From NCBI GenBank assembly GCA_903907985.1, contig CAIVQG010000057.1, positions 78,614 through 142,613 of the forward strand: DNA of 64,000 bases, given 5' to 3'. Shown here piece by piece: positions 1 to 64,000 of this stretch. Each line of letters begins with the position of its first letter. Positions within the stretch are counted from its first letter, which is position 1. Below the pieces are notes generated by a model. That model searched no databases, was not told the DNA's origin, and saw only the letters and a list, made by a program, of their open reading frames with translations. The stretch is from an uncultured delta proteobacterium (GTDB lineage: Bacteria > Desulfobacterota > Syntrophia > Syntrophales > Smithellaceae). The position numbers were made by a program, and so were the translations under genes.

Positions 1-51
1 GCAGTTCTTCGCTGTCATCGTTCTGTTTCTTGCCAAACTTTTGCTCTCTTA

Positions 52-1110
52 TTATCCGGTCTGTACTGAAAAATATTTCTTTTTAAATTTCAAAGCCACA
101 TTAACCAGGATAATTAGCACCGGCACTTCAATTAGCGGTCCGATTACCGTGGCAAAAGCCTGGCCGGAACCTATGCCCCAGATGGCAATGGCTACTGCGA
201 TGGCCAGCTCGAAATCATTACTTCCAGCAGTGAAGGATACAGCACAGGTTTGAGCATAATTGCCTCCGATCTTTCTGACAACAAAAAAGGTCGCAAACCA
301 CATAAAAGCGAAATAAAGCGTCATCGGTATTCCCACGATCAACACATCAACCGGCGATTCAATTATCTTGTTGCCCTGGGTGGAAAACATTACCACAATG
401 GTAAAAAGCAATGCTACAAGTGTCAAAGGAGAAAGCTTCGGCATAAAAACCTTATTAAACCAATCCTCGCCCTTCCAGTAAATAAGGGAGTAGCGGGTAA
501 TCAATCCCGCCAGAAACGGGATACCCAGATAGACAAAAACTGTTTTGGCCGACTCTGCCATGGATATGTTGATGTTGACGGTCTGAGCCAGACCTAGCCA
601 GTTGAGCATCACAGTGATAAAGAAATATATATAGACGGCATAAAAGAGGACCTGCGTAATGGCATTGAAAGCCACAAGACCAACAGCAAATTCTCTGTCG
701 CCGCCTGCAAGTTCATTCCACACGATAACCATGGCGATGCAACGAGCGAGACCAACCAGAATGACGCCGATCATATATTCCGGATAATTATGAAGGAAGA
801 TGATGGCAAGAACAAACATGACAATGGGGCCGATCACCCAGTTTTGTAAAAGAGAAATAAACAGAAGCTTTTTGTTCTTGAAAACCTTACCCATCTCCTC
901 ATACTTAACCCGTGCCAGAGGGGGGTACATCATCAGAATGAGACCGAGGGCAATAGGAATAGAGGTTGTACCGACTTGCAGACCGGTAATAAATTTGGCG
1001 GCCGTGGGAAGAAAATAGCCAAGGGCAATACCCACGCCAATGGCTATAAAAATCCAAAGAGTTAAAAAACGATCCAGAAACGACAACTTTTTCATAATCT
1101 GCTCAGACAT
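52..1110 (-). CDS. acr3: Arsenite efflux transporter, ACR3 family
   Basis: 352-aa polytopic membrane ORF with ACR3-type sequence ([27 protein letters not shown]). It is the last gene of an ArsR-headed minus-strand cluster, 10 nt after arsC. Confidence 0.9.
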
Positions 1111-1120
1111 AATTTCCTCC

Positions 1121-1546
1121 TCAATAAATTATCAATTCTGCTTTTAAAAAGTTAGTGAGTTTTTCTTTAATCTCATCGCGCACACGGCGGAATTCGCACA
1201 GACTCTCATTGTGTGTACCTGCGACTTTCGCCGGGTCGTCAAAACCGATATGCGTTTTCTTGGTACCGCCGATATACAGCGGACAGGTTTCATTGGCGTC
1301 GCCGCATAGCGTAATGACATAATCAAAACTCTGTCCATCGAATTTCGACAAATTTTTGGATTGATGTTTTGAAATATCAATGCCGATCTCTTGCATAACT
1401 TCAATGGATGTCGGGTTAACAAACGACTCTTGCGTACCTGCGGAAAATGCGTCTACTTGATCACTCCAATAATAATTGGCAATTCCTTCCGCCATCTGAG
1501 AGCGGCTGGAGTTATCAGTGCATAAAAATAAAACCCTTTTTTTCAT
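1121..1546 (-). CDS. arsC: Arsenate reductase, LMW-PTPase (thioredoxin-coupled) type
   Basis: 141 aa with P-loop [16 protein letters not shown] (CX5R) and a downstream Cys region ([12 protein letters not shown]). Confidence 0.85.
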
Positions 1547-1560
1547 CCGATTCTATCTAC

Positions 1561-2268
1561 TTAAATAAAATTCATTGCAATTAAATAAACTCCCCCTAAT
1601 ATAACAAGAGCGCCGCAAATCTTTTTCAGAATATCCGCGCCTTTTGATTTTTCCGTCCAATGCAGATAGTGCTGCACAACTTCCGTAAAAGTACCGGCAA
1701 AAACAAGAACCGCGCAGTGCCCGATACCGTAAGCCAGAAGCAGGGAAAGTGCAAAAACAATTTGAGTAGATGCCATGTTGAAAACAACGCCCAACATAGT
1801 GGCCATGTAAGCAAAGGTGCAAGGCCCCAGAGCAATGCCGAATATCAGCCCTAGAACGAAAGCCGCCAGCAAACCTTTTCTTTTATAATCAGGATTCGCA
1901 CCGCCTTCCATAAAAGGCAGAGACAGAACTCCGAGCAAATTGAGGCCCACAGCAAAGAACACTATCGCCACAAAGTAATTGCCATAGCCACCGATATCGC
2001 CGATCATTCTTCCCGCAAGTCCGGTAATGAGTCCGATGACGCCAATCGTAATCAGGATGCCTGATCCGAAAAGCAACGAAAGGATGAAGGCGCGTCCTGT
2101 GGTGATGTTTCCCTGACCGTCAATGAAACCGACAATCAGAGGGATACACGCGATATGACAAGGCGACAGAATAACCGAAAGCACCCCCCAGACAAACGCA
2201 GCCCCAATGGCAATTTCGGGCGATTGCGTGAGAGCCTGCGAAAGCCAGGTAAAAAGCTCAACGATCAT
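1561..2268 (-). CDS. ccdA: CcdA/DsbD-family thiol:disulfide electron-transfer membrane protein
   Basis: 235 aa, about 6 TM, with two conserved intramembrane Cys contexts (LSPCHIACIPL and ALGPCTFAYM). Confidence 0.75.
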   Translation of the reverse strand: MIVELFTWLSQALTQSPEIAIGAAFVWGVLSVILSPCHIACIPLIVGFIDGQGNITTGRAFILSLLFGSGILITIGVIGLITGLAGRMIGDIGGYGNYFVAIVFFAVGLNLLGVLSLPFMEGGANPDYKRKGLLAAFVLGLIFGIALGPCTFAYMATMLGVVFNMASTQIVFALSLLLAYGIGHCAVLVFAGTFTEVVQHYLHWTEKSKGADILKKICGALVILGGVYLIAMNFI

Positions 2269-2709
2269 TTACTTGACTCCTTGCATTTTGATGACCTTGA
2301 CAACATCATCTTTAGGGAAAAAACCCTCATGACGAAAATATTCCTTGCCTTTTGGGTCCAGAAAGACCTGAGTGGGAATCATCCTGATATTGTATTTCTC
2401 GGCATCATCTCTCCCTTTGGGCGTCCAGACATCGTGAAAAACAACCTTGACCTGACCCTTATATTCTTCTTCCACCGCTTTCATGATCGGCTGCATGGCC
2501 TTGCAGGGAATGCACTTGGCAGCACCAATTTCTACAAAGGTAACTAATACATTATCAGATTTTGTCGCTGATTCATCAGTCTTTGCTTTTTTCGATTTAC
2601 CGGAAGAGCTTTGCGCGACTGCATAGTGACAATCAACCGAAAGTGAAACAAAAGCAAAGGCAGTCAAAAGTGAAATAGTTACGATAAATAGTTTTGGACG
2701 CAATTCCAT
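2269..2709 (-). CDS. Exported thioredoxin-fold protein
   Basis: 146 aa with an N-terminal signal/anchor (LFIVTISLLTAFAFVSL) and a CxxC motif (AAKCIPCKAM). Its stop abuts the ccdA start. Confidence 0.7.
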   Translation of the reverse strand: MELRPKLFIVTISLLTAFAFVSLSVDCHYAVAQSSSGKSKKAKTDESATKSDNVLVTFVEIGAAKCIPCKAMQPIMKAVEEEYKGQVKVVFHDVWTPKGRDDAEKYNIRMIPTQVFLDPKGKEYFRHEGFFPKDDVVKVIKMQGVK

Positions 2710-2789
2710 GTTTAAAAATCTCCTTAATACTGAAGCACAATGATTCCATTCTAAATTCTTGCTTATGAATTATGTCTCCTGAAATACAC

Positions 2790-3206
2790 CTAGCATTTAC
2801 CACCGCAGCCACAACCGCCGTTTATTCTTCCCTCTGGAACCGCTTTGGTACCATTGGTGCTCTTGATTTTTTCACACATCCGGGTAACTATTTCATCTGA
2901 AACAGGACTTTCTCCCTTAACGAGTCCGAACTCCGTCAAAACATAAGACGTCAGGGCAACTTCTATTCGCTCCAGCGTCTTTTTCGCGCAGGCTTTTTTG
3001 CATCCGTCAATAGTGATATTTTCATCAGCACCTTTTGCCGATTGGACATATCCGGACAATCCCGCGCCAACACCAGCCAGACATGTCATTTTAGCAAATC
3101 CCTCGGCGCGCAACTTTCGTGCTACTCTGTCGGCAATCTCGCCCACATCGGCCGCACCGGAGCATGCATAAATTAATTTCGCTTCAGTTCCACAACATTC
3201 AGCCAT
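2790..3206 (-). CDS. DGC-domain Cys-rich (putative zinc-binding) protein
   Basis: 138 aa with an ITIDGCKKACAKK (DGC) motif, an N-terminal MAECCG and a C-terminal GGCGCGGKC. Confidence 0.6.
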   Translation of the reverse strand: MAECCGTEAKLIYACSGAADVGEIADRVARKLRAEGFAKMTCLAGVGAGLSGYVQSAKGADENITIDGCKKACAKKTLERIEVALTSYVLTEFGLVKGESPVSDEIVTRMCEKIKSTNGTKAVPEGRINGGCGCGGKC

Positions 3207-3231
3207 GATATCTCTCCTTTTTAGACATATT

Positions 3232-4281
3232 TTAATAGATTATATTAAACAGAAATCCCACAATCATAATGCCTGTGGCAACAACGCTGACAAAAATTAT
3301 GATCAGGGGAAGTTTAATTACTTTCTTCAAGATGATCATTTCGGGAAGCGATAGCCCGATCACAGACATCATAAAAGCCAGCGCAGTTCCCAGCGAAGCG
3401 CCTTTTTCCAGGAGCGCCTGGAGAATCGGGATAATGCCCGCCGCATTGGAATACAGGGGTACACCGATCAGGACAGCCAGAGGCACCGACCACCACGCTT
3501 CTTTACCCATAATCGAGGCCATAAAGTTTTCCGGCACATAACCATGGACAGTGGCACCAACGGCAATGCCTGCTACAATATAAATCCAGACCTTGGAAAC
3601 GATATCGACAACAGCCGTATGTCCCGCTTGGATTCTATCGTAAAAGGTGACTTTCACTTCTTCAATTTGAAAGTCACCGGCTTTTATTTCATAGACCCAC
3701 GGCTCGACAAAACGCTCTACCTTCAATTTTCCGATAACCCAGCCCGAAATTATGGCAATAAGCAAACCAGTGGATGCATAGAGCAGAGCTGTTTTCCAAC
3801 CGAAAAGGCCGAACAAGAGGACCAGCGCTACTTCATTAATCATCGGCGCGGCCACCAGAAAGGAGAATGTCACACCCAGCGGAATGCCGCTTTCCACAAA
3901 GCCGATAAAAAGAGGAATTGCGGAACAGGAACAAAACGGAGTTACAATTCCCAACAGGCTCGCCATTACATTACCGATAAAAAGAGGCTTTCCTTCCAGG
4001 GCTTTTCTGGTTTTTTCCGGAGAAAAATAAGAACGGATGATACCCACGACAAAAACAATCACGGTGAGCAATAGCAGCACTTTAGGGGTATCATAAAGGA
4101 AGAATCTTATCGACTCAGTCAGATGCGCGCCTTTATCTAATCGAAAAACATTATCCACTAAAAAATTAACGCCAGCTTCCAAAAATACATAGACGACAAC
4201 GGCCAAGGGAATCAGAAAAAGGGGCCAATAGCTTTTAAGATTTGTTTTCTTGCTAGTCTCAATATTACAAAGCTCGGTCAT
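3232..4281 (-). CDS. COG0701/ArsP-like permease
   Basis: 349 aa, multi-TM, with the TPFCSCSAIPLF motif typical of this permease family. The family is usually found with arsR and a small thioredoxin-like gene. Confidence 0.7.
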   Translation of the reverse strand: MTELCNIETSKKTNLKSYWPLFLIPLAVVVYVFLEAGVNFLVDNVFRLDKGAHLTESIRFFLYDTPKVLLLLTVIVFVVGIIRSYFSPEKTRKALEGKPLFIGNVMASLLGIVTPFCSCSAIPLFIGFVESGIPLGVTFSFLVAAPMINEVALVLLFGLFGWKTALLYASTGLLIAIISGWVIGKLKVERFVEPWVYEIKAGDFQIEEVKVTFYDRIQAGHTAVVDIVSKVWIYIVAGIAVGATVHGYVPENFMASIMGKEAWWSVPLAVLIGVPLYSNAAGIIPILQALLEKGASLGTALAFMMSVIGLSLPEMIILKKVIKLPLIIIFVSVVATGIMIVGFLFNIIY

Positions 4282-4283
4282 GC

Positions 4284-4520
4284 TTATTTACCACCAAGCC
4301 ATTTCATGATTTCATCTTTTGCCGGAATTTTGCCGGCAGCTTTGACTTCTCCGTCTATCACAAGCGCCGGTGTTGTCATCACCCCGTAGGTCATGATCTT
4401 TTTGATGTCGTCAACCTTGTTGACTTCAGCAATAACACCAGTTTCCTTGACTGTTGCCCGAACAAGCTCATCGAGTTTATGACATTTGGCACAACCCGTT
4501 CCTAATATTTCTATTTTCAC
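4284..4520 (-). CDS. Small thioredoxin-fold protein (redox-active disulfide protein 2 type)
   Basis: 78 aa with an N-terminal GTGCAKCHKL CxxC, lying 2 nt upstream of the permease. Confidence 0.75.
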   Translation of the reverse strand: MKIEILGTGCAKCHKLDELVRATVKETGVIAEVNKVDDIKKIMTYGVMTTPALVIDGEVKAAGKIPAKDEIMKWLGGK

Positions 4521-4532
4521 GTTTAACCTCCT

Positions 4533-4865
4533 TTATTTTTTACAGCACTTTAAAATATGCGCATGTTCTTTGGCATTGGCCGATAATACATCTTCCACAC
4601 AACCAATAAAATCCATAACGCACGGACAACGCAATGTATAGTAAATGGAATTTGCCCTTTTTTCGTCGGATACCAGACCCGCATTTTTCAGAACACTCAA
4701 GTGCTTGGATACTGTCGAGGCGTCCGCTCCGATCATTTCCGTGAGATCTCCGACACAGCGCTCCCCCTTATGGAGTTCTTCAATAATAAACAACCGGCTG
4801 GGATGCGCCATCGCCTTAATTACTTTTGCCCACGCTTCATGTTTTGTATTTATTCTGCTGGCCAT
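4533..4865 (-). CDS. arsR: ArsR/SmtB-family metalloregulator
   Basis: 110 aa with a wHTH (HPSRLFIIEELHKGERCVGDLTEMIG...SKHLSVLKNAGLV) and extra C-terminal cysteines (RCPCVMDFIGC, KCCKK). It is the first gene of the operon. Confidence 0.85.
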   Translation of the reverse strand: MASRINTKHEAWAKVIKAMAHPSRLFIIEELHKGERCVGDLTEMIGADASTVSKHLSVLKNAGLVSDEKRANSIYYTLRCPCVMDFIGCVEDVLSANAKEHAHILKCCKK

Positions 4866-4887
4866 TTTTTCCTTTCCTTTCTTAACC

Positions 4888-4909
4888 TATTTGGCTAAAT
4901 AGCCAAATA
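4888..4909. promoter_or_regulatory. Candidate ArsR operator (perfect palindrome)
   Basis: TATTTGGCTA-AA-TAGCCAAATA is a perfect 10-bp inverted repeat with a 2-nt spacer, 23 nt upstream of the arsR start codon. Confidence 0.45.
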
Positions 4910-5347
4910 GCCATGCGTTGTCAAGAAGATTTCACATCGTTAATCGCTGCTTGCAGGAGTCAATTGGCGAATTACCAACTTTCGTGTTTTTCCCAAAACC
5001 ATAATTGACAATCAAATCCATTTGAGCTTGAGGTAGTGCATCAGTTCGATTTAACAGACCAAGTAATGATTTTATATATAAATATGGCTGGATGATATTT
5101 TTCTCATTCAACCATTATTTCATTGACGCGCAGTGCTCTTCCTTTTATACTCCCCCACCTCAGAAGCAATCTCTGACCAAACTATATAGAAAAGCCGGAA
5201 GGAAACAACAACCACGGGTATGAACCCTAAAGTAAGCTTTAAAAATAAATTTTGCAGAAAGCTGCCGGGTATCATACCCTACGCTGTGCGGGATTGTTCA
5301 ACTTACCAATTCCGATACGCTACGCTTTCGGAATTGGAGTTTCACAA

Positions 5348-7534
5348 ATGAAGTACACGAAGACACCTCTTAATCATGGTTATACCAATCACATTCTGAC
5401 GATAGATTTGGGGAAAAGCGCTATTGCCATGCAGCCGCTCGATCCGCAGATTCGGGATTATTTCATCGGCGGCAGAGGTCTGGGGCTCTATCTGCTGCAC
5501 CTGGGAATAACCTCAGCAACAACCGCTGACGCTCCGGAAAATCCACTGATTTTTGCACCGGGACCGCTCGGCGGCGTTCCGCAATTTCCGGGAACAAGCA
5601 AGTGCATGGCCATATCTTTATCTCCGCTCACTCATATTCCCGGTGTTTCCAATTTCGGCGGCCATTTCGGTGCTTACCTCAAATATGCCGGTTTCGACGC
5701 TCTGGAAATCTCCGGGATTGCCCAAAAGGATGTCATGATTGTCATCGACAGTTTCCGGGGCGAAATATCCATAATCGATGCTCCGGCAATTGATCAGGTA
5801 TTTGATCTGGAGCAGGCAATTGTTGAGCAATTTGTGCAGTCAGGCCGCGAAAAGAAAGATATCGTCTTTTTAACAACCGGCGTGGGCGCGGCAAACACTA
5901 CCTATGGCTGCATCAACAGTCATTATTTCGATGCGGTTAAGCCCGTGGATGGAACAAAAGGTCTTTTCCGGACAAAACAGGCCGGACGCACGGGCCTCGG
6001 CTCGGTTATGATGCATAAAAACATTCGGGCTGTAGTTGTCCTTGCGCAATATCCGCATGGCGATAATCCTTATGGGGCGGCAGATTGGAATAAAGTAAAG
6101 CAGGCCGGATTAAAACTCCACAAAATCGTCAAGGAGGTTGATCCGCAATCGCTTAGAATGTCGCGCAAAGGTTCGGCCGGACTGATCTCTTTCATGAATA
6201 AGGATGAATACCAATCACTGCCGGTAAAAAATTATCAGTTCGGTTCTGACCCGCAGGCGGGAAATATCTGTGGGAAATTTTATGAGGAGCATCTTTTCGA
6301 CCACCGGGGCATGGATGGCTGCTTCCCCGGTTGCAATCTGCGCTGCACTAAAGGCGGCTGGGTAACATTGGCATCCGGCGAGCATAGTGGAAAAAAGGTA
6401 TGGGTGGACGGCCCCGAGTATGAAACGGCCGCCGCTTTCGGCTCCAATCTCGGTGTTTGGCATCCAGAATTTATCATGGAAGCCAACTGGCATTGCGATA
6501 ATTACGGCATTGATACTATCACTACAGCCGTAATCATGTCCTTCCTGATGGAATGCTACCAGAGAGGATATCTGCTAGCCGCAGATACTGACGGCTTTAC
6601 GCTCACCTGGGGCGATGAAGAAGCCTCTCTGGCGTTTATCCATCAGATCGCCCGCAGAGAAACTGCTCTGGCCCAAATTGCCGGCAGGAGCATGGTCGAA
6701 TTGATCACCTGGATCGCCGCTAAATACGTCGCCAGAACAGGTAAGCCTGATCCCCGGGGCGAGCTCGAACAGTTTGCCATGCAGACCAAGGGGCTGCCAT
6801 TCTCTCTTTACCGGACGCACCGGTCTTTATCCATGCAGGCATCCTATGCGGCAGCCAGTGACATCGGGGCGCATCATGCCGCCGCCTGGCTGGTCAAGGT
6901 GGATCTGCTGGGCGCCTTTCCATCCTTTGAATCAAAGGCACAGGCATTAATCACCTATCCGCGCGTTCGTCTGGGCAATGACAATCTGGGACTTTGCAAG
7001 CTGCCCTGGGTGGATGTTTTCAATCCTGATTCCGGAAAACGCACGGATACGGATATATATATCAACCCCGCATCGCAGGAAATCTATGCTGATTTTTATA
7101 ACGGTATGCTGGGCACCAATATGACTTGGGAAAAGATATTCGAGCAGACAGACCGGGATATCAATTTGCAGCGGGTAATGAATGTTTTGGCCTTTGGCGC
7201 CCAGACCGGCGAGCACGACTGGATTCCGGACAGGGCTATCGGCCCTACGGAAGATTCTCTTTACGATGCTGAAAAAGAATATAACGATGGGCAGCTAAGT
7301 AAGATTCTTAATAAACCTTTAGCCGATGTTACCGGAATGGAAACAGCCGGGAAACGGGAATTTCTGATGAAGCATCGCAAGGAAGAATTACGAAAATTAA
7401 TTGCAGTGTATTACGCGCAGCGAGGCTGGACTGCCACAGGAATTCCGACTGTCGCCACTATCAAACAAATCGGATTGTGGAATTTTCTCAATGAGGAGAC
7501 CAGAACAAAAATAGCTGCACTCAACGAACAATAA
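5348..7534 (+). CDS. aor: Aldehyde:ferredoxin oxidoreductase (tungsten/pterin AOR family)
   Basis: AOR-family sequence throughout (N-terminal NHILTIDL...GGRGLG; central GPEYETAAAFGSNLG). I chose the ATG at 5348, preceded by GGAG, over the TTG at 5252 used by the ORF track. Confidence 0.8.
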   Translation: MKYTKTPLNHGYTNHILTIDLGKSAIAMQPLDPQIRDYFIGGRGLGLYLLHLGITSATTADAPENPLIFAPGPLGGVPQFPGTSKCMAISLSPLTHIPGVSNFGGHFGAYLKYAGFDALEISGIAQKDVMIVIDSFRGEISIIDAPAIDQVFDLEQAIVEQFVQSGREKKDIVFLTTGVGAANTTYGCINSHYFDAVKPVDGTKGLFRTKQAGRTGLGSVMMHKNIRAVVVLAQYPHGDNPYGAADWNKVKQAGLKLHKIVKEVDPQSLRMSRKGSAGLISFMNKDEYQSLPVKNYQFGSDPQAGNICGKFYEEHLFDHRGMDGCFPGCNLRCTKGGWVTLASGEHSGKKVWVDGPEYETAAAFGSNLGVWHPEFIMEANWHCDNYGIDTITTAVIMSFLMECYQRGYLLAADTDGFTLTWGDEEASLAFIHQIARRETALAQIAGRSMVELITWIAAKYVARTGKPDPRGELEQFAMQTKGLPFSLYRTHRSLSMQASYAAASDIGAHHAAAWLVKVDLLGAFPSFESKAQALITYPRVRLGNDNLGLCKLPWVDVFNPDSGKRTDTDIYINPASQEIYADFYNGMLGTNMTWEKIFEQTDRDINLQRVMNVLAFGAQTGEHDWIPDRAIGPTEDSLYDAEKEYNDGQLSKILNKPLADVTGMETAGKREFLMKHRKEELRKLIAVYYAQRGWTATGIPTVATIKQIGLWNFLNEETRTKIAALNEQ

Positions 7535-7620
7535 CAGACATGAACCCCTGCTTATAGACTGTGTTGTAATAGCTAAAGATGCGTTTTCAAGACTCCCCTT
7601 TAATAATTTCTTTTTTTCTC

Positions 7621-7653
7621 TTGACAAATTCAATTATAGTTGTATAATACAAC
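7621..7653 (+). promoter_or_regulatory. Sigma70-like promoter with overlapping palindromic operator
   Basis: TTGACA (7621-7626), a 16-nt spacer, then TATAAT (7643-7648). The perfect palindrome GTTGTAT-A-ATACAAC (7639-7653) overlaps the -10 box, as in autoregulated MarR promoters. Confidence 0.5.
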
Positions 7654-7654
7654 C

Positions 7655-8119
7655 ATGATAGTACAGATAAATGAAAAAAGTAGCGAGCTGATGGAAATAT
7701 TTATGGGTATGGCTCAGGTCACCCGCTGCTGCCGGCAGGATGTGGCCTTTTGTGAGGGCGTAACATTTCATCAGTTTATGATCCTCGATGCCGTAGCCAA
7801 ACGCAAAGAGCTTAATATGGCTGATTTGCATACAATTCTCGCCGTGGAAAAGAGCACAACCACCCGCCTGGTTAATCCTTTAATTTCCAAAGGACTTTTA
7901 AGGCGCGATAAGGCCCTTCACGATTCGCGCGCGGCAACGCTTTTCCTGACCGAGGAGGGCAGAAAAATTCATCAAAATGTTTCCCTGTGTCTGGCCGGTT
8001 TTTTCCAGAAAATAAACCAGAATATCCCTAAAGAAAGAAGAGCAGATGTTTTGGAATCAATTACAATTTTCATTACAGCAATAAAAAATTCGGCGGCTGG
8101 CTATAGCTGCTGTGAATAG
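7655..8119 (+). CDS. MarR-family transcriptional regulator with N- and C-terminal vicinal Cys pairs
   Basis: MarR wHTH (FHQFMILDAVAKRKELNMADLHTILAVEKSTTTRLVNPLISKGLLRR...DSRAATLFLTEEG), with RCC near the N-terminus and SCCE at the C-terminus. The start is uncertain: 7640 TTG, 7655 ATG or 7691 ATG. The stop overlaps the hgcA ORF. Confidence 0.8.
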   Translation: MIVQINEKSSELMEIFMGMAQVTRCCRQDVAFCEGVTFHQFMILDAVAKRKELNMADLHTILAVEKSTTTRLVNPLISKGLLRRDKALHDSRAATLFLTEEGRKIHQNVSLCLAGFFQKINQNIPKERRADVLESITIFITAIKNSAAGYSCCE

Positions 8120-8132
8120 AAAGGATACAATA

Positions 8133-9293
8133 ATGAATATAAAAGACGGTTGTTCCAGTTGCGGAAGTCAAATAATATTGCCGGTAATTCAGGAGGAAGC
8201 CAGTTGTTGTTCAACAGCAAAAGAAGCTCAAAACAATACGCCGAGACTGGATCAACCTTTTGTTACCGGATCGATTTCAACAACAGCAGGCCGGATACCG
8301 CAGGTCTCGGCCCAATTGCAGAGCCGTGATCATTGGGGAACGGTTAGAGCCCGCTTTGGCGTCGGACGAATGGATTATATGGTTGACCCCGGCCTCTATG
8401 CCCTCGGTAATCCGGATAACAATTCACCGGTTTTGGTTACAGCCAATTATAAAATGAGCTTCGATTACCTGCGCAGGGAACTCTCACACAGAAACGCCTG
8501 GATTTTAGTGCTGGATACAAAAGGCATCAATGTCTGGTGCGCCGCCGGCAAGGGTACATTTGGTACGGAAGAACTGATAAAAAGAATCGAATTCAGCAGC
8601 CTGAAAAACATTGTCAGTCACCGGAAATTAATCCTGCCGCAACTGGGAGCGCCGGGAGTAGCCGGCCATACCGTGAAAAAGATCTCGGAATTTAAAGTGT
8701 ATTATGGCCCGGTCAGGGCGGAAGATTTGCCGGCCTATCTTGATTCCGGCTGGAAAACAACACCGGCAATGCGGATAATGACCTTCCCCTTAATAGACAG
8801 AGCAGTGCTGATTCCCATCGAACTTGTCGCTGCAGTAAAACCATTTTTGATTATTGCGCCTATTCTTTTTATTTTGAGCGGCATCGGCGGCCCGGCAGAA
8901 TTCTGGACCAACACAATTAATTATGGCTTGTTTGCAGTTCTTGCGCTTTTAGCTGCAATCGTAAGTGGAGTGGTGCTACATCCGCTGCTGCTGCCAATTC
9001 TGCCCGGACGCGCATTTTCGACTAAAGGTTTTTCTATAGGCTTTGTTGTTGCTTTCATTCTTCTTTATCTGCGGGATGTCAATTTACAGATCTGGTCAGG
9101 AAGAATCGAGGCTCTGGCCTGGCTGCTGATAATTCCGGCTGTATCGGCTTTTCTGGCGATGAATTTTACCGGTGCCTCGACTTATACATCTTTGTCGGGA
9201 GTAAAGAAGGAAATGCGCTGGGCGCTGCCCGCACAGATTTCCGCGGGCCTTGGTGGTCTGGCAATCTGGATAACATCGCGATTAATTGCTTAG
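8133..9293 (+). CDS. hgcA: Mercury methylation corrinoid protein HgcA
   Basis: Diagnostic cap-helix motif NVWCAAGK at 8529-8552, a corrinoid-binding-like N-domain and a C-terminal multi-TM domain, followed by hgcB. The ATG at 8133 has an AAAGGA RBS; the ORF opens at GTG 8112. Confidence 0.85.
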   Translation: MNIKDGCSSCGSQIILPVIQEEASCCSTAKEAQNNTPRLDQPFVTGSISTTAGRIPQVSAQLQSRDHWGTVRARFGVGRMDYMVDPGLYALGNPDNNSPVLVTANYKMSFDYLRRELSHRNAWILVLDTKGINVWCAAGKGTFGTEELIKRIEFSSLKNIVSHRKLILPQLGAPGVAGHTVKKISEFKVYYGPVRAEDLPAYLDSGWKTTPAMRIMTFPLIDRAVLIPIELVAAVKPFLIIAPILFILSGIGGPAEFWTNTINYGLFAVLALLAAIVSGVVLHPLLLPILPGRAFSTKGFSIGFVVAFILLYLRDVNLQIWSGRIEALAWLLIIPAVSAFLAMNFTGASTYTSLSGVKKEMRWALPAQISAGLGGLAIWITSRLIA

Positions 9294-9319
9294 GGATTTC
9301 ATAAGCTCTTTGTCATATA

Positions 9320-9357
9320 GACCGCAGGGAGATATCTTAAGATCCCTCACTGCGGTC
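9320..9357 (+). promoter_or_regulatory. Stable stem-loop in the hgcA-hgcB spacer
   Basis: GACCGCAG...CTGCGGTC forms an 8-bp outer stem enclosing a further GGGA/TCCC pairing. No T-run follows. Confidence 0.4.
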
Positions 9358-9436
9358 GGGACATGGATTTATCACTTTGTTACGAAATGACAGTACATAA
9401 CCGAATTGATGACGCTGTGCTTAGGAGGAATTTACA

Positions 9437-9763
9437 ATGAGGAATTTAGTTTATTTGAAAGACGTGGTAACTTTACAGCTCAACGAAAACAAATGCACCG
9501 GCTGCGGGATGTGCCTGGACGTCTGTCCCCATGCAGTTTTCAAAATGAACAGCTCTCATGCCGTCATCAAGAATCGCGATGCCTGCATGGAATGCGGTGC
9601 ATGCAGCCGTAATTGTCCCTTTGAAGCTATTTCCGTGGAGGCTAATGTCGGATGTGCGGCTGCTGTCCTCTACTCCATGCTGGGGCAGGAGGGTGGCGCT
9701 TGTTCCTGTTCCATCGAATCAGGCAACGAAGTGACAGTTGGGAAAGGCGGATGTTGCGGCTAA
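9437..9763 (+). CDS. hgcB: Mercury methylation ferredoxin HgcB
   Basis: 108 aa with two CX2CX2CX3C clusters (CTGCGMCLDVC; CMECGACSRNC, including the CMECGA motif) and a C-terminal vicinal Cys pair (GGCCG). RBS is AGGAGG. Confidence 0.85.
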   Translation: MRNLVYLKDVVTLQLNENKCTGCGMCLDVCPHAVFKMNSSHAVIKNRDACMECGACSRNCPFEAISVEANVGCAAAVLYSMLGQEGGACSCSIESGNEVTVGKGGCCG

Positions 9764-9793
9764 GCATCAGCCAACAGTCAAGGAGAATCTAAA

Positions 9794-10276
9794 ATGCCGC
9801 TGGCTCTTAAACCTAAAGAAATAAAAACCGAATTTGATAACAACAAATCTGTGCTCATTATCGCCTGTGGCGTTTGCCCGAAGATGTGCCTGGCTGCGCA
9901 AAACATAAAACCATATTTTTCGCTATTGGGCAGCTCCAAAGAAAATGCTTTTAAAGAATATATGCAAGGGATACGCAATAAGCTTGCGCAAAATGGTATC
10001 GCCTCGGCAGTTTTCCAGGCGCCGATAGACACGCCCATGTGTTTGTGGCCGTTAAGAAACAGACAAAAAATAACAAAGCTTGCCAATAACCATGATGCCA
10101 TTGCCGTTGTCGGCTGTGATTCGGCTTTGGCAACTGTTAAAAGCTCAGTGATATCAGCCGACAAAAATATTGTCCAGATGATGGACGTTATCGGAATTGC
10201 CAATTTTGTTTCGAGGATTAGTTTTCCGTTCAATATTTATCTGGAAGCAGCAACAGATAAAGAAATACCACTATAG
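9794..10276 (+). CDS. Hypothetical Cys-motif protein downstream of hgcB
   Basis: 160-aa ORF starting 30 nt after hgcB, with motifs IIACGVCPKMC and VVGCDSA. I do not recognise a family. Confidence 0.5.
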   Translation: MPLALKPKEIKTEFDNNKSVLIIACGVCPKMCLAAQNIKPYFSLLGSSKENAFKEYMQGIRNKLAQNGIASAVFQAPIDTPMCLWPLRNRQKITKLANNHDAIAVVGCDSALATVKSSVISADKNIVQMMDVIGIANFVSRISFPFNIYLEAATDKEIPL

Positions 10277-10282
10277 AAGGAT

Positions 10283-10912
10283 ATGGGCATGGAATATTTT
10301 GTACTGGCGATTTTGTGGATCACCTTTTGTACGCTACACAGCGCGCTGATCAGCGTTACTTTTACCAACTATATAAAACAAAAAATCGGGGGTTCGTATC
10401 GGTTTTACCGATTGTTTTATAATATCTTCTCCATCATTACATTGATTCCTGTACTCCTCTATGCTGCATCAATAAGGCAGCAACCGTTTTTTGTCTGGGA
10501 TGGTTATTTGTTACCCGTTAAATATATCCTTCTTTTTATCGGGATTCTATGTTTCGCTATGGGTTCAAGGCGCTACAACTTTGGTCAATTCTCAGGATTG
10601 GCACAGATCAAAGAAGGCACAAATCACAACCTGATCAACAAAACCGGCAAGTTATCTTCCCGCGGAATTCTCGGCGTTGTCCGGCATCCATTTTATGCGG
10701 GAATATTTCCGCTGATCTGGTCCAATGATCTTGATATTACTTCGCTCATCACAAATATAATCCTGAGCATCTATGTAATAATCGGCACGCTACTGGAGGA
10801 ACACAAGCTGATCCTGGAATTTGGTGATGCTTACCGTCAATATCAGCAAAGCGTATCTATGCTTTTCCCCTTCCAATGGATTAAGAAAAAACTTGGTTTT
10901 ATGCCCACCTGA
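10283..10912 (+). CDS. Membrane methyltransferase-like protein (ICMT/PEMT/NnrU superfamily)
   Basis: 209 aa, 4-5 TM, with RHPFYAG...EE...L...FG..Y..Y, the pattern typical of isoprenylcysteine/phospholipid methyltransferase-like proteins. It starts 6 nt after the preceding ORF. Confidence 0.6.
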   Translation: MGMEYFVLAILWITFCTLHSALISVTFTNYIKQKIGGSYRFYRLFYNIFSIITLIPVLLYAASIRQQPFFVWDGYLLPVKYILLFIGILCFAMGSRRYNFGQFSGLAQIKEGTNHNLINKTGKLSSRGILGVVRHPFYAGIFPLIWSNDLDITSLITNIILSIYVIIGTLLEEHKLILEFGDAYRQYQQSVSMLFPFQWIKKKLGFMPT

Positions 10913-11080
10913 TTCTCAGGGGTTGATTTAGTGGTGGTTCTAATATTATTTGACGATTCGATATTTTCAGTGTACGGAAGCGACTAATGATCCGAAAAAA
11001 TGGATGCCGTTTAGTTTACAGTTTCCGCTGTTTTTCGGAACAGATTTAAAAAACAACCCCATTGCAAGAGGAGAAAACTA

Positions 11081-11422
11081 ATGAACGAATCTAAAATGAC
11101 GGATATTAAAATAAATATCGATAACCTTTACAAGGAAGAGTCCTTCACGGACCTGACCTATGCCACGATCCGGCGTCTCACACCCGTCAAGATTGACGGC
11201 TCGACCGATGAGAGCAGGGAAGTAATTTTTACCGGAATAGCACAGCTCATGTCCCCCAATGGACCGATTCCTGTTCAGTGTCATATTGAAGGGGCAAAGA
11301 GTCTCAGCGAGGCAGCGGCCCAATTACCCGAAGCAATTGAAAAAACTGTTCAGGCAATGATTGCTGAAGCCAAAGAAATGCAACGTCAGGAATCATCCAA
11401 ACTCATTGTTCCCGGCCGATAA
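11081..11422 (+). CDS. Hypothetical protein
   Basis: 113-aa ORF with a GAGGAG RBS, followed by a terminator. Confidence 0.5.
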   Translation: MNESKMTDIKINIDNLYKEESFTDLTYATIRRLTPVKIDGSTDESREVIFTGIAQLMSPNGPIPVQCHIEGAKSLSEAAAQLPEAIEKTVQAMIAEAKEMQRQESSKLIVPGR

Positions 11423-11429
11423 GAAATAC

Positions 11430-11462
11430 GGGTAGTGCCTATTTCAGAAATGGGCACTACCC
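11430..11462. terminator. Bidirectional stem-loop between convergent genes
   Basis: GGGTAGTGCC-N13-GGCACTACCC followed by TTT. Confidence 0.5.
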
Positions 11463-11492
11463 TTTAAATCGGCATTAGTCCTGACTTAAATT

Positions 11493-11978
11493 TTACAAAA
11501 TAAGTTCAAATGTCTGTTCCACTACTGGCTTGCCCCAATGAGAACCTTCCTGTTCTTCAACGATATCAAATCCTGCCTGCTCATATAAGTAGCGGGCAGC
11601 ATCCAGGCCGGCAAAGGTTTTCAGATATACTTTTTTATAATTTCTCTTCCGGCAAAAACCAATAGTCTCACTCATTAGGCTTTTTCCTAATCCCCGGCCC
11701 TGATATTCCGGCGCAATTATGAGCCAGCGCAATCTGGCGCTTTGTGCAGGGGATTGATCTCCCACAATGGCAATCGACCCGACGACCTCATCATCAACAA
11801 CAGTCCAGAAGCCATCCCGAACCGGATTAAAGGATTGCATGAATTGTGCTAATTCCACGGCTATCTTCGCTTCAAAATAAAGACCGAATCCCCAGTTCCG
11901 ATGATAATAACTGGCATGTAGTTGGGTTACTCTACCGATGGCACCGGGCATGTATCCCGCAATAATTGTGCAAGCCAT
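11493..11978 (-). CDS. GNAT-family N-acetyltransferase
   Basis: 161 aa with an acetyl-CoA motif (YQGRGLGKSLM). Confidence 0.8.
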   Translation of the reverse strand: MACTIIAGYMPGAIGRVTQLHASYYHRNWGFGLYFEAKIAVELAQFMQSFNPVRDGFWTVVDDEVVGSIAIVGDQSPAQSARLRWLIIAPEYQGRGLGKSLMSETIGFCRKRNYKKVYLKTFAGLDAARYLYEQAGFDIVEEQEGSHWGKPVVEQTFELIL

Positions 11979-12017
11979 ATACTTTCTCTAGAAGCGATTA
12001 TTTCTTGACATTGCCAT

Positions 12018-12365
12018 TTACGAGCGAATCATAATCAAAAGCATTTTGAATTTTTCCAGCGCTTTCAGGGCATGCGGCTTATTGGCCGGCATAATGATCA
12101 TTTCGCCGTCCTTCAGAAAATGGGGCTTCCCGGAAATGTGTATTTCCACTTCTCCATCAACCACGTAAACGAGAGCATCAAAGGGAGCCGTATGTTCGCT
12201 CAAACCCTGTCCCTTGGCAAAGGCAAAAACGGTAACTGTTCCGGCATCCTTACTGGCAATCTCCCTGCTGACAATGGCATTGTCCTGATAGCTGACGGCA
12301 TCGAGCAAATTAAATTTATCTGCCGGATTTATTTGGTCTTCCTTATGCTTTTTGGGGGATGTCAT
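12018..12365 (-). CDS. Cupin-domain protein
   Basis: 115 aa with cupin motifs (HTAPFDALVYVVDGEVEI...GEMIIMPANKPHAL). Confidence 0.75.
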   Translation of the reverse strand: MTSPKKHKEDQINPADKFNLLDAVSYQDNAIVSREIASKDAGTVTVFAFAKGQGLSEHTAPFDALVYVVDGEVEIHISGKPHFLKDGEMIIMPANKPHALKALEKFKMLLIMIRS

Positions 12366-12389
12366 TTTTCGATCTCCTTCGCTCCAAGT

Positions 12390-12842
12390 TTATTTCTGTT
12401 TTAGCTTCTTGACCATGGCCATTATTGTGGACTGCATTGTGGCAATGAGTTTTTCTTCACCATTATCGCAGGCCATTACCTCACCCTGGCAAACAGTTAA
12501 TGTCCGACCTGCTTTGATTACTTTTCCGATGGCAATGAACTTTTCTCCTTTTGCCGGCGATAGAAAATTTATCTTGAACTCCACGGCAAGCACGGCGGAG
12601 GTGGCCGGCATTAAAGTATATGCGGCATACCCGCAGGCATTATCTACAATGGCGGTTATGATTCCGGCATGAAGGTGTTTATTCTGTTGTGTCCAGGCAA
12701 GATCATAAGGAAGCTCAACGTGAACTTCCCCGGCGGCAATTTTGATCAGTTTGGCGTCCAGAGTCTTCATTAATTGCTGTTTGGCGAAACTTGATCGGAC
12801 ACGCCTGGCAAAATTGGGATCAGATGGATTAAAATCAGGCAT
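12390..12842 (-). CDS. PaaI/hotdog-fold thioesterase
   Basis: 150 aa with a hotdog thioesterase pattern (LHAGIITAIVDNACGYAA...GRTLTVCQGEV). Confidence 0.75.
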   Translation of the reverse strand: MPDFNPSDPNFARRVRSSFAKQQLMKTLDAKLIKIAAGEVHVELPYDLAWTQQNKHLHAGIITAIVDNACGYAAYTLMPATSAVLAVEFKINFLSPAKGEKFIAIGKVIKAGRTLTVCQGEVMACDNGEEKLIATMQSTIMAMVKKLKQK

Positions 12843-13098
12843 AAATTTAACTCCCTCGGTAAAATGACTATTCCAGATTCGACTTTTTGCTGTCCAATTA
12901 TAGGTAAAAACCCCTTATGTGTCAACGACAAACGGCGCCACATATCAACAAAATATTTTTTTATTACGCACATTTAGACTATATTAGGAGTCAAATCGAT
13001 CAATCACCGGTATATCAGGCTTATATTTCTTGAGTATAATTATCATTGCTGGTATAAAAAGCGGCTTGTTTTTTCAAATTTCATTAAGGAAGTGTAAA

Positions 13099-14226
13099 AT
13101 GCAAAACCCTAATTTTAGTTCAGGCCCTTGCAGTAAAAGACCAGGCTGGAACCTGGATGCCCTCAAAGACACACCGGTAGGCCGTTCGCACCGCTCCGCG
13201 CTGGGCAAAGAAAGAATAATTAAAGCAATTAATGACACAAAAAAAATCCTAAACATACCCGCCGATTATCTCGTTGGCATTATGCCCGCTTCTGATACCG
13301 GCGCTTTTGAAGCCGCCATGTGGAGCCTCTTAGGGCCCAAACCGGTTACAGTATTAGTATGGGAGAGTTTTTCCGACGGCTGGGCTACGGATATTACGAA
13401 ACAACTCAAGCTCAACCCAAAAGTTTTAAAAGCCGATTATGGAAAACTGCCTGACCTGAAATTTGTTGACTGGACTAATGACGTCGTCTTTGTGGCCAAC
13501 GGCACGACTAGCGGCGTAAAAGTTCCTGACTGGAATTGGATTCCCGACAATCGCGAAGGGTTATCTTTATGTGATGCCACCAGCGCTACTTTTGCGATGG
13601 AAATGGACTGGTCGAAGCTGGATGTAACTACCTTTTCCTGGCAAAAATGCTTAGGCGGTGAAGCCGCCCACGGAATGCTGGTATTGAGTCCCCGAGCGGT
13701 CGCCCGTCTGGAATCTTATGATCCACCCTGGCCGATGCCCAAAATTTTCCGCCTCAAGAAAAGCGGGAAAATTAACCGCGCTATCTTCGACGGCGATGTT
13801 ATCAATACTGTTTCCATGGTTTGCGTGGAAGATTATCTGGACGCCTTAAAGTGGGCGGGAGAAATCGGGCTTTCCGGTCTGATAAAAAGAAGCATGGCTA
13901 ATTTGCGCGCCGTCGAAGACTGGGTTGCCAAAACCGATTGGGTTGATTTTCTTGCTCATGATGCCCAAACCCGCTCGAACACTTCAGTTTGTTTGATAGT
14001 GACCAGCGCCAAAGTGGATAAGCTACCGAGCGAAGATAAAGGGAAATTTCTCAAAAGCATTGCCTCAGAATTAAGCAAGAAGAATATCGCCCACGACATC
14101 AATGCCTACAAGGATGCACCCGCGGGATACCGCTTCTGGTGCGGCCCGACCATTGAAGAAAACGATATTAAAACAGCGCTTACGGAACTGGAAAAGGTCT
14201 ATAACGAAAAGATTAAGAATCTGTAA
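13099..14226 (+). CDS. serC: Phosphoserine aminotransferase
   Basis: Class-V aminotransferase-like sequence starting [17 protein letters not shown], upstream of serA. The ATG at 13099 has an AAGGA RBS; the track start at 13030 is less likely. Confidence 0.75.
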
Positions 14227-14240
14227 TTAGGAGAATTGTT

Positions 14241-17134
<2,894 letters not shown>

Positions 17135-17313
17135 TTTTTATTTCAAAGTTACCGGCAAGAAAAGGCACCAGAACGAAGAGGGATTATGCGGAATGGATCA
17201 TCAACATTTTGGCAAATCCGGCAAAAGTTAATCTGACAAATTTTTATTGGTTTCTTCTTGACACAGCAGAAACTAGCTGTTAAGGAGACACCTTCAAAAA
17301 TAATCCCATCTGT

Positions 17314-17388
17314 GGGCTGTTAGCTCAGCGGTAGAGCAGCGGACTTTTAATCCGTTGGCCGGGGGTTCAAATCCCCCACGGCCCACCA
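17314..17388 (+). tRNA. tRNA-Lys (anticodon UUU), CCA encoded
   Basis: Hand-folded cloverleaf: acceptor GGGCUGU/ACGGCCC, D-arm GCUC-AGCGGUA-GAGC, anticodon loop CU-UUU-AA, T-arm GGGGG-UUCAAAU-CCCCC. Confidence 0.85.
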
Positions 17389-17399
17389 CGAATATCAAG

Positions 17400-17435
17400 G
17401 GTTTCCGGTACTTTACACCGGAAACCACCTTTTTC
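17400..17435 (+). terminator. Rho-independent terminator after tRNA-Lys
   Basis: GGTTTCCGGT-N7-ACCGGAAACC followed by ACCTTTTT. Confidence 0.6.
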
Positions 17436-17440
17436 AAACT

Positions 17441-17500
17441 TCCTCAAATTTCCTCAAAATAGCTCCTTTTTACCGCCTCATGCGGTACAAATGCGGTACA
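17441..17500. repeat. Two pairs of helical-phase direct repeats at the tRNA/prophage junction
   Basis: TCCTCAAA occurs at 17441 and 17451, and ATGCGGTACA at 17480 and 17491. Confidence 0.6.
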
Positions 17501-17501
17501 T

Positions 17502-18092
17502 TTATTTAGTAATCGGCTGCGCTTTTGCCAGCAAACCAGTTTTCACTTCACTTGATCGACTTGATCCAAAGAAGTACCCGACCACCATGCCGGCATCTGT
17601 CGAAAGTGACCCAAACAGAATATTGAGTAATGGGTTATTGAGATCAACTTCCGGGAAAACTGCGGCCATAATAATCAGGCCTATTATCGAACCGATAAAG
17701 CCGCCCATAATCACCCAGGCCAAAACGTAAAGGTTTAAATCAGACTTGCCGGTAGCTTTTTCGTGTTCTACTTGTCTTTGTCTTGCGCTTTGAACGTCTG
17801 CGAGTTGTGCCTGCAGTTCCTTAATATCCTGATCCCGTCGCGTTAATTGGAAGGCGTTTTCGGCGGCAATTATTTTCAATTTAGTTTCGGGGTCTGCTGT
17901 CTGTATGGCGGCAAGAACATCATCATGGGAAGCATTATCAGGCAAACCGAATTGTTTTGCCAAAGCCCCGATGGCTGCAACTGCTGCGGCGGCTGGTGCC
18001 CCTACTCCTGATGATACCAGTAAGGCAGCAATCCCGGGCGCATAAGTTCCGATGGCCCCTGCTATTTTCTGTAATGTGGTTTCCTCTGACAT
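17502..18092 (-). CDS. Phage membrane protein (3-TM holin-like or lysis accessory)
   Basis: 196 aa with an Ala/Gly-rich hydrophobic N-terminus, a central coiled segment and two C-terminal TM helices. It is the last gene of the lysis cluster. Confidence 0.45.
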   Translation of the reverse strand: MSEETTLQKIAGAIGTYAPGIAALLVSSGVGAPAAAAVAAIGALAKQFGLPDNASHDDVLAAIQTADPETKLKIIAAENAFQLTRRDQDIKELQAQLADVQSARQRQVEHEKATGKSDLNLYVLAWVIMGGFIGSIIGLIIMAAVFPEVDLNNPLLNILFGSLSTDAGMVVGYFFGSSRSSEVKTGLLAKAQPITK

Positions 18093-18093
18093 T

Positions 18094-18606
18094 TCATCCC
18101 CCCACTAACATTCCGTATATTGCTTCCGGGCGTTCCACTTTGCCGTCGTCGGTCCCGTCCGGATCTCCGTGTAACTGTATCCAATAATCAGATAACTTTG
18201 TTTTCGTCTTCCCGTCGGCGTATTTCAACTCGTTCGCGGCTCCCTGCCAATCCTTAATATTTATATTGTGACAGAAGGTAGGAAATTTGTGACTAATCTT
18301 GAACCGGCCCATGTTGAAGATAAGGTCGATAAGAGCCATCTGGCGGTTTTCGGTAAAAGAATCGAAGTCCGGAAATAGATCCTTGCAATCCTGTGTTGCT
18401 TCCTTGATGGATATTTCCAGAAGGGTATCGATCATTTCCTCGGTGATCTCGCCGTGCTCGTCCAGGTAGGCTTTAATCGGTGCCGGTAAGGGCCGATCTG
18501 TAAAGTTCCAGCCGACGCCGATGGTCCGCTTCGGAGGCGTCGCCGTGTCTTTGTAAGGTTTTCTCTTTCGGCCTTCATGGCTGGTGAGTAATTCTGTTAT
18601 CGTCAT
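18094..18606 (-). CDS. Endolysin, GH24 (T4-type) lysozyme
   Basis: The E-D-T catalytic pattern lies in HEGRKRKPYKDTATPPKRTIGVG. The ATG at 18606 has a GGGGGA RBS and overlaps the upstream stop (ATGA). Confidence 0.8.
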   Translation of the reverse strand: MTITELLTSHEGRKRKPYKDTATPPKRTIGVGWNFTDRPLPAPIKAYLDEHGEITEEMIDTLLEISIKEATQDCKDLFPDFDSFTENRQMALIDLIFNMGRFKISHKFPTFCHNINIKDWQGAANELKYADGKTKTKLSDYWIQLHGDPDGTDDGKVERPEAIYGMLVGG

Positions 18607-18923
18607 GGTTCCCCCGCACAACTAAGTTTCATACCTGTTCGCGTTTCGTGGGCGCCTTCAAGATGGGACAGTCTGTTTTCATGGTTGGTAAGTTTTTTAA
18701 AGATTTCTGTCTGGTTGGCGTCGATGGTCCTTAATGTCCGGCAAATAAACCATGCAACGATGAAGAACAAACCTCCGATCAATGCTTGCATGAGGTCAAC
18801 GTGCTCGAACCATGATGGCTCCGCCTTAAATACAGCGGCATAGGCGTAATCGATTAGACTAATCAGTGGTAAGCCGAAGATTATACCCACCATTACGATA
18901 AATACTCTGGTTGCTTTTTTCAT
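18603..18923 (-). CDS. Two-TM membrane protein, holin candidate
   Basis: 106 aa with two TM helices and a charged coiled C-terminus. It lies immediately upstream of the endolysin and overlaps it. Confidence 0.5.
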   Translation of the reverse strand: MKKATRVFIVMVGIIFGLPLISLIDYAYAAVFKAEPSWFEHVDLMQALIGGLFFIVAWFICRTLRTIDANQTEIFKKLTNHENRLSHLEGAHETRTGMKLSCAGEP

Positions 18924-18945
18924 GGCCAGTGCCTCCGCGTTTATT

Positions 18946-19275
18946 TTATTTGTAAAACTCCATTGTCACCGTGCATATTGCAGAGGCTATAATGCCAATG
19001 GTTGTGGCCGTGGCCGGGATCGCATATAATCGGTCTGTTAATATAAGGATACTTGCCGTTCCATCGGTTACATCTGCCGCAGGGATAACCGCAGCTCCAC
19101 CAAAGTTTATCCAAAATGGGATAGTGCCGGTAAATCGGACGCTTCTCGCGCCGGCCGGGATAGTATGGACCTTTGCCGTAGTCGCCGCTAAAACCCTGGC
19201 ATCCATATAAGCGGAAAAATTCAATCCATCTGCCAAAAACCCGTTACCATCTGATACCTGAGATAATCGATTCAT
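18946..19275 (-). CDS. Hypothetical phage protein
   Basis: 109-aa ORF with an AAAGGAG RBS. It is the first gene after conserved element copy A. Confidence 0.5.
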   Translation of the reverse strand: MNRLSQVSDGNGFLADGLNFSAYMDARVLAATTAKVHTIPAGARSVRFTGTIPFWINFGGAAVIPAADVTDGTASILILTDRLYAIPATATTIGIIASAICTVTMEFYK

Positions 19276-19302
19276 GTTTTTTCTCCTTTGCTATTTAAAA
19301 TG

Positions 19303-19380
19303 AAAAAGCCTAAATCACCGGGTATCCCCGACAACTTAGGCTTTCAGTCCCTTTTATGTGCGAAGGCTTAATAAGTACCT
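19303..19380 (-). repeat. Conserved RNA-like element, copy A (conserved 5' block plus terminator-like hairpin)
   Basis: Minus sense reads AGGTACTTATTAAGCCTTCGCA-N6-AAGGGACTGAAAGCC, then hairpin AAAGCCTAA/TTAGGCTTT, then TTTTT. It is near-identical to 42809-42891. Confidence 0.6.
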
Positions 19381-19963
19381 AAATCAGATTTAATACTACT
19401 GCCTGAGTCAACTATTTCAACAAAATATTTAAAAAGTTTTACAGTGAGCCGCTTACTGGGTAGTGTCCTAATTTGGGTTATTTGGTAAGTTTAAAAAATT
19501 CCTTAAAGGAGTAAAAACATGAATCGATTTTGCCTCTTGTGTTTTATTCTACTGTATATTGTTTTTTAAGGAATATTAATTTTGCAAAGGATTGGAAATG
19601 CTAACCCTGAATTATCCGAAAAAGGTAGTGACTCATTTTGAATTAATCACAACTTGGCAATTATGCTGTCTTTTAATATATTGGATACATGAGGCCGATC
19701 AAGCAAACCATTACCGAAAGATGCAAATAAGAGAGGGTTCGAGATCGTGCAGCTTTCGACCGAAGAACCGAAAGAAACAGAAAAAGCAGCAAACGCACGA
19801 TGGAATAAAAAAGATATATAGAGCATACCATCAATATAAATCAATACAATATCTAGCGGTCAACTGTTTAATTACCACAATCTATAGAACACTTCCTTTT
19901 AATATTTAAATTCCCCCCCCCACAGGTTTATTAGCTTATTCGTTGCCCCATCAAACGTAATGC

Positions 19964-19999
19964 TTGACTTTGGTTGACACAATGTGATATAGCTATAAC
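19964..19999 (+). promoter_or_regulatory. Candidate promoter of the moron cassette
   Basis: TTGACT (19964) and TTGACA (19974) are followed by TGTGATATAGCTATAAC, then an AGGAGG RBS before the ATG at 20014. Confidence 0.4.
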
Positions 20000-20013
20000 T
20001 CAGGAGGTGAAAT

Positions 20014-20517
20014 ATGAATAAGGCAAATATTCTGTCAATTATAGCCGATCTCAAAATAGAATTAAAACAAATTAATGAATCAAAACAGCAGATTGAAGAT
20101 TCAATAAACTCACTGTATAAGCTGATAGGTAAAAAAGGACAGGTTAGTGACGGTATTACCCCTAAAGTGGCTAGTCCTAATCAGCAAAATACAAGAACCA
20201 ATTATGGTGTGCAAACAGACAAGGGAGTGGACGCAATAGTACCTAGCTATAGAGTACGTGTCGTTCTTAATAACATGCGGGGACGATTTTTACGCTCAGA
20301 ACTCTATAGAAATGCCGCTAACGATGGCCATGGGCCTATTGCACCAGGAACATTTGCTAATATATTTGCTAAGCTGATAAAAAGAAAAGGAATTTTTTGT
20401 GTGGAAGGCGAATATGGCCAGAGAAACGCTGTCTATTTAAAAGCGGATGAATATGAAAAGTCAAATACTGAGTCCCCTATCAATCTTACCGTGGCATTAA
20501 AGGAAGATGAAAAATAA
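20014..20517 (+). CDS. Hypothetical protein (N-terminal coiled coil, C-terminal wHTH-like)
   Basis: 167-aa ORF with a strong RBS. It is AT-rich and on the opposite strand to the phage late genes. Confidence 0.55.
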   Translation: MNKANILSIIADLKIELKQINESKQQIEDSINSLYKLIGKKGQVSDGITPKVASPNQQNTRTNYGVQTDKGVDAIVPSYRVRVVLNNMRGRFLRSELYRNAANDGHGPIAPGTFANIFAKLIKRKGIFCVEGEYGQRNAVYLKADEYEKSNTESPINLTVALKEDEK

Positions 20518-20532
20518 AAGGAGGCAGTAGTT

Positions 20533-21393
20533 ATGTCAGATACTATAAGGAAAAAAACTCCAATATTGACGGGGGCAATTGATTCACCATTTGAAAAAAT
20601 AAAGCAACTTGATAATGAGGGTGCAGAATTTTGGTCGGCTAGAGATTTAGCTAATATACTTGATTATAAAGATTACAGGAATTTCTCCAATGTTGTTGAT
20701 GCTGCAATTACTGCATGTTCAGAAGCAAGGGCAAGTGTTGATGACCATTTCGTTGAAGTCACCGAAATGGTCAATATTGGTTCAGGTGCAACTAGAAAGT
20801 TAACATCTATTTTGTTGTCCCGTTATGCCTGCTACCTTATAATTCAAAATGCTGACCCCTCAAAAGAAATTGTTGCCTTAGGTCAAACATATTTTGCAAT
20901 ACAAACTCGTAAGCAGGAAGTCGCGACGCTTGCACTGGAAGAAGAAAGACGCTTATTTCTAAGGGAAGAATTATGTGAACACAATAAGCAACTTGCTGGC
21001 GCAGCAAAAGAGGCGGGCGTAATAGAACCTATTGATTATGCTATTTTTCAGGATCATGGATATAAGGGTCTTTATGGAGGATTATCTAGCAAGGATATAC
21101 ATCGCTATAAAGGGCTTAAAAAAAGTCAAAAGATTCTTGATCACATGGGTTCTACCGAACTTGCTGCAAATTTATTCCGGGCGACACAAACTGAGGATAA
21201 ATTAAAAAGACAAAAAATAAGGGATAAGTCGACTGCAAATCAAACACATTATGAAGTGGGGGCTAAGGTAAGAGAAACGATAAAGGAGATAGGCGGAACA
21301 ATGCCAGAAAAGCTACCTACACATGATAGTATTAAGAAAATCGAAAGAAAGAAACAAAAACTGTTAGCACATGATGAAGATTCCGAAGAGTGA
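20533..21393 (+). CDS. dinD: DinD-like (DNA-damage-inducible protein D family) protein
   Basis: 286 aa. The N-terminal half matches my recollection of the DinD pattern (FEKIKQLDNEGAEFWSARDLANILDY...DDHFVEV...IGSGATR...LSRYACYLIIQNADPSKEIVALGQTYFAIQTRKQE). Confidence 0.7.
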   Translation: MSDTIRKKTPILTGAIDSPFEKIKQLDNEGAEFWSARDLANILDYKDYRNFSNVVDAAITACSEARASVDDHFVEVTEMVNIGSGATRKLTSILLSRYACYLIIQNADPSKEIVALGQTYFAIQTRKQEVATLALEEERRLFLREELCEHNKQLAGAAKEAGVIEPIDYAIFQDHGYKGLYGGLSSKDIHRYKGLKKSQKILDHMGSTELAANLFRATQTEDKLKRQKIRDKSTANQTHYEVGAKVRETIKEIGGTMPEKLPTHDSIKKIERKKQKLLAHDEDSEE

Positions 21394-21502
21394 TAATAAA
21401 TCAGTGTTTTGCTATGAAATTCTCTAGAAAGGAGAGTAATTATGAGATCGCCAAAAATTAGAGCGCTACAGTGGGCGGGCGCTGTGACAGAAATGCAAAA
21501 AT

Positions 21503-21546
21503 AAAAGGAAGTGGATTAACCTTGGCCGGTATCACTTCCTTTTATT
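21503..21546 (+). terminator. Rho-independent terminator
   Basis: AAGGAAGTG-N19-CACTTCCTT followed by TTATT. Confidence 0.55.
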
Positions 21547-21579
21547 CCCATACGTTGCTCTTAGTAGAGAGGATTATGT

Positions 21580-21654
21580 GCCCCCGTAACTCAATGGATG
21601 AGTATGTGCCCGCTAAGCGTTAGTACCCGGGTTCGACTCCCGGCTTGGGTGCCC
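21580..21654 (+). pseudogene. Degenerate tRNA-like sequence
   Basis: The D-arm (ACTC-AATGGAT-GAGT) and T-arm (CCGGG-TTCGACT-CCCGG) are canonical. The acceptor stem has 2 mismatches, and the anticodon stem has only two Watson-Crick pairs (two G-U wobbles and a T-T mismatch besides) and C at position 33. Confidence 0.35.
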
Positions 21655-21764
21655 CTCTATGTTTTTTATACTAACGGGTAGTGTGTCAGTTTGTCAAGTT
21701 ATTTTCTAAAATGTAAAAATATTACTTGACATACTGATTTAACATTGAAGGAGATAAATAATTT

Positions 21765-22112
21765 ATGAACAAATGCATATGGCCGCTCGGAAGCGGCCAA
21801 ACTATTGAGTTTAACATTTACGATCCCAAAACAACCACATGGAACTCGTCCGCAGGGTTGTATATTTTCGCTTATTATAATGGCCAACATTGGCAAGCAT
21901 TATACATTGGGCAAACAGACGATTTTAGCGTTCGTCTTCCGTCTCATGAGCGGCTTGACGAGGCTGTCCGATGTGGTGCAACCCATATTCATGCGGCGGT
22001 AGTTCCGCTGGCGGCCAACCGGGATACATTGGAAAAACGTTTGATCGCGCACATTCAACCATCGATGAATGATCAGTACAAAGGGATGCGATACAAACAG
22101 ATGAGCGTTTAA
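21765..22112 (+). CDS. Small GIY-YIG-like domain protein
   Basis: 115 aa with GLYIF...ALYIGQTDDFSVRLPSHE, which resembles a GIY-YIG core although the spacing is longer than typical. It has its own TTGACA promoter-like box and a downstream terminator. Confidence 0.45.
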   Translation: MNKCIWPLGSGQTIEFNIYDPKTTTWNSSAGLYIFAYYNGQHWQALYIGQTDDFSVRLPSHERLDEAVRCGATHIHAAVVPLAANRDTLEKRLIAHIQPSMNDQYKGMRYKQMSV

Positions 22113-22148
22113 TCTTACGCATATTCTAAACCCTTTAACACGGAAGTA

Positions 22149-22186
22149 AGAAGTGGTGTACCTAACAAGTGCATCACTTCTTTTTT
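22149..22186 (+). terminator. Rho-independent terminator
   Basis: AAGAAGTG-N18-CACTTCTT followed by TTTT. Confidence 0.55.
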
Positions 22187-22427
22187 ATATCACAATTTAT
22201 GGTTGCATAATACAACTATACTCGACTAATACCAAGTGGTATTTTAGGAAATATTAAAAATACTTTGTTCAACTTGAACAATAATACTTAATATGCTTGA
22301 GCGGATCATGTATATTAGTCCTCAAGAATGAACTTGAGGTGATGAAGATGAACAAACTAAGCACAGAAAAAAGAACACAGACTCTAAGCTGTCTTGTAGA
22401 AGGTAATTCTCTTCGTCCCACAGCAAT

Positions 22428-22511
22428 TTATTTCTTTTCCTTGATGATGAATATCTTTAGGAACGCCAAAATCAAGATGATGGTACCTAGGGCTTCAATT
22501 ATTTCAAACAT
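22428..22511 (-). CDS. 27-aa hydrophobic peptide, translationally coupled to the giant gene
   Basis: The ATG lies 1 nt after the giant gene's TGA, so GGGAGGGTGA serves as both stop and RBS. The product is MFEIIEALGTIILILAFLKIFIIKEKK. Confidence 0.35.
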   Translation of the reverse strand: MFEIIEALGTIILILAFLKIFIIKEKK

Positions 22512-22512
22512 T

Positions 22513-25500
22513 TCACCCTCCCATCACTTCCCTGTATTTCAACAGCGCATCTTGCCTGTTCTCTGGCGGCATATTGCTTATCAAATGCATCTTTTGTCTC
22601 AGTAACGGAGCCAGTGTTTTCTTCTCGTCAGGCGTGGCGACCGAATAGACCCGCATTGCCTCCGGGAAAGATAACGACTGAAAGGCGTGAACCATGTATG
22701 GGATCCTCACCGCCTTCTGGATAGATATTACGTCGTTTCTTGATAACTTGCCAGCTTTAAAATATTCCTGGACATCGGTATTGGCCGTATTGTCATGGTT
22801 GCGTAACCGTGTTTCCAACTTTTGTTTTAATTGATTAGTATCAGCTTTTTCTTTTGTCATAGACCCTTTAGGCCGATCCTGCAAAATTTCAGACATAAGT
22901 TTCTGCGCCTTGGTTTTGGTAAATTCTGCCGTGGCCGGCATAATGCCGATCAGGGGCGATAACATACTGGCGGCACTGTCGCCTCTATCACTGGCCTTTT
23001 GTGCCCCGCGCATCCAGAAGGGGACAAATGCCTTTGCAGCATAAACCCCGGCCTGTGCGGTCTGTACCGCCGGGTTTGATTCCTTGTCTCTAATTTGGGT
23101 ACCATAGTAATCTTTATTCTTTGCGATATCCGCCATTAAAGAAATCATCGGATGTGTTTTGTTAAGTAGCGTTGTGCCCGGTTTATTGATATAGGCATAA
23201 ATATCCTTCGCATAGGTCGGGAGCATCATTCGTTCGGGATTCCCGTGTTCGTCTATTTTACCGGTCCGGAAGGCCAGCAGGTCTTTGCCGTCCTTCGGAT
23301 CTTCTCCAGTTAGCAGTTTGGTCATCACGCCGTTAATCAAACCTGTTATCGTTAAGAGCGATATTGTGTAAGCCATTTTGTCGGTCATTACAGGTTTCTT
23401 GCCGTGCGCCATATCGCGGAAGACATTGGCGAAATCATTGACTCCGCCGCCGACTTCCACTATAGTTCCACCTGTCCACCCCGGAGCCCGGAGTAGTGCC
23501 TGAACTACATTTTTGGCGACGTTATTTGTGAACAATCGTTCATAAACAACCTGCCCAAGTCTGGAATCAACCCGGTTCCAAATATACTGCATTGCTGTCC
23601 GAGTATCTTCATGGGTCGCACCCGGATTCTGCTTATTCCACTCTGTTGCCAGTTCTGCAAAAACACCGAATTTCTGACGCGGGACAAGCCATTCAAGAAT
23701 CGGTCGGGCCATTTGCTCAACGAGGGCAAAAGGACTCCGGGCGATCGCCGCCACTTTGCTGCCTTCTGACCAGTTCTTGATCATTTTATCTGTCGTAGTT
23801 GTCCTAAATCTGTTATCCATGTGCGCTCTGGCGCCGGCCATTTCCAGCCATTTAACAATCTGCGGTATTTCTTTACCGGATACAGACTCGCCCTGATATG
23901 CACGGATGAGTTTATCGCCCAGCATCGGGTTTTTGTAAACCTGTAACGGTGATTCAGCCATTAGTTTAACGGCATCTGCTACATCGCCTCTGGCCATCGC
24001 CTTTACGCCCAGGGCGAACTTAGATATGACGGCCTCCATCGAAGTAAAGCCAGCATGGAAGGCACTGCCTACGCCTAGCTGGAACTGATTTAAGGTATTT
24101 GCCGCATTCATATATCCGGCATAAGCAGACCCGACATATTTGTTTTCGTAGAGTGACCGGGAAAGGTAATTATTGATCACCTGGGCCACATCATCTTTGA
24201 CGGCATATCTGAAGGTTTCCATTTCAGGCTTGCCCTGTAATTCATTTGAAAGGTTTGTCTGTTGGCCGGCGAGATTAACCTTTGCTCGTTTTGTGACGAT
24301 CCCGTATGGTTCGGGAATAAGAGTATAGCCTGACGGGGCGGGTTCACTTGCCTTGATCAATACCGCCGTTTTGTCGGCTTCCATTTCCTGCATTACTCTA
24401 TGGGTTGTCACATACTTCTGAACCTCGTGCATTTTGGCGAAAGCCATATCAAGAGGTGTTCCTTTTGGCTTCAAGCCTGCGGCAATACCTTCCTGAATAT
24501 CATCATATACCTTGTTTTTAGTGAAGGCTTTTGACCCTTCCATGTTCTTCGCCCGGTCGTTGAAAAACCTCTCTGCCGCCCCTTCGTCTTCCCACATTCC
24601 GGGGAAGTAACCCTTACGATATCCCACGGCCCCAGGCGTTACGGATTCGGCGTCTTTATAAAGATCGTCAAACATTTTACTTACTGTGTCCGCTATTCCT
24701 TGCAACTCCGGCGTCTCTTGTCTTTTGCCGTTCTGTATCCGGGCGATGAAATCATACTGTTTTTCTTTGGGCATTTTATTGAAAGTGGCATCGGCCAAAA
24801 CACCGGTAGATGTTTGCATCATGTCCAGGGCTTTAGCCGCGACGGAAGTTGATTCACTGTAATGTTTGGAAACTTCGTTCAGTTTCCCTTTTAGAAGTGC
24901 CTCTTGGTGGAAGTTCTTGCCCATTTGAGAAATGATTGTCTCGGCTGCCTTGTTTGCGTTTTCCGTCCGGGCGGCGGGATAAAAAGCACGTTTCAAACCG
25001 TCATAGGCCAATTCAAGCCCTTCCTTGGCGTTTTTAATCGTTGCTACTTTGTCAGTAGTCTTATCCAGTTTGTCTTTGTATTCGTCAATCGTTTTGCTAA
25101 CGGAATAAAATGAAGTCCCTCTTTCCACAGGCATCATTCCCCGGTTTTCCATTGAACCACGGGAATCAATAATGTCTAAAAGATTAATTTCACCGCTCGT
25201 TGCGTTGATGAACATTTTTATATTATGCGCCTCGGAAGGTTCGATTTCCCTCGCAGGAGAATATACGATCATTCTCCGCGCATTGCGCTTTTCTAATTCT
25301 TGGAGCAACTCTTTTTGAGATTCACCCCTTATTTTACGATAATCTGAAAGATCGATCTTCCCCGCGATGGCATTATTCCCATCGAGAAGTAGGGTTCCGC
25401 CTCCGGGAATGTGCCTTTGTGCCGATTCCAATGCTTGATCTGGTCCACTTATCTTTTCGCCGTTGTGGATACTTTCAAATACCCGTCCAATAAGGGGGAT

Positions 25501-28500
25501 TTTAATTTTTCCCTCACCAGTGCCGATGACCTTAGTGTTTTCTCCTTCTTCGTAAGATGAATATTTTGTTGCCGTGACAATAATAGAATCCTGTACGTCC
25601 AGCCCGGAGCCTTCCGCCATATTTTTTAAATCCCGGTAGAAAACATTGTCTTCGTCTGAAAATTTCGTATATTGTGATGGGTGATTATGCGCCACGATAA
25701 TGGTAGTAGCACCGGGTGTGTTAAGCGCCTCGCCGATAATCGCAGAAGGAGACGCTTGCGATTGACCGCGAAGACCAACGGTATGCCGATAAATATGCAT
25801 GAGTTTTCCGTTCTTTCCAAGAACGAGAGATAATAAATGTTCGTCTGGATATTTACTAAGGTATTGTGATGCTACTTCAGCGGCTTCTTGCGCCGAGGTG
25901 ATTTTGCGGGTTGCCGCGCTGACGCTACCGACTTTTTCCCGGCCGACAACGGTTGGTTGGTACGGTATTCCGGCATTGGTTCCGGTATCAGTCCGTAAGG
26001 CTCCTCCCGTGGTATCTGATACTTGTGAGCCATAAACTGTTTCCCCCTTCATATTATTGTAAACACCCGTTCCCCGGTTGTCAACCTGATTGTTGATTTT
26101 TCCCGAAGATATATCCCTGGTTATTCCCTTTACCGTCCTGATCCCAAAGGCATTAACGATCTTGTCCACGAAGTCCTGTATCTTGGATGTGATTCTGCCC
26201 AGCAGTCCTTTCGGTTCCTTGGTCAGCGCATCGGCCAGGAAGTTCGCCCGATCTTCGGCGCCGCCGATGTCCTTCTCGTTCTTTGTTTCAAATTTACCAT
26301 CATTAACAAGGTTTCGGATATGGCGCTGCAATAGGCCCACTTCGTTTTCGTTCAGGATGCCCATGTCTTCCATAAAGTGAACCGATTCATGGTGCAGAGT
26401 CCACTTATCCCCTACGCCTTTGACCAGTTCGATTGCCCCGTCCTGATACTTCCCGGCGATCATTTCACCGTCTTTCAAAAATTCCCTACCATGCCCGATT
26501 TGCAAGACGGCGTGATCCGGGTCTATCCGATCAACAGACTTGACGATTAGATCATACCCGCCCTGGGTTTTGATGGCAATACTGCCATCTTCTAATTGGG
26601 TGACTTCCTGCCCTTTGAAAACAGATTTGACGTCATCGAGAGTTGGCAGGGGATCGGATGTAGCCTTCTCTACAGAATAGAGCGCCGTTCCCTTGTCGGT
26701 TTCTTTGGTCTTAATTTCTTCGATCAGGTTCCCGAAAGCCTTGTCGATTGTTTCTCTTTCCGTTCCCTTGGGCACGGTTTCATCATTTCTTCCGTGGGAA
26801 AGATAAGTGTTTTTGGCCGCTTTTGCTTCCAGTGTGTCACTGACATACGCATCAAAAGCACGGGCAAACTTTTCCACGTTCGTGTTCCAATACGGTTTAC
26901 CAGATTTATCCTTATCTAATTTCCCGGCTTCCTTTGCGTAATCGGTGGTTACTTCCCGCGATGTAGGAATATGCTTCTCCCCGTAATTTTCGGAATTAAG
27001 GTAGGCGTAATGGTCAACATTGGCCTGTAGGCCCTTGATGGAATCAAGCGGATAGATGCGCCCTTTAATTTTCTTGTAAAGATCGCGGATTTCAGCAACT
27101 ACGGGCGAAAAAGAATGAACTGGCCCGGCGCTGATTTTGCCGTCTCCAAGGTCAAGGTTTTTGATACGGTCAGCAAGTTTATCAAATTCAGTTTCATGCC
27201 CGGTGAAATCTCTGCGGATATTTTTCAGCCAGCCGTCAATATTATTTTGGGCTTTCTGTTTGCGATCCGCTATCTCTTTTGCCACTTCCTCGGGTGATAC
27301 ATCAATAGTCTTTTTGTTCATCGACTTAACAATGGAATTGAACAGTGCCGTTATCTCCGGACGGATACCTTCCTCAAACGCTTTAACTTTTTGCCCGTTG
27401 CGTTTCGTGTATCCATCTTCACCAATGCCATGTCCAACGTGTTCCGTTAGATAGGGTTCGCCCCTACCTTCGAGCCCGGCCTGTCTCGCAAAGTAGTGAT
27501 CTACTGCATGGCCGAACTCATGCGCCAAACTTCCCGCGCCGGATGTCCGTGTGAGATTTATCTCATTCACTCCGGGGACAAAGTGTGCGGCAAATTTACC
27601 CGTTCCCTGTGCTCCCACGGCAATGCCCAGCATCCCATTTAACGACATGGCTTCCGGTGTGACATTGAGGATTTCCGCTAGGTCCATAAAGGAATCATAG
27701 GCATGGTTCAAGTGTAATTGACGTTCTGCCTCATTGGTGTCGCCCTTCATCCAATTGCCAAAATTGACACCTTTAAATCCAAATGTTTCTCTTAATTTGT
27801 CGCTGGAAATATCTTCTCCCTCGAGTCGTCTTGCCGGTCCGGTTCTGTCTGCCGCTTCTACGGAAATGCCTTTTTCGTTAATAGTGGGTTTATTTTCTCT
27901 TTTGACTTTTTCCCTGGCTGCTTCTGCCGCTTCTTCCTTCGTATCGTATTGGCCGACGATTCTCTTATATTTATCCAGCAGTAATACCGGTTTCATCTTG
28001 TCAATAGTCTGTTGCGCTTCATCTTTAGTCAGGTACCCTTTGCCATGAGAACTGTAACTGTCTTTTATCCGGACAAAAAACAAATCCGTCTTGGTTCCGT
28101 CTTTCTCGTGCTGATATCCATTGGTAATTTCGGCGGCTTCTTTCCCATTTATAGAATATCCCTGCCGCTGCCAGGATTCTTGTTTTACCGGCCAACCCGC
28201 CTTGACTTCTGCCATCGCCTTTTTACCCTGTTGGTAACCGGGCTGTAACGCACTTAAAAGTTTATTTCCGCCCAGGAGCATAACCTCCGCTCTATAGTTT
28301 TTCCATCCTTCCGGGTAAACCATGTCCAGCAATGTTTTATTACTCTCTGCCATGTCCGTAATAGAAGTAGGACGCCCAAGGTTTGCGCCAGCGATTTTTG
28401 CTTGTTTCCCTGCCCATGCCGCAATAGCCTCTTTATTGTTTGTCCAAGATTTAACGCCGTCCATAACTCGATTTACGGCACTGATATAAAGTTTCATATC

Positions 28501-31500
28501 ATCATCGGTAGCGGTGTTTCTCGTCATTGGTTTTACGGGGATGGAATCATAAACCTGTTTGGCAATGTGGGCGATCAACGGGTCCGTGCCGTCATCAATC
28601 ATCTTCTGATAATCAGGTTTCGGATAGACGTTTTGCTTTGTCGCTTCTTTGATCTTTAACGCAGTATTCTTATCGGCAATGTCTTCCCATTTGATGCCGT
28701 TCTTAATGCGATTACGCTTGTTGTAGGTAAGTTCTTCGCCGGAATCTGCGGTAGTTGATGCCTTTTCTCCCGTATTGACAGATTCGTTTTCCAGTAACTC
28801 AGGATAATCTTTTAATGCTTCAGGCGGTACAGTTTTACCAGACTGTAACGCCATATTTACTTCTCGTTTATGCGTCTGTTTACGATGTTCTGTCCATTCG
28901 GGTCCGGTTGGTTTCCCCTCGTAAGTTTTTGACGAATATTCGTCCCGCGTCATTTCCCACGGTTCTTTTTTGGTTTCCGGTGCAGTCGGCCTCTCCTTAG
29001 TTGATTCAAGGTACTTGGCATAATTGTATTCGGTTTTGTTCATGTCGTAAAACGAACCATCTTCGGCAGTCATACGATAACTTATTTTCTTTGGTGGGTT
29101 AGCAATTATCTCCTCTAATTCTTTTAACCTTGCGGCCTTTATGTTCTGATTACCATTGTCAAATATCCGTGAGCGTTCCTGTTTCGCATCAGACACGGTT
29201 TTCTCGTCAATGGATTCTTTGACAACCGGGACCCGTCCTTCGGCGGACATCTTTTCAATCATTTCTCGGCTGGTAACTTTGCCATAATCAGCATGATTTC
29301 TTTTCGCAGATAATGCGCTAAGGACTTTGCCTTTTTGCAATGGATTTAGGTCGGCAATAAAACCCGTTACATGATTTGTCGAGTCTTTGGCTTCGGTGGT
29401 TTTATTAATTACATCGGCGTATGCCTTCCAATAAGATTTAACCTTGTCGGAAGATGAATTATCAATAAATTCTTTCTTTGATTTGTAATATTCAGTAGCC
29501 TTTTCAATGCCCTTGTCTGCAATTAATTCAGTCGCGCTTTTCGTTCCCATCCGGTATTGGTGTTTATCAAGAGTGGCGGGGGCTGCGGCCGCCGTTTCCG
29601 GCGGTCGTGTGACTGTTTCACCACCTGGGCGATCAGCTAAATTATTCTCAATCGGGTTCAATTTGTCGGCATCAATGGCGTATATCCCTTTGTCGTGTGA
29701 TATGGCAGGTGCTTTTGTTGTAGATTCCCATTTTAGTCCCAGCTTTTTAGCCAATGCGGAGACAGCCTCGTTCGTAGTACCGGCTTTTTCCGGATCAATC
29801 CCACCAAACAATGAGCGGAATTCACTTGAAGGGCCGTTTTTCTTGGCGTCGGCTATGGCTTCTTTTACAACTGCCTCATTGTCTGGAGTAATTCGTTCTT
29901 TTACTTTTTCATAAGAACCTTTACCAAACATTTCATTGATAAATTGTTCGCCTGGACCCCAACTGTCTTTATTGATTTTGCTTAAATCATAATTTTCTAG
30001 CCATTTCTGTGCTTCTGCCCGTGTTTTGAATTTCTTTGATTCTTGCGCCCATCCCTTATGCCGAATCCCCGCTTCCCAATAAGGCCCAGGATTGGCCGAT
30101 ATTTCCGGTGCATTAAGTTCAAATTCTATTCGGAGTTCTTTGTTTTCCCACCTAGCACTTCCGCTTTGCCAAAGATCAATTTCTAATCCGTTTAAGTTCC
30201 CCTTCCATAATTTCGCCGCGTCAGACACGGGTTCTTTCTTCGCCGCAAACAGGTCTTCATTCTTCGGCGTGACCTGCTCGGAAAGTGGTTTGCTTATTTC
30301 TGTTTCGGGATTTATAAGACTAAAGGTATCGCGCTCAGACGCACCGGGAATGTCGGTTTGCTTTGCCTTTACTTCTTCTGGCGTCAGTTTTGTTTCGGCG
30401 GGTTTTGGTTCTGCCGTAGATGCTATTTCCTCAAAAAACTTATCTGCTTCATCGGATATGAAGTCTAGTTCGTCTTCTGTGATGTCCTTCTCTGTTGCAA
30501 TTTCTTCAATAGCCGTTGTTTTAAGATCGTTTTCACTTTCTGAAATTGCTCCGGCGTCAATTCCCTCTTCTTCGAGGTTTCTGATTTGTTCTTCATACGC
30601 CATCCTTTCGAGTTCTGCGGCTGTCTGTCTGTAATCGCCGCTGGTTATTTCCCGGTCTGCTACACTTTTAATATGATCCCATATAACGGATTGCCGACGT
30701 GTCATCTGCTTGCCAGCCATCCCTTTATTAATTATGTACGCTATACCTTTGGCGGATATGCTTTCTTTTTGTCCGGTAGGCGAATTCTTACCACCAAACT
30801 GCTTCACCATATCAGAAAACCATCGGGGATAACCTGATTTCAGGTATATGTCTTCTCCCGTGGCTGAATCCGATCCTTTAAATCCTCCCGCTTCGCCGGT
30901 CATGAGGCGCGAGTGCATATCGCCCAGGGCATAGGTCTGAATGTCAGACAGTTTTGTTTCTTCTTCTGTCTCTGCCGCGTGGGCCGCTAACCTTGTGGCA
31001 AGATCCTGGCGCTCAAAAGGTGTGCCGCTAAACATATCCTTTGTACCGGTATTGTGCAAGGATAGACTTTTGCCTGTTTTATACTCAAATAATCTTCTGG
31101 CCTCTTTGTTCTGTGGATGGAGCAGGTCGTTATATTGCCCGGTATCAATCGCGTGGTTCACCCAGGCGGCTTGTCGCAGTGCTTCCTTTTGGGTATACTT
31201 GCCTTTATTATAAAGATACAACAACCGGGCGTCTTTCTTTAATCCCAGCCAGTTTCCTTCGGGGGCTGGTGCCGCGTTTACGGGCGGCACTGTAACTGTG
31301 TCAACACCTGGTTGAACAGCTGTGGTATTGTCCGCAATCCCTGTAACTGCCTGCGTTCCCGCTGCGGCTTGCGAGGATGGCGCAGGTTCAATGATCGGGG
31401 ACGGGGTTGATACATTGGCCGTCTCAATCGGCAAGGTTGCATCGGTTTGCAGGTCCTCGGCCGGTTTTATGGGTTCGGTCGCCCCTGTCAACTCGGCCAA

Positions 31501-32901
31501 CCGTGCCTTATCTTTTTCAAAGGCATCTTCCCAAGTTTTGTAAATATCAGTGCCTTTATAACCGGCATTCTTATCAAGGTAATGCGCCTGTTTTGCAATG
31601 CTGGTTTGCAGTTCACTAATTTCTTTATTGCCCGTTGTGTTTTCTGCCGCCCCCTTCCCTTCCGGTGCGTTCAAATCGTCTCCTGGCGCCTCAAATTCCG
31701 GCACATCCATTTCCATGTTTTTCGCCGGGATAATCTTTTTACCCGATGCCATATCTTTCTTTAATTCCGATTCTATATCGGAACGCGGTTGAATGACCTG
31801 ATTGACTTTTGCTTTCATGTCTCCGGCAATGACTCCGTTCAGACCGTCCCTGAGCGCCGGGTATTTTTCCTTGAAACGGTCAATGTCGCCATCGTCGTAA
31901 ATACCGTTATCTTTTAATGTCTTGATCATTTCCAGCGCGTTATAGTGTGTAAATGGTTTCTCGTTGACCTTACCCGTTCTTAACCCCTCGTCTATTGCGT
32001 CATTAGCAAAAGAACCGACCTGCATTTTCTTTATGAAATCTTCAACCTCGGGAGTTGATTTTGCCCCTTTAATCGCATTGAAGGCCGACGATATTCCATG
32101 TGCGCCGGCAAAGGTTCCCGCACCCGTAACGATATTCTGGATTCTTTGTTGCCAATCTTCGGCTGGTTCCGTGGCTCCGGCACCACCGCCAAGTGCCGCA
32201 CTTGTGACATATCCTAATCGGGATTGTATCGTTTGTTCTGCCGGGGTAAGGGCCACTCTTTCCGCCACGGGCAGTTTTGCATTAGTATTGATCTTCTCCA
32301 GGACTTTGCCCACGGATTCCGGCATTAGCGCCCCTAATCCTTTTGATATTACCTTGCCACCCGCGCCGAAGGTCCCGAACATGAGTGCGTCTTTCCATGC
32401 GTTGCTCAACCTGTCTTCGCCTTCTTCGGGTTTGCGGATCGCTCCGTAAATGCCTCCAAGGACTCCACTCGTTGCGGCGGCACCTGCTACCGTTGCGCCC
32501 TCTGGCAACATAGCCGCTGCCGGTATTAATCCGACGCCCATTCCCGCAAGCCCTGCCGCACCTGTGGCTATTTTATGCACCATGCCGGCATCTTCGGGAG
32601 TCTTTGCGGCTGGGGCATACCCAAAGGTCGCCCCATGAACAAATGCAGTAGGAATGTCCTCAAAACCGGCTGGTGCAATATGAGCAACTGCATCGCGTAG
32701 TTTTTCGGTGAAGGGTCGTCTGTTTTGGGTGTCCTCCTGGACGACAGAATCAATGCCCTTTGCCTTCTTCCAAGTATCGTAATCAGGGTATTCTTTATCG
32801 TATCCGCCGCGAGTGAAAGCATCCTTTGCCACGGCTTCCAAGGGAACGTCGCCATATTGATCTTTATATTTTTGCTGGTATCCGAGAATATCAAAAGGCA
32901 T
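22513..32901 (-). CDS. Giant polyvalent virion protein (~3460 aa) with zincin metallopeptidase motifs and a RadC/JAB domain
   Basis: A single uninterrupted ORF. HEFGH lies at 27508-27522 in the context GAGSLAHEFGHAVDHYF, with an upstream FGNW...LNGMLGIAVGAQG block. A second HExxH (HESVH) lies at 26377-26391. The RadC-type JAB motif AHNHPSQ lies at 25675-25689. I chose the ATG at 32901, which has a GAGAGGA RBS; the track start at 32991 overlaps the upstream gene. Confidence 0.8.
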   Translation of the reverse strand: MPFDILGYQQKYKDQYGDVPLEAVAKDAFTRGGYDKEYPDYDTWKKAKGIDSVVQEDTQNRRPFTEKLRDAVAHIAPAGFEDIPTAFVHGATFGYAPAAKTPEDAGMVHKIATGAAGLAGMGVGLIPAAAMLPEGATVAGAAATSGVLGGIYGAIRKPEEGEDRLSNAWKDALMFGTFGAGGKVISKGLGALMPESVGKVLEKINTNAKLPVAERVALTPAEQTIQSRLGYVTSAALGGGAGATEPAEDWQQRIQNIVTGAGTFAGAHGISSAFNAIKGAKSTPEVEDFIKKMQVGSFANDAIDEGLRTGKVNEKPFTHYNALEMIKTLKDNGIYDDGDIDRFKEKYPALRDGLNGVIAGDMKAKVNQVIQPRSDIESELKKDMASGKKIIPAKNMEMDVPEFEAPGDDLNAPEGKGAAENTTGNKEISELQTSIAKQAHYLDKNAGYKGTDIYKTWEDAFEKDKARLAELTGATEPIKPAEDLQTDATLPIETANVSTPSPIIEPAPSSQAAAGTQAVTGIADNTTAVQPGVDTVTVPPVNAAPAPEGNWLGLKKDARLLYLYNKGKYTQKEALRQAAWVNHAIDTGQYNDLLHPQNKEARRLFEYKTGKSLSLHNTGTKDMFSGTPFERQDLATRLAAHAAETEEETKLSDIQTYALGDMHSRLMTGEAGGFKGSDSATGEDIYLKSGYPRWFSDMVKQFGGKNSPTGQKESISAKGIAYIINKGMAGKQMTRRQSVIWDHIKSVADREITSGDYRQTAAELERMAYEEQIRNLEEEGIDAGAISESENDLKTTAIEEIATEKDITEDELDFISDEADKFFEEIASTAEPKPAETKLTPEEVKAKQTDIPGASERDTFSLINPETEISKPLSEQVTPKNEDLFAAKKEPVSDAAKLWKGNLNGLEIDLWQSGSARWENKELRIEFELNAPEISANPGPYWEAGIRHKGWAQESKKFKTRAEAQKWLENYDLSKINKDSWGPGEQFINEMFGKGSYEKVKERITPDNEAVVKEAIADAKKNGPSSEFRSLFGGIDPEKAGTTNEAVSALAKKLGLKWESTTKAPAISHDKGIYAIDADKLNPIENNLADRPGGETVTRPPETAAAAPATLDKHQYRMGTKSATELIADKGIEKATEYYKSKKEFIDNSSSDKVKSYWKAYADVINKTTEAKDSTNHVTGFIADLNPLQKGKVLSALSAKRNHADYGKVTSREMIEKMSAEGRVPVVKESIDEKTVSDAKQERSRIFDNGNQNIKAARLKELEEIIANPPKKISYRMTAEDGSFYDMNKTEYNYAKYLESTKERPTAPETKKEPWEMTRDEYSSKTYEGKPTGPEWTEHRKQTHKREVNMALQSGKTVPPEALKDYPELLENESVNTGEKASTTADSGEELTYNKRNRIKNGIKWEDIADKNTALKIKEATKQNVYPKPDYQKMIDDGTDPLIAHIAKQVYDSIPVKPMTRNTATDDDMKLYISAVNRVMDGVKSWTNNKEAIAAWAGKQAKIAGANLGRPTSITDMAESNKTLLDMVYPEGWKNYRAEVMLLGGNKLLSALQPGYQQGKKAMAEVKAGWPVKQESWQRQGYSINGKEAAEITNGYQHEKDGTKTDLFFVRIKDSYSSHGKGYLTKDEAQQTIDKMKPVLLLDKYKRIVGQYDTKEEAAEAAREKVKRENKPTINEKGISVEAADRTGPARRLEGEDISSDKLRETFGFKGVNFGNWMKGDTNEAERQLHLNHAYDSFMDLAEILNVTPEAMSLNGMLGIAVGAQGTGKFAAHFVPGVNEINLTRTSGAGSLAHEFGHAVDHYFARQAGLEGRGEPYLTEHVGHGIGEDGYTKRNGQKVKAFEEGIRPEITALFNSIVKSMNKKTIDVSPEEVAKEIADRKQKAQNNIDGWLKNIRRDFTGHETEFDKLADRIKNLDLGDGKISAGPVHSFSPVVAEIRDLYKKIKGRIYPLDSIKGLQANVDHYAYLNSENYGEKHIPTSREVTTDYAKEAGKLDKDKSGKPYWNTNVEKFARAFDAYVSDTLEAKAAKNTYLSHGRNDETVPKGTERETIDKAFGNLIEEIKTKETDKGTALYSVEKATSDPLPTLDDVKSVFKGQEVTQLEDGSIAIKTQGGYDLIVKSVDRIDPDHAVLQIGHGREFLKDGEMIAGKYQDGAIELVKGVGDKWTLHHESVHFMEDMGILNENEVGLLQRHIRNLVNDGKFETKNEKDIGGAEDRANFLADALTKEPKGLLGRITSKIQDFVDKIVNAFGIRTVKGITRDISSGKINNQVDNRGTGVYNNMKGETVYGSQVSDTTGGALRTDTGTNAGIPYQPTVVGREKVGSVSAATRKITSAQEAAEVASQYLSKYPDEHLLSLVLGKNGKLMHIYRHTVGLRGQSQASPSAIIGEALNTPGATTIIVAHNHPSQYTKFSDEDNVFYRDLKNMAEGSGLDVQDSIIVTATKYSSYEEGENTKVIGTGEGKIKIPLIGRVFESIHNGEKISGPDQALESAQRHIPGGGTLLLDGNNAIAGKIDLSDYRKIRGESQKELLQELEKRNARRMIVYSPAREIEPSEAHNIKMFINATSGEINLLDIIDSRGSMENRGMMPVERGTSFYSVSKTIDEYKDKLDKTTDKVATIKNAKEGLELAYDGLKRAFYPAARTENANKAAETIISQMGKNFHQEALLKGKLNEVSKHYSESTSVAAKALDMMQTSTGVLADATFNKMPKEKQYDFIARIQNGKRQETPELQGIADTVSKMFDDLYKDAESVTPGAVGYRKGYFPGMWEDEGAAERFFNDRAKNMEGSKAFTKNKVYDDIQEGIAAGLKPKGTPLDMAFAKMHEVQKYVTTHRVMQEMEADKTAVLIKASEPAPSGYTLIPEPYGIVTKRAKVNLAGQQTNLSNELQGKPEMETFRYAVKDDVAQVINNYLSRSLYENKYVGSAYAGYMNAANTLNQFQLGVGSAFHAGFTSMEAVISKFALGVKAMARGDVADAVKLMAESPLQVYKNPMLGDKLIRAYQGESVSGKEIPQIVKWLEMAGARAHMDNRFRTTTTDKMIKNWSEGSKVAAIARSPFALVEQMARPILEWLVPRQKFGVFAELATEWNKQNPGATHEDTRTAMQYIWNRVDSRLGQVVYERLFTNNVAKNVVQALLRAPGWTGGTIVEVGGGVNDFANVFRDMAHGKKPVMTDKMAYTISLLTITGLINGVMTKLLTGEDPKDGKDLLAFRTGKIDEHGNPERMMLPTYAKDIYAYINKPGTTLLNKTHPMISLMADIAKNKDYYGTQIRDKESNPAVQTAQAGVYAAKAFVPFWMRGAQKASDRGDSAASMLSPLIGIMPATAEFTKTKAQKLMSEILQDRPKGSMTKEKADTNQLKQKLETRLRNHDNTANTDVQEYFKAGKLSRNDVISIQKAVRIPYMVHAFQSLSFPEAMRVYSVATPDEKKTLAPLLRQKMHLISNMPPENRQDALLKYREVMGG

Positions 32902-32914
32902 TGTTTTTCCTCTC

Positions 32915-33631
32915 TTAAAAACCAAAAATGTTCGCTCTTTGTTTTTTTCGTACGCCGGGAAGCATCCCAAGATATTTATCTTCTTCTTCATCTTGTGTCA
33001 TTGGCTGGGGACCGGATCGGAACTCCATACTCTGCCCACCAGTTAATGTTGATCGTGCTGCTGGCAGGACACCCGGGGTTGCGAGAGTTGCGGTTGGCCC
33101 TATGGGATCACCAGGTCCAGCCGGAGTTATTGCCGGACCCGGTTTATCAAACGACCTCACTGTTGCCCCACTGTTGCCCTGATTTTGGTCCATTAATTTT
33201 TGGCGCAAGTCGATAATCTGATCTGATGTCATTAAAGGATTACCTTTAATCGCCGCCGTAATGACTGCCTCATGGCTTCCTGCCTTCCCCGTTGTACCAG
33301 CATATAGTCGATCGGCTTTATACTTTTCTCCCTCAAGGGCACTGGCAGCGACGTCTCGATGCTGGTTTGCACCAATCTGAGCGACATTGGCAGCGCTGTC
33401 GTTTGCCAGGTTTTGTCTGGCCAGCAATCCGGTTTCGGTAAGGTTCTGTTTTACCAGGTCGTTATCATGGGCCCGAATGTCTTTAGCGGTGGCGAATTGG
33501 TTTGCTTGCTCCGTTGCCCTGTGTTGTTCGTAAAGCAGGTCTGATCTTCTTTTTTTCTCCTCTGCTTGCTGGAAAATATCGCCGCCTTTTACCTGTTCCA
33601 TTATACTGTCAATCATAGCGTTCAAATCCAT
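32915..33631 (-). CDS. Hypothetical virion protein
   Basis: 238-aa ORF tightly packed in the late operon, with a low-complexity Pro/Gly-rich C-terminal half. Confidence 0.55.
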   Translation of the reverse strand: MDLNAMIDSIMEQVKGGDIFQQAEEKKRRSDLLYEQHRATEQANQFATAKDIRAHDNDLVKQNLTETGLLARQNLANDSAANVAQIGANQHRDVAASALEGEKYKADRLYAGTTGKAGSHEAVITAAIKGNPLMTSDQIIDLRQKLMDQNQGNSGATVRSFDKPGPAITPAGPGDPIGPTATLATPGVLPAARSTLTGGQSMEFRSGPQPMTQDEEEDKYLGMLPGVRKKQRANIFGF

Positions 33632-33643
33632 GGCCGTACTCCT

Positions 33644-35089
33644 TTAGTTTGTGCAGATGATTCCCGTTATTTTCTTGTAAAACGTCGCCGGGATGATTAC
33701 ATAGGTTGCCGGTTCTTTTAGTTTATCCGTATTCTTGAATGTCGGCTGATCCAGCCAGGCAAATGATTTCTTGGCCTTTTCTTTCTCATCCACCGTGACA
33801 GGTGTTGCCGTGCTGTCCAGTTTCAAGACAGCGACACGATCACCAAAGGCGTAAGAGAAGAAATCAGAGGAATCAATGATGACTTCGCACCCTTGAATCT
33901 TGACGTAATACTGATTGCCGATTCCGTCGTCGTTTCGATCTTCCTCCAGAATTACCTTGGTAACTACGCCGGAAGTAAGATTGCCTGTTTCCATCCAGTT
34001 ACCGGCATAAAGAAACGGTGAGGATTCCTGGAACCACCAGACATGGGGAGGACAAGCAACCGGTCGGCAAAGTATCCCGATAAACTCTCCGGGGACCGGA
34101 AATGTACTATCTTTATGAATCCAGTACCGCATCCAGAATTTCGGTTTTACGTCTTCCCCGTAATCCTTTATTCCACTGGAAAACAATTCTACGTCCCGGC
34201 TGGCCGCGCACACCGTCTCGCCCGCCGGCGCATCTGTGTTTTGCCCGGCTACGGGAGTCTCGGGAACTAAATACCCGCGTTCGACAAGGTGCCGGCCATA
34301 ACAATAATTCTCCCCGGCCAGCACATTGCCGTTCCCGTCTTTCATATCCGGGAAGATCCCCGGTTCACTTTGCAAGGAAGGTTTGTCCCTGTCCTGTAAA
34401 ACAACCGCAGCCCTGGTGTAGTAATTAGGAAGCGCATCCACCGCTGTAAATTTATACCCGCTCAATTTTGTTTCCTGCATTAAAGAAATGACTTCCATTA
34501 TTCCCAACTGTCCGATAGGGAAGGAAATATAGCCAACGTAATCATTGGGGTTAAAATCTTTCGGACCGTCCGAAGCGTATCTTGCCCCTATGCCTTTCGT
34601 CCATAATTCAAAGGCCAGTGTATTGATCCAGTAAATACCGTTGTTTTGGTATTGGGTTTTCACTTTCATGTCATAAACATCAAGGGCTGTGTCAATACTC
34701 AACTGCTTTGCCAAATCCCTCAAAACCTTTAATGGTTTCAAACCCGGAAGTTTTGTCAAGAAACTTAGGTTTTCCGCCATGTACGGCCTGTAATCGTAAT
34801 GGTCAGCATCAGCATTGGAATATGAGCCGGAAGTCGACGGCGTAATCGGAGTCCCGGTTTTCGGGTCAAAATACCTCGCCATAAAATTAGCATGGGTAAA
34901 CAGATACCAGAGATCAGTCGCAAGGGGGGCAGCCGATGCGGTGCCTGTATCACTGCGTACAAAGTCTCCCGGCTCCATCGTCGCCACAAGGCCGTCAATT
35001 TGATTCACAAGATAGGAAAGAACATTCCCGCTGCCGGCCAGACCTTTCATACTTGCTAAGATTCGGGATAATTGCTCTTTATCTGCCAT
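33644..35089 (-). CDS. Hypothetical phage structural protein
   Basis: 481-aa ORF in the late operon, with a 1-nt overlap to the upstream gene. Confidence 0.55.
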   Translation of the reverse strand: MADKEQLSRILASMKGLAGSGNVLSYLVNQIDGLVATMEPGDFVRSDTGTASAAPLATDLWYLFTHANFMARYFDPKTGTPITPSTSGSYSNADADHYDYRPYMAENLSFLTKLPGLKPLKVLRDLAKQLSIDTALDVYDMKVKTQYQNNGIYWINTLAFELWTKGIGARYASDGPKDFNPNDYVGYISFPIGQLGIMEVISLMQETKLSGYKFTAVDALPNYYTRAAVVLQDRDKPSLQSEPGIFPDMKDGNGNVLAGENYCYGRHLVERGYLVPETPVAGQNTDAPAGETVCAASRDVELFSSGIKDYGEDVKPKFWMRYWIHKDSTFPVPGEFIGILCRPVACPPHVWWFQESSPFLYAGNWMETGNLTSGVVTKVILEEDRNDDGIGNQYYVKIQGCEVIIDSSDFFSYAFGDRVAVLKLDSTATPVTVDEKEKAKKSFAWLDQPTFKNTDKLKEPATYVIIPATFYKKITGIICTN

Positions 35090-36246
35090 TACACGTCCTT
35101 CTTAACGGTATGTTTTAAGGTTGTCACTATATCCGCGGCCGCCAATGTTTTCTGCACTTCTATCGCTGCCAGAATTTCCGTGTGCCTATCCGCCACCTTT
35201 GTATCCATTACGGATATATGTGCTGTATCAAGTGATGTTTGAAGGGTTTTAGCAGCATTGGCAAAGGTAACATCCAACCCGACCAGTTTTAGTCTATTGT
35301 CGAGTTCCAGGTCTTTTTCTTTCCGGCGCATGGTCAATGCATCTTCTCTCCCGGTCTGTTTAACGTCCATCATAACTACTTTACTGTTGTAACTATCCGT
35401 TGCCTGCTGTGTTAAGATGGTGCGGGTATAATCAATTTCCGCGTCCACTTCGCCCGTTTTCGCTGTGGCCAGTGTTACCCGTGAAGCGGCGACGCCCAGC
35501 TCGGCTTCGGCTTTCTGTGTTCTTGTCCGTTCAATGGTCAGTTCACTGTCCAGTAACCCTATTTTATTTATGGCCCGGTCAGTTTCCGCAATATCAATTT
35601 TCGTCCGGGCTGTTCTTAAATCAATATCCACAAGTTCCTGCGCCGCCTGTACCGTGTCGATCTGTATTTTCAAAACGGCATTGGCTGTGTCCAGTTTTTG
35701 AATATCAACTTTGGCCGACTGAATTGCCTTGTCCGCAATTTCGATATCAACTTCACTTAAATGAAGTGACTCCATCTCGATATAGGCTTGAACCTCCGTG
35801 ATCCGGGCGGCGGTCTTCTCTGTTTCGCTGATGACTTTGGCGGCGAGGGTTTCCAGTGCAGCCCGGTCGGAAGCCAGCGCCGCTATTTTCGCATCCCATA
35901 TATCGTCGTCAGCTTCTATTCCCGTCCTTTTCGTGACCATCTTTTCATCGTGGATGAGTTGGTCAATCCCTGACAGGTACCGTTTTGATACGATGTCGGC
36001 TACGGTCACCCTCTCCTGGGTGGTCAATGCTGCTATTTTGGAATTATAATCAGCCAGCAGGTTTGCCAGGTCCACGGATTCTATCTCTGTCAGGTACTTG
36101 TGCTGGTTTAAATATGAAGTGGAATACAGGCCATAGATAATTCCACGTTCTACCGTCTGTGCGTCGTCAAACGGGAATGAATGAACGAAAGGCGCCCATG
36201 TCATTGCTTCCCTCGCCATTGCTCTTGAATATGCTTCAGTGGACAT
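35089..36246 (-). CDS. Coiled-coil phage structural or internal protein
   Basis: 385 aa, highly alpha-helical with heptad-like character (rich in A/E/T/I/D). Confidence 0.55.
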   Translation of the reverse strand: MSTEAYSRAMAREAMTWAPFVHSFPFDDAQTVERGIIYGLYSTSYLNQHKYLTEIESVDLANLLADYNSKIAALTTQERVTVADIVSKRYLSGIDQLIHDEKMVTKRTGIEADDDIWDAKIAALASDRAALETLAAKVISETEKTAARITEVQAYIEMESLHLSEVDIEIADKAIQSAKVDIQKLDTANAVLKIQIDTVQAAQELVDIDLRTARTKIDIAETDRAINKIGLLDSELTIERTRTQKAEAELGVAASRVTLATAKTGEVDAEIDYTRTILTQQATDSYNSKVVMMDVKQTGREDALTMRRKEKDLELDNRLKLVGLDVTFANAAKTLQTSLDTAHISVMDTKVADRHTEILAAIEVQKTLAAADIVTTLKHTVKKDV

Positions 36247-36256
36247 ATTTCACCTA

Positions 36257-37465
36257 TTAACTAATTAAGTGGATTAACGATGCCGACAACTTTGCCGCTG
36301 CCTTTACTTTGGCCTCCTGTTGCATTCCATCAACCTGATAACCTGTAAGGCGGCTGTCCGCGTTCCTTTCCCCGGCCGTTAACGTGTTTGTGCTTGTCAA
36401 CCTGGTCGCATTCCTTATGGTGTCGGCTGCGGTCCTGTCAGCGATACCGGTTGTCGCGGTTGCCCTTTCTTCTTCCAGGGTTTCAGCAAAGTCTTTCATA
36501 ACGTCGTTTTGATAGGTCATGGTCAGGTCTTTTTCATGGCCGACGAGATTTTGTTCCAACCCGAATTGCGTTTCTTCCAGTGTTCTCCTGTCGCCCATCA
36601 ACTCCAGATGTTTCGTTTCCGTCTTGATCTCTGCGGCGAGTTCGTCCAATTGATAACCGGATTTTGTTATGGCTGCTTCAGCCTGAGATATTTTTTCAGC
36701 GGCGATCTGTAATTCCGTTGGAATCTGCTTGTTCGTGATCAGCGTTGCGTATTCTTCGGACTCCGCGGCCAGGGCGTTTATGAAAGGCGTTAAGGTCTGC
36801 TTCTTTAACAGCAATTCATTTTCTGCTGCCATGAAGGCAGAGTATGCCGCCGCCTTGGATTGTTCAATGGCAAGAAGTTCCTGCTCTTTGGTCAGGATCA
36901 CTTCGATAATGGGTAAAAGTTCCATTCTCTTTTGTGCGGTCAATAGTTTCCCGTTGGCCAGTTGGACCTCGTAGGGCGATACTTCCCCTTCCAGTTCGGC
37001 CAGGGTCTTTCTATGCGCCTCCATGGCCAGCTCGATTGTCGTTTTTGCTTCCATCAGGGTAATTACCCGTTTGGAAACTTCGATGGCCAGCAGGTCCAGG
37101 GTGGCCTCGTCAGTCGCTTCGCCCTTTTTGATCCCTTGCAATTCCGCATCCCAGGCAGTCATTAGGGCCTGCTTGTCGATCTCCCAGGTTATCAATGCTT
37201 CTTTATAAGACAGGTCGTAAGCAATGCCGGATTGTTTCAGCTCCCTATCAATCGTTTCGGTAAGGATCTTGTAATTGAGGTCGGACAATCCCATCTTCGC
37301 GGCAAGTTCAATTCTGTTTTCGGCGTCATAGGCGAAGCCGGGTATGGACAGAAAGCCGCGTCCGGCAATTGCCGCCATCAGTTTGTCGTGATCATCCTGA
37401 TACTTGGAAATGATCGGCGTCTTTGCTTTCCGGTATTGTGCCTGTTCCCGTAATGTTTCAGTCAT
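36257..37465 (-). CDS. Coiled-coil phage structural or internal protein
   Basis: 402 aa, helical and E/A/L/T-rich. Confidence 0.55.
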   Translation of the reverse strand: MTETLREQAQYRKAKTPIISKYQDDHDKLMAAIAGRGFLSIPGFAYDAENRIELAAKMGLSDLNYKILTETIDRELKQSGIAYDLSYKEALITWEIDKQALMTAWDAELQGIKKGEATDEATLDLLAIEVSKRVITLMEAKTTIELAMEAHRKTLAELEGEVSPYEVQLANGKLLTAQKRMELLPIIEVILTKEQELLAIEQSKAAAYSAFMAAENELLLKKQTLTPFINALAAESEEYATLITNKQIPTELQIAAEKISQAEAAITKSGYQLDELAAEIKTETKHLELMGDRRTLEETQFGLEQNLVGHEKDLTMTYQNDVMKDFAETLEEERATATTGIADRTAADTIRNATRLTSTNTLTAGERNADSRLTGYQVDGMQQEAKVKAAAKLSASLIHLIS

Positions 37466-37472
37466 ATCAAAC

Positions 37473-39572
37473 CTACTTTGTCAGGACGATTGGTATTAAC
37501 TTTATGGTATCAAGCGACTCATAATCCGCAACAGACAATTTCCATTTTTTCGCTTTTAATTCATGGGAGGCAACGACTTTGCCCCGGGTGTCAATATTGT
37601 AGACCTGTCTTGATCCGTCGTCGGTTTCAAAGACCATTACCGGGTTAGTTCCGGATATCCCCAAATAACCATGGCGGAATCTCTTTTGATTGGGTGCGCC
37701 GAAGTCTGTTTCGCTTAAAATCGCCCCAGTGTGTATTGGACTGCCGGCGTCGGTTGTCCCGGTGAGTTCGTAAATCCCCGTGTCATTGGCGCCGAAAGCT
37801 CTGTTCTCGAAAACGCAATAAGAGTTGAAATCAAATCCGGAATACATGGACGGCATGAACTTAGGAGTATTCAAAACGTAACATTCCCAAACTTCCCCGC
37901 TGAATTCTACCGTGACATCCATGGCCAGCGTGTCATAAACCGCTGAGTAAAGAGTACCGTGGCTGGTGAGCGTTTCCGTGAAAGTGATTGGGTCAGTAAC
38001 CGTCAGGCCAATTCTGTTTATCAGGCTTGCCGCATCCGCCAAACCGATTGATTCCTGAACCGTGTCCATGAACAACGCCGCAATGCTGGCAACATCAACC
38101 GCGAATAGAATGTCGTTAATCAAAAGACTCAAAACATGAGCCGGAGAATCGGATAGCTCCACGGCGTCGTTTACAGATTCGCTTCCGGACCGGATCGCAT
38201 TTACCAATTCCGTAAATCCAAGGTATTCGAGAACGGCGATGGTCAAGGCTCGGGTTACGATATCGGTGATCGTGATTGATTCTGTTATTGTGTCCGAAAA
38301 GCGTTTCCCCATCTGCAAAATATCGTAAAGATTAAGGGTGTCCGGTACAATCTCCCGGCCGTTCCAGTTGTTTGTCTGGCTGTCAATCAAGGTAAGCCAA
38401 TCAGAAATAATCAGGCCCATGACCGTTGAAAGAGAATCGGTAAGCGTTAAAGCCTCTATTATTGACGTTGCCCAGGCCGGATTGAGTTCGTCGTAAAGCA
38501 TGATTATTTCTTCCATGAGTAAGGTAAAATAGAAAGAGCTACCATCCACCATGCCCAGGCTCTCGGTAAGTGTGTCGTTATAATGAGTAGGCGAGGTGGC
38601 CTCGAATAGATCATTAACTGTGGCCTGTTCGTAGAGTTCATTTACCCTGTTGACACCAGTAAAATCCCAACCAGTATTGTAAAAACCGTCTTCATTCCCG
38701 GCGCTGGTTAATGCGTTAAACGTGGCCCCGCCTGATGCACCAGCTCTAATCAATTTGCACTTAGTTGCGGTAACGGTTCCGCTGGATTTTACTAAGTTAA
38801 ATGTAGATGCGCTGCGTAAGATAAGACTATAATTATTAACACCTGTAAATGTCGCGGATGTACTTATCGTAGTAGTGGTTGCTCCGGAATATCCATCACC
38901 AAATAATATATCGCCATCTCCGGTTATCGATAATGTCTTTATTGTGGCCGTATCAAAACTATTTAAAGTAACAGTAACGCCGGAAACTGCGGAGATATTT
39001 ATTGTTCCATATGTTCGGGTAGAATAGGTATTACAACCAAAATCCATGTAACAGTTATTTGATCCAACTGCATAAAAAGCGGTAAATGCGAATGTCGCAT
39101 TCGCTGCATCCATTGCAGGACAATTCTGGGCATCTACAAGGGCTATGAATGTGCCCCATGTAGCATTGGTGCCATTGACCGTTATAGTCGATGTGCCCAA
39201 AGAGCATACGGTACAGGGATACCCTATAGAAAAACTCCGATTTACCGTTATGTTATAGTTATTCGTGGTTAAACTGCCGGAGCAATCAAATGAATATATA
39301 TTAGTGAGAGCCGAGGATAATGATAAACTACCTGCGGATGTAACACTGTATACAACGGCTTTCGAGGCTGAATTATTGATGGCGCAGAGAACTGCCATGT
39401 TTATGGTGAGGGTTAAATTGTATCCATTGCCAGTAGGAAACGAAGAAGCGTCGAATACAGCCGTATCTCCTGTTGTAGGAACAGACGCACCGCCTGTCCC
39501 ATTACTGGATGTTGACCAGTGGGCCGTATCAGAAAAATTACCGCTATTTCCTATCCAATATCGATTTGCCAC
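37473..39572 (-). CDS. Tail fibre/spike-like protein
   Basis: 699 aa. The N-terminus MANRYWIGNSGNFSDTAHWSTSSNGTGGASVPTTGDTAVFD and Thr/Ser/Asn-rich beta-type repeats are typical of phage fibre proteins. Confidence 0.5.
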   Translation of the reverse strand: MANRYWIGNSGNFSDTAHWSTSSNGTGGASVPTTGDTAVFDASSFPTGNGYNLTLTINMAVLCAINNSASKAVVYSVTSAGSLSLSSALTNIYSFDCSGSLTTNNYNITVNRSFSIGYPCTVCSLGTSTITVNGTNATWGTFIALVDAQNCPAMDAANATFAFTAFYAVGSNNCYMDFGCNTYSTRTYGTINISAVSGVTVTLNSFDTATIKTLSITGDGDILFGDGYSGATTTTISTSATFTGVNNYSLILRSASTFNLVKSSGTVTATKCKLIRAGASGGATFNALTSAGNEDGFYNTGWDFTGVNRVNELYEQATVNDLFEATSPTHYNDTLTESLGMVDGSSFYFTLLMEEIIMLYDELNPAWATSIIEALTLTDSLSTVMGLIISDWLTLIDSQTNNWNGREIVPDTLNLYDILQMGKRFSDTITESITITDIVTRALTIAVLEYLGFTELVNAIRSGSESVNDAVELSDSPAHVLSLLINDILFAVDVASIAALFMDTVQESIGLADAASLINRIGLTVTDPITFTETLTSHGTLYSAVYDTLAMDVTVEFSGEVWECYVLNTPKFMPSMYSGFDFNSYCVFENRAFGANDTGIYELTGTTDAGSPIHTGAILSETDFGAPNQKRFRHGYLGISGTNPVMVFETDDGSRQVYNIDTRGKVVASHELKAKKWKLSVADYESLDTIKLIPIVLTK

Positions 39573-39581
39573 TTTTCACCT

Positions 39582-40151
39582 CTACACATCTGCTAATGTT
39601 ATTGTACACGTTACTAGAAGAACATCATTGGCCACGACTGATTTCGCAGCCGCAAATTGACTTGCCGCAAATAAAATCCCGCCGCCGGCCGTATTGCCCT
39701 TTGTTGTCGGAGCTGAACCGCCGCCGCATAAAAAAGCCCCGTAAATCGTCTTTGTGGCGTTCATCGTAAATGTCGACTTATTGGCAACATTGGTCGTAAC
39801 CTTGTTGACTGCAGCAGCTTCATTATAGACCACTCTCGCAGATTCATTATAAGCCGTGCTTTCCGTAAATCCGGGTACGGCATAGGTATCAGTGACTAGC
39901 GGTGTATAATTATTTTCAAACAATCCCATGTACCAGGTGCCGATTGCCGTTGTTCCGTGAAAGGTAGCATCAAGCATGCTGTTTAATCCCTGCGTTGTGG
40001 TCACATTCTTTTGCGCCCACTGGTCAACCAGTTTGCCGTCCCGGTATTGTTCAAATTCCCACCATGATCCGATAGGGATAATGGCTTTCATGGACGGGCT
40101 GCTGATTAATTCAGCCGAAAACTTTGCATTTAGAGGAAGTATGGATTTCAT
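39582..40151 (-). CDS. Small beta-rich tail-region protein (paralogue of 42192-42776)
   Basis: 189 aa. It shares YxGxFxNNxTPxxxDT, FTxNAxxTxYGAFL and DVLxVT blocks with the 194-aa protein. Confidence 0.55.
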   Translation of the reverse strand: MKSILPLNAKFSAELISSPSMKAIIPIGSWWEFEQYRDGKLVDQWAQKNVTTTQGLNSMLDATFHGTTAIGTWYMGLFENNYTPLVTDTYAVPGFTESTAYNESARVVYNEAAAVNKVTTNVANKSTFTMNATKTIYGAFLCGGGSAPTTKGNTAGGGILFAASQFAAAKSVVANDVLLVTCTITLADV

Positions 40152-40153
40152 TG

Positions 40154-42022
40154 TTATGCTCCTGTATTTAATCTATCTGTGTTCGGTATGTAGGCAAACC
40201 CCAATAGGTTTGCTTCTGTCGTGCCAACCGCGGAGGTAAGAGCGCTGACAAATGGTGAACCATCTTTATACATTTGCTTGGTCCGGGTATATGGCGACGC
40301 CATCAATACCCAATTAAATCCTTGTACTTTTACATCACCTATTTCGAGATCGTTCCAAAACTCTCCATAAACTGTATGCCCATCCACGGTTCCACCAAAA
40401 GGATTCGTCCATAAATAAGTTTCCGGAGGTTTCTGGGAAGCATCAAAACCTTCTTGATATGTAAGATTTTTACTTATAGAAGATGACATATAGAGTCCAG
40501 GGTGGTATGTAACCGCATTGTCCTGATTCCAACTTTGCGCAGCAACACCCTGGGAATAATTATTATATCCATCCGGAGACCAGTAATGGGTGGTTACAAT
40601 GGAACCCACCTTCTTAACTGATGCAGGAATAGTGTTGGCGGACCAATTATTGATCCATGTTACAGTGTTTTCATAATCATAAGGTAAATTTGGACCGGGC
40701 CAGCTTCCGCCAACGAATGCGTAGTCGAGAGAAGATGTTACGAATATATCATTTACTTCATAATATCCTTTTTGGGATGTAACAGACCGGGTGTGTATAT
40801 CACCATCGGCAGGATAGTTATAGGGCCACGGCGAAGCAAATGTTCCGTCGCGTCTGACCGGAGCGCCACCCGCTTGGCCGGGACCAGCAACGAGGGTCAG
40901 TTTGTTTTCTTCAAGACGGTATTTATATAGGTTTGGGTTTGTCCAATATATAAAGTTATTATCAGGTGAAAAATTAATCGAGAATCCGTACTGATCAAAC
41001 ATACCGTAACAATCAGCCATATCATTACCCGCGGAACCAACATAGTATAGGATATTCAGCAGGGGATCGAGAATATAGAGATAGAAATAATGGCCGGTCC
41101 CAGCATAGTTTGCCGAAGAAACCATCCAGCTAAATGGCGAAATCGCGGCCCAGTTAATGCCAATCTGCCTAAATCGTAAAATTAAATCTACCAGAGGGAA
41201 CGTACCATGTTTAAGGTCCGCATTGGCAACAATGGAATTAGTAGAAATATCCAAGGCCCAATCGCCTGTGGTGGTTTGGACCACAAGCCATGCATGGCCA
41301 ACCGGTGTGGCCTCATTAGTTACACCGCATTCGATATGCAATGCTGACGCATGGTACCCCAGGTCCAATAGCGCCTTTGCTTTTGTCAGGGCAAAGTCTT
41401 CGCAGTCACCCGTCTCGCCCGTTGCCATGATCCGCCAGACATCCTGGCCTGCGGGCTCTGCAACATATGTATGCGAACCGTTGACCGCTGCATTGACTGC
41501 CTGCATATCCGCCAATAGTTGAGTCGTCATGGGGAGCACATTATTGCTGTTATTGGTAACTAACGGGAACGTGGGATTAGCCGCCGCGAACGTGGCCCAC
41601 CCCGGATACTGATTCTGGCTGATATACAGGGATGTGGAAATAAAATATAAATCCCTTTTAGTGCTATGAACCACACCATTCAAATCAGTACTAGGCACGT
41701 TATGGGAAAATCTTTTCACCCGAAATGTAAACAGATCAGTAGAATTAGTCGTAAAGACCTGGTCATATGTTTTTGTGTCAACAATGGTCCCCAAAGAATC
41801 TAATTTACAAGTAGCGATATTCAATCCGCTGTTTTGATAAAAAATATAGCAATCACCCATAATGACAGGGGCAGCGCTACATCGCCTTATTCCGTCCGTA
41901 TGACCAATCACTTTATATTCCGCGACTGTGAAGAACTCCGAACTTTGCTTTTTCATCACAATGACTTCGTCTCCAACGTCAAACCCGTCTGCAGCTCCTT
42001 GAATCGCTCCGTTGTCACGCAA
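40154..42022 (-). CDS. Tail-associated protein with transglutaminase-like Cys-His peptidase core; reading frame continues upstream across one TGA
   Basis: 622-aa ORF beginning at an RBS-less TTG. GDCEDFALTKAKALL places the Cys at 41402-41404, and GHAWLVVQTTTGDWALD places the His at 41294-41296. The same frame is open up to the ATG at 42184 except for the TGA at 42038-42040. Confidence 0.6.
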   Translation of the reverse strand: MRDNGAIQGAADGFDVGDEVIVMKKQSSEFFTVAEYKVIGHTDGIRRCSAAPVIMGDCYIFYQNSGLNIATCKLDSLGTIVDTKTYDQVFTTNSTDLFTFRVKRFSHNVPSTDLNGVVHSTKRDLYFISTSLYISQNQYPGWATFAAANPTFPLVTNNSNNVLPMTTQLLADMQAVNAAVNGSHTYVAEPAGQDVWRIMATGETGDCEDFALTKAKALLDLGYHASALHIECGVTNEATPVGHAWLVVQTTTGDWALDISTNSIVANADLKHGTFPLVDLILRFRQIGINWAAISPFSWMVSSANYAGTGHYFYLYILDPLLNILYYVGSAGNDMADCYGMFDQYGFSINFSPDNNFIYWTNPNLYKYRLEENKLTLVAGPGQAGGAPVRRDGTFASPWPYNYPADGDIHTRSVTSQKGYYEVNDIFVTSSLDYAFVGGSWPGPNLPYDYENTVTWINNWSANTIPASVKKVGSIVTTHYWSPDGYNNYSQGVAAQSWNQDNAVTYHPGLYMSSSISKNLTYQEGFDASQKPPETYLWTNPFGGTVDGHTVYGEFWNDLEIGDVKVQGFNWVLMASPYTRTKQMYKDGSPFVSALTSAVGTTEANLLGFAYIPNTDRLNTGA

Positions 42023-42037
42023 CGGTGAATCAGGCAG

Positions 42038-42184
42038 TCAGTGATAAAAAAGAGGGGCAGTAACGGAGGAGCCGCCCACGGTTACAGTGCAGGTATCCGT
42101 AGCGGCATCCAGTGCCGTTATTGTTCCTCTGAGAAATTCCCAGTTTAGAACATCCCCGATATTTGTGAAGTCGTGAGTCGGCAT
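42038..42184 (-). CDS. 48-codon N-terminal segment, in frame with the 622-aa tail ORF and ending at TGA
   Basis: The ATG at 42184 lies 7 nt after the upstream stop, with a GGGA RBS-like sequence. The product is MPTHDFTNIGDVLNWEFLRGTITALDAATDTCTVTVGGSSVTAPLFYH followed by TGA. Confidence 0.4.
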   Translation of the reverse strand: MPTHDFTNIGDVLNWEFLRGTITALDAATDTCTVTVGGSSVTAPLFYH

Positions 42185-42191
42185 ATCGTCC

Positions 42192-42776
42192 CTAACTCGT
42201 GGTGCAAGAGATCACATAAGTAACTGCCAGTACGTCGGCATCGATAACTGCCCGGGCCGTCCCGAACTTCTTGGCTGCCATCAGATAGCCATCCGTGGCG
42301 GTCTTGGCCATGGATGTCGAAAGGAACGCACCGTAAACTGTAATGCTGGCGTTTACGGTAAAACTGGCTGCGCTGGCCGTATTGGTGCATGAGGCCGTTG
42401 CGGTAGAGGCAATCGTGTAACCCGGCTTGTTTGTTATCGGAGAATCATAATCGGCGTCCTGGCATTCACCATAAGAACCTGCGGCTCCGAGTTTTGCGGC
42501 TGCCGTGTCTCCTACTGCCGGAGTCACGTTGTTTTTGAAAATACCGACATAAAATATGGGAATGCCCACCTTTGATGTAGTCCCGAAAATGACATTCAGC
42601 AAATACGCCATGCCTTCCGTGGTGAAGGTGTTGCTGCCCTGATCGTTGTGGGCCAGTAGCAACCCGTTCCGGAAATGGTCCGTTAAAACGTGTCCGTGCA
42701 TCTGCAAACCAGACTCGCCTATGTGTTTTGCCGCATACCTTAACTGTGCATCGTCCCGAAATTTGTTTAAATTCAT
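42192..42776 (-). CDS. Small beta-rich tail-region protein (paralogue of 39582-40151)
   Basis: I chose the ATG at 42776 with an AAGGAG RBS (194 aa); the track start at 42806 is a TTG. See the paralogue blocks listed for 39582-40151. Confidence 0.55.
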   Translation of the reverse strand: MNLNKFRDDAQLRYAAKHIGESGLQMHGHVLTDHFRNGLLLAHNDQGSNTFTTEGMAYLLNVIFGTTSKVGIPIFYVGIFKNNVTPAVGDTAAAKLGAAGSYGECQDADYDSPITNKPGYTIASTATASCTNTASAASFTVNASITVYGAFLSTSMAKTATDGYLMAAKKFGTARAVIDADVLAVTYVISCTTS

Positions 42777-42808
42777 CGTCTCATTCTCCTTTATGTTTAA
42801 TGACAAAT

Positions 42809-42891
42809 AAAAAAGCCTGTAACGATCAGAGGAAAATCCCCTGACAATTACAGGCTTTCAGTCCCTTCCTGCGAAGGCTTAATAAGTACCT
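42809..42891 (-). repeat. Conserved RNA-like element, copy B
   Basis: Minus sense reads AGGTACTTATTAAGCCTTCGCA-GG-AAGGGACTGAAAGCC, then hairpin AAAGCCTGTAA/TTACAGGCTTT, then TTTTTT. It lies between two late genes. Confidence 0.6.
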
Positions 42892-42922
42892 GTGATTCTA
42901 ATGACTAAATTTAGCTACAGCA

Positions 42923-44248
42923 CTAAACTACCATTCCTCCCCGCGTGACTGTACATGTGGCGCTGTCCGCAAATCCTGCGCTACTTCCCATTAAATTTGC
43001 GCTCTTGTTATATAAATCTATTCGCCCATTTTTAAAAACATCATAAGTCTCGTCGTCCCTGAATCCGACACCGCTGCCTATGTTCCCCGCCCTGAAACTG
43101 GTTAGAAATTGGAACACTCCCTCAAGGTTGCGGTATAAAGAGGCCCCTCTTGACGGGAGACTCATCTTGATCTTGTTTTTTGTCAGGTTAAAAAGTTTCC
43201 CCGAAGAATTCCCGGCGACAATCCCCTCTGCGGTCAACCATACCGGCACATCGACAAATCCTTGTTCCGCCGATCCTGATGTGCTTCCAAGATCAGGAAG
43301 ATTATTGCAATAGGCCAAGGTCCCCTTGATCGATCCGGACCCGGCCTCAGATTGCGCCATTTGCTCCGGTTCCGTACCTGCCAGAAATCGCGTCTTTTCA
43401 TTCATCCCGATAAACAGTCCCGTGGATACTTTGGCAATCAGCGTGACCTTGCCTTCAAAAGAAAACTTGTTGGAAGTCTGATTAAATAAAGCGAACTTAA
43501 AGGGCTCGCTGTAATAGACCACATTCCCGGACGATCCCCAAATCCGGCCAAAGGCATAACATAGATTCTCCAAATTAGGCGGCGGGTTGCATGAAAATGA
43601 CGGCAGGGGTTCTGCTGTGGGCAGGTCAACAACTTTGCCTGTGGCGCCAGCCAGATAGAAAATACCCTCATCCGTGTCGGTTATCCAAACCAAAGCGGAG
43701 GCGGGACGATTTAGAATCTGAATTCCGCCCTCGGCTGTGAGTTCGATACTCGTTGTCGGGCCATTCCCCGAGATTTCAGTTCCTGCAATATTGGTCATGC
43801 ACACATGGTAAGTGCCGGCAGGGAGATTACCGTCTCCGGAAAGGAGCATTGGACCAGGAGGTTGTGGAATGCCCCAGGATGAAATGGAATTAGTCGAAAT
43901 ATCGAATACCCCCTGCCAGTAGGGGTTTGATATATAAACTTTATCTTCCGCCTCCACATAGGCAAACGGATATGACGGGCCGGATACGGCGCCAACAATT
44001 ATCGCCTGCCCTTGATGAATACGATACATCGCCGTAGCGTCCGCACACAACATACATGAGGCACCTGCCCATAAACTGTGCGCCCCCGGAAGATTAACGA
44101 ATGATGTCTTTCCTTTACGAGCGATTAAGTGCCCTGTTTGGTCAACGTCAGCATTCAATATGACGCGAGGCTCAACGATTCCGCCTTTGTAGTAGATACG
44201 CCTGACGTTGTTCGCCCCGGAAAATCCGTTTATATTAATTTCACCCAT
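42923..44248 (-). CDS. Hypothetical phage tail/baseplate-region protein
   Basis: 441 aa from the ATG at 44248, which overlaps the upstream stop as ATGGGTGA. The track start at 44305 is less likely. Confidence 0.55.
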   Translation of the reverse strand: MGEININGFSGANNVRRIYYKGGIVEPRVILNADVDQTGHLIARKGKTSFVNLPGAHSLWAGASCMLCADATAMYRIHQGQAIIVGAVSGPSYPFAYVEAEDKVYISNPYWQGVFDISTNSISSWGIPQPPGPMLLSGDGNLPAGTYHVCMTNIAGTEISGNGPTTSIELTAEGGIQILNRPASALVWITDTDEGIFYLAGATGKVVDLPTAEPLPSFSCNPPPNLENLCYAFGRIWGSSGNVVYYSEPFKFALFNQTSNKFSFEGKVTLIAKVSTGLFIGMNEKTRFLAGTEPEQMAQSEAGSGSIKGTLAYCNNLPDLGSTSGSAEQGFVDVPVWLTAEGIVAGNSSGKLFNLTKNKIKMSLPSRGASLYRNLEGVFQFLTSFRAGNIGSGVGFRDDETYDVFKNGRIDLYNKSANLMGSSAGFADSATCTVTRGGMVV

Positions 44249-45272
44249 CGCAAGCCCCCCTGTCCTCAAAGCCACCAGATCCGTAGTATTGCGGCTCGCT
44301 ATCAATCCCGATAAAGTCGATTAAATCGGCCATGGCTTCAAAAAACTTGCCAGTATGATACTTGGTCCCGATCCCGGAATTGTCCTGGCCATCTTCTATC
44401 GATTCCCCGAAGATCTCTTTGCAAACATAATGTTTGATTAATTTCTTTTGCAAATGCTCCGGAAGACAATCTGGTTCGTCAGTTCCCAACGTCAACGGCG
44501 TCGGTTTCCGGTAATAATGAATCCCAATGTTTGCGGGTGCGGCCGGAATCCCCTGATAATAAAGTTTCCGCCCTTTTACGCAAACGCGATAAACAGAACC
44601 GGTTTCGGCAAGGGACATATTGCTGCTTTGTTTAAGGAACAGATTGAATGAATAATACCCGCCGCCCCTCGGCGGGTTGATCTTGTTCCAGGCGCCGTCA
44701 AAAACATTAAACACATTTCTCTGATAATCTGCCGGCAAAGAAGCATAAGCCAGAGTCGTTGTGATCACTGTGTCTGATTTGTAAAGGTCGGGCAACGGAG
44801 GCGATACTTCGCTGTCCGGCATCCGGATCCCGCCGGCAATAGCCGAAATGGCGTCATTTATCCGGTCAGTTAATACAACGTCGTTATAGACCGGATCTTG
44901 TATTACTCCCTGAATAGCGGCAAGCAAATCCGACAAGCATGGCCCCGTTCCCGCTTCGCCTGTATCTATAGGTGTTTCCTCTACCGGCAATATGCCTTCC
45001 AGTTCATAAAGTGACCCAAGACTTCCCACGATCCGGCAATTGATCAGGTAATTATGCCCGCCGGTACCGGCACGAGTGTATCCATAAACAAGCGCTCCGG
45101 TAATAGTTTGTTTCGTGACGTCCAGAATGGTTGCGGATACATCCTCCAGGGTAGAAGTGTCCACGGCGGAAATTACTGCGGACGTTATTGTTTCCGCTCC
45201 CAGGCGAGCCGTAAAATCAAAACTGACAGCAAACGCCTCAGAAGGTTGTTTGGTAGAAAATGAATTTGCCAT
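44241..45272 (-). CDS. Hypothetical phage structural protein
   Basis: 343-aa ORF whose start overlaps the upstream stop. Confidence 0.55.
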   Translation of the reverse strand: MANSFSTKQPSEAFAVSFDFTARLGAETITSAVISAVDTSTLEDVSATILDVTKQTITGALVYGYTRAGTGGHNYLINCRIVGSLGSLYELEGILPVEETPIDTGEAGTGPCLSDLLAAIQGVIQDPVYNDVVLTDRINDAISAIAGGIRMPDSEVSPPLPDLYKSDTVITTTLAYASLPADYQRNVFNVFDGAWNKINPPRGGGYYSFNLFLKQSSNMSLAETGSVYRVCVKGRKLYYQGIPAAPANIGIHYYRKPTPLTLGTDEPDCLPEHLQKKLIKHYVCKEIFGESIEDGQDNSGIGTKYHTGKFFEAMADLIDFIGIDSEPQYYGSGGFEDRGACDG

Positions 45273-46159
45273 TATGATACCCTCGTTATCTTTGGTTCGG
45301 CTGTGATGCGAGTAATTTTCTCTGTATCTGTGATGCGAGTAATTTTGGGGGTTGAGTATATTGTTTCCACAAAGAAGGCTCGGCCCAATGAGAATGAAAT
45401 ATCCGCACTTCTCAAATTAAAAACCCCATTTTCAATCTGTAATTTAGCAGGCGAATAAATTCGTATATCTTTACCTGTAAACACAAAAGATCCAGGATCA
45501 GCAAACAAACTCAAGAATCTTTTTAGATTTATATCTGATCCGGTTAAATGATTGTTTCCAGAAAGAATCTTAATTACGTATGTTCTGAACCAATCAATAG
45601 ATTGCCCTTCACTGACCATTAACCCGGCATCAACAAATATCCTCTTAGCCGTTTTGAGGTTTACAACAATCCCGGTCTCCGTAAAATTCCCAGATCCGAT
45701 ATCTAATTTTCGAGCAGTTTTTAACCAGACAGGTTGGCCTGTATCGATCAATGCTCCACTGTTTACTGCGATTCTGGAACATTTTTTTAATGATACGAAT
45801 GAACCTGTTTCGGTCAACGCCCCTGGTACTAAAGATAATTTTCTCGCATTCCTCAAAGATATGGGAGTCCCGGTTTCAGTTATTGATCCTGAAGCTACAG
45901 GTAATTTTCGCGTGGCCTTTAACGAGGTAGAAGTACCTGTTTCAGTAATAGTCCCAAATGCTACAGGAATACGCCTACCAACCTTTAACGCTACAGAAGT
46001 TCCGCTCAGTGCAAATGATCCGCATGCAGCAGGAAGAGGCACTTTGCCCCGTACCAGTGTGACAGATGTCCCTGTAGCTGCGAATGCCCCGGACCCAATC
46101 GATATGGAATAATTATTAAACGCAGTGCTATTTAAGACCACTAATGCGGATAATGACAC
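45272..46159 (-). CDS. Phage protein built of ~22-aa tandem repeats
   Basis: There are at least 6 repeats of the form xxVxLKxARKLxVxSGxxTETG, plus a C-terminal KITRIT x3 encoded by a DNA direct repeat (TGTGATGCGAGTAATTTT twice, about 45300-45348). Confidence 0.6.
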   Translation of the reverse strand: MSLSALVVLNSTAFNNYSISIGSGAFAATGTSVTLVRGKVPLPAACGSFALSGTSVALKVGRRIPVAFGTITETGTSTSLKATRKLPVASGSITETGTPISLRNARKLSLVPGALTETGSFVSLKKCSRIAVNSGALIDTGQPVWLKTARKLDIGSGNFTETGIVVNLKTAKRIFVDAGLMVSEGQSIDWFRTYVIKILSGNNHLTGSDINLKRFLSLFADPGSFVFTGKDIRIYSPAKLQIENGVFNLRSADISFSLGRAFFVETIYSTPKITRITDTEKITRITAEPKITRVS

Positions 46160-47059
46160 TTAGCAACTCCATATCTCGAATAAAAACGCACCAAAAGCAT
46201 CGTTAGCGGTCGTATTATTCGGTCCACCATACTTAATGCCGGTTGATGTAACTGCAACCTGAACAGCATAAGCCGCATCCCAAGTATAATTATTACCAGG
46301 GGTCAAACCGGTCACCACAAACTGGCTTTCTCTGGTTAATTGAGCCGTAGCAAGGGCGGTATTCTTTAATCCACCAATTGGGTTAGTCCTGCCTATGACA
46401 GTAGAACTCTGCAATACTCCAAATATCACCTGAGGAAACGTAGTAGCTCCATGGATGGTGCCCATCATTCTGACTAATACCCGGCCTGAGAGAGGAGCTG
46501 TAAAGGTTATTCGGAGATTAGTCGTATCCATCGCAGTCATTGCAAGTAATGAAGCACAAGATTCTGTTGCAGCCGTGGATGGATCGTATAATTTACTTCC
46601 AAGTAATGCTGTAGCCTCCCAAATTTCAAACTGGAACCCTCCCCAAACACTGGCCGAAGCTGTATTAGGCCCCCCATATCTGATATATGTAGATGATAAT
46701 ATTGTCTCTACGCCGTAAGCTGCGTCCCAGGTATAACTATTACCTGCTGTCAAACCGGATATTGTAAATAATGCTTCGTGTACGACTGTTGTTGTCGAAA
46801 TAGCGGTGCCGGCGATTACTCCCATAGGAGACTGCCTGGCTATTACGGTCGATCCGGATAATATACCCAATAAGATACTCGGCCAAGTGGTCGCGCCATC
46901 TATTGGGCATCGAAGCCTCACCATTACGCATCCGTTAGCGGGTGCGGTAAATGTCAATCTCAAATTAGTCGTATCTATTGCCGTCATGGCAAGTAAGGTG
47001 CCACAAGAGGCTGTTGCGGCCGTGGATGGATCGTATAATTTACCAGCAAGTAAAGCCAT
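46160..47059 (-). CDS. Phage protein with internal tandem domain duplication
   Basis: 299 aa. Residues ~1-149 and ~150-299 are clearly homologous (LLxxKLYDPSTAATxSCxxLLAMTAxDTTNLRxTFTAP...GLTxGNxYTWDAAY...YGGPN...FxFEIW). Confidence 0.6.
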   Translation of the reverse strand: MALLAGKLYDPSTAATASCGTLLAMTAIDTTNLRLTFTAPANGCVMVRLRCPIDGATTWPSILLGILSGSTVIARQSPMGVIAGTAISTTTVVHEALFTISGLTAGNSYTWDAAYGVETILSSTYIRYGGPNTASASVWGGFQFEIWEATALLGSKLYDPSTAATESCASLLAMTAMDTTNLRITFTAPLSGRVLVRMMGTIHGATTFPQVIFGVLQSSTVIGRTNPIGGLKNTALATAQLTRESQFVVTGLTPGNNYTWDAAYAVQVAVTSTGIKYGGPNNTTANDAFGAFLFEIWSC

Positions 47060-47068
47060 TAGCCACTC

Positions 47069-47506
47069 CTATGTAATCGTCAGTAATGAATTCGTTACGT
47101 CGATAGTGAATGTCTCACCCACTGCCAGGGTAATACTGGAACCGTAATCCCAATAGCCGATTAAAGCGTCTGCCACCGGAGTTGTCGCCGTGTCATCGTA
47201 CAGAAGGACATATCTGAATGGCCCTATGCCACCGGCCGTTGCCGTAATGACGATATCCGTTGTCGTAGCCAGAGTCACCGTGCCGGCAACATCAACGCAA
47301 GATGTAATTGTTTCAACATATCCGCCCGAAGTATAGCCATTTGCTGCTGCGGGAGGCGGGTGCAATGATCCGGGAAGAAACCCTGTGTCTGTCGCAGCAG
47401 TTGGAGCCGTGTTTGTCAGGGCGAATTTGAGGGCGTCTGAGCCCAGGTCATAATTTTTCTTGCAAAGCTGTTCCAAGAATTTATTGAATTTTACGAAAGC
47501 CGCCAT
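47069..47506 (-). CDS. Hypothetical phage structural protein
   Basis: 145 aa from the ATG at 47506 (AGGAGG RBS), starting MAAFVKFNKFLEQL...GPFRYVLLYDDT. Confidence 0.55.
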   Translation of the reverse strand: MAAFVKFNKFLEQLCKKNYDLGSDALKFALTNTAPTAATDTGFLPGSLHPPPAAANGYTSGGYVETITSCVDVAGTVTLATTTDIVITATAGGIGPFRYVLLYDDTATTPVADALIGYWDYGSSITLAVGETFTIDVTNSLLTIT

Positions 47507-47537
47507 GATGTACCTCCTGAAAGTTTGCTGGGAGCGT

Positions 47538-47565
47538 CCCCTCTCCACCCGGAGGCAGAGAGGGG
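47538..47565. other. GC-rich stem-loop between late genes
   Basis: CCCCTCTC-N12-GAGAGGGG. The T-run (CTTGTTTTATT) is on the plus strand, antisense to the operon. Confidence 0.4.
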
Positions 47566-47582
47566 CTTGTTTTATTGAATGG

Positions 47583-47951
47583 TTATGCTTCTAGCGGTGT
47601 CTGTTTGACGTAAGCAAATTCGTCGAAATCGATCATGACGACCTTTGCTCCGGGCGCACCCGTATCAGTGATAACCATCACCTGCTCGGTCGCCGTGGCA
47701 CTATTGGGGTCGAAAACCAATCCCTTATTGGTCGCGTCCGGCACACCTGTTTCCACAACAAGGCCGGCGGTATTTGCGGCAGTTACCGTATTAACTGCCG
47801 TGGAATTACGAGCGACAACAACAGTGTCATTCGGTTCAACGACATTGGTCTGAAAAACTACTTTAACTCCTGCTACACAGCCCCGGCAGGGCGCCGGAAC
47901 ATAAAGGGTTGCGCCATCGGCGTGTGCTACTGTTATTCTCTGCATGGTCAT
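47583..47951 (-). CDS. Hypothetical phage head/neck-region protein
   Basis: 122-aa ORF downstream of the capsid module. Confidence 0.5.
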   Translation of the reverse strand: MTMQRITVAHADGATLYVPAPCRGCVAGVKVVFQTNVVEPNDTVVVARNSTAVNTVTAANTAGLVVETGVPDATNKGLVFDPNSATATEQVMVITDTGAPGAKVVMIDFDEFAYVKQTPLEA

Positions 47952-47970
47952 TTCTCCTTTTATTGGTTAA

Positions 47971-48420
47971 TTAAATGCTTGCCGGTAAAATAAATGCGGC
48001 AATCGAAAGTCCGCCGGTACCCGTCAATGTCGCGGCGGTAACGGTGGCAATAAGATTCGTCGAGGCGGTAAGGTTGCCAACTAAAACGAATACCTTGTTT
48101 AATGTTGCGCCCGTGAATACCGATGTTGCTGCCAGCGACGCATCCGATCCCACTTCTCCGATCTTAACGGTTGGCTGCGCACCGGTCCCATTGGCAAATA
48201 CCTCCGTCACCGTGCAGATCAGCAGAACTTTTTTGGCTCCTGCGGTACCCGTGGCGAGTGTTTTCACGCCGGCATCTGTTTTGATGTAAGCGCCGCCGCC
48301 GCCTAATCCCGCTGCAAGCAAGGCCGTAACCGCGGCTGGTGACCCATCAATAGTTTTTAAAAATTGTGCTATCGGTCGGGACGCCCTGTTCCCACCTACT
48401 GTCAATATTCGTTCAGCCAT
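47971..48420 (-). CDS. Hypothetical phage head-associated protein (possible decoration protein)
   Basis: 149 aa, Ala/Gly/Thr-rich, lying directly after the capsid gene. Confidence 0.45.
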   Translation of the reverse strand: MAERILTVGGNRASRPIAQFLKTIDGSPAAVTALLAAGLGGGGAYIKTDAGVKTLATGTAGAKKVLLICTVTEVFANGTGAQPTVKIGEVGSDASLAATSVFTGATLNKVFVLVGNLTASTNLIATVTAATLTGTGGLSIAAFILPASI

Positions 48421-48470
48421 GATATTTCTCCTTAATGACGGGCCTCAAACAACGCCCATCCAGTTAGTTA

Positions 48471-48491
48471 GGGGGATGGTTGCCCATCCCC
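48471..48491. other. Stem-loop immediately after the capsid gene
   Basis: GGGGATGG-NNNN-CCATCCCC begins 9 nt after the capsid stop. Confidence 0.4.
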
Positions 48492-48499
48492 TGTTTTGG

Positions 48500-49477
48500 T
48501 TAAACCGGTTCGGTCAGGTTCGTGTGAAGGACCTGCATTTTCCGGTTGGAGCAATACAAATTGCCTCTCCAACGGGTATCCGCCGTAATTACGTCCGGCT
48601 GTCCCAGGACTTCCTTGGAGACCCACTTCGGGGCCGTGAAGTTGTAATCCTTGTGACTGCGCAGAGACAGGAAGTTGGTGTTCAGCGCATACAGATTGCC
48701 TGCAGTGAGCCCGGCGTCGGCTACAATCGGGGCACCTTTGTGGGTGATATTGTCCCAGCCGGCTTCCACCGCTTTGGTGTCCGTGTAACGCTGTTGGGGA
48801 TGAAGCGATCTTTCGTAACCGTCCTTTAATGTTGGCGTGGTGACGATGAAATCAGGCAGCATATCCTTGAAATCGCCCATGTTCGGCGCCCTGAAAATCT
48901 TCTGCAGGATGTCGAAGCCGATTGCTTCCGAGTCTGTGATAACATTGGCCTTCCAATTGGGCATTGCGGCTTCGGTGATGGCACCGTAAGCAACGGCGGT
49001 ATTGGTGTTGAACAAATCGCCCAGGCCGTTAATATTATCTGCGGTTGCCGCGGCGGCAATGATATCTGTCGCCATTTTGATACGCGCCGCCTTGATGATG
49101 CTCTGCATGTATTTCTTGGTTAAATCGATGATCGCTTCGGCGCCCGCATTCTGCGTCATGTCGTCCAGATTCAGGGTATTGGAACCGTAAATACCGGCCC
49201 AGCCGAACCGTGCTGCATCGATGATGTCCACTTTGGACTGATTGATAACGGTAGTGGCACCGTAAGATCCGGAGTTAGAGTTCTGGTATTCCAACGGAAC
49301 CTTTACCATTAAGCCGCCGTCAACGGTTTCGTGGGGCTTTACTTCCCAATTGTCTTTGATGAGGGCGTTGCCCATCAACTTCCAGAGCAATGCGGAAGCT
49401 CTGTTTAAAATGTCCACCGGCTCGATATTGAGCCAGTAATAGTCTGTCGTTGCGTTTAACTGATTGATTAATCCCAT
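48500..49477 (-). CDS. Major capsid protein (candidate)
   Basis: 325 aa, placed directly after the scaffold-like gene and followed by a stem-loop. The call rests on size and position; I verified no motif. Confidence 0.6.
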   Translation of the reverse strand: MGLINQLNATTDYYWLNIEPVDILNRASALLWKLMGNALIKDNWEVKPHETVDGGLMVKVPLEYQNSNSGSYGATTVINQSKVDIIDAARFGWAGIYGSNTLNLDDMTQNAGAEAIIDLTKKYMQSIIKAARIKMATDIIAAAATADNINGLGDLFNTNTAVAYGAITEAAMPNWKANVITDSEAIGFDILQKIFRAPNMGDFKDMLPDFIVTTPTLKDGYERSLHPQQRYTDTKAVEAGWDNITHKGAPIVADAGLTAGNLYALNTNFLSLRSHKDYNFTAPKWVSKEVLGQPDVITADTRWRGNLYCSNRKMQVLHTNLTEPV

Positions 49478-49509
49478 GATCGTTTCTCCTATTCGTTAAG
49501 AGGCAATAT

Positions 49510-50304
49510 TCAGGCGCTCCCCGCTTTTAAGGCGGCTAACATTCCCGCGTCTAAATCCTTGCCGGTTGCTTTTGGTTGTCGGGTAATTTGTCCGGGGCTT
49601 TGTCCCTTGACAATCACCTTCCCTGTTTCTTCCTTGCCCTTTGCAAGCTCAATGACCTTCTTCATTTCCGCGTTTTCTGTGGCGAGAGCGTCCGCCTTGG
49701 CGGAAACGTCGTCCCTTTGAATCTGGAAGTACGCCGACATTGGGTCGTGCATCCCGGTCTTGTCGTTGGCGATATACTCTTTGATTCGCGCCTGCATTTC
49801 CGGTGTGCTAAACGTAGGGTTGGCATCATAAAATGTTTTGGCCTGAGCTTTTTGGTCACGGTCGGAAAGTTCTTTTTTCATCATTTCCCCGGCGGCATTC
49901 AGTGTTTTCTCGTGCTGAGAAATTGCAGTGAGCTGATTGGTTTTAGCCACTAAATTGGCAAGGTTTTGCTGGTATCCCTCTGCCATGGGGTCTAGTTCCA
50001 AGAGCTGCTTCTGAACCGCGCCGATTTCCGCATCGTAATCCGGGCCTTTAGGTGCTGCGGGTTGCCTTTCTGCATTCAAACCCCTTAATGTCTCCGCCAA
50101 TGTTGCCGCCTGGCCTAATAGGGTGTCCTTTTCCTTCCGGGTATTGCCCAGCTCGTTTCCCTGTGCGTCGAATCTACCCTTCAACTCCGCGTGACCTTTG
50201 ATCAGGTCGGGAACTGATTTATAACTGGTACCTGGTATGAACCCGTTTTCGTCCAAAGCGACATCCCCTGCGCCTGCGTTTGCGTCTGTTGCTGCTTCCG
50301 TCAT
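49510..50304 (-). CDS. Scaffolding protein (candidate)
   Basis: 264 aa, acidic and coiled-coil-rich, lying between the portal and capsid genes. Confidence 0.55.
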   Translation of the reverse strand: MTEAATDANAGAGDVALDENGFIPGTSYKSVPDLIKGHAELKGRFDAQGNELGNTRKEKDTLLGQAATLAETLRGLNAERQPAAPKGPDYDAEIGAVQKQLLELDPMAEGYQQNLANLVAKTNQLTAISQHEKTLNAAGEMMKKELSDRDQKAQAKTFYDANPTFSTPEMQARIKEYIANDKTGMHDPMSAYFQIQRDDVSAKADALATENAEMKKVIELAKGKEETGKVIVKGQSPGQITRQPKATGKDLDAGMLAALKAGSA

Positions 50305-50386
50305 AATCTCTCTCCATTCCTCGGCCAGTTTGTGATTTCAGGTTGTCCGGTGTCCCGGCCTGATGAAGCTGGTTGTCCGATCTGGT

Positions 50387-50451
50387 AAAAAACAATAAAA
50401 AAAGCCCGGAACCTGTGGCGCATTGCTGCGTTTTTCCACAAATTCCGGGCT
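50387..50451 (-). terminator. Rho-independent terminator within the late operon
   Basis: Minus sense: AGCCCGGAA-N31-TTCCGGGCT followed by TTTTTTTATTGTTTTTT. Confidence 0.6.
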
Positions 50452-50487
50452 GAATGATCCCTAATTAATTTAGGTCGTTAGTCCCCG

Positions 50488-50688
50488 TTAAATTTTCACT
50501 TCATTGAAATTGATGTTCTCCCTTGTAACTGGTTTCGTGTGTAAAAATGCAGAGCCGATGAAACCCTGTGACATATTGACTTCCACCGTTAATTCCACTT
50601 TCCCGCTTTTGTTAGCAAGAATCAAACTATTTATTTTATCTCCGAACGCGGCCAGGAGAGCATCTACTTTTTTTTGATTATCGGCCAT
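50488..50688 (-). CDS. Small hypothetical phage protein
   Basis: 66-aa ORF whose start overlaps the upstream stop. Confidence 0.45.
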   Translation of the reverse strand: MADNQKKVDALLAAFGDKINSLILANKSGKVELTVEVNMSQGFIGSAFLHTKPVTRENINFNEVKI

Positions 50689-50957
50689 TATCCCCTACAC
50701 ACCAGATTGTTGTCTTTCAGGTATCTCTTGTACTCGCCCCGTGACTGCAATGGTGCCTCGCCGTGCCTTTGTAATGTCTTGCAGGCTGACGGCAGCCATT
50801 TCACATCATTGACGCTATCAGCCTGAATACCGCCCGTGCTGAGTATTTTCTTGGCTATCCAGCCGCACACGCACCGGGCTTTATTGGGGACCCTGCTGAC
50901 CTTGTGAAACTTCTCTGTCACTTTCCCGCATCTGCACCTATATTCATATATCGGCAT
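50688..50957 (-). CDS. FmdB-type zinc-ribbon protein
   Basis: MPIYEYRCRCGKVTEKF...ARCVCG carries two CxC/CxxC knuckles. Confidence 0.6.
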   Translation of the reverse strand: MPIYEYRCRCGKVTEKFHKVSRVPNKARCVCGWIAKKILSTGGIQADSVNDVKWLPSACKTLQRHGEAPLQSRGEYKRYLKDNNLVCRG

Positions 50958-50958
50958 A

Positions 50959-51210
50959 TTATTGCCCCATCCCCGTTCCCAGATCCGCTGGGTTGGGCTG
51001 AGGTGACTGAGCCTGCTGGTCAGAGTTGCTGGGCATAATTGCCTGCATCATGTCCATTGTTTTCATCATGCTCATGGGGTCGATGTGCCCGGTTTGTAAC
51101 ATCTTGGCGGTTTTGATCATCATGTCGGCGGTCTTCATCAATGCATCCTGATTCCTGCTGTGGTCCAAAGCCTGCTGCATCCCTGAATTCATGTCCTGAT
51201 TAGTTTGCAT
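50959..51210 (-). CDS. Small Met/Gln-rich phage protein
   Basis: 83-aa ORF directly downstream of the portal gene, with many Met residues. Confidence 0.45.
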   Translation of the reverse strand: MQTNQDMNSGMQQALDHSRNQDALMKTADMMIKTAKMLQTGHIDPMSMMKTMDMMQAIMPSNSDQQAQSPQPNPADLGTGMGQ

Positions 51211-51246
51211 AATAATTCTCCTTTTATATGGTTTGAGTTCCTTTAT

Positions 51247-53187
51247 TTACATTGTCGGCGCATTCGCCTGCTGCGGCGCTGCTTTCCGTTTTTCGTTCTC
51301 CTGCGTCTGCGTAGATGACGCCATCAATGCCTGTTTTAACTGGATGGCTGCTTCTTCCGGCATACCTGCATCGATAAGGATTTGCAGCGCCTGGTCAAGC
51401 TGGCTCTCAGCGGTACGTTCCAGTTCTTCTTTCCAACCGGGCCACTTCAGAGTTTCCAGTAATCCTCTTTGACCGATGGCATGGACTTCATAAAGCCATT
51501 TGGCCATATCTTGTAATTGTAAAGTCGTCCGTGGTGTTGTGCTTCCCGCTTCCACCATGTAATTGAATTTCCTGCCGGCGTAATCCGTCCCTCTGAATTC
51601 GACAGTGTCCCCTTCCACCTTGGTCGTATCTGTTGTCGTCCCGAAGTTCTGCCATAAACCAATCGCCCACTTTGCCCTTTGCTCGGCAATATTATCAATG
51701 GCCGCTGTCTTGGTCTGCATGAGGACTTGATTGCGTTCCTGGAGTGCTACGATAGCGGAGGCGGCGATGACTCCCGACGGGGCAACGCCTCTATCAGCGT
51801 CTTCGATCTGGTAAACCCTGTCGAAAAACCGGACGATCAGATCCAGAACTTGAAAAAAGGTTTGTGGAAGATTCGGTATCTGCATGAACTCAATCCGGGC
51901 ATTCGGAGTGGTCGGCATTAAGATCAATCTCCCGGCCTTTTGAATTGAGCTCTCAATCATTTCCCTGGTTATGCCGCAATGCTGCTGCACTATAAGAGGC
52001 GGCGCCATGACATTGATCACATAGGCAATCAGTTTAGTGATTATCTGATTAATCTTACTGAGCAAATCCCCAACCTGTTCGGCTGCGGCAAAGCCCCATA
52101 TCGACACACCATCCTTATAGGAATTGGCATAATAAACGGGCAGTCTGCCCCACGGATAGGTATTCCGGGCCTGATCAACCGGTAATTTCGCGTTGATATT
52201 GGGATTGGCGCTGTCATCCAGTACGATGAAACCGCTTTTGATTTTCGTGTCGTTGCTTTTGGTTACGGTTATTTTCCTGATTCCGTCCGGGTAAACAGAC
52301 TCGTCGGCGCTGGCTTCGATGATTAATGCTTCCCCCGTCTCATTGAGAACAGGGTTCCCGGCATCATCTAGCAATGGTTTTGATAGTGTCCGGGTTACCT
52401 TCCGGGTGTCCCTTAACCAAACCTCGATAACCAGGCAGCGCTCCATGGCCTTGTTGCTATTGTCCTGTCCGGGCGTCATGACGGTCATGGCGTCTGCGTA
52501 ATTTCCTATGCTCTGCTGGATGCCGTAACCCTGTGGTTTATAGTCCTCCCGTTCCGCGCCCATGAGTTCGTAGGCTTCATCCGGGGCGATGTCCTTAACT
52601 CCAAAAGTGGCTTCCATGTTGGATATAAAATCAACATAGGCAAACCCGACATAGGGCGCTTCTTCCGAAATATCTTCCCAATTTCCGGGACACGGGAAAA
52701 ACGAAAAAGGGTCGGTAACCATAATGTCCGGCCGGTCTTTGCCTTTATCAAAATATGGTTTTTCCGTTGTAATCCCGTAAAGCTCCATCATTCTGGCCGA
52801 TGCTCTGGTTTTTGTCTGCTGGTCTGTTTCCTTCCACCACTTCTTTAATTCTTGGCTCAGGATGTTTTCAGTCCCATCGTCTAATCCGTCCAGGTCCACG
52901 ACTTCTCCGGTCGGGTTCCGGGCGGTTATATTGGAGACGGTTCGCTCGATATTGGCAAAGTAAAGATTAACAATGGTGTTTTGCTTATATTCCGTTGAAT
53001 ATCCCTTGCGCCCGGAGCGCTGTTTATTCTGCCGGCCGCGATAGAGGGCATAATTGGCAAGGAATCCGGCGTTTTTCCCGAGTCTTTCCTTTTCTAACCG
53101 GGCTATATCGAACAGCATATAGGCAAATTCGGCAACGTCGGTGTGGCCTTTCGGCGGTATGTTCTGTAAGTTCCATTGAGCGTCCAT
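51247..53187 (-). CDS. Portal protein (candidate)
   Basis: 646-aa ORF between the terminase and scaffold/capsid genes. The call rests on size and position. Confidence 0.6.
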   Translation of the reverse strand: MDAQWNLQNIPPKGHTDVAEFAYMLFDIARLEKERLGKNAGFLANYALYRGRQNKQRSGRKGYSTEYKQNTIVNLYFANIERTVSNITARNPTGEVVDLDGLDDGTENILSQELKKWWKETDQQTKTRASARMMELYGITTEKPYFDKGKDRPDIMVTDPFSFFPCPGNWEDISEEAPYVGFAYVDFISNMEATFGVKDIAPDEAYELMGAEREDYKPQGYGIQQSIGNYADAMTVMTPGQDNSNKAMERCLVIEVWLRDTRKVTRTLSKPLLDDAGNPVLNETGEALIIEASADESVYPDGIRKITVTKSNDTKIKSGFIVLDDSANPNINAKLPVDQARNTYPWGRLPVYYANSYKDGVSIWGFAAAEQVGDLLSKINQIITKLIAYVINVMAPPLIVQQHCGITREMIESSIQKAGRLILMPTTPNARIEFMQIPNLPQTFFQVLDLIVRFFDRVYQIEDADRGVAPSGVIAASAIVALQERNQVLMQTKTAAIDNIAEQRAKWAIGLWQNFGTTTDTTKVEGDTVEFRGTDYAGRKFNYMVEAGSTTPRTTLQLQDMAKWLYEVHAIGQRGLLETLKWPGWKEELERTAESQLDQALQILIDAGMPEEAAIQLKQALMASSTQTQENEKRKAAPQQANAPTM

Positions 53188-53210
53188 TTTTATTCTCCTG
53201 CGATCAGGGC

Positions 53211-53262
53211 AATAAAAAAAGCACGGACGAAGTGAAGTAGTGGCTCCACTAAGCCGTGCTTT
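53211..53262 (-). terminator. Rho-independent terminator upstream of the portal gene
   Basis: Minus sense: AAGCACGG-N27-CCGTGCTT followed by TTTTTATTG. Confidence 0.55.
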
Positions 53263-53335
53263 GATTATTCTTTTACGTTCCCTTTGACCTGGCCGGGCCT
53301 CAGAGAAAACCCTGATTGTTAATTACTTTTTTTAA

Positions 53336-53587
53336 CTAATTTCCTTCCGCTAATATAAGTTTCGGGCCTTCTGCCGTCTTATCTTCCGGACGCAATGACA
53401 TAAGCTCACCACAAATCTCACACTTAAATCCGACTTGTACCATCATTGTTTCAATCTTACCGGATGGACTATACAAAGCTGGGATTTCCTTTAATATCAT
53501 TGCTTGGAGGAAAACCTTGCCTCCGCACTTGCATAGCCGATCTCTTAGATACTCAATCGGTACATTGATGTTCATTTGCTCTGCCAT
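53336..53587 (-). CDS. Small zinc-ribbon protein
   Basis: 83 aa with CKCGG...CEICG. Confidence 0.5.
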   Translation of the reverse strand: MAEQMNINVPIEYLRDRLCKCGGKVFLQAMILKEIPALYSPSGKIETMMVQVGFKCEICGELMSLRPEDKTAEGPKLILAEGN

Positions 53588-53973
53588 TATTTTGCCCCCT
53601 TCTCATGCTTTTTCATGTGACCGTTCAGCGCAATCGCACTCTTGAATTCCCTGCCGTCATTGCAGACAGGACAGGTATGTTTTTTTATCTCCACATCGGG
53701 CACCGGATCAGCGTTTTTGTTTTCATTTAGCTCTGCAAGCATCTCTTTGGACATTAGTTGCACCGTCATCCTGCCCGATGGCGCTAACTGTGCCAGACAT
53801 TCCGGACAGGTCATTTCTGATACGCCCGTGGTCGATGAACATAGCCAATCGATATGATACGGCAGCAGGCATTTGACCATTGATCCGTTTGGCGTAACAT
53901 CCGGGATATATTTCTCGGTCGTCTCAAAATCTAATCGCCTACAGTTTGGGCATTGTATTTTTAAACCCTTCAT
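53587..53973 (-). CDS. Multi-zinc-finger protein
   Basis: 128 aa with CPNC, CPEC and a C2H2-like CPVC...HMKKH. Confidence 0.5.
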   Translation of the reverse strand: MKGLKIQCPNCRRLDFETTEKYIPDVTPNGSMVKCLLPYHIDWLCSSTTGVSEMTCPECLAQLAPSGRMTVQLMSKEMLAELNENKNADPVPDVEIKKHTCPVCNDGREFKSAIALNGHMKKHEKGAK

Positions 53974-54227
53974 TGCATCTTACCTCCCAGCATTTCCAAA
54001 AACTTCTCTGTGCGTTTCATGACATTTTGTTCCTCTTTGCCCGGTCCGCTAGGAAATTCGGGGCCGTCAGTATCTGGAATGGAAAACACTTCGCCTTTCG
54101 GTGTGCGGAGAAATCCCTCGCCCTGCGCTGCTTTACCCTTGAACATCAGCCAGCCGCCTACCAGAACGCCCAACAAAACCAATAATGCGCCTGCACCGAG
54201 TAATAAAAATACTTCACCGTTAATCAT
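53970..54227 (-). CDS. Small single-TM phage protein
   Basis: 85 aa with one N-terminal TM helix (FLLLGAGALLVLLGVLVGGWLMF). Confidence 0.45.
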   Translation of the reverse strand: MINGEVFLLLGAGALLVLLGVLVGGWLMFKGKAAQGEGFLRTPKGEVFSIPDTDGPEFPSGPGKEEQNVMKRTEKFLEMLGGKMQ

Positions 54228-54943
54228 CCTTCCCCCTCCTCCACGTTAAATGCGTTCTCCCTTGCCTGGTCCATCCACATAGTTCTCGATAATAGTGAAT
54301 GAACCAATCCCCCGGCAGCAAATACAGCCGGATCATCGCGCCGGAACTCCCGTAATCTGTTCTTTAATATCTCGTTGCCTCCAAAGTATAGACGTACTCG
54401 ATTTTCTACGATCACTGACCGCAATGAGCGGACGTAATGATCAAAACTCTTAGGCGAATAAAAATCATCGGGGGGAGTGACCAGGATAGCCGACCTTTCA
54501 CCGCCTTGTTCAATCAGCTTTTCATTCAGCAGCGACAGGGTTGTGATAAACCGCTCCGGGTCGCCCCACCATGACCTCAGTAAATCGGGATGAAGGCCGA
54601 AGCCGTATAGCGCCCTCAATTCCAGACACTTATCTAACAGCGACGGTATGTCTTTGTTTTCCGCTTCGGCCAGGAGTTGAAACACTGCCTCTTGTGGTTT
54701 CTTTTGCCCTTTGACTGTTCCAATTATTGCGACATATCCGGGCTGGCCTTCGTCGCCGTCTTTCACTTCCGACGGCCAGCCGATACAGGCGTACAGATCA
54801 TAATATTGCTGGCCTGTTTCCGTATTCTCATAATGAAACGGGCGCTCCTTCAGTGGTTGGCCGGTAATGTTGGCCTGATCCTGCCTGGCCCGTAATAGTT
54901 CCCATGCGTATTCATGAGTGACTTTCTTGATTTTAGGAGGCAT
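54224..54943 (-). CDS. Hypothetical phage protein
   Basis: 239 aa from the ATG at 54943 (GAGGA RBS), overlapping the terL stop by 11 nt. The track start at 55066 lies deep inside terL. Confidence 0.5.
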   Translation of the reverse strand: MPPKIKKVTHEYAWELLRARQDQANITGQPLKERPFHYENTETGQQYYDLYACIGWPSEVKDGDEGQPGYVAIIGTVKGQKKPQEAVFQLLAEAENKDIPSLLDKCLELRALYGFGLHPDLLRSWWGDPERFITTLSLLNEKLIEQGGERSAILVTPPDDFYSPKSFDHYVRSLRSVIVENRVRLYFGGNEILKNRLREFRRDDPAVFAAGGLVHSLLSRTMWMDQARENAFNVEEGEG

Positions 54944-56252
54944 CAGGAAAATCCTCAAACCGGCAATCATCGAAAAGATTATTGGCCTTAATGAATCCAG
55001 ATAGTGAATAGCGGATAGCGTCGATACAATGATTGTGCTTATCAACAATGATGGGCAGGATATCATTGGTCAGGCGGTCGGTTTTATAGCTGTAAAGCCT
55101 GAATTCCTCGGCGGTGCGCTTGCAACGTCCATGAATGTAGATTTTACGGAAGCCCTTTAAAACGGCAATACCGTCCTCAACACTGCCGGGCCATTTTGGA
55201 GCACTGGAAATATTAAAACCTTTGCGCCGAACGTGACTGATCGTTTCCGGTCGTGAATTGTCTGCAGGTATGGGCCAATCCCTTGCCCCCGGAACCGTAT
55301 CGAATAGTTCCGGCAGATCATCCAGCTCAATGCCGACTCCGTACGCCTCCTGGTCAACGTAGAGACAATCCCCTAATATAAAACATCGGACTAATACCGT
55401 TGGATCTTGCGAAAAGCCCCAATCCGCGCCGTAGTATAATCGCGTTCCCGTCGCCGGCTCGTCGAAATCGCTTACCTCAAAACGATTGCGGAAGATAACT
55501 GCATCACTCATTACGCGGCACTGACCGCCCCAAACATGTTCATAGGCTTCCGGGTCCACTTCCAACATGTAACGCCGTTCAGCTTCCAGCGTGGCCGGAA
55601 AATATGGGTTATCTTCATAACCGACTTTTATAACCATAGAATTGGGAGGCGGATGAATAATAAATCTTTGATAGGTCGGATCTGTTTCATCTTCCGGATT
55701 AAATGATATCCAAATCTCTGAACATTCTTTACGGATAGTAGGGATTAATATTTCCCAGGATGAATTACTGATCGATTGAGCTTCCTCCACCCAACAAATA
55801 TCAATGCCCTCGGTTGATTTTATCTCTTGTATTGACCTTCTGAGCCCTTTAAAAAGAAATTGAGCACCAATGGATGAAGTAATGTTTGCCTTGGTAACGT
55901 CGAAATAGTCTGATAATCCTAATGAAACTATTTTATCGGAGATTAACCGATGGACAGAATCGCTTATAGAGCTTTGAAATTCACGGGTACATAGAATCCT
56001 AAGTGGATCTCTGGCCGCTCGTTTGACTAATTTCTCAGCGATTGTATGAGACTTGGCACCACCGCGGCCGCCATACAATACTTTATATCGTGCCGCTTGG
56101 TCTAATGCGAAAAACTTTGGAGGCGTCAAATCTTTTGAAGTTGACAAGATATGATACTTGCGCTGCATTTTTTGTAATGCCGCTGGGCTCGCTATAGATG
56201 AGAGTGCCCCGAATATCTGATCAGAATTCATGCTTGCGCGGGTTAGCTGCAT
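54933..56252 (-). CDS. terL: Terminase large subunit
   Basis: 439 aa with Walker A YGGRGGAKSH and Walker B-like ICWVEEA, plus a C-terminal nuclease-like half (PBSX/Terminase_3 style). Confidence 0.85.
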   Translation of the reverse strand: MQLTRASMNSDQIFGALSSIASPAALQKMQRKYHILSTSKDLTPPKFFALDQAARYKVLYGGRGGAKSHTIAEKLVKRAARDPLRILCTREFQSSISDSVHRLISDKIVSLGLSDYFDVTKANITSSIGAQFLFKGLRRSIQEIKSTEGIDICWVEEAQSISNSSWEILIPTIRKECSEIWISFNPEDETDPTYQRFIIHPPPNSMVIKVGYEDNPYFPATLEAERRYMLEVDPEAYEHVWGGQCRVMSDAVIFRNRFEVSDFDEPATGTRLYYGADWGFSQDPTVLVRCFILGDCLYVDQEAYGVGIELDDLPELFDTVPGARDWPIPADNSRPETISHVRRKGFNISSAPKWPGSVEDGIAVLKGFRKIYIHGRCKRTAEEFRLYSYKTDRLTNDILPIIVDKHNHCIDAIRYSLSGFIKANNLFDDCRFEDFPDAS

Positions 56253-56872
56253 TAATCTACCTTTATAGCCAATAGCTTCGTCCTTACCTCGTCAGCGATT
56301 TCCTTAGGTAATGCTCCCAGGATTACTTCAATAGCCTTTTCATCCAGGCCTACCTCATGCTTTTCCCGGAACATCCCCAACTCTTTACCCATGTTGATTA
56401 ATGCTGTAATTTTATCGTGCAGTTCAAATTCAAACGTGCTTTCCAAAATAGTATCTTCGGAAGGTTTGTCTTTGGTCCCCTGGCTGGCTTTAATAACTCG
56501 CTTCTCTTTAACTTTTTTAATTGCTCGGCTGGCGCCCAATACAAGATCATCAATACCGATGGCTTGGACACATCCGGTAGAATCGATAGTGATATAATCC
56601 TTCATGTCGGAGTAACCAATTAATGCCAGCTCTCTGAGGATTTTTTCTTTAGATGTGAAAACTTTATTTTCGAGTTTCCGTTCTTCCTGGGCAATAGCTT
56701 CCTGAACCTTGACATTTCTTAGCAATCTACTGCCTTGGCATTCCGCTGATTTCGGGGAGAACTTAGCGGCTATTGCTGATTGAGTAGCATTATATGTTTT
56801 TAAATAATGCTGTATAAATATTCGTTTGCGCGTTTCTGCTGACTTATTACCCAACTTCTTTTTAGCCGGCAT
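56252..56872 (-). CDS. terS: Terminase small subunit
   Basis: From the ATG at 56872: MPAKKKLGNKSAETRKRIFIQHYLKTYNATQSAIAAKFSPKSAECQGSRLLRNVKVQEAI, the HTH pattern of P27-type small terminases. Its stop overlaps the terL start. Confidence 0.75.
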   Translation of the reverse strand: MPAKKKLGNKSAETRKRIFIQHYLKTYNATQSAIAAKFSPKSAECQGSRLLRNVKVQEAIAQEERKLENKVFTSKEKILRELALIGYSDMKDYITIDSTGCVQAIGIDDLVLGASRAIKKVKEKRVIKASQGTKDKPSEDTILESTFEFELHDKITALINMGKELGMFREKHEVGLDEKAIEVILGALPKEIADEVRTKLLAIKVD

Positions 56873-57065
56873 GACATTCCCCTTGCTTACTGCGTGGTGC
56901 CCTGAATACTGTCCGGGGTTCTGATCCGTGACCGTCTGAATAATCATTCGCGGCTACCGGCTCACAATTATGGCAAAACTTGCGCTGATCGCAGTTATGC
57001 CCAATGTGCTTTTTGCGGCACCGTGGACAGATACAATTAACCTTTGCGGAATTTCTGCGAGTCAT
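56862..57065 (-). CDS. Small Cys-rich zinc-ribbon protein
   Basis: 67 aa with CICPRC...CHNC, overlapping the terS start by 11 nt. Confidence 0.45.
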   Translation of the reverse strand: MTRRNSAKVNCICPRCRKKHIGHNCDQRKFCHNCEPVAANDYSDGHGSEPRTVFRAPRSKQGECHAG

Positions 57066-57180
57066 AGTTCCCCTTATATTGGGGAATACTGTAGCATGGG
57101 ATTATTACGACAAAACGTAACACGCTCTGAAATGAGCATAACTGGTAGGCAAATGATACATAACTAACACTATAAAGTGC

Positions 57181-57248
57181 TTGACATAGTTTTATATGTC
57201 ATAGAATGAAGTCTTCTTGACATCAGGTGTAAAGATTGTATGTATAAT
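57181..57248 (+). promoter_or_regulatory. Tandem sigma70-like promoter elements with an inverted repeat
   Basis: CTTGACAT occurs twice (57180 and 57216). Candidate -10 boxes are TAGAAT (57202) and TGTATAAT (57241-57248). The inverted repeat TGACATA-N6-TATGTCA (57182-57201) overlaps the first -35. Spacers are non-optimal at 15 and 20 nt. Confidence 0.4.
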
Positions 57249-57299
57249 GTAGATACGGGTTATTCTTGATAGCTAGAGGTTGAACGGGAGAGTGATGCA

Positions 57300-57449
57300 A
57301 TGGAAAACAAAGAACTGCTGGAAATTATCAAAAAATTACTGAAGACAAATGCTGATCTGGACTTTCTGTTGGAATTGCCGGAATGTGATCTAAAAACCTT
57401 GGTGGGCTGCATAAGGGAGCGGTTTGATCAACTGGGAAATAATCACTGA
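57300..57449 (+). CDS. 49-aa helical protein (below the ORF-track cutoff)
   Basis: ATG at 57300 with a GGGAGAG RBS. The product is MENKELLEIIKKLLKTNADLDFLLELPECDLKTLVGCIRERFDQLGNNH, ending 24 nt before the IHF-like gene. Confidence 0.45.
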   Translation: MENKELLEIIKKLLKTNADLDFLLELPECDLKTLVGCIRERFDQLGNNH

Positions 57450-57473
57450 AAATTATATTGATGAGGAAAAGAC

Positions 57474-57752
57474 ATGAATAAATCGGAAGTAATTCTGCAA
57501 CTAGCCGAAAAATACAATCTAGCCGAGCATAAAGCGACACAAATAGTAAATCTTGTCTTTGACGGTTTTACAAATGAACTTAAAAATGGCGGCAGGATTG
57601 AAATTCGGGGATTTGGAAGTTTCAGTATCCGGGAATACAGAGCTTATAATGGCAGAAACCCCAAAACAGGAAAGACTGTGGCGGTGAAACCGAAGAAATT
57701 ACCGTTTTTTAAGGTGGGTGTTGAATTAAAAAAGAGGGTTGATGGGAAATAA
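57474..57752 (+). CDS. ihfB: IHF/HU-family DNA-bending protein (IHF-beta-like)
   Basis: 92 aa with GRIEIRGFGSFSIREYRAYNGRNPKTGKTVAVKPKKLPFFKVG, the canonical IHF/HU arm. Confidence 0.8.
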   Translation: MNKSEVILQLAEKYNLAEHKATQIVNLVFDGFTNELKNGGRIEIRGFGSFSIREYRAYNGRNPKTGKTVAVKPKKLPFFKVGVELKKRVDGK

Positions 57753-58013
57753 AACAGTCTCGGGCATAGCGCTGGACAAGCTTCCTGTACTCGATAGGCT
57801 AGGAATGTTTCATGACATAGTAGATTTAGAACGCAAATGGTGATAGAAGAAGCCAATAGGCTCTAACGGTCCGCGCGGCTGACCTGCCAAGGTGCTCATC
57901 GCATACAAACACCTTGCCGACGTCGACCACAATGGTGGTGGCTCGTAAGAAGCCATTATCAAGTTTGCATCCGAAGTCGTTTACATATCCTAAGTTGAGG
58001 AAAGGCCTTTACC

Positions 58014-61004
58014 TTGCAGCGTTCTCTTGCGGATATCTATCTTGCTTATCGTCATGCAAAGGGAGCCTTATATTTTGAGCACCGTGGCATCGGACTTTTG
58101 GATTTGGCGTATTATGAGTCTGATCTTGATAGCAACCTCCGCAAACTGCAGGCACGCCTAGCTGAGAATGGGGGGTGGTTCACCGGCCTCCAGCTGGGTG
58201 AGCTCTGGGTCGCCCCAAAGCGGCTCCGCTGCGCACCCAGGTCAAATGGAGAAATTGTTCGTATCGGTGGAAGAAGCGCCGCGAAGGGTTTCGATACTCT
58301 CGACGTGCAGCTCCGCCTCACCCCCACGATCGAGTTCGCAATCGTTGAGGTGCTGTACCTTTGGCAATTCGGACCAGCACTGGAAAGCGTCTTGTCGCCA
58401 AGCGTTGTGGGATATCGCCTCGATTCTCGAAACGGGGAATTGTTAAAGTCACGTCGCTGGCTCTTCGAATACTGGCCAAAACGCTACCAAGAGTTTCGCA
58501 CCGCACCTATCGAGGCAGCGATCGGAGCCCTACAGCATCATAAAGAGCCAGTCGAGATTCTCAGCGCAGACCTCGCAAGCTTCTACGACACGATTGACGC
58601 TAGCTTCCTCGTGGAAGACGAGTTCGTGGCTGATTGCCTTCAAGCGAGCGGGGCTCTGGATACTGTTGCCTTTCTAACAGCAACCCAATCCCTTCTCGAA
58701 TCTCATCGCCAGTATCGAATTCAAGCAGAGCGCCGCACAGGCTTAGAATGGTCAATAGGGATACCTATTGGTGCGTTGACAAGTCGAGTTGTTGCAAACT
58801 TGGCTCTTGCCAGCCTTGACCGCGTCGTAGAAAATTTGAAAGATACCATATGCTATCGACGTTATGTAGATGACATCGTTGTCGTATATTTTACGGCAGC
58901 AGATGCGTCAGACGCGCTAACAGACTCAATTACTGCTGTGCTGCCTGTAGTCGACTCCACGAATGAACCCATTGCCTTAGACGTGCGTGCACTGAGACGA
59001 CCGAGGTGCCAGTTCAAGATCCAGAGCGAGAAAGTACAGGTTCACCGTGTGACTGGCGTGCAAGGTACAAGCTTTCTCCAGTCGATCAGAGATGATTTTT
59101 GTCAGCTTGTGAGCGAGCGCAGGGCATTTCTCGATACCTCTCTGTTTCTGGAGGAAAAAGCCCTGCAATTAGTGAGTGCTTGCAAGGTCGACGGCTCACC
59201 GCTAAGGGTTCTGAGGGACGCTGACCGGTTACATCTCAAACACTTTGCCCTGTCAACGACACTTGCGTCACTCGAACGTGCTTCTAGTCTTCTCGATCCC
59301 GACGCCGCGATTGCAATTGCACAGCAAACACAGGATCATATTGGCCGCGTGCTTGATGGTGAGGAGGACTGGGTTGAGAATCTCGACCTGACATTTCGGT
59401 TGCTGCGACTTTCACTTGCTACTCAGGACTGGAAGTCTTTCGACCAACTGAATACGCGAATGGATCAAACTTGGGGCTCTATTGAGGCCCTGCAGAAGAC
59501 AGTAACCACTCTTAGCCACTCTGGTCGTCCAATAGATAGTAACCGTGCGTGGATTTCGCTTCGAAACTATTTACACGAAAAGCGGGTTGAGGCAATCATA
59601 TCCTCATTACCTCTCACCGACCTAAAAAGAAGAGCGCAGGGCCTCAATACTGGTATTCTAGTCCGGACTAGCCGTCTCGGGACTTTAGCATTATTTCGGC
59701 GGGCTCTCCTCCTCGCCGCATCTGACCTCCGAGCTCTTGACAGGGAAGATGACAAGATCGGAGAAAATCCATTTGATAGCGTCGATCACAACTGGCTAAA
59801 ACTGCCGCTGGTCGACGACCCTGATCTCTGCAGCCGGTTTGATACAATCGAATCGTTCGTCACGGAGTGCTCACAGCTTGGTGACAAGCCTTGGGCGATC
59901 GCTCCCGCGCGCCTTTTCCTGTGCACCAGGCCACCATCCTACTTCGACATTGCTCGGCGTCTCCTGTACCACGTAGAAAAGAATGGTTTCGCCTTAGATG
60001 GGTTCGAGAAGCTCCTTCGAGTCGTCAACGCAGTGAGAGGCACCCAGTACCGGGACCCGCTTGGCAAGGTTATTGACGATGTAACCGTGAGATTTCCTTA
60101 TAATGAGAAGATTACTGATCTGCCATCTGATCCTCGCCTCATTATTGGCAATTTGGTCGTTCCGGAAAAACCATACTGGGATGGAGCCGCAACTAGAGTT
60201 GAAGGCTCAGAGAATGGACGGCCAGTATTGGACTGGCCTCGGTTGCGCGGTCTTGCAACGGTGGTCACTAAAGCCACAAGAATTGCCAAAGCCCCAGCAG
60301 GTGGAAGAGCCAGGCCATCCTTACTGGTTTTGCCCGAACTATCGGTACCCCGACCCTGGTTTCGGACCCTTGCGAACCATATCGTCCGGTTTGGTGGAAT
60401 CGGACTTGTTGTTGGACTCGAGTACCGGCACCACACCACCAGACCTCTTGTTTACAATCAAGTTTTTGCCGTCATCCCCGGCCCATTCTTCTCTGTAGTA
60501 ACTTGGCCATGGACGAAACGTCTTCCTTCCAGGGAAGAAGCGAACGCGCTTCTCAAAAGCACCCCCCCGCTACGCTTTCCGACTCCACCGACTCCACTTC
60601 ATCCACGCGTAGTGGTGCATTCCACGTACGGCAAATTCTCAGTTCTTATCTGCAGCGAACTCCTCGAAGCTAGGCGTGTGGCTGACCTACTGGGGCGTGT
60701 GGAGCTTGTGCTCTCACCATCCTGGAATAAGGATACTTTTTCGTATGACCATCTCATCCAGTCCGTGGGTCTTCAGCTACACTGCATTGTGGGCATTGCG
60801 AACAACGGACAATATTCAGACTGCAGAGTCTGGGCACCAAAAGAAGAGCGCTACCAGCGCGACATGTGCCGCCTCATTGAGCGCGGCACAAATGATGTTG
60901 TAAGCGTCGAGCTTCCCCTCGCTGAACTACGAAGGATTCATCTCGGCAGGTCACAGAATGGTGATGAAAAGTGGCGACCGCTTCCGCCTGACTGGCCCTC
61001 CTAA
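58014..61004 (+). CDS. Reverse transcriptase fused to a nitrilase-superfamily (C-N hydrolase) domain; DRT/UG-class defence RT
   Basis: 996 aa. RT motif A is ILSADLASFYD, the B-like motif is IGIPIGALTSRVVANLAL, and motif C YVDD lies at 58863-58874. A helical middle follows, then LLVLPE (E775) and VLICSE (C880, 60651-60653). TTG start; the block is GC-rich. Confidence 0.8.
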   Translation: MQRSLADIYLAYRHAKGALYFEHRGIGLLDLAYYESDLDSNLRKLQARLAENGGWFTGLQLGELWVAPKRLRCAPRSNGEIVRIGGRSAAKGFDTLDVQLRLTPTIEFAIVEVLYLWQFGPALESVLSPSVVGYRLDSRNGELLKSRRWLFEYWPKRYQEFRTAPIEAAIGALQHHKEPVEILSADLASFYDTIDASFLVEDEFVADCLQASGALDTVAFLTATQSLLESHRQYRIQAERRTGLEWSIGIPIGALTSRVVANLALASLDRVVENLKDTICYRRYVDDIVVVYFTAADASDALTDSITAVLPVVDSTNEPIALDVRALRRPRCQFKIQSEKVQVHRVTGVQGTSFLQSIRDDFCQLVSERRAFLDTSLFLEEKALQLVSACKVDGSPLRVLRDADRLHLKHFALSTTLASLERASSLLDPDAAIAIAQQTQDHIGRVLDGEEDWVENLDLTFRLLRLSLATQDWKSFDQLNTRMDQTWGSIEALQKTVTTLSHSGRPIDSNRAWISLRNYLHEKRVEAIISSLPLTDLKRRAQGLNTGILVRTSRLGTLALFRRALLLAASDLRALDREDDKIGENPFDSVDHNWLKLPLVDDPDLCSRFDTIESFVTECSQLGDKPWAIAPARLFLCTRPPSYFDIARRLLYHVEKNGFALDGFEKLLRVVNAVRGTQYRDPLGKVIDDVTVRFPYNEKITDLPSDPRLIIGNLVVPEKPYWDGAATRVEGSENGRPVLDWPRLRGLATVVTKATRIAKAPAGGRARPSLLVLPELSVPRPWFRTLANHIVRFGGIGLVVGLEYRHHTTRPLVYNQVFAVIPGPFFSVVTWPWTKRLPSREEANALLKSTPPLRFPTPPTPLHPRVVVHSTYGKFSVLICSELLEARRVADLLGRVELVLSPSWNKDTFSYDHLIQSVGLQLHCIVGIANNGQYSDCRVWAPKEERYQRDMCRLIERGTNDVVSVELPLAELRRIHLGRSQNGDEKWRPLPPDWPS

Positions 61005-61449
61005 GGCCTAGCGCTGCCCAACCAGATGTAAAACCGATATCTGAGCAGTTACGCGTCACTTGATTTAAAATCATAATTCTCAATAGTTCATTGAGTACCC
61101 TATCCTTGACTCGTAGGTGTACTCGTCGTTTCCGCTGATTCAGCGATTTTGAAATATCTGTGATCGGAATTTTTATTTGTTGCTTCCTTGTTATCAAGCA
61201 TCTAATGATTTTGATAGGCATCCATCCTTACAAGTGATAATCATCAGTAAATGCGAGAAGAAAGTCTTTGTTTATAGTAGATATTCTATCTTAATAGTGA
61301 TACTAAAAAAACATTGTAAAATGTAATCCACATAAAAGTTTCTAAACATTTAAACCTGCGTAATGTTATTATGAGATGATGATTGACAAAAAAGTCTTGG
61401 AATAAATTATTTTCTATCTTCAATTGATGCTTAATCGGAGAAATACAGT

Positions 61450-64000
61450 ATGTCATCTGATCTAACCTTTCTTACGAATGAGTCCGGGAAAAGTCTAAAA
61501 GAACGTTTTTCTGACATCCTCAAGACTGACGCGCGTTTTTTTGACTGTCTGGTCGGCTACTTTTTCATCAGTGGTTTTTACAAGCTCTACCCGGCGCTGG
61601 AGAACGTCGAGAAGGTTCGCATTCTTGTCGGCCTGCACACAGATCGCCCGGCGTATGAGCTTCTGCAAAAAGCGGGAGAGCAGGGCGAGTTGCCGTTGCA
61701 GTCCCATGCGACGGTCATCGAGAAAATTCCAGACAATGTGCTCAAGGAATTTGAGAATTCCGACGACAGCGAAGTGATCGAAACGGGTGTCCACAAATTT
61801 GTTGAGTGGGTTCGTTCCGGCAAGCTGGAGATCAAAGCCTACCCCGGAGAAAAACTTCATGCCAAGGTCTATATCATGACCTTCAACGAGGGGTTTATGG
61901 ACAAAGGCCGGGTAATCACAGGTTCAAGCAACCTTACCCAATCTGGCCTGCAGGACAACCTCGAGTTCAACGTCGAGTTGAAAAGCCGTGCTGATTATGA
62001 TTTTGCCATCGCCAAGTTCAAAGAACTTTGGGCTGTGGCCGTTGATGTCTCCCAGCCTTATGAAGACACCATCGTCAACCGGTCGCCCTTCGCTCATTTT
62101 ACACCTTATGAACTTTACCTGAAATTCCTGTACGAATATTTCCGGGGCGAGCTAAACCGTCCGGATCAACTTGAAGACATCTACGTTCCCGATGGGTTCA
62201 AAAGATTGAAGTATCAAGAGGAGGCCGTTCTGAGCGCACGCAAAGTTCTCCAGGAATACGGTGGGCTGTTTTTATCCGATGTTGTCGGCCTCGGCAAAAC
62301 CTACATGGCAGCATTGCTTGCCCAGCAACTGGATGGCCGGTCGCTGGTGATCGCACCGCCTAACTTGCTGGATAAGAACAATCGCGGATCGTGGCCTAAC
62401 GTTTTCGGGGATTTCCGTGTGCCGCATACCGATTTTGAATCCAGCGGGAAATTGGAAGATCTCTTGGCACGTGACTTATCCAAGTATTCCAATGTTTTCA
62501 TCGACGAATCCCATCGCTTTCGCACAGAGACGAATCAGACTTATGAGATGCTAGCGCAGATCTGTCGCGGCAAACGGGTGATCCTGGTCTCGGCAACGCC
62601 GCTGAATAATACCCCACGGGACATTCTCAGCCAAGTCAAACTTTTTCAGAACGGAAAGAACAGCACCATTCCCAACGTCCGTAACCTTGAAGCCTTCTTC
62701 ACCCGAATTGAGAAACGTCTTAATGGTCTTGACAGACAGACCGAACGGGAACAATATTTTGCGACCGTCCAGGCCAATGCGAAGGAGACGCGAGAGCAAA
62801 TCCTCAAATATTTGATGATTCGGAGAACACGAAAAGAAATCATGAAATACTACGGGGAAGACCTGACACTACAAGGTCTTAAATTTCCCGATGTCACAGA
62901 CCCCCAGCCCCTATACTATAAGTTCAACAAGACGGAAAACGACATCTTTATTGAAACAGTCCGCCTGATAACAAAAGATTTCACATACGCCCGGTACAAG
63001 CCTTTGGCCTATTACGAGGGTAAACGCGAGAATCGCGAGGTGCAGAGTCAGCAAAACCTTGCGAAGTTTATGAAGATACTTCTTATCAAACGCCTGGAGA
63101 GTAGCTTCCACGCATTCCGCCTAAGCCTTGAACGCTTTATCATATCCTATGATCGCTTCATTAAAGAATTTGATAATGGTAACGTTTACATCAGCAAAAA
63201 GCACATCAATAAAATCTTTGAACTGCTGGAAACTGACAACCAGGAAGCCATTGATCGTCTGCTCGATACGGACAGGGCCGAACGGCTGAACGCGAAAGAA
63301 TTTAATGCAGATTTTCTCCGTGACCTCGAAGCTGATCGCGTGATCCTGAAAAATATTGAAACCCTTTGGAAGCAGATCAAACGCGATCCCAAGTGGGAGG
63401 CATTTTCAGAGGTTCTCCGAAAAGACAGCATTCTCAAGAAGGGCAAAGTAATTATATTCACCGAATCCAAAGAGACAGCGGAATATCTCCATCAACGGAT
63501 CACCGATGATATTGATCGGAAGGTATTGCTTTTCACCGGCAGCTCCACTGATGCTGAACGCAAGGAGGTCATTGCCAATTTCGATGCCCGCGCCTTTCAA
63601 CCTCAGGACAAATACCGGATACTGGTCACCACGGAAGTGCTTTCTGAAGGCGTCAACCTGCACCGCTCCAATATCGTGGTCAATTACGATATCCCATGGA
63701 ATCCGACCCGCCTCATTCAGCGCGTTGGTCGTGTCAACCGGGTGGATACCGCATTCGACACCATTCACACCTACAACTTTTTCCCGACAGAAGAGAGCAA
63801 CGATCTGATCAAGCTCAAGGAAGCAGCCGAGGCCAAGATACACGCCTTCATCGAGATGCTCGGTGCCGATGCACGTCTGCTGACGGAAGGCGAAGAAATA
63901 AAATCACATGACCTCTTTGCTAAATTGATTTCAAAGAAAACGATCACGGGCGAAGAGGAAGACGAAGAAAGCGAACTGGAATATCTCACCGAAATCCGGG
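61450..64000 (+). CDS. PLD-family nuclease / SNF2-family helicase fusion (3' end outside the window)
   Basis: Hand-translated open frame from the ATG at 61450 to the window end. It contains a single HKD motif LHAKVYI (H at 61858) with GSSNLT (61921-61938), helicase motif I GLGKT (62287-62301), motif II DESH (62503-62514), SATPLNN, and motif VI QRVGRVNR. Confidence 0.8.
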   Translation, partial: MSSDLTFLTNESGKSLKERFSDILKTDARFFDCLVGYFFISGFYKLYPALENVEKVRILVGLHTDRPAYELLQKAGEQGELPLQSHATVIEKIPDNVLKEFENSDDSEVIETGVHKFVEWVRSGKLEIKAYPGEKLHAKVYIMTFNEGFMDKGRVITGSSNLTQSGLQDNLEFNVELKSRADYDFAIAKFKELWAVAVDVSQPYEDTIVNRSPFAHFTPYELYLKFLYEYFRGELNRPDQLEDIYVPDGFKRLKYQEEAVLSARKVLQEYGGLFLSDVVGLGKTYMAALLAQQLDGRSLVIAPPNLLDKNNRGSWPNVFGDFRVPHTDFESSGKLEDLLARDLSKYSNVFIDESHRFRTETNQTYEMLAQICRGKRVILVSATPLNNTPRDILSQVKLFQNGKNSTIPNVRNLEAFFTRIEKRLNGLDRQTEREQYFATVQANAKETREQILKYLMIRRTRKEIMKYYGEDLTLQGLKFPDVTDPQPLYYKFNKTENDIFIETVRLITKDFTYARYKPLAYYEGKRENREVQSQQNLAKFMKILLIKRLESSFHAFRLSLERFIISYDRFIKEFDNGNVYISKKHINKIFELLETDNQEAIDRLLDTDRAERLNAKEFNADFLRDLEADRVILKNIETLWKQIKRDPKWEAFSEVLRKDSILKKGKVIIFTESKETAEYLHQRITDDIDRKVLLFTGSSTDAERKEVIANFDARAFQPQDKYRILVTTEVLSEGVNLHRSNIVVNYDIPWNPTRLIQRVGRVNRVDTAFDTIHTYNFFPTEESNDLIKLKEAAEAKIHAFIEMLGADARLLTEGEEIKSHDLFAKLISKKTITGEEEDEESELEYLTEIR

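Follow-up and report, generated by a model that had tools for sequence, protein, structure and literature searches.

A giant polyvalent protein of a podovirus-like prophage: probable ejection protein with two HExxH domains, a RadC domain and conserved ends

Of all the proteins of a phage, the giant polyvalent ones are believed to encounter host defences first, and almost none of them has been dissected. A single reading frame of about 10.4 kb in a prophage raises the question of what such a protein consists of and whether it travels with the virion. We examined it in the window, i.e. the whole stretch of 64,000 nucleotides that was analysed, to which all positions refer. The initial annotation had described a polyvalent virion protein of unusual size, which might double as an ejection protein, no tape-measure gene being evident. 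Our sequence comparisons and models indicate that it is probably a phage polyvalent protein that serves a short-tailed prophage as its internal (ejection) protein, and which would be processed by zincin activity and release effectors.

The reading frame and its prophage setting

The frame lies on the minus strand, which corrects the initial annotation; it is uninterrupted from 22513 to 32991, and it encodes 3492 aa if read from the first ATG. The ATG at 32901, which is Met31 of this longest frame, gives a product of 3462 aa. We prefer the latter start, since the strong Shine-Dalgarno sequence AAGAGAGGA lies 7 nt upstream, whereas the ATG at 32991 has none and a start there would overlap the upstream gene, whose stop is at 32915. 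Public gene calls include the exact 3462-aa product twice, once on a contig of 188,783 bp and once on another, an ENA contig of 14,578 bp, and 3462 open codons at 46% GC rule out a chance frame. The giant ORF is real, and the earlier description of one unbroken frame was correct. Its share of one quarter, as stated earlier, refers to no more of the prophage than the window shows, from tRNA-Lys (17.4 kb) to terS (57 kb). No internal repeats were found in the giant protein, and megablast searches against phages and against E. coli genomes gave no match.

Table 1. Features of the giant gene and of the adjoining virion module.
Feature	Residues	Position	Strand	Basis or remark
Giant ORF, 3462 aa plus stop codon		22513..32901	minus	ORF calling, start inspection, public gene calls
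Shine-Dalgarno sequence AAGAGAGGA		32908..32916	minus	7 nt 5' of ATG 32901
N-terminal anchor	1-522	31336..32901	minus	kept in syntenic P0002, P0051, L007 and the MetMV giant
Gly/Ala-rich hydrophobic stretch	~96-300	32002..32616	minus	composition; TM-like segment 114-132
Unnamed cargo modules	523-1376	28774..31335	minus	homologue searches
Zincin cassette, ~700 aa	1377-2080	26662..28773	minus	upstream domain, CLCA_X zincin, middle segment, LPD1
CLCA_X zincin N-lobe	1686-1808	27478..27846	minus	NCBIfam profile match, alignment
Pfam LPD1	1998-2066	26704..26910	minus	54.4 bits against a cut-off of 27
Second HExxH domain	~2085-2275	26077..26649	minus	homologue alignment
RadC-like JAB domain	2334-2452	25546..25902	minus	Pfam PF04002, NCBIfam, motif alignment
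Post-RadC segment	2453-2582	25156..25545	minus	no detectable relatives (homologue search)
C-terminal helical module, ~880 aa	2583-3462	22516..25155	minus	homologues, AF2
Virion module		33644..55066	minus	profile and homology searches; collinear with MetMV 10.3-32.8 kb
Adaptor with SU10/GP4 podophage domains		44241-45272	minus	profile match
Capsid protein		48500-49477	minus	within virion module
Portal		51247-53187	minus	within virion module

The giant gene is the final gene of a co-oriented virion module (terminase, portal, capsid, adaptor) and follows it after a gap of 14 nt. Proteins of this module are 35-70% identical to those of MetMV, and judged by its genes the prophage is podovirus-like. 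Families of tape measure, tail tube, sheath and tail chaperone were searched for in the prophage and none was found. The earlier remark that no tape measure is evident was right, but the giant protein is no substitute for one: the SU10/GP4 adaptor points to a short-tailed architecture in which no tape measure is expected, and we ruled out a tape-measure role of the giant protein on both grounds.

The prophage is most likely integrated at tRNA-Lys of a Smithella-like bacterium. Within the window the att sequence at the tRNA-Lys end is not repeated, and neither an integrase nor replication genes are visible; as the early region and the second att site are not in it, the prophage may be defective. 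The giant gene is also adjoined by a moron region, where PADLOC indicated the candidate defence gene PDC-S13; the giant protein itself had no PADLOC match.

Catalytic domains and the polyvalent class

The zincin lies in a cassette common to hundreds of giant proteins, whose four segments were found together in 102-129 of the 139 relatives listed. The NCBIfam family CLCA_X (NF041907) was matched with E=2.6e-31 and 109 bits, below the NCBI whole-protein cut-off of 260; profile positions 3-120 cover the HExxH lobe and positions 173-239 cover LPD1, the latter weakly (E=0.014 alone). The motif HEFGHAVD at residues 1794-1801 (HEFGH, 27508-27522) contains HExxH followed by a conserved Asp, as in the CLCA_X family. 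Across 41 aligned homologues H155, E156, D162 and E371 are invariant and H159 is nearly so (at least 90%). LPD1 has an invariant Glu in 'E.FARAF'. Some 190 conserved residues separate the HExxH lobe from LPD1, so that the CLCA_X-type domain looks split, with LPD1 looking like its C-terminal lobe. An insertion peculiar to the giant protein was ruled out for this intervening segment, which is conserved in 102 of the 139 relatives.

Structure modelling domain by domain, as the initial annotation had advised, was carried out for the cassette and for the C-terminal module. The AF2 model of the cassette (pLDDT 83) has a secondary structure compatible with a zincin, i.e. a helix at 82-105, three strands at 120-144 and the HExxH helix at 153-168, and it places E371 on helix 369-387. 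Foldseek searches of this model against the PDB gave no significant match, anthrax lethal factor appearing only at E=1.5.

The second motif, HESVH at residue 2171 (26377-26391), lies outside LPD1 in a conserved domain of its own. This domain of about 190 aa had no match in Pfam or NCBIfam; every one of its 13 distinct homologues retains the HExxH. MuF_C was ruled out as its identity, since one relative (P0052) carries MuF_C and the second HExxH domain side by side, and the giant protein matches neither Pfam MuF nor MuF_C.

For the RadC-like JAB domain, PF04002 scored 66.2 bits against a gathering cut-off of 22.1 over profile positions 1-118 of 121, and NCBIfam RadC models matched with E=4e-17. 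The JAMM motif E...HxH...S..D is intact (HNHPS at 25675-25689); in an alignment with PDB entry 2qlc, its motif residues are matched by the Glu of 'DEHLLSLVL' and by HNHPSQYTKFSDED. Profile searches against PDB sequences returned only RadC. The zincin block, the second HExxH and the RadC-like domain that had been read from the letters are supported, and their motif coordinates were exact; the JAB domain had been placed at about 25580-25975. LPD1 is a recognisable domain in addition to them.

CLCA_X zincin, LPD1, second HExxH domain and RadC are thus combined in one 3462-aa prophage ORF encoded among virion structural genes. The phage polyvalent proteins described by Iyer, Burroughs, Anand, de Souza & Aravind (2017, PMC5512222) likewise combine a number of enzymatic and LPD domains within a single chain, with a zincin-like MPTase as the hub domain and the gene among virion genes. 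On its domain content the giant protein belongs to this already described class, in which its size and kind are ordinary. The size had been called unusual, but the 139 listed relatives have a median length of 3002 aa and a maximum of 5613, and giants with LPD1 and RadC occur elsewhere too. Most members of the CLCA_X family belong to phages, prophages or plasmids, and many of these proteins exceed 1000 aa (Lenart et al. 2013, PMC3650047). What sets the giant protein apart from the class is that its N-terminal anchor, its C-terminal module and its second HExxH domain match no Pfam model, LPD models included. In the survey of Iyer et al. [quoted passage not shown] The overall picture of the class is left unchanged by our findings.

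Conserved ends and an exchanged middle

We searched a database of 5.8 billion proteins with three pieces of the giant protein and compared the gene slot, which is conserved by synteny in four related phages. The 1539-aa protein P0002, in the syntenic locus of one of them, corresponds to residues 6-522 joined directly to residues 2583-3461. In another, of 2577 aa (L007), the two ends enclose GGDEF and ART-PolyVal. The comparison showed that an N-terminal anchor of about 520 aa and a C-terminal module of about 880 aa flank a variable cargo of about 2000 aa, and that, at the level of sequence, only the middle is exchanged: nothing in P0002, GGDEF and ART in L007, zincin and RadC in the giant protein. 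The same end modules in the same slot with about 0, 1000 and 2000 aa of cargo amount to a natural experiment, which separates chassis from payload and marks cut points for experiments. Three pieces, the LPD1 lobe, the unannotated junction HExxH domain and the C-terminal family of about 880 aa, were given boundaries.

In a third phage (L009) four genes intervene between the anchor protein P0051 (1188 aa) and a separate gene beginning with the second HExxH domain. This arrangement could mean that the giant ORF is artefactual, or that an anchor gene and an HExxH/C-module gene have recently become fused by accident, possibly non-functional in a decaying prophage, in line with the integrase, replication genes and second att site not being visible within the window. 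We consider this highly improbable, because the identical product occurs on two contigs of different length, the 10.4-kb frame is open with all catalytic motifs intact, and P0002 and L007 also hold both ends in a single ORF.

The anchor contains the Gly/Ala-rich hydrophobic N-terminus noted earlier, with a G+A content of 27-38% across residues 101-300, and its residues 80-294 are 48% identical to the L007 protein. Querying the protein database with the anchor gave one match only, and a scan of genome contigs found no relative. Behind it, the unnamed cargo comprises at least three blocks (residues 599-912, 871-1092 and 1117-1321), each with its own small set of relatives. The giant of MetMV (AZF89913, 3002 aa, 'Methanosarcina virus') occupies the same slot of a collinear virion module and is 53% identical at residues 1-74, 36% at 289-482 and 37% at 600-827, a cargo region common to both; it differs in carrying an LPD38-type C-terminal module and lacks the zincin cassette, RadC and our C-module.

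The C-module has 50 homologues, none with a Pfam domain across this region. Its AF2 model is confident (pLDDT 79.7, pTM 0.80), and in a fold search of BFVD it matched the C-terminal parts of numerous polyvalent proteins from phages (54 matches at E<=1e-3, the best with 3.4e-16, TM at most 0.47); Foldseek against the PDB returned nothing significant (best E=0.2), and tblastn with the C-terminal 982 aa against phages gave no match. In phage contigs of about 40 kb the gene of a large tail protein is followed by genes of 130-160, 180-200 and 474-619 aa and then by the C-module gene, an order and a set of sizes that match T7 gp12-gp16. The giant protein resembles T7 gp16 (internal virion protein D) in being the largest, alpha-helical protein of the virion module, and in such contigs the C-module protein ends a small-to-large run of internal-protein genes. 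However, there is no sequence or fold match to gp16, and the giant protein is 2.6 times longer and lacks a lytic transglycosylase domain; neither this domain nor a lysozyme was found in it with Pfam and NCBIfam profiles. Homology of the C-module to gp16, gp15 or the LPD38-type module was not supported (hhalign probabilities of 5.6%, 0.3% and 0.9%, the last against phi24B and MetMV; no HMMER match to gp16). Three weak alignments converge on C-module residues ~98-203 ('...IAD.V..M...Y.P'), and we take them as chance, since the transitive-link test failed.

Packaging, processing and possible functions

A partly homologous giant, gp47 of phi24B, was abundant in virions by mass spectrometry and absent from cryo-EM maps, and its authors proposed it as an ejection protein that would be packaged in the capsid (preprint 10.64898/2026.04.10.717836). 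Like the giant gene, the gp47 gene stands last in the late/virion module, here of a GP4-like podovirus. With lengths of 2783-2811 aa, gp47 and the corresponding proteins of the 933W group of Stx phages (for example Stx2-phage 86 gp35, 'LPD5 domain-containing protein') are giants too. Its zincin cassette is homologous to ours (30% identity over 399 aa, E=6e-34), with 38% identity over 131 aa in the LPD1 region. Unlike the giant protein, gp47 has another N-terminus, LPD5 and MuF-C and an LPD38-type C-terminal module, and lacks RadC and the second HExxH domain. The LPD38-type module of about 860 aa is common to phi24B, Stx-86, MetMV and 14 other giants; it is absent from the giant protein, whose C-module shows no detectable similarity to it.

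We suggest that the giant protein would be made late together with virion proteins, packaged in the capsid via its conserved ends and, on infection, driven out by way of the tail. Its helical and hydrophobic ends may help to build or cross an envelope conduit, as in other podoviruses. Cleavage of the polyprotein by one or both zincins, either within the head or once it has been ejected, would free effector pieces, and RadC with the unnamed modules could then target host defence or nucleic acids early in infection. Polyvalent proteins are predicted to enter the host with the DNA and to be processed by their MPTase (PMC5512222). In nine proteins the second HExxH domain lies exactly at the boundary between cargo and C-module, and this position suits a cutting site.

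Alternatively, the protein may be packaged and ejected as an intact, unprocessed chain, its zincins attacking the host envelope, peptidoglycan or defence proteins. The metallopeptidase domain of the phi24B protein was proposed to help the conduit cross peptidoglycan (10.64898/2026.04.10.717836), N4 vRNAP, ArdC and TraC1 bear MPTase domains yet are transferred unprocessed (PMC5512222), and the characterised CLCA_X relatives are secreted proteases acting on other proteins (PMC3650047). We nevertheless regard this alternative as rather unlikely: self-processing is held to be the commonest role of the MPTase, P1 DdrB being processed before packaging (PMC5512222), the junction position of the second HExxH domain speaks for cleavage, and no peptidoglycan-hydrolase family in the Pfam and NCBIfam profiles matched the giant protein.

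Very unlikely, in our judgement, is a cytoplasmic multi-enzyme of late or lysogenic expression (toxin, superinfection-exclusion or anti-defence factor) that merely adjoins the virion genes. The giant gene shares strand and tight spacing with those genes, the syntenic slot is kept, relatives of the C-module are placed in the middle of virion modules, and the phi24B relative was detected in virions. The observations that fit such an enzyme are the adjoining moron region with its candidate defence gene and the standalone C-module proteins in small capsid-less islands.

These islands of about 15 kb encode close C-module relatives, and the module is thus not strictly tied to complete phages. Their genes include those for an integrase and a primase-helicase, and one island also has a small terminase subunit; of the giant protein's parts they encode just a standalone protein in which the second HExxH domain directly precedes the C-module. 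It is conceivable, though quite doubtful, that the anchor and the HExxH/C-module form a general delivery chassis with swappable effectors freed by the junction protease, and that the islands are phage satellites. If so, the capsid of a helper phage would be filled with an ejection protein that the satellite itself encodes and that carries its effectors. The proteins encoded upstream of standalone C-module genes had no match in PHROGs and are mostly dissimilar, only those of L005 and L017 matching each other. One C-module relative (P0028) bears an N-terminal phage tail lysozyme.

Integrity and catalytic modules of the giant protein

The initial annotation had reported a giant ORF and had read it as a polyvalent virion protein; in our analysis the feature proved to be real and correctly read. 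A single open frame runs from 32991 to 22513 on the minus strand of the window. The ATG at 32901, already proposed as the start, is the biologically sensible one and gives 3462 aa, since a strong Shine-Dalgarno sequence (AAGAGAGGA) lies 7 nt 5ʹ of it and the gene before it ends at 32915, whereas the ATG at 32991 is without a Shine-Dalgarno sequence and would overlap that gene. An artefactual or decaying fusion would be a rival explanation of the ORF. At 90% identity the protein clusters with no other in the public collection of proteins, where the identical 3462-aa sequence was called on a 188,783-bp contig and also on a separate 14,578-bp ENA contig, and its catalytic motifs are intact. The product (22516-32901, minus strand) contains zero cysteines, and a search for internal repeats in it found none.

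The proposed zincin and RadC/JAB modules were backed by profiles, and their motifs had been placed correctly (HEFGH, 27508-27522; HESVH, 26377-26391; HNHPS, 25675-25689). Residues 1686-1808 matched positions 3-120 of 250 of the NCBIfam profile CLCA_X (E=2.6e-31), a zincin family that Lenart et al. 2013 (PMC3650047) established from proteins of phages and plasmids. In Pfam, RadC (residues 2334-2452) scored 66.2 bits against a cut-off of 22.1 and LPD1 (residues 1998-2066) 54.4 bits against 27; the RadC metal site E...HxH...S..D is retained in the alignment with PDB 2qlc. The LPD1 segment alone matched CLCA_X positions 173-239 weakly (E=0.014). Among 41 aligned homologues, the H, E and D of HEFGHAVD are invariant, its second His is nearly so (>=90%), and Y365, E371, A374, R375 and F377 are invariant within LPD1. 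On the basis of the profile match and these LPD1 residues, we infer that LPD1 would be the C-terminal lobe of the same zincin. The AF2 model of the cassette (pLDDT 83) showed the expected helix, three strands and HExxH helix, and a Foldseek search of it against PDB gave nothing significant (anthrax lethal factor only at E=1.5).

HESVH lies within a second conserved domain of ~190 aa (residues ~2085-2275), for which no Pfam or NCBIfam match was found. An iterated HMM search recovered this domain in 13 distinct proteins, all 13 of which keep HExxH. Its assignment as MuF_C was ruled out, as one relative (P0052) carries both. In nine proteins it stands immediately N-terminal of the C-module, the conserved last ~880 aa; in the giant protein, RadC and ~130 residues separate the two.

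The zincin cassette, conserved ends and variable middle

An exhaustive HMMER search with residues 523-1640 returned 394 cluster representatives (225 at E<=1e-10), and we analysed 139 proteins among the matches listed (150) that were new relative to earlier searches. Four segments (residues 1377-1660, the zincin, LPD1 and the stretch separating zincin from LPD1) were found together in 102-129 of these 139 listed relatives and make up one cassette of ~700 aa. It also stands at the start of ~1000-aa 'LPD1 domain-containing' proteins with KfrB at their end, some of them plasmid-borne. The size of the protein had been called unusual, but it is ordinary for its class: among the matches listed, the 139 relatives have a median of 3002 aa and a maximum of 5613 aa, with 70 of them above 3000 aa. 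The domain combination, also called unusual, is indeed rare (RadC in 2/139 among the matches listed) but not unique, as RadC is found elsewhere alongside LPD1, GGDEF and Kinase-PolyVal, or alongside MuF_C and ART-PolyVal. In the survey of Iyer et al. 2017, RadC was found in conjugative-element polyvalent proteins only (PMC5512222).

Homologues of the C-module number 50; the proteins that contain them span 540-1713 aa, most of them 1100-1700 aa, and Pfam recognises no domain in this region of any. Its AF2 model is confident and mainly helical (pLDDT 79.7, pTM 0.80); it had no match in PDB and matched 54 BFVD entries at E<=1e-3 (best 3.4e-16; TM 0.4-0.47 over ~900 columns). These entries are C-terminal pieces of large phage proteins with heads annotated as LPD38, ART-PolyVal, RelA/SpoT, Zeta toxin, LT_GEWL or helicase. 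The N-anchor (first ~520 aa, including the Gly/Ala-rich hydrophobic stretch) recurs in P0002, P0051, L007 and 'Methanosarcina virus' MetMV. In P0002 (1539 aa), from a locus syntenic with that of the giant gene, residues 6-522 (58% identity) are joined almost directly to 2583-3461 (63%). In the L007 protein (2577 aa) the two ends enclose GGDEF and ART-PolyVal. L009 has the anchor protein (with GGDEF) apart from a gene that begins with the second HExxH domain, and the MetMV giant shares the anchor but has an LPD38-type C-terminus. The architecture is thus one of anchor, swappable cargo, junction HExxH domain and C-module. What is gained is a dissection of the giant protein into chassis and payload, together with three annotation improvements.

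The LPD38-containing module of ~860 aa is common to the MetMV, Stx-86 and phi24B giants and 14 other giant proteins; it has the size and terminal position of the C-module, with no detectable sequence relation to it.

Features and their coordinates (window positions unless a locus is named)
Feature	Position	Remark
tRNA-Lys	17314-17388	left border of prophage, abutting lysis genes
343-aa protein	44241-45272	SU10-adaptor and GP4 gp77 podophage domains
Large and small terminase subunits	54.9-56.9 kb	end of virion module
LPD38-type C-terminal module	L001 18298-21006; L002 ~14050-16839; L019 ~5700-8300	giants of MetMV, Stx-86, phi24B
Island with standalone HExxH+C-module protein	L004 1-15106	
Island with standalone HExxH+C-module protein	L005 1-18005	
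Island with standalone HExxH+C-module protein	L017 1-14914	
Island with standalone HExxH+C-module protein	L016 60-6582	

Close relatives of the HExxH+C-module unit, 1374-1701 aa long and with 43-49% identity to the C-module of the giant, were also noticed as standalone proteins in ~15-kb islands adjoining host genes, which hold an integrase, TA pairs, DnaB or a primase-helicase, and AntA/Bro. Large terminase, portal and capsid genes are absent from these islands; L017 also has a terminase subunit, but only the small one. Partner proteins of L005 (577 aa) and L017 (600 aa) are homologous to each other. The islands look like phage satellites of the PICI type that bring a giant ejection-type protein of their own.

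Virion context and predicted role

The giant gene stands in a virion-module context, and in at least four related phages its slot is the last of that module. Three phage contigs of ~40 kb have a large tail protein (phrog_376) followed by genes of 130-160, 180-200 and 474-619 aa, then the C-module protein and then fibre-like genes; T7 gp12-gp17 have this order and these sizes. Tests for homology between the C-module and T7 gp16 or gp15, or the LPD38-type module, were negative. A phage tail lysozyme stands at the start of one C-module relative; LPD37 or ddrB-ParB is found in others. The zincin cassette of our protein recurs in the phi24B giant (2807 aa, 91% identical to Stx-86 gp35), at 30% identity over 399 aa (E=6e-34) and 38% over LPD1; the C-terminal ~870 aa of the phi24B giant are homologous to those of the MetMV giant (E=4e-87). 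The phi24B giant is abundant in virions by mass spectrometry, absent from cryo-EM maps, and was proposed to be a capsid-packaged ejection protein; the phi24B tail was said to resemble GP4 (2026 preprint, 10.64898/2026.04.10.717836).

The giant protein is thus a further member of the polyvalent/giant ejection protein class, and we consider it likely that it is packaged in the head and ejected with the DNA. Less probably, it could be a non-packaged, cytoplasmic protein; the virion-module slot and the detection of the phi24B giant in virions speak against this alternative. One or both zincins might process the giant protein itself, a tentative reading that we hold at somewhat below even chances; self-processing was proposed by Iyer et al., with P1 DdrB as a parallel (PMC5512222). 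By its position, the junction HExxH domain would be the obvious candidate for cutting the cargo from the C-module. Alternatively, the zincins could target the envelope or host proteins rather than the polyprotein. More speculatively, RadC and the unnamed blocks in residues 523-1376 may act on host nucleic acids or defence.

The prophage, its host and neighbouring genes

Rightward from the lysis genes, morons, the giant gene and the co-oriented virion module follow each other. The portal is weakly SPP1-like, and no tape measure, tube or sheath families were found in the prophage. The missing tape measure, remarked on before, is accounted for by the architecture (SU10/GP4 adaptor): this is a short-tailed phage with a podovirus-type tail. 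Neither early genes nor a second att copy can be seen in the window, so the prophage either extends past 64 kb or is incomplete; the giant ORF, described as a quarter of the prophage, makes up 26% of the visible part.

The prophage host is bacterial: at 90% identity the flanking SerA clusters with proteins of Smithella and Smithellaceae MAGs, and the closest zincin homologue is from a Syntrophaceae MAG. Window positions 33644-55066 are collinear with 10.3-32.8 kb of MetMV (MK170447), at 35-70% amino-acid identity. The archaeal host of MetMV is an in silico prediction only (PMC7164591). Given a collinear virion module in a prophage at the tRNA-Lys of a Smithella/Smithellaceae-like bacterial genome and a lysozyme-like lysis gene (identified by eye from its translation), this assignment is probably wrong, and a syntrophic bacterium co-occurring with Methanosarcina would be a likelier host than the archaeon.

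A 622-aa virion-module protein (40154-42022, minus strand), partly common to a 270-aa MetMV protein, has a transglutaminase-like cysteine protease domain (Peptidase_C93/BTLCP, E=9e-18). Two intergenic gaps of the prophage, 23.5 kb apart, contain the same 22 nt as an exact direct repeat, TGCGAAGGCTTAATAAGTACCT (19359-19380 and 42870-42891), which may be a shared regulatory site. Another direct repeat, of 116 nt (46494-46609 and 46941-47056; 80% identity, 447 nt apart), lies within the 299-aa virion-module gene 46160-47059. Just past the terminase end, after an HU/IHF-like gene identified by eye (57474-57752), a 996-aa protein (58014-61004, plus strand) is matched along its full length (E=2e-120) by the PADLOC model RT_UG5-nitrilase, a DRT defence reverse transcriptase. 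A second PADLOC match (E=1.5e-117), to the candidate defence family PDC-S13, was given by a 286-aa protein (20533-21393, plus strand) from the moron region that separates the lysis genes from the giant ORF.

Follow-up and report, generated by a model that had tools for sequence, protein, structure and literature searches.

A candidate bacteriophage selenoprotein family marked by an in-frame UGA and a SECIS-like hairpin in a prophage tail-associated gene

The minus-strand interval 42184–40154 of the window (the whole 64-kb stretch of DNA that was analysed) very probably forms a single cistron for a 676-residue virion- or tail-associated protein, in which the UGA at codon 49 would be decoded as selenocysteine (Sec). 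On sequence evidence, the gene ranks as a strong candidate for membership of what would be the first selenoprotein family encoded by bacteriophages. This reading is carried by the anatomy of the locus, the correspondence between Sec and Cys codons at position 49, the conservation at the RNA level of a hairpin linked to the UGA, and selection acting on both halves of the gene. The initial annotation had ranked Sec insertion or programmed read-through first among its explanations, and the comparison of homologues supports that choice.

Locus, reading frame and codon 49

The features of the locus are as follows.
40154–42184, minus strand: recoded full-length coding sequence, translating as 676 codons including UGA codon 49, followed by a TAA stop
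42182–42184, minus strand: start codon ATG (MPTHDF...), with the N terminus MPTHDF kept in homologues
42038–42040, minus strand: in-frame UGA, codon 49, the proposed Sec codon, at the position of the conserved FYHC cysteine
42026–42037, minus strand: 12-nt spacer from UGA to hairpin, invariant in length in 14 of 14 TGA loci and variable in sequence
42009–42025, minus strand: SECIS-like hairpin CCGUUG-CGUGA-CAACGG, with a perfect 6-bp stem and a 5-nt loop that begins 18 nt past the UGA
42020–42022, minus strand: TTG (Leu55) within the 5′ arm of the hairpin, the default start of ORF finders and gene callers, giving a truncated 622-residue ORF
41879–42184, minus strand: N-terminal domain, residues 1–102, a β-rich module common to proteins with differing C termini
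41225–41602, minus strand: BTLCP/Peptidase_C93 transglutaminase-like cysteine peptidase domain, residues 195–320 (Pfam PF06035)

Between ATG 42184 and the stop at 40154, the minus-strand frame is broken once, by the TGA at 42040–42038. The ATG comes 7 nt after the TAG of the upstream gene (42194–42192) and is preceded by an SD-like AGGGA (42193–42189). The positions given in the initial annotation were verified, namely those of the 622-residue ORF (40154–42022, from TTG 42022), of the 54 further open codons that reach the ATG at 42184–42182, of the single interrupting TGA (which is codon 49), and of the hairpin at 42025–42009, 12 nt 3′ of the TGA and with GU in its loop. Homologues cover 99–100% of the read-through product and align to both sides of the TGA as one protein.

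Codon 49 encodes Cys in 58 of 59 full-length homologues, where it completes the FYHC motif, and Thr in one. It is TGA in at least 14 divergent, non-redundant loci (the window, L001, L002, L003, L008, L016, L021, L022, L023, L024, L093, L095, L102 and L103), all of which carry the hairpin. The 14 TGA loci have a mean amino-acid identity of 47% and a nucleotide identity of about 50% in the flanks, stem from 14 independent assemblies of different samples, and are scattered among the Cys forms in a tree of the N-terminal domain. The 48 codons upstream of the TGA show a dN/dS of approximately 0.16, with dS mostly saturated, and are under purifying selection.

These comparisons bear on whether the TGA is a nonsense mutation in a decaying prophage, as the initial annotation had also considered, or a sequencing or assembly error. 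Either would take only one base change, from TGC or TGT to TGA, and the hairpin of one sequence taken alone is within chance. We reject this explanation, and regard it as exceedingly improbable, because the same TGA recurs in 14 independent assemblies across deep divergence, the upstream codons are selected, the BTLCP domain scores well over the Pfam threshold, and the surrounding terminase, portal, capsid and adaptor ORFs are all uninterrupted.

Some phages are known to recode stop codons, which gives a precedent for a wider change of code, whether TGA has come to mean Trp or Gly throughout the phage or host (as in genetic codes 4 and 25) or stop codons are recoded in phage late genes. Against such a change, the tail gene is the only long frame interrupted by TGA in approximately 40 kb of prophage genes, where TGA serves as the stop of 6 of the 27 ORFs, and TGA is an ordinary stop in related phages too. 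No further TGA-interrupted frames that might represent other Sec sites were found in the window or in related phage contigs, and an ARAGORN search of the window and 22 related loci detected neither a tRNA-Sec nor a suppressor tRNA. Reassignment is therefore given almost no weight.

A hairpin linked to the UGA

According to PMC13188914, which summarises the bSECIS consensus of Zhang & Gladyshev, such an element has a loop of 3–9 nt, an upper stem of 4–16 bp, a UGA-to-loop distance of 16–37 nt, a minimum free energy (MFE) of −7.5 kcal/mol or lower, and a G at loop position 1 or 2 that in most cases precedes a G or U. The window element agrees with this consensus throughout, having a 5-nt loop, a 6-bp stem, a distance of 18 nt and a G at loop position 2 with a U after it; its MFE is −8.9 kcal/mol when 26 nt around the hairpin are folded and −12.6 kcal/mol when 45 nt are. 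An Rfam scan of 41800–42250, with E values up to 10, returned chance matches only and no SECIS family, and NCBIfam selenoprotein models gave no match. A longer lower stem was discounted, as the bases beside the hairpin lack conservation; outside the 6-bp stem, the folds differ.

A lone hairpin in a single sequence is within chance and proves little. Perfect 6-bp hairpins with loops of 3–8 nt start at 0.19% of positions, and such a hairpin starts 9–15 nt downstream of approximately 1.3% of the TGAs in the window (12 of 1056 on the plus strand and 15 of 1095 on the minus strand); the 45-nt fold of the window hairpin has a z-score of −1.5. Only its conservation in homologous loci takes the element well beyond chance.

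At exactly 12 nt from codon 49, at least five of the six pairs are present in register in 14 of 14 TGA loci, compared with 2 of 34 non-redundant Cys loci (Fisher p = 2.5e-10, with loci treated as independent and no correction for phylogeny); the hairpin thus accompanies TGA and not Cys. Among the TGA loci, its consensus is CCGUUG-CG[U/G]GN-CAACGG, with a pairwise identity of 90% compared with approximately 50% for the flanks. Third-codon-position entropy in these loci is 0.33 bits in the hairpin codons and 1.53 bits elsewhere, compared with 1.57 and 1.66 bits, respectively, in the Cys loci. The spacer, although fixed in length, has a mean pairwise identity of 0.59 and a minimum of 0.08. Some changes preserve the stem: L095 has one compensatory replacement of G-C by A-U, and L103 and the Cys locus L020 have G-U wobbles. 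In the stem alignment, 97.6% of cells are paired and four of the six pairs never vary. Covariation gives little formal support, since a stem with so few changes leaves the test underpowered: the single double change was matched by 70 of 500 shuffles. A scan of IMG/VR for TGA-N12-CCGTTGCGKGMCAACGG recovered members of the tail-protein family only, which indicates that among phage gene families the element is confined to this one.

The position of the TTG inside the stem bears on the two-product design that the initial annotation had listed. Under that design, a functional 48-residue peptide would be freed by termination at the UGA and the 622-residue protein would arise by re-initiation at the TTG 15 nt downstream, with the hairpin coupling the two rounds of translation; the chains would then associate without a covalent bond. 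Compatible with it are the selection that acts on each half of the gene, the annotation of a 48-residue ORF and a downstream ORF by gene callers, and the invariance of the TTG in all 14 TGA loci. The TTG, however, is demanded by the stem in any case, lacks an SD sequence and lies buried in the stem. The break falls always exactly at, and removes, a near-invariant Cys that co-varies with Cys102, and it would split a domain whose compact fold is confidently predicted. Coupling predicts neither a spacer of free sequence but fixed length nor the SECIS rule of G followed by U or G in the loop. A two-product arrangement is much less parsimonious than Sec decoding, and we consider it improbable.

In several respects the element resembles those of bacterial selenoproteins with a SECIS within the ORF, such as Escherichia coli fdhF: an in-frame UGA aligned to the Cys of homologues, a small stem-loop in the coding region right after the UGA with G then U or G in the loop, and a peptide constrained by the element, here P-L-R-[D/A/V/G]-N-G. 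It differs in that the gene is encoded by a phage or prophage within a late structural operon, that the product is virion- or tail-associated and is no recognised oxidoreductase, and that the stem hardly varies among genes that have diverged widely. The bulged U of fdhF is not evident in the phage hairpin.

Domains of the product and residue 49

The BTLCP match is strong (E = 1.1e-17; 64.8 bits against a gathering score of 27), and the candidate catalytic motifs GDCEDF, GHAWL and DWALD were identified by eye. The protein shares this domain with BTLCP proteinases (PF06035, for example LapG), and differs from them in that the Sec/Cys site sits in a separate N-terminal module, which is also fused to unrelated C termini.

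The N-terminal domain of a close homologue was modelled with AF2 at a pLDDT of 91.8. In a comparison with the gp5/VgrG/gpV-type OB-fold of tail spikes, Foldseek against the PDB gave weak best matches to P2 gpV and the R2 pyocin spike (E ~0.013, TM ~0.4), and BFVD gave weak matches to minor tail proteins, baseplate hubs and Gp5/Vgr OB proteins (E ~1e-3 to 1e-2). The label of tail protein, assigned initially from the sequence, is plausible and moderately supported, by the gene order after the head–tail adaptor and by these weak structural similarities to tail spikes and minor tail proteins. The product is no obvious oxidoreductase, the usual home of Sec, which counts against a Sec assignment.

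Alignments identify C32 (42089–42091), H48, U/C49 and C102 (41879–41881) as conserved residues of the N-terminal domain. Residue 49 and Cys102 co-occur strictly, and residue 49 therefore probably takes part in a disulfide (a selenylsulfide in the Sec forms) or a shared metal site within this domain. More tentatively, a widespread family of tail proteins, found in the virions of phages that live in anoxic habitats, may carry a structural Sec in about 30% of its sequence clusters, as a selenylsulfide with Cys102 or an Se–metal site with His48, forming a cross-link that survives strongly reducing surroundings. Were this so, the production of infectious virions would hinge on the Sec machinery and selenium supply of the host, and phages could toggle between Sec and Cys by one base as hosts or selenium availability shift.

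Decoding, host and distribution

In the proposed decoding, the ribosome would initiate at ATG 42184 and meet the UGA at 42040–42038. The mRNA hairpin 42025–42009, with its apical loop CGUGA 18 nt past the UGA, would act as a bacterial SECIS and bring in host SelB-GTP-Sec-tRNA(Sec), in competition with RF2. Sec would enter in place of the otherwise conserved Cys49 (FYH-C/U), and translation would proceed through the BTLCP peptidase domain. Decoding would depend on SelB, and the full-length product would contain selenium. Because termination competes with Sec decoding at the UGA, a 48-residue by-product should arise and little full-length protein should be made, which would suit a low-copy tail component.

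An ordinary residue might instead be inserted at the UGA, and the protein then contain no selenium. UGA is the leakiest bacterial stop codon, and in phage Qbeta the UGA of a structural gene is read through to produce the longer, low-copy virion protein A1, a precedent for insertion by a near-cognate tRNA (Trp or Cys). The proposed read-through of the tail gene resembles that of Qbeta in affecting the UGA of a phage structural gene; in Qbeta, however, Trp insertion is incidental and both products are functional, whereas the UGA of the tail gene replaces a conserved Cys near the N terminus and is coupled to a SECIS-type hairpin. The other possible agent is a selC* tRNA(Cys) with SelB*. In Deltaproteobacteria, the selC* tRNA(Cys)UCA translates UGA as Cys; selC* has been found in a Smithella composite genome, and all genomes that carry it have selA, selB, selC and selD (PMC5389517). 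That system, known from the lineage of the host (Smithella and relatives), decodes UGA by a SelB-like mode of delivery (PMC5389517), but its tRNA and elongation factor belong to the host and form no part of the tail-gene locus. Cys is, moreover, the ancestral or alternative residue at codon 49, and in Smithella-type hosts with selC* tRNA(Cys) the same UGA and SECIS might be read as Cys. Against a selenium-free read-through in general, near-cognate Trp would displace the conserved Cys, a UGA-linked hairpin that fits the SelB-type SECIS consensus indicates SelB-type delivery, and TGC and TGT lie one base away and have been reached repeatedly, yet about 30% of clusters retain TGA. We judge this alternative unlikely, and Sec remains the preferred assignment.

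The host is a Smithella-like anaerobe, its purA being 84% identical to that of a Smithella MAG. The Smithella lineage reportedly possesses selA, selB, selC and selD (PMC5389517), an indirect pointer to Sec machinery in this host. None of selA, selB, selC and selD, and no selC* gene, was found within the 64-kb window, where a tRNA-Lys is the sole tRNA; no att repeat of at least 14 nt of this adjacent tRNA-Lys was detected. In the host flank of the window, an arsenic and hgcAB island, no host selenoprotein gene was detected for comparison of the SECIS.

No report of a phage selenoprotein was found in the literature consulted, and the 2025–2026 publications on prokaryotic selenoproteomes that were searched make no mention of phages. 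The reviews consulted give just two viral selenoproteins, both poxvirus GPx genes (PMC8310308). Like the phage gene as proposed, those of molluscum contagiosum virus and fowlpox virus are virus-encoded and use host Sec machinery, and the fowlpox SECIS lies within the coding region (PMC8310308, PMC1802603). The poxviruses differ in being eukaryotic viruses that captured a cellular GPx and rely on eukaryotic SECIS/SBP2 decoding, whereas the phage case involves a bacterial virus, a SelB-type SECIS and an apparently viral family. If correct, the assignment would extend Sec recoding to prokaryotic viruses and to an extracellular structural protein, and phage assembly may be gated by the selenium status and SelB of the host. 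With its many pairs of Sec and Cys forms, among which the SECIS has been retained or has disappeared, the family would offer a natural test of why Sec is used over Cys outside classic redox enzymes, and the very compact and well-conserved 17-nt SECIS could serve engineering.

About 30% of the family clusters look like TGA forms. Among the best 150 family representatives, 48 start at residue 55, the first start codon past the TGA; gene callers systematically split or truncate genes of this family, with about one third of representatives beginning at that residue. Two truncated homologues, P0049 and P0061, proved to be Cys loci whose start reflects a contig edge or the gene caller, which makes a start at residue 55 a good but imperfect proxy for TGA. 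The R-[D/A/V/G]-N that the hairpin requires is present in 43 of the 48, and both of the two residue-55 starters that were newly sampled have the TGA and the hairpin.

The interrupted gene and its setting

The window covers a piece of bacterial chromosome into which a phage has integrated. The purA product of the host flank shares 84% identity with its counterpart in a Smithella MAG, with the next named matches in Smithella, Smithellaceae and Syntrophaceae. From approximately 17.5 to 57 kb, long open reading frames (ORFs) lie almost all on the minus strand, forming the phage late region. Because of its position at the junction of host genes and the lysis end of the prophage, tRNA-Lys is likely to be the integration site; a search further along the window for direct repeats of this region, at 14 nt or longer, found none, nor was an integrase recognised.

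Features of the window (strand given where noted)
52–17134, host genes acr3, arsC, arsR-type regulator, hgcA, hgcB, serC, serA and purA
17314–17388, plus strand, tRNA-Lys(UUU)
18094–18621, lysozyme
22513–32991, minus strand, probable polyvalent protein (LPD1 and RadC/JAB)
37473–39572, virion structural protein
39582–40151, minus strand, second phrog_8123 paralogue
40154–42184, minus strand, gene with the in-frame TGA
42192–42806, minus strand, phrog_8123 protein
42923–44305, head-closure/adaptor-like protein
48500–49477, major head protein
51247–53187, portal
54933–56252, large terminase
56252–56947, small terminase

Coordinates and translation bear out the anatomy proposed in the initial annotation. 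One minus-strand frame runs from an ATG (42184–42182), situated 7 nt past the TAG that ends the preceding gene, with a Shine–Dalgarno-like AGGGA before it, to a TAA ending at 40154. Its only break is a TGA at codon 49 (42040–42038), with the hairpin CCGTTG-CGTGA-CAACGG (42025–42009) 12 nt 3′ of it. The read-through product contains a BTLCP/Peptidase_C93 domain (residues 195–320). ORF finders give just a 622-aa piece with its start at TTG 42022, and this TTG falls within the hairpin's 5′ arm. One rival to read-through is a split gene whose second part is translated by re-initiation. Judged by itself, the hairpin is unremarkable and within the ordinary background: a perfect 6-bp hairpin follows approximately 1.3% of the window's TGA triplets at a distance of 9–15 nt, and the 45-nt fold has a z-score of −1.5.

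Codon 49 and the hairpin among homologues

A search with the read-through protein returned 118 homologues, many of which cover 99–100% of it, including the 48 residues before the TGA. Codon 49 is aligned with Cys in 58 of the 59 homologues that span it and with Thr in one, within a conserved F-Y-H-C motif. Eight homologues start at residue 55; the DNA was inspected for seven, and the eighth (P0068) shares a contig with locus L024. Six of them (P0055, P0058, P0057, P0041, P0067 and P0068) have TGA at codon 49 and the same hairpin after exactly 12 nt. The other two, P0049 and P0061, were rejected as TGA forms, being Cys loci with start-calling artefacts. Scans of IMG/VR, GTDB genomes and JGI metagenomes with peptide patterns from the N-terminal module (residues 1–102) that omitted the Cys, together with two look-ups, raised the number of non-redundant TGA loci to 14, next to some 45 Cys loci and a handful of variants with Ser, Gly, Thr or Ile. 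The proteins of the TGA loci have a mean identity of 47%.

A nonsense mutation in a decaying prophage, offered initially as one explanation, does not fit these loci: the 48 upstream codons have a dN/dS of about 0.16 among TGA loci where measurable (dS is saturated in most pairs), and the tree of the N-terminal module has TGA and Cys loci intermixed. Decay or sequencing error as the source of the TGA is effectively excluded. So is genome-wide recoding of TGA, since no other long frame of the window is broken by TGA, TGA terminates 6 of the 27 prophage ORFs, and neither a suppressor tRNA nor a tRNA-Sec was found in the window or the 22 loci scanned. Related phage contigs contain no further TGA-interrupted site, and TGA serves there as an ordinary stop beside the gene.

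The hairpin is tied to the TGA. At least five of the six pairs form in a fixed register in 14/14 TGA loci versus 2/34 non-redundant Cys loci (Fisher p = 2.5e-10, a statistic that ignores phylogeny), and all six, counting G-U, form in 12 of the 14. Pairwise identity among TGA loci is 90% over the 17 nucleotides of the hairpin, compared with 59% (minimum 8%) for the spacer and 46–50% for the coding flanks. Third-codon-position entropy at the hairpin codons is 0.33 bits versus 1.53 at neighbouring codons, whereas the corresponding values in Cys loci are 1.57 and 1.66. The Leu55 codon is TTG in every inspected TGA locus despite the six Leu codons available, and loop positions 1–4 are constant (C-G-[U/G]-G), with any of the four bases at position 5. 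One compensatory change from G-C to A-U occurs in L095 (CCATTG...CAATGG) and one G-U wobble in L103. Four of the six pairs are invariant, which makes the formal test of covariation a weak one; what supports the hairpin is the UGA-linked conservation at synonymous sites, not covariation.

The two exceptions among the Cys loci, which retain the stem with a Cys codon (TGC), are the L015 group (L015, L017, L018 and L019, position ~3148) and L020 (position 2357), with either C as the third loop base (CGCGA) or a G-U stem pair. In the tree, the L015 group and the TGA loci L021 and L022 form sister branches. These exceptions seem to have switched from Sec to Cys recently, with the SECIS still undecayed.

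Directly 3′ of the hairpin (41989–42008, minus strand; codons +10 to +12 after the UGA), an Ala codon is GCG in 13 of 14 TGA loci, with a third-position entropy of 0.41 bits versus 1.99 in Cys loci. The conserved RNA element therefore reaches a few nucleotides past the 6-bp stem, an extension for which no conserved lower helix accounts.

A profile of residues 55–106 matched 303 of 1.84 billion representative proteins at E ≤ 1e-3 and 164 at E ≤ 1e-10. Among the best 150 matches, 48 start exactly at residue 55, and 43 of these carry R-[D/A/V/G]-N, as expected of the hairpin, whose loop G and first stem C are both preserved by a G-N-C codon. Cys loci often have Ser at this site; the residue-55 starters almost never do. 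Both newly sampled family members (2/2) have TGA and the hairpin. Allowing for the earlier artefact rate of 2/8 among residue-55 starters, TGA forms would make up roughly a quarter to a third of the 50%-identity clusters of the family.

Probable selenocysteine insertion at codon 49

The Cys-aligned codon, the recurrent TGA and the TGA-linked hairpin support selenocysteine or programmed read-through, the leading reading from the outset. On this comparative evidence, canonical SelB/SECIS-dependent Sec insertion probably takes place at codon 49 of a phage virion or tail-associated protein. The element lies inside the bacterial SECIS consensus (PMC13188914) in apical loop (5 nt, CGUGA; consensus 3–9 nt), upper stem (6 bp; 4–16 bp), distance from UGA to loop (18 nt; 16–37 nt) and minimum free energy (−8.9 kcal/mol for the 26-nt stretch around the hairpin and −12.6 kcal/mol for 45 nt; −7.5 kcal/mol or lower). 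Its loop also has G as second base with U next to it, where the consensus places a G within the first two bases, mostly ahead of G or U. Bacterial SECIS elements are heterogeneous (PMC13188914); the Rfam SECIS models gave no match to the element, and no NCBIfam selenoprotein model matches the protein.

Evidence on the host's Sec machinery is indirect: Smithella is listed among the genomes with selC* tRNA(Cys), all of which are reported to have a complete selA/B/C/D set (PMC5389517). Such hosts possibly decode some UGA/SECIS sites as Cys (PMC5389517), and Cys insertion, or other Sec-free read-through at the UGA, is a further rival to Sec insertion.

Such a mechanism is already known elsewhere; the novelty lies in what carries it, a family of bacteriophage structural proteins. 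Full-text literature searches for phage or viral selenoproteins returned eukaryotic-virus work only, and the viral selenoproteins named in a 2021 recoding review are two poxvirus GPx genes. Neither phage nor transglutaminase-like proteins are mentioned in a 2026 prokaryotic selenoproteome review, the BSepDB paper or the deep-Sep paper.

The N-terminal module and neighbouring genes

The conserved N-terminal module of approximately 100 residues is joined to unrelated C-termini in other phages. For a homologue with 62% identity, AlphaFold gives a confident (pLDDT 91.8), β-rich model, with weak fold matches to the P2 gpV and R2 pyocin spikes, to OB-folds of gp5/VgrG, and to tail fibre and minor tail proteins; the model would fit a tail-tip or tail-anchoring domain. 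Cys102 (41879–41881) accompanies Cys or Sec at residue 49 (42038–42040) in 54 of 54 sequences and is absent from the seven non-redundant Ser, Gly, Ile or Thr variants (one of them, L042, truncated at its 5′ end), except the Thr variant. Cys32 varies independently of both. The co-occurrence of residue 49 and Cys102 suggests a disulfide or selenylsulfide between them, or a metal site shared with the invariant His48.

A subfamily of the module has FWH-S/G instead of FYH-C (L025–L028, L041, L044, L045, L063 and L067; GenBank MK170447.1, 21267–21539). Since its sources include Methanosarcina virus MetMV and Methanoperedens and Peptococcaceae MAG contigs, the module seems to be common to bacterial and archaeal viruses of methanogenic habitats.

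The paralogous phrog_8123 genes on both sides of the interrupted gene have no assigned function; genes of similar size (about 185–200 aa) flank it in L003, L093, L094, L095, L102 and L103. In a related contig, a Pfam SU10_adaptor match falls on the gene two positions further upstream. The 3,492-aa ORF, with LPD1 (large polyvalent protein-associated domain) and RadC-like JAB domains, probably encodes an injected polyvalent protein, and the related phage L003 has a 2,630-aa ORF directly upstream of its tail genes.

The host flank contains a metal/metalloid island (52–10912) with an ACR3 arsenite efflux transporter, a thioredoxin-type ArsC, an ArsR-type regulator, the mercury methylation genes hgcA and hgcB, an MddA-like methyltransferase, and proteins of DsbD-like and thioredoxin-like type that faintly resemble the selenoprotein TsoB. 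Just past the terminase end of the prophage, a 996-aa ORF (58014–61004, plus strand) with a reverse-transcriptase domain is closest to antiviral Drt3a and retron reverse transcriptases (E = 5e-13, under the family cut-off) and may be a defence gene.

Follow-up and report, generated by a model that had tools for sequence, protein, structure and literature searches.

A divergent reverse transcriptase-nitrilase gene of the UG5-large (DRT11) type on a sharply bounded single-gene cassette in a Smithella-like syntroph

Introduction

The nitrilase-associated reverse transcriptases (RTs) UG1, UG5 and UG6 have been placed in class 3 of the UG/Abi RTs, and in all class 3 RTs a helical extension separates the RT from the hydrolase (Mestre 2022). 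In July 2026 UG5-large was named DRT11, and its defence was found to require both the YVDD motif of the RT and the nitrilase cysteine: exchange of the two aspartates for alanines (DD296-297) and the mutation C876A each abolish defence (PMC13436386). RNA-seq of DRT11 revealed no ncRNA, and deletion of the upstream region had no effect (PMC13436386). The DRT11 protein is encoded on pSymA of Sinorhizobium meliloti RMO17 (WP_040120558.1, 1005 aa). Another UG5-large system, the "RT-nitrilase + TM" system of the Escherichia coli P2/P4 hotspots, reportedly depends on a membrane protein encoded downstream (Rousset 2022, cited in PMC9226505). Because of this one report self-sufficiency is not universal in the family; the downstream transmembrane partner is optional in UG5-large (present in 31 of 299 members) and DRT11 has none.

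A further class 3 fusion of RT, helical region and nitrilase is DRT1 (UG1) from Klebsiella pneumoniae (PDB 9YFD, 1229 aa), in which abortive infection requires both active sites and DNA adducts gate the nitrilase effector (PMC13275509). DRT1 as well as DRT5S and DRT5L synthesise template-free, protein-primed single-stranded DNA adducts of semirandom sequence, and the nitrilase is the effector (PMC13275509). From the class 3 context we infer that DRT5S and DRT5L correspond to UG5-small and UG5-large. So far, DRT1 alone has been shown to form filaments, to be domain-swapped at its C-terminus and to be triggered by the Dda helicase. UG5-small, UG6 and UG29 represent related RT and nitrilase lineages which differ from the gene described here: the nitrilase of UG5-small and UG6 is encoded by a separate ORF, UG6 and UG29 possess an additional DnaG-type primase, and UG29 proteins reach about 2500 aa.

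Here we describe an RT-nitrilase gene in a window of 64,000 nucleotides, the whole stretch of DNA that was analysed. All coordinates refer to this window and all features lie on its plus strand. A first-pass annotation had recognised the gene as a defence-associated RT-nitrilase fusion and had named it the best candidate in the window for a poorly understood system. This last view has been overtaken by the 2026 work on UG5-large and class 3 DRTs, and the plaque assays with YVDD and Cys mutants proposed at that time have already been performed on a relative.

The RT-nitrilase gene

The gene extends from 58014 to 61004, starts with TTG and encodes 996 aa; every coordinate given for it by the first-pass annotation could be verified, as could the positions of its motifs. 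The start codon is separated by 261 nt from the stop codon of the HU-like gene that precedes it (57752), which agrees with the about 260 nt free of ORFs noted before. The TTG start is supported by two related copies in other genomes: an 88%-identical copy (L002) has ATG at the homologous position and the other (L192) also has TTG. Direct reading of the sequence reveals a Shine-Dalgarno-like element, GAGGAAAGG (57997–58005), located 8–13 nt 5' of the TTG and kept in both copies. The reading frame is full length and both termini fit the family. In comparison to L002 about 18% of the synonymous sites differ (pS 0.18, dS 0.21) and dN/dS is 0.285, with values of 0.22–0.34 in each of the three regions of the protein. 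Thus, the RT-nitrilase gene is under purifying selection.

Family assignment

The PADLOC model RT_UG5-nitrilase (PDLC03780) matches the protein from end to end (E 1.9e-120, 401.9 bits, residues 4–994, positions 22–890 of the 907 positions of the profile). The next unrelated models reach 67 bits or less, RT_UG5_small scores 64.2 bits on the RT half and Drt1a 52.8 bits. On its sequence the 996-aa protein is therefore assigned to the class 3 UG/Abi RTs of the UG5-large (DRT11) type. The earlier placement in the UG1/UG5/UG6 group of defence RTs that combine an RT with a C-N hydrolase is supported by PADLOC and Foldseek, and of the profile searches recommended at that time those with the PADLOC models match the RT as well as the hydrolase. 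However, the label "DRT type 1" has to be dropped, since DRT type 1 is UG1 and the score of Drt1a stands against 401.9 bits for UG5-large. An identity as UG1 was also rejected because of the length of the protein (996 aa versus 1200–1300 aa) and because the Drt1a match is confined to residues 157–352. Two other classes of RTs were discarded. For a group II intron RT/maturase, no intron RNA family was found in Rfam and TIGR04416 reaches 29 bits versus a cut-off of 300; for an ncRNA-templated RT of the retron, DRT2 or DRT9 type, Rfam was empty and the NCBIfam retron, Drt2 and Drt3 models score far below their cut-offs.

On the PADLOC model the two validated UG5-large proteins reach about 1,000 bits in contrast to about 400 here, so that the present protein belongs to a divergent sub-branch of UG5-large. 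Its identity to these two, DRT11 and the E. coli UG5-large protein, is 26–32%. A phmmer search yields a continuous gradient of identity from 55% down to 28% that leads into canonical UG5-large-like proteins; the sub-branch is divergent but populous within the family.

Domain architecture

An AlphaFold model (pTM 0.83) bears out the division into three regions proposed earlier, with an RT fold up to residue ~350, helices in residues ~350–700 and, following these, an alpha/beta domain (~705–996). Foldseek recovers RT folds and CN-hydrolase folds independently of each other, as the suggested check by structure prediction was meant to establish. The RT domain with fingers, palm and thumb (residues 1 to ~350; 58014–59063) is recognised by the PADLOC DRT models and by Pfam RVT_1 (residues 167–302), the latter with 27.5 bits, slightly below the gathering score of 29.6. 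Its structural matches in Foldseek comprise the G2L4 RT, DRT9, a DGR RT, a group II intron RT, DRT4, DRT6 and AbiK (PDB entries among them are 9d4s, 9vma, 8ubd, 9vdo, 9wy8 and 7r06). The middle region (residues ~351–700; 59064–60113) is alpha-helical according to DSSP on the model.

The C-N hydrolase domain of the nitrilase superfamily (residues ~705–996; 60126–61001) is matched by the PADLOC RTasNitrilase profile with an E value of 2.8e-35 and by phrog_28773, which covers residues 767–950; the Pfam CN_hydrolase profile gives no match on the 996-aa protein. Foldseek assigns this domain to CN-hydrolases, namely 1j31, 6ypa, AmiF (5g3o, 2dyu), 3ivz and Lnt, with TM-scores of 0.5–0.58 normalised to the target and E values of about 1e-4 to 4e-5 for 1j31, 6ypa, AmiF and 3ivz. 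Among the solved structures DRT1 (9yfd) is the best match by sequence (E 2.3e-8), which covers only the palm and a portion of the nitrilase. Neither an endonuclease nor a maturase domain was found by profile searches of the protein.

Catalytic and conserved residues

Conservation was judged in an alignment of 38 homologous sequences. The catalytic aspartate of RT motif A, Asp186 within ILSADLASFYD (58569–58571), and motif C, Y284-V285-D286-D287 (58863–58874), are present in 38 of 38 sequences, and motif C is aligned to YVDD 294–297 of DRT11. In the hydrolase domain the predicted catalytic residues Glu775 in LLVLPE (60336–60338) and Lys835 in WTKR (60516–60518) and the predicted nucleophile Cys880 in VLICSE (60651–60653) are invariant, too. 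Lys835 corresponds to Lys833 of DRT11, and Cys880 to Cys876 of DRT11 and to Cys1116 of DRT1. Hence the E-K-C triad and the YVDD motif, whose loss among homologues would have spoken against the earlier reading, are kept in all 38. Glu842 (60537–60539), likewise invariant, is a candidate for the second Glu of the CN-hydrolase catalytic tetrad; it is located at the Lys+7 position, which we take to be that of the tetrad Glu, as in amidases with their E-K-E-C tetrads. Furthermore, E882 is invariant.

Residues 366–405 (59109–59228) form a loop of conserved sequence (SERRAFxD...GSPLRVLRDADR) with pLDDT values below 50. Ser367 is found in 38 of 38 sequences and Ser395 in 37 of 38, and Ser367 is aligned with a Ser of DRT11 and of the E. 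coli UG5-large protein. This loop is a candidate protein-priming loop by analogy with DRT1, in which Ser402 is located within an unresolved loop after the RT. Ser367 as the priming residue is only a guess, since Ser402 of DRT1 is reported to be unconserved in other class 3 DRTs (PMC13275509). At the C-terminus a motif W-R-P-L-P-P-D-W (residues 987–994; 60972–60995) follows after a linker of variable length; W987, P991, P992 and W994 are invariant, though the monomer model gives the motif pLDDT values below 50. In DRT11 and the E. coli protein FKP(V/L)P occupies this position. By comparison with the C-terminus of DRT1, the WRPLPPDW motif is a candidate for a domain-swapped lid on the nitrilase pocket.

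The cassette and its surroundings

The gene is located on a mobile single-gene cassette of about 3.3 kb (57780–61119) whose left end lies at 57780–57790 and whose right end lies at 61113–61119, depending on the copy used for comparison. By blastn and MAFFT, L002 is 90.6% identical across 57790–61119 with unrelated flanks, and L192 represents a third context with a common segment from 57780 to 61113. In three unrelated genomic contexts the ends therefore agree to about 10 nt, which substantiates a horizontally acquired islet. The GC-rich block noted before is real, being the highest 3.3 kb block in the window (52.0% versus a mean of 46.7%, sd 2.4%), but modest: a region near 47 kb reaches 51.7%, almost the value of the cassette, and the visual contrast owes much to AT-rich intergenic DNA (34–38% GC) on both sides. 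Since DNA homology to two other genomes starts and stops at the islet edges, the block is a real unit, and this is stronger evidence than composition. No transposase, integrase or recombinase gene was found in the cassette, and neither terminal inverted repeats nor a target-site duplication at its ends.

Upstream of the gene lies a 5' non-coding leader (57790–58013) which presumably carries promoter and ribosome-binding site; a sigma-70 consensus site was not found in it. The 3' non-coding tail (61005–61119) contains a small hairpin, CTCAAT-AGTTC-ATTGAG, at 61079–61095 but no canonical intrinsic terminator, and is 88.7% identical to L002 (about 93% in the last 70 nt). Rfam gives no match on either flank at the gathering threshold or at E≤1, and nhmmer over 23 loci detected the leader only in L002 and neither flank in the 20 more distant loci. 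There is no ncRNA evidence in the cassette. A membrane-protein partner is missing as well: the cassette stops 110–115 nt past the stop codon without a second gene, and no consistent downstream membrane-protein ORF was found in 18 related loci.

The host genome is that of a Smithella-like anaerobic syntroph, and the gene is chromosomal. Upstream, the phage-type HU gene (phrog_379) ends at 57752 and the cassette is 840 nt away from the start of terS; packaging, head and tail genes run from the terS region back to a tRNA-Lys. Downstream, an unrelated HKD-SNF2/methylase defence module starts at 61427, relatives of which sit beside Gabija-like and Qat genes. The cassette thus lies within a mosaic of defence modules adjoining a prophage. 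Because no integrase or att repeat was found in the 64-kb window, the prophage element may extend past position 64000.

Comparison with DRT11, the E. coli system and DRT1

The protein shares with DRT11 the length (996 versus 1005 aa), the order of domains and a collinear alignment including K835/K833, C880/C876, E882/E878 and YVDD 284–287/294–297. Further common features are a Ser within SE+R and, at the C-terminus, an aromatic-basic-P-x-P motif. Both are without a membrane-protein partner and without a detectable ncRNA, and both are located in a variable region with other defence or toxin-antitoxin genes. However, the identity to DRT11 is 26% in the RT part and 30% in the nitrilase part, the helical middle is not aligned by BLASTP, and the PADLOC score is 402 bits here versus 1016 for DRT11. 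Unlike the rhizobial megaplasmid gene, the present one belongs to the chromosome of a Smithella-like syntroph, beside a prophage.

An E. coli homologue is encoded on the plasmid NZ_CP146678.1 (WP_000222103.1, 1069 aa), and its best PADLOC model is also RT_UG5-nitrilase. The RT-helical-nitrilase architecture and the association with prophage or mobile-element hotspots are common to E. coli UG5-large and the gene of the window, whereas the identity is 22–32% and the cassette, which stops 115 nt behind the stop codon, has no second gene. With DRT1 the protein has in common the aligned nucleophile (C880 and C1116); in both, the RT is followed by a disordered loop and the C-terminal tail is conserved.

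Proposed mechanism and alternative explanations

We regard the gene as a probable abortive-infection system of the UG5-large (DRT11) type, in which a single protein combines a class 3 RT with a nitrilase-superfamily effector. The steps of the mechanism are taken from experiments on the relatives DRT11, DRT1 and "DRT5S/L", with filament, lid and priming known for DRT1 (UG1) only. The RT would work without a template, primed on a hydroxyl side chain of its own, for which Ser367, within the disordered loop that follows the RT, is the best candidate. Priming would lead to a short single-stranded DNA of semirandom sequence that is covalently bound as an adduct. The adducts would in turn promote oligomerisation via the nitrilase domains, whereby the active sites would be assembled yet locked shut, probably by the conserved C-terminal WRPLPPDW tail. 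A phage replication factor that perturbs this DNA-protein assembly would free the nitrilase activity, and hydrolysis of an essential amide- or nitrile-bearing metabolite would stop the infected cell before phage release. Features resembling DRT1 are present here, namely the disordered yet conserved loop around the invariant Ser367 and the C-terminal motif, which is likewise conserved although the monomer model leaves it disordered. The lack of conserved or structured flanking RNA agrees with DRT11, which has no ncRNA, and with the template-free synthesis by DRT1, DRT5S and DRT5L. The first-pass annotation had regarded template, product and role of the hydrolase as unresolved for the group; this is outdated except for the nitrilase substrate and the phage trigger of UG5 (PMC13275509; PMC13436386).

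If the leader (224 nt) or the tail (115 nt) encoded a dedicated ncRNA that is the template, as in retrons, DRT2, DRT3 and DRT9, the nitrilase would answer to templated cDNA. The non-coding flanks move with the gene in all three contexts, and in the outermost 60–70 nt on either side the identity to L002 is about 93%, versus 86% at synonymous sites; the leader as a whole is nevertheless at the synonymous level (85.1% identity versus 85.8% at third codon positions), its RNA fold z-score is −0.64, and the empty Rfam and nhmmer searches of the flanks also make such a template very unlikely. Least probable of all is that the cassette is a selfish retro-mobile unit whose RT copies and reinserts its own transcript, defence being secondary or absent. 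Such a unit would explain ends that agree so closely in three contexts, the missing transposase, integrase, terminal inverted repeats and target-site duplication, and a size of about one transcription unit, but the known relatives are all defence proteins, class 3 RTs are template-free in vitro, no intron or retroelement RNA family was detected, and there is no endonuclease or maturase domain. Moreover, purifying selection acts alike on the nitrilase and the RT, and three contexts are too few to argue against ordinary recombination inside defence islands. It is similarly improbable that the ~3.3 kb unit represents a new type of autonomous mobile element, moved by RT-dependent self-mobilisation or captured by an unrecognised site-specific system; in a weaker version, the divergent UG5 sub-branch may differ from DRT11 and DRT1, for example in the priming residue, the trigger or the nitrilase substrate. 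We also give little credit to the view that the gene is a passenger, silent or in decay, which was left over from horizontal transfer and is unexpressed from its TTG in this host. The TTG start, a leader without a sigma-70-like promoter and a base composition foreign to the host would fit, yet the frame is full length with intact catalytic residues and a dN/dS of 0.285, and there is a good Shine-Dalgarno element, with TTG in L192 and ATG in L002 at the same codon.

A different question concerns the context, with the mechanism unchanged: the cassette could be prophage cargo, a moron protecting the lysogen, rather than part of a chromosomal defence island abutting the prophage. This is a real though less probable alternative. 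The cassette is close to terS, just past the phage-type HU gene, with phage genes running back to tRNA-Lys; the element may continue past 64000; and UG5-large is known from P2/P4 hotspots (PMC9226505). On the other hand, of 160 loci from phages or metagenomes that encode a related TerL (47–81% identity), none contained the RT, the HU or the HKD-SNF2 gene, IMG/VR holds neither a homologue nor a copy of the cassette ends, and the INPHARED phage genomes are without a homologue. Also, the other two copies of the cassette are away from phage genes where their context is visible, and the neighbouring HKD-SNF2 module occurs in chromosomal defence islands.

Significance

The existence of the system, its architecture, its defensive role and its broad mechanism have all been published already, and the locus has no bearing on the nitrilase substrate, the main question on class 3 DRTs. 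What it adds is a clean, intact example of UG5-large/DRT11 from an uncultured anaerobic syntroph, belonging to a divergent sub-branch. The invariant Ser367 in the SE+R loop, the LRxAD motif, Glu842 and WRPLPPDW are specific targets for work on DNA-adduct attachment and nitrilase gating in class 3 DRTs. Finally, the sharply bounded single-gene cassette in three contexts represents a small but concrete data point on the movement of defence genes between islands and prophage-adjacent hotspots.

The RT-nitrilase gene and its product

The gene at 58014-61004 (plus strand) is an intact member of the UG5-large (DRT11) type of reverse transcriptase (RT), belongs to a divergent sub-branch of this type and resides on a mobile cassette of about 3.3 kb which contains no other gene. 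Position, strand, length (996 aa) and TTG start codon are as proposed in the first-pass annotation. The TTG start is credible since it is preceded by a Shine-Dalgarno sequence (GAGGAAAGG, 57997-58005) and since the same codon is ATG in the copy at locus L002 (88 % identical) and TTG in the copy at locus L192 (95 % identical). The proposed gap upstream of the gene exists as well: 261 non-coding nt separate the start codon from the stop (57752) of a gene encoding an HU/IHF-type DNA-binding protein (phrog_379, PF00216). All residues named earlier were found at their places, i.e. Asp186 in ILSADLASFYD, YVDD at residues 284-287 (58863-58874), Glu775 in LLVLPE, Lys835 in WTKR and Cys880 in VLICSE (60651-60653).

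In Pfam the protein gave an RVT_1 match below threshold (27.5 bits, gathering score 29.6) and no CN_hydrolase match. The PADLOC model RT_UG5-nitrilase (PDLC03780) covers residues 4-994 with positions 22-890 of its 907 (E 1.9e-120, 401.9 bits), and RTasNitrilase matches with E 2.8e-35; UG5_small reached 64 bits. The NCBIfam models for retrons, Drt2/3/4 and group II introns scored far under their cut-offs, and in PHROGs the RT family phrog_1423 and, over the nitrilase part, the unnamed family phrog_28773 were matched. An alignment of 38 full-length homologues (50-95 % identity) shows D186, Y284, V285, D286, D287, E775, K835, E842, C880 and E882 to be invariant. The predicted AlphaFold2 structure (pTM 0.83, mean pLDDT 76.6) has the three regions expected from the first reading: the RT fold reaches to about residue 350, helices make up the middle at about 350-700, and the alpha/beta sandwich begins at about 705. 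A Foldseek search of the PDB (cut-off April 2026) placed the RT part closest to G2L4 (5.7e-7), followed by DRT9, DGR, group II intron, DRT4, DRT6, AbiK, AbiA and Abi-P2. Separate matches to CN-hydrolases comprised PH0642 (1j31), the P. horikoshii amidase 6ypa, AmiF, N-carbamoylputrescine amidohydrolase, the nitrilase 3ivz and Lnt. The fusion of an RT with a C-N hydrolase is thus borne out by profile, invariant catalytic residues, model and fold comparison; neither the profile search nor the conservation of YVDD and of the E-K-C residues spoke against it. The gene is under purifying selection, with an overall dN/dS of 0.285 and values of 0.33 in the RT third, 0.22 in the helical third and 0.34 in the nitrilase third. 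Architecture, conservation and selection were observed directly in this gene and its homologues.

Position within the UG5-large group

Class 3 of the UG/Abi RTs contains proteins with a length of at least about 1,000 aa in which the RT is linked to a C-N hydrolase via an uncharacterised extension; in UG5-large the hydrolase is fused, and a downstream membrane protein is found in only 31 of 299 members (Mestre et al. 2022). The original assignment to the UG1/UG5/UG6 group, DRT type 1, holds for the group of defence RT-nitrilases. The type needs correction: the protein is not UG1 (DRT type 1) but UG5-large, as the Drt1a model scored 52.8 bits compared with 401.9 bits. Among solved structures the best match by sequence is 9YFD, "Defense-associated reverse transcriptase 1" (DRT1, the UG1 protein of Klebsiella pneumoniae), and this comparison, made at the level of sequence, matches the palm and the surroundings of the nitrilase Cys.

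Two reference genes were compared, the validated DRT11 (S. meliloti RMO17 pSymA, 109344-112361) and one UG5-large gene of E. coli. Both products are collinear with the protein described here. DRT11 shares 26 % identity with it in the RT and 30 % in the nitrilase, and the E. coli protein 22 and 32 %. In DRT11 the counterparts of YVDD 284-287, K835, C880 and E882 are residues 294-297, K833, C876 and E878. The distance is also visible in the score of the PADLOC model, which is 1016 and 1034 bits for DRT11 and the E. coli protein and 394-402 bits for the present protein together with two close relatives. An exhaustive phmmer search against 1.84 billion cluster representatives yielded 342 clusters at E<=1e-30, a number that rises to 926 at E<=1e-10, and among full-length proteins of about 1,000 aa the identity declines continuously from 55 % to about 28 %. 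The sub-branch is therefore divergent but well populated. Named members stem from Sorangium, Minicystis, Haliangium, Tahibacter, Stenotrophomonas and Hydrogenophaga as well as from Burkholderiales, Vicinamibacterales, Latescibacterota and a spirochaete. The protein itself is also encoded on scaffold_3878 of ENA ERZ18625396.

A mobile cassette with a single gene

The GC-rich block around the gene, noticed already in the first-pass annotation, ranks highest among the 3.3 kb blocks of the window, with 52.0 % GC compared with a mean of 46.7 % (sd 2.4 % for windows of 3.3 kb). The contrast is modest, as 51.7 % is reached near 47 kb, and the block looks sharper than it is because of the flanking AT-rich intergenic DNA (34-38 % GC). 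Its borders are defined better by the two other copies. At L002, which belongs to an uncultured deltaproteobacterial MAG, DNA homology extends from 57790 to 61119 with 90.6 % identity and stops abruptly on both sides; there the gene lies between trp genes and a group of ParB_N, HicAB and Macro genes. The stretch in common with L192, whose protein is 95 % identical, is 57780-61113, and the DNA around that copy is unrelated to the surroundings of both others. Furthermore, the cassette has about 52 % GC both in the present host (46-47 % GC) and in the L002 neighbourhood (54-55 % GC). The islet is hence a discrete mobile cassette, and this pattern of mobility was observed directly. Its three contexts fit both active mobility and recombination within defence islands; no recombinase, terminal inverted repeats or target duplication were found, and the end motifs, with up to four mismatches allowed, recur neither elsewhere in the window nor in the remaining loci.

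Several features of the ends were inspected. The only repeat near the junctions is a direct repeat of 17 nt (14 of 17 identical), with GGCATAGCGCTGGACAA at 57763-57779, past the HU stop codon and just outside the left cassette end, and GGCCTAGCGCTGCCCAA at 61005-61021, immediately after the stop codon of the RT-nitrilase gene. Its copies do not lie at both ends, so it was rejected as a terminal repeat or target duplication; the repeat is probably due to chance but could be the trace of an insertion event. Core sites of the integron attC type were sought by eye. One sequence, GCCCAAC at 61015-61021, agrees with the R'' consensus (RYYYAAC); the idea was dropped because there is neither a matching GTTRRRY nor a TTRRRY at the cassette start. 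The outermost 60-70 nt (57780-57849 and 61050-61119) are about 93 % identical to L002; for synonymous sites and the remaining leader the value is about 86 %. The ends may accordingly be constrained, for instance as recombination or regulatory sites, the signal being weak (about 2.4 sd).

The cassette ends 110-115 nt past the stop codon of the RT-nitrilase gene, so it comprises one gene only. A template ncRNA was considered and rejected on four grounds. Rfam gave no match in 57400-61500, neither at the gathering threshold nor at E<=1. The fold of the leader (57790-58013, 224 nt) is no more stable than that of shuffled sequence (z = -0.64). In comparison with L002 the leader is 85.1 % identical, which equals the third codon positions (85.8 %) and is less than the first and second (92.9 and 95.1 %). 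By nhmmer, leader and tail (61005-61119) were found in L002 only among 23 loci. A consistent downstream ORF for a membrane protein was absent from 18 related loci, a weak result of a crude scan for ORFs and hydrophobic segments since raw ORFs are noisy in high-GC genomes. The absence of an ncRNA or a partner gene is thus, within these searches, an observation as well.

Genomic surroundings

The window is bacterial chromosome. Its first 17 kb contain the housekeeping genes of an anaerobe, which encode an aldehyde:ferredoxin oxidoreductase (5252-7534), a CdhD-like protein (8112-9293), SerA (14241-15824) and PurA (15827-17134); PurA is 100 % identical to metagenomic proteins, and its best named relatives are those of Smithella and Smithellaceae (75-84 % identity). 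The host is accordingly a syntrophic deltaproteobacterium of the Smithella-like kind. Directly after a tRNA-Lys gene (17314-17388) follows a prophage-like block (17400-56950) which encodes a lysozyme (18094-18621), a Bro-N protein (20533-21393), a giant ORF of 3,492 aa (22513-32991, minus strand), a head-closure protein (42923-44305), an SU10-type adaptor (44241-45272), the major head protein (48500-49477), the portal (51247-53187), TerL (54933-56252), TerS (56252-56947) and also virion proteins. Neither an integrase nor an att repeat of the tRNA-Lys 3' end was found within the window. The giant ORF has PHROG matches of unknown function only (phrog_616, 4e-50; phrog_30335) besides a short stretch (residues 2348-2482) that matches the 'DNA repair protein' phrog_10276, and no homologue of it is present among 160 TerL-related phage loci. 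At 21580-21651 lies a tRNA-like sequence (35.7 bits with the Rfam tRNA model, not called by ARAGORN), and about 33 nt upstream of it a hairpin (21500-21546) with complementary arms of 14 nt (AATAAAAGGAAGTG / CACTTCCTTTTATT); both together may be what is left of an attachment site, or else a degenerate phage tRNA.

Downstream of the cassette, after an AT-rich spacer of about 300 nt, a separate module starts sharply at 61427. Its gene (61427-64000; ORF from the ATG at 61450 to beyond the window end) encodes an HKD(PLD)+SNF2 helicase (PADLOC C3a139 'HKD+Snf2', 4e-45; DrmD, 1e-36). Seven loci in unrelated contexts share DNA homology with the same sharp start at 61427. The relatives have 1,071 aa, are 77-97 % identical across several phyla and are always followed by an overlapping gene for an Eco57I/MmeI-type methyltransferase of about 1,041 aa, past which Gabija-like (AAA_21/OLD-TOPRIM + UvrD) or Qat genes are located; these loci are analogous contexts and none is the same locus. 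The genes of helicase and methyltransferase appear to form a mobile defence module of two genes, widespread and restriction-like. Cassette and HKD-SNF2 module are separate, and the region is therefore a mosaic whose defence modules were acquired independently and which abuts the packaging end of the prophage.

Within the window, this mosaic fits both cargo of the prophage and a chromosomal island. UG5-large on prophages and satellites is known from P2/P4 hotspots (Rousset 2022, as cited in PMC9226505). IMG/VR contigs commonly encode TerL relatives of up to 81 % identity, and the RT-nitrilase, the HU gene and the downstream helicase are absent from all of the 160 TerL-related loci. IMG/VR contained neither a homologue of the RT-nitrilase nor an exact copy of the cassette ends, tblastn of the RT-nitrilase against INPHARED and megablast of window positions 40000-64000 against phages were without match, and the prophage-like block has no nucleotide match in INPHARED.

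Published mechanisms of relatives and possible mode of action

The first-pass annotation regarded template, product and the role of the hydrolase as unresolved for the whole group, a premise which has been overtaken by the results on DRT11 and DRT1 published in 2026. In S. meliloti, UG5-large lacking a membrane-protein partner guards against podovirus-like phages (PMC13436386, Microbiol Spectr, July 2026). Its protection depends on the MOI, resembles abortive infection and is abolished by DD296-297AA as well as by C876A; RNA-seq revealed no flanking ncRNA, and the loss of sequence upstream of the promoter was harmless. The authors named this system DRT11 (PMC13436386). In DRT1, semirandom ssDNA adducts, made without template and primed on the protein itself, drive the assembly of tetramers and filaments via the nitrilase domains. 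The 19 C-terminal residues cover the neighbouring nitrilase pocket by domain swapping, resulting in a closed, dormant state, and activation requires the Dda helicase of phage T4 (PMC13275509, Nat Struct Mol Biol, June 2026). Purified "DRT5S" and "DRT5L", which are assigned to class 3 there and which we therefore take to be UG5-small and UG5-large, make covalent DNA without template, too. According to the authors, the priming Ser402 of DRT1 is not shared by the other DRTs of class 3 (PMC13275509).

Two stretches of the present protein are strongly conserved in sequence, yet have a pLDDT below 50 in the monomer model. One is the loop 366-405, which immediately follows the RT domain (SERRAFxD ... 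GSPLRVLRDADR), in which Ser367 is invariant and Ser395 present in 37 of the 38 sequences; DRT11 (ASEWRA) and the E. coli protein (SSEHRL) have a Ser aligned with Ser367, and Ser395 has no counterpart Ser there. The other is the extreme C-terminus with the motif W-R/K-P-L-P-P-D-W, which follows a linker varying by 0-30 residues and is replaced by FKP(V/L)P in DRT11 and the E. coli protein. By analogy with DRT1, the loop would be the best candidate for a priming loop and the C-terminal motif the best candidate for a lid completing and occluding the nitrilase pocket.

From DRT11 and DRT1 we infer the following enzymology and regulation. Most likely, a DNA adduct would be made in a template-free, protein-primed reaction, and DNA-dependent oligomerisation would both arm and lock the nitrilase. 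A phage trigger would then free the nitrilase, and abortive infection would be the most likely outcome.
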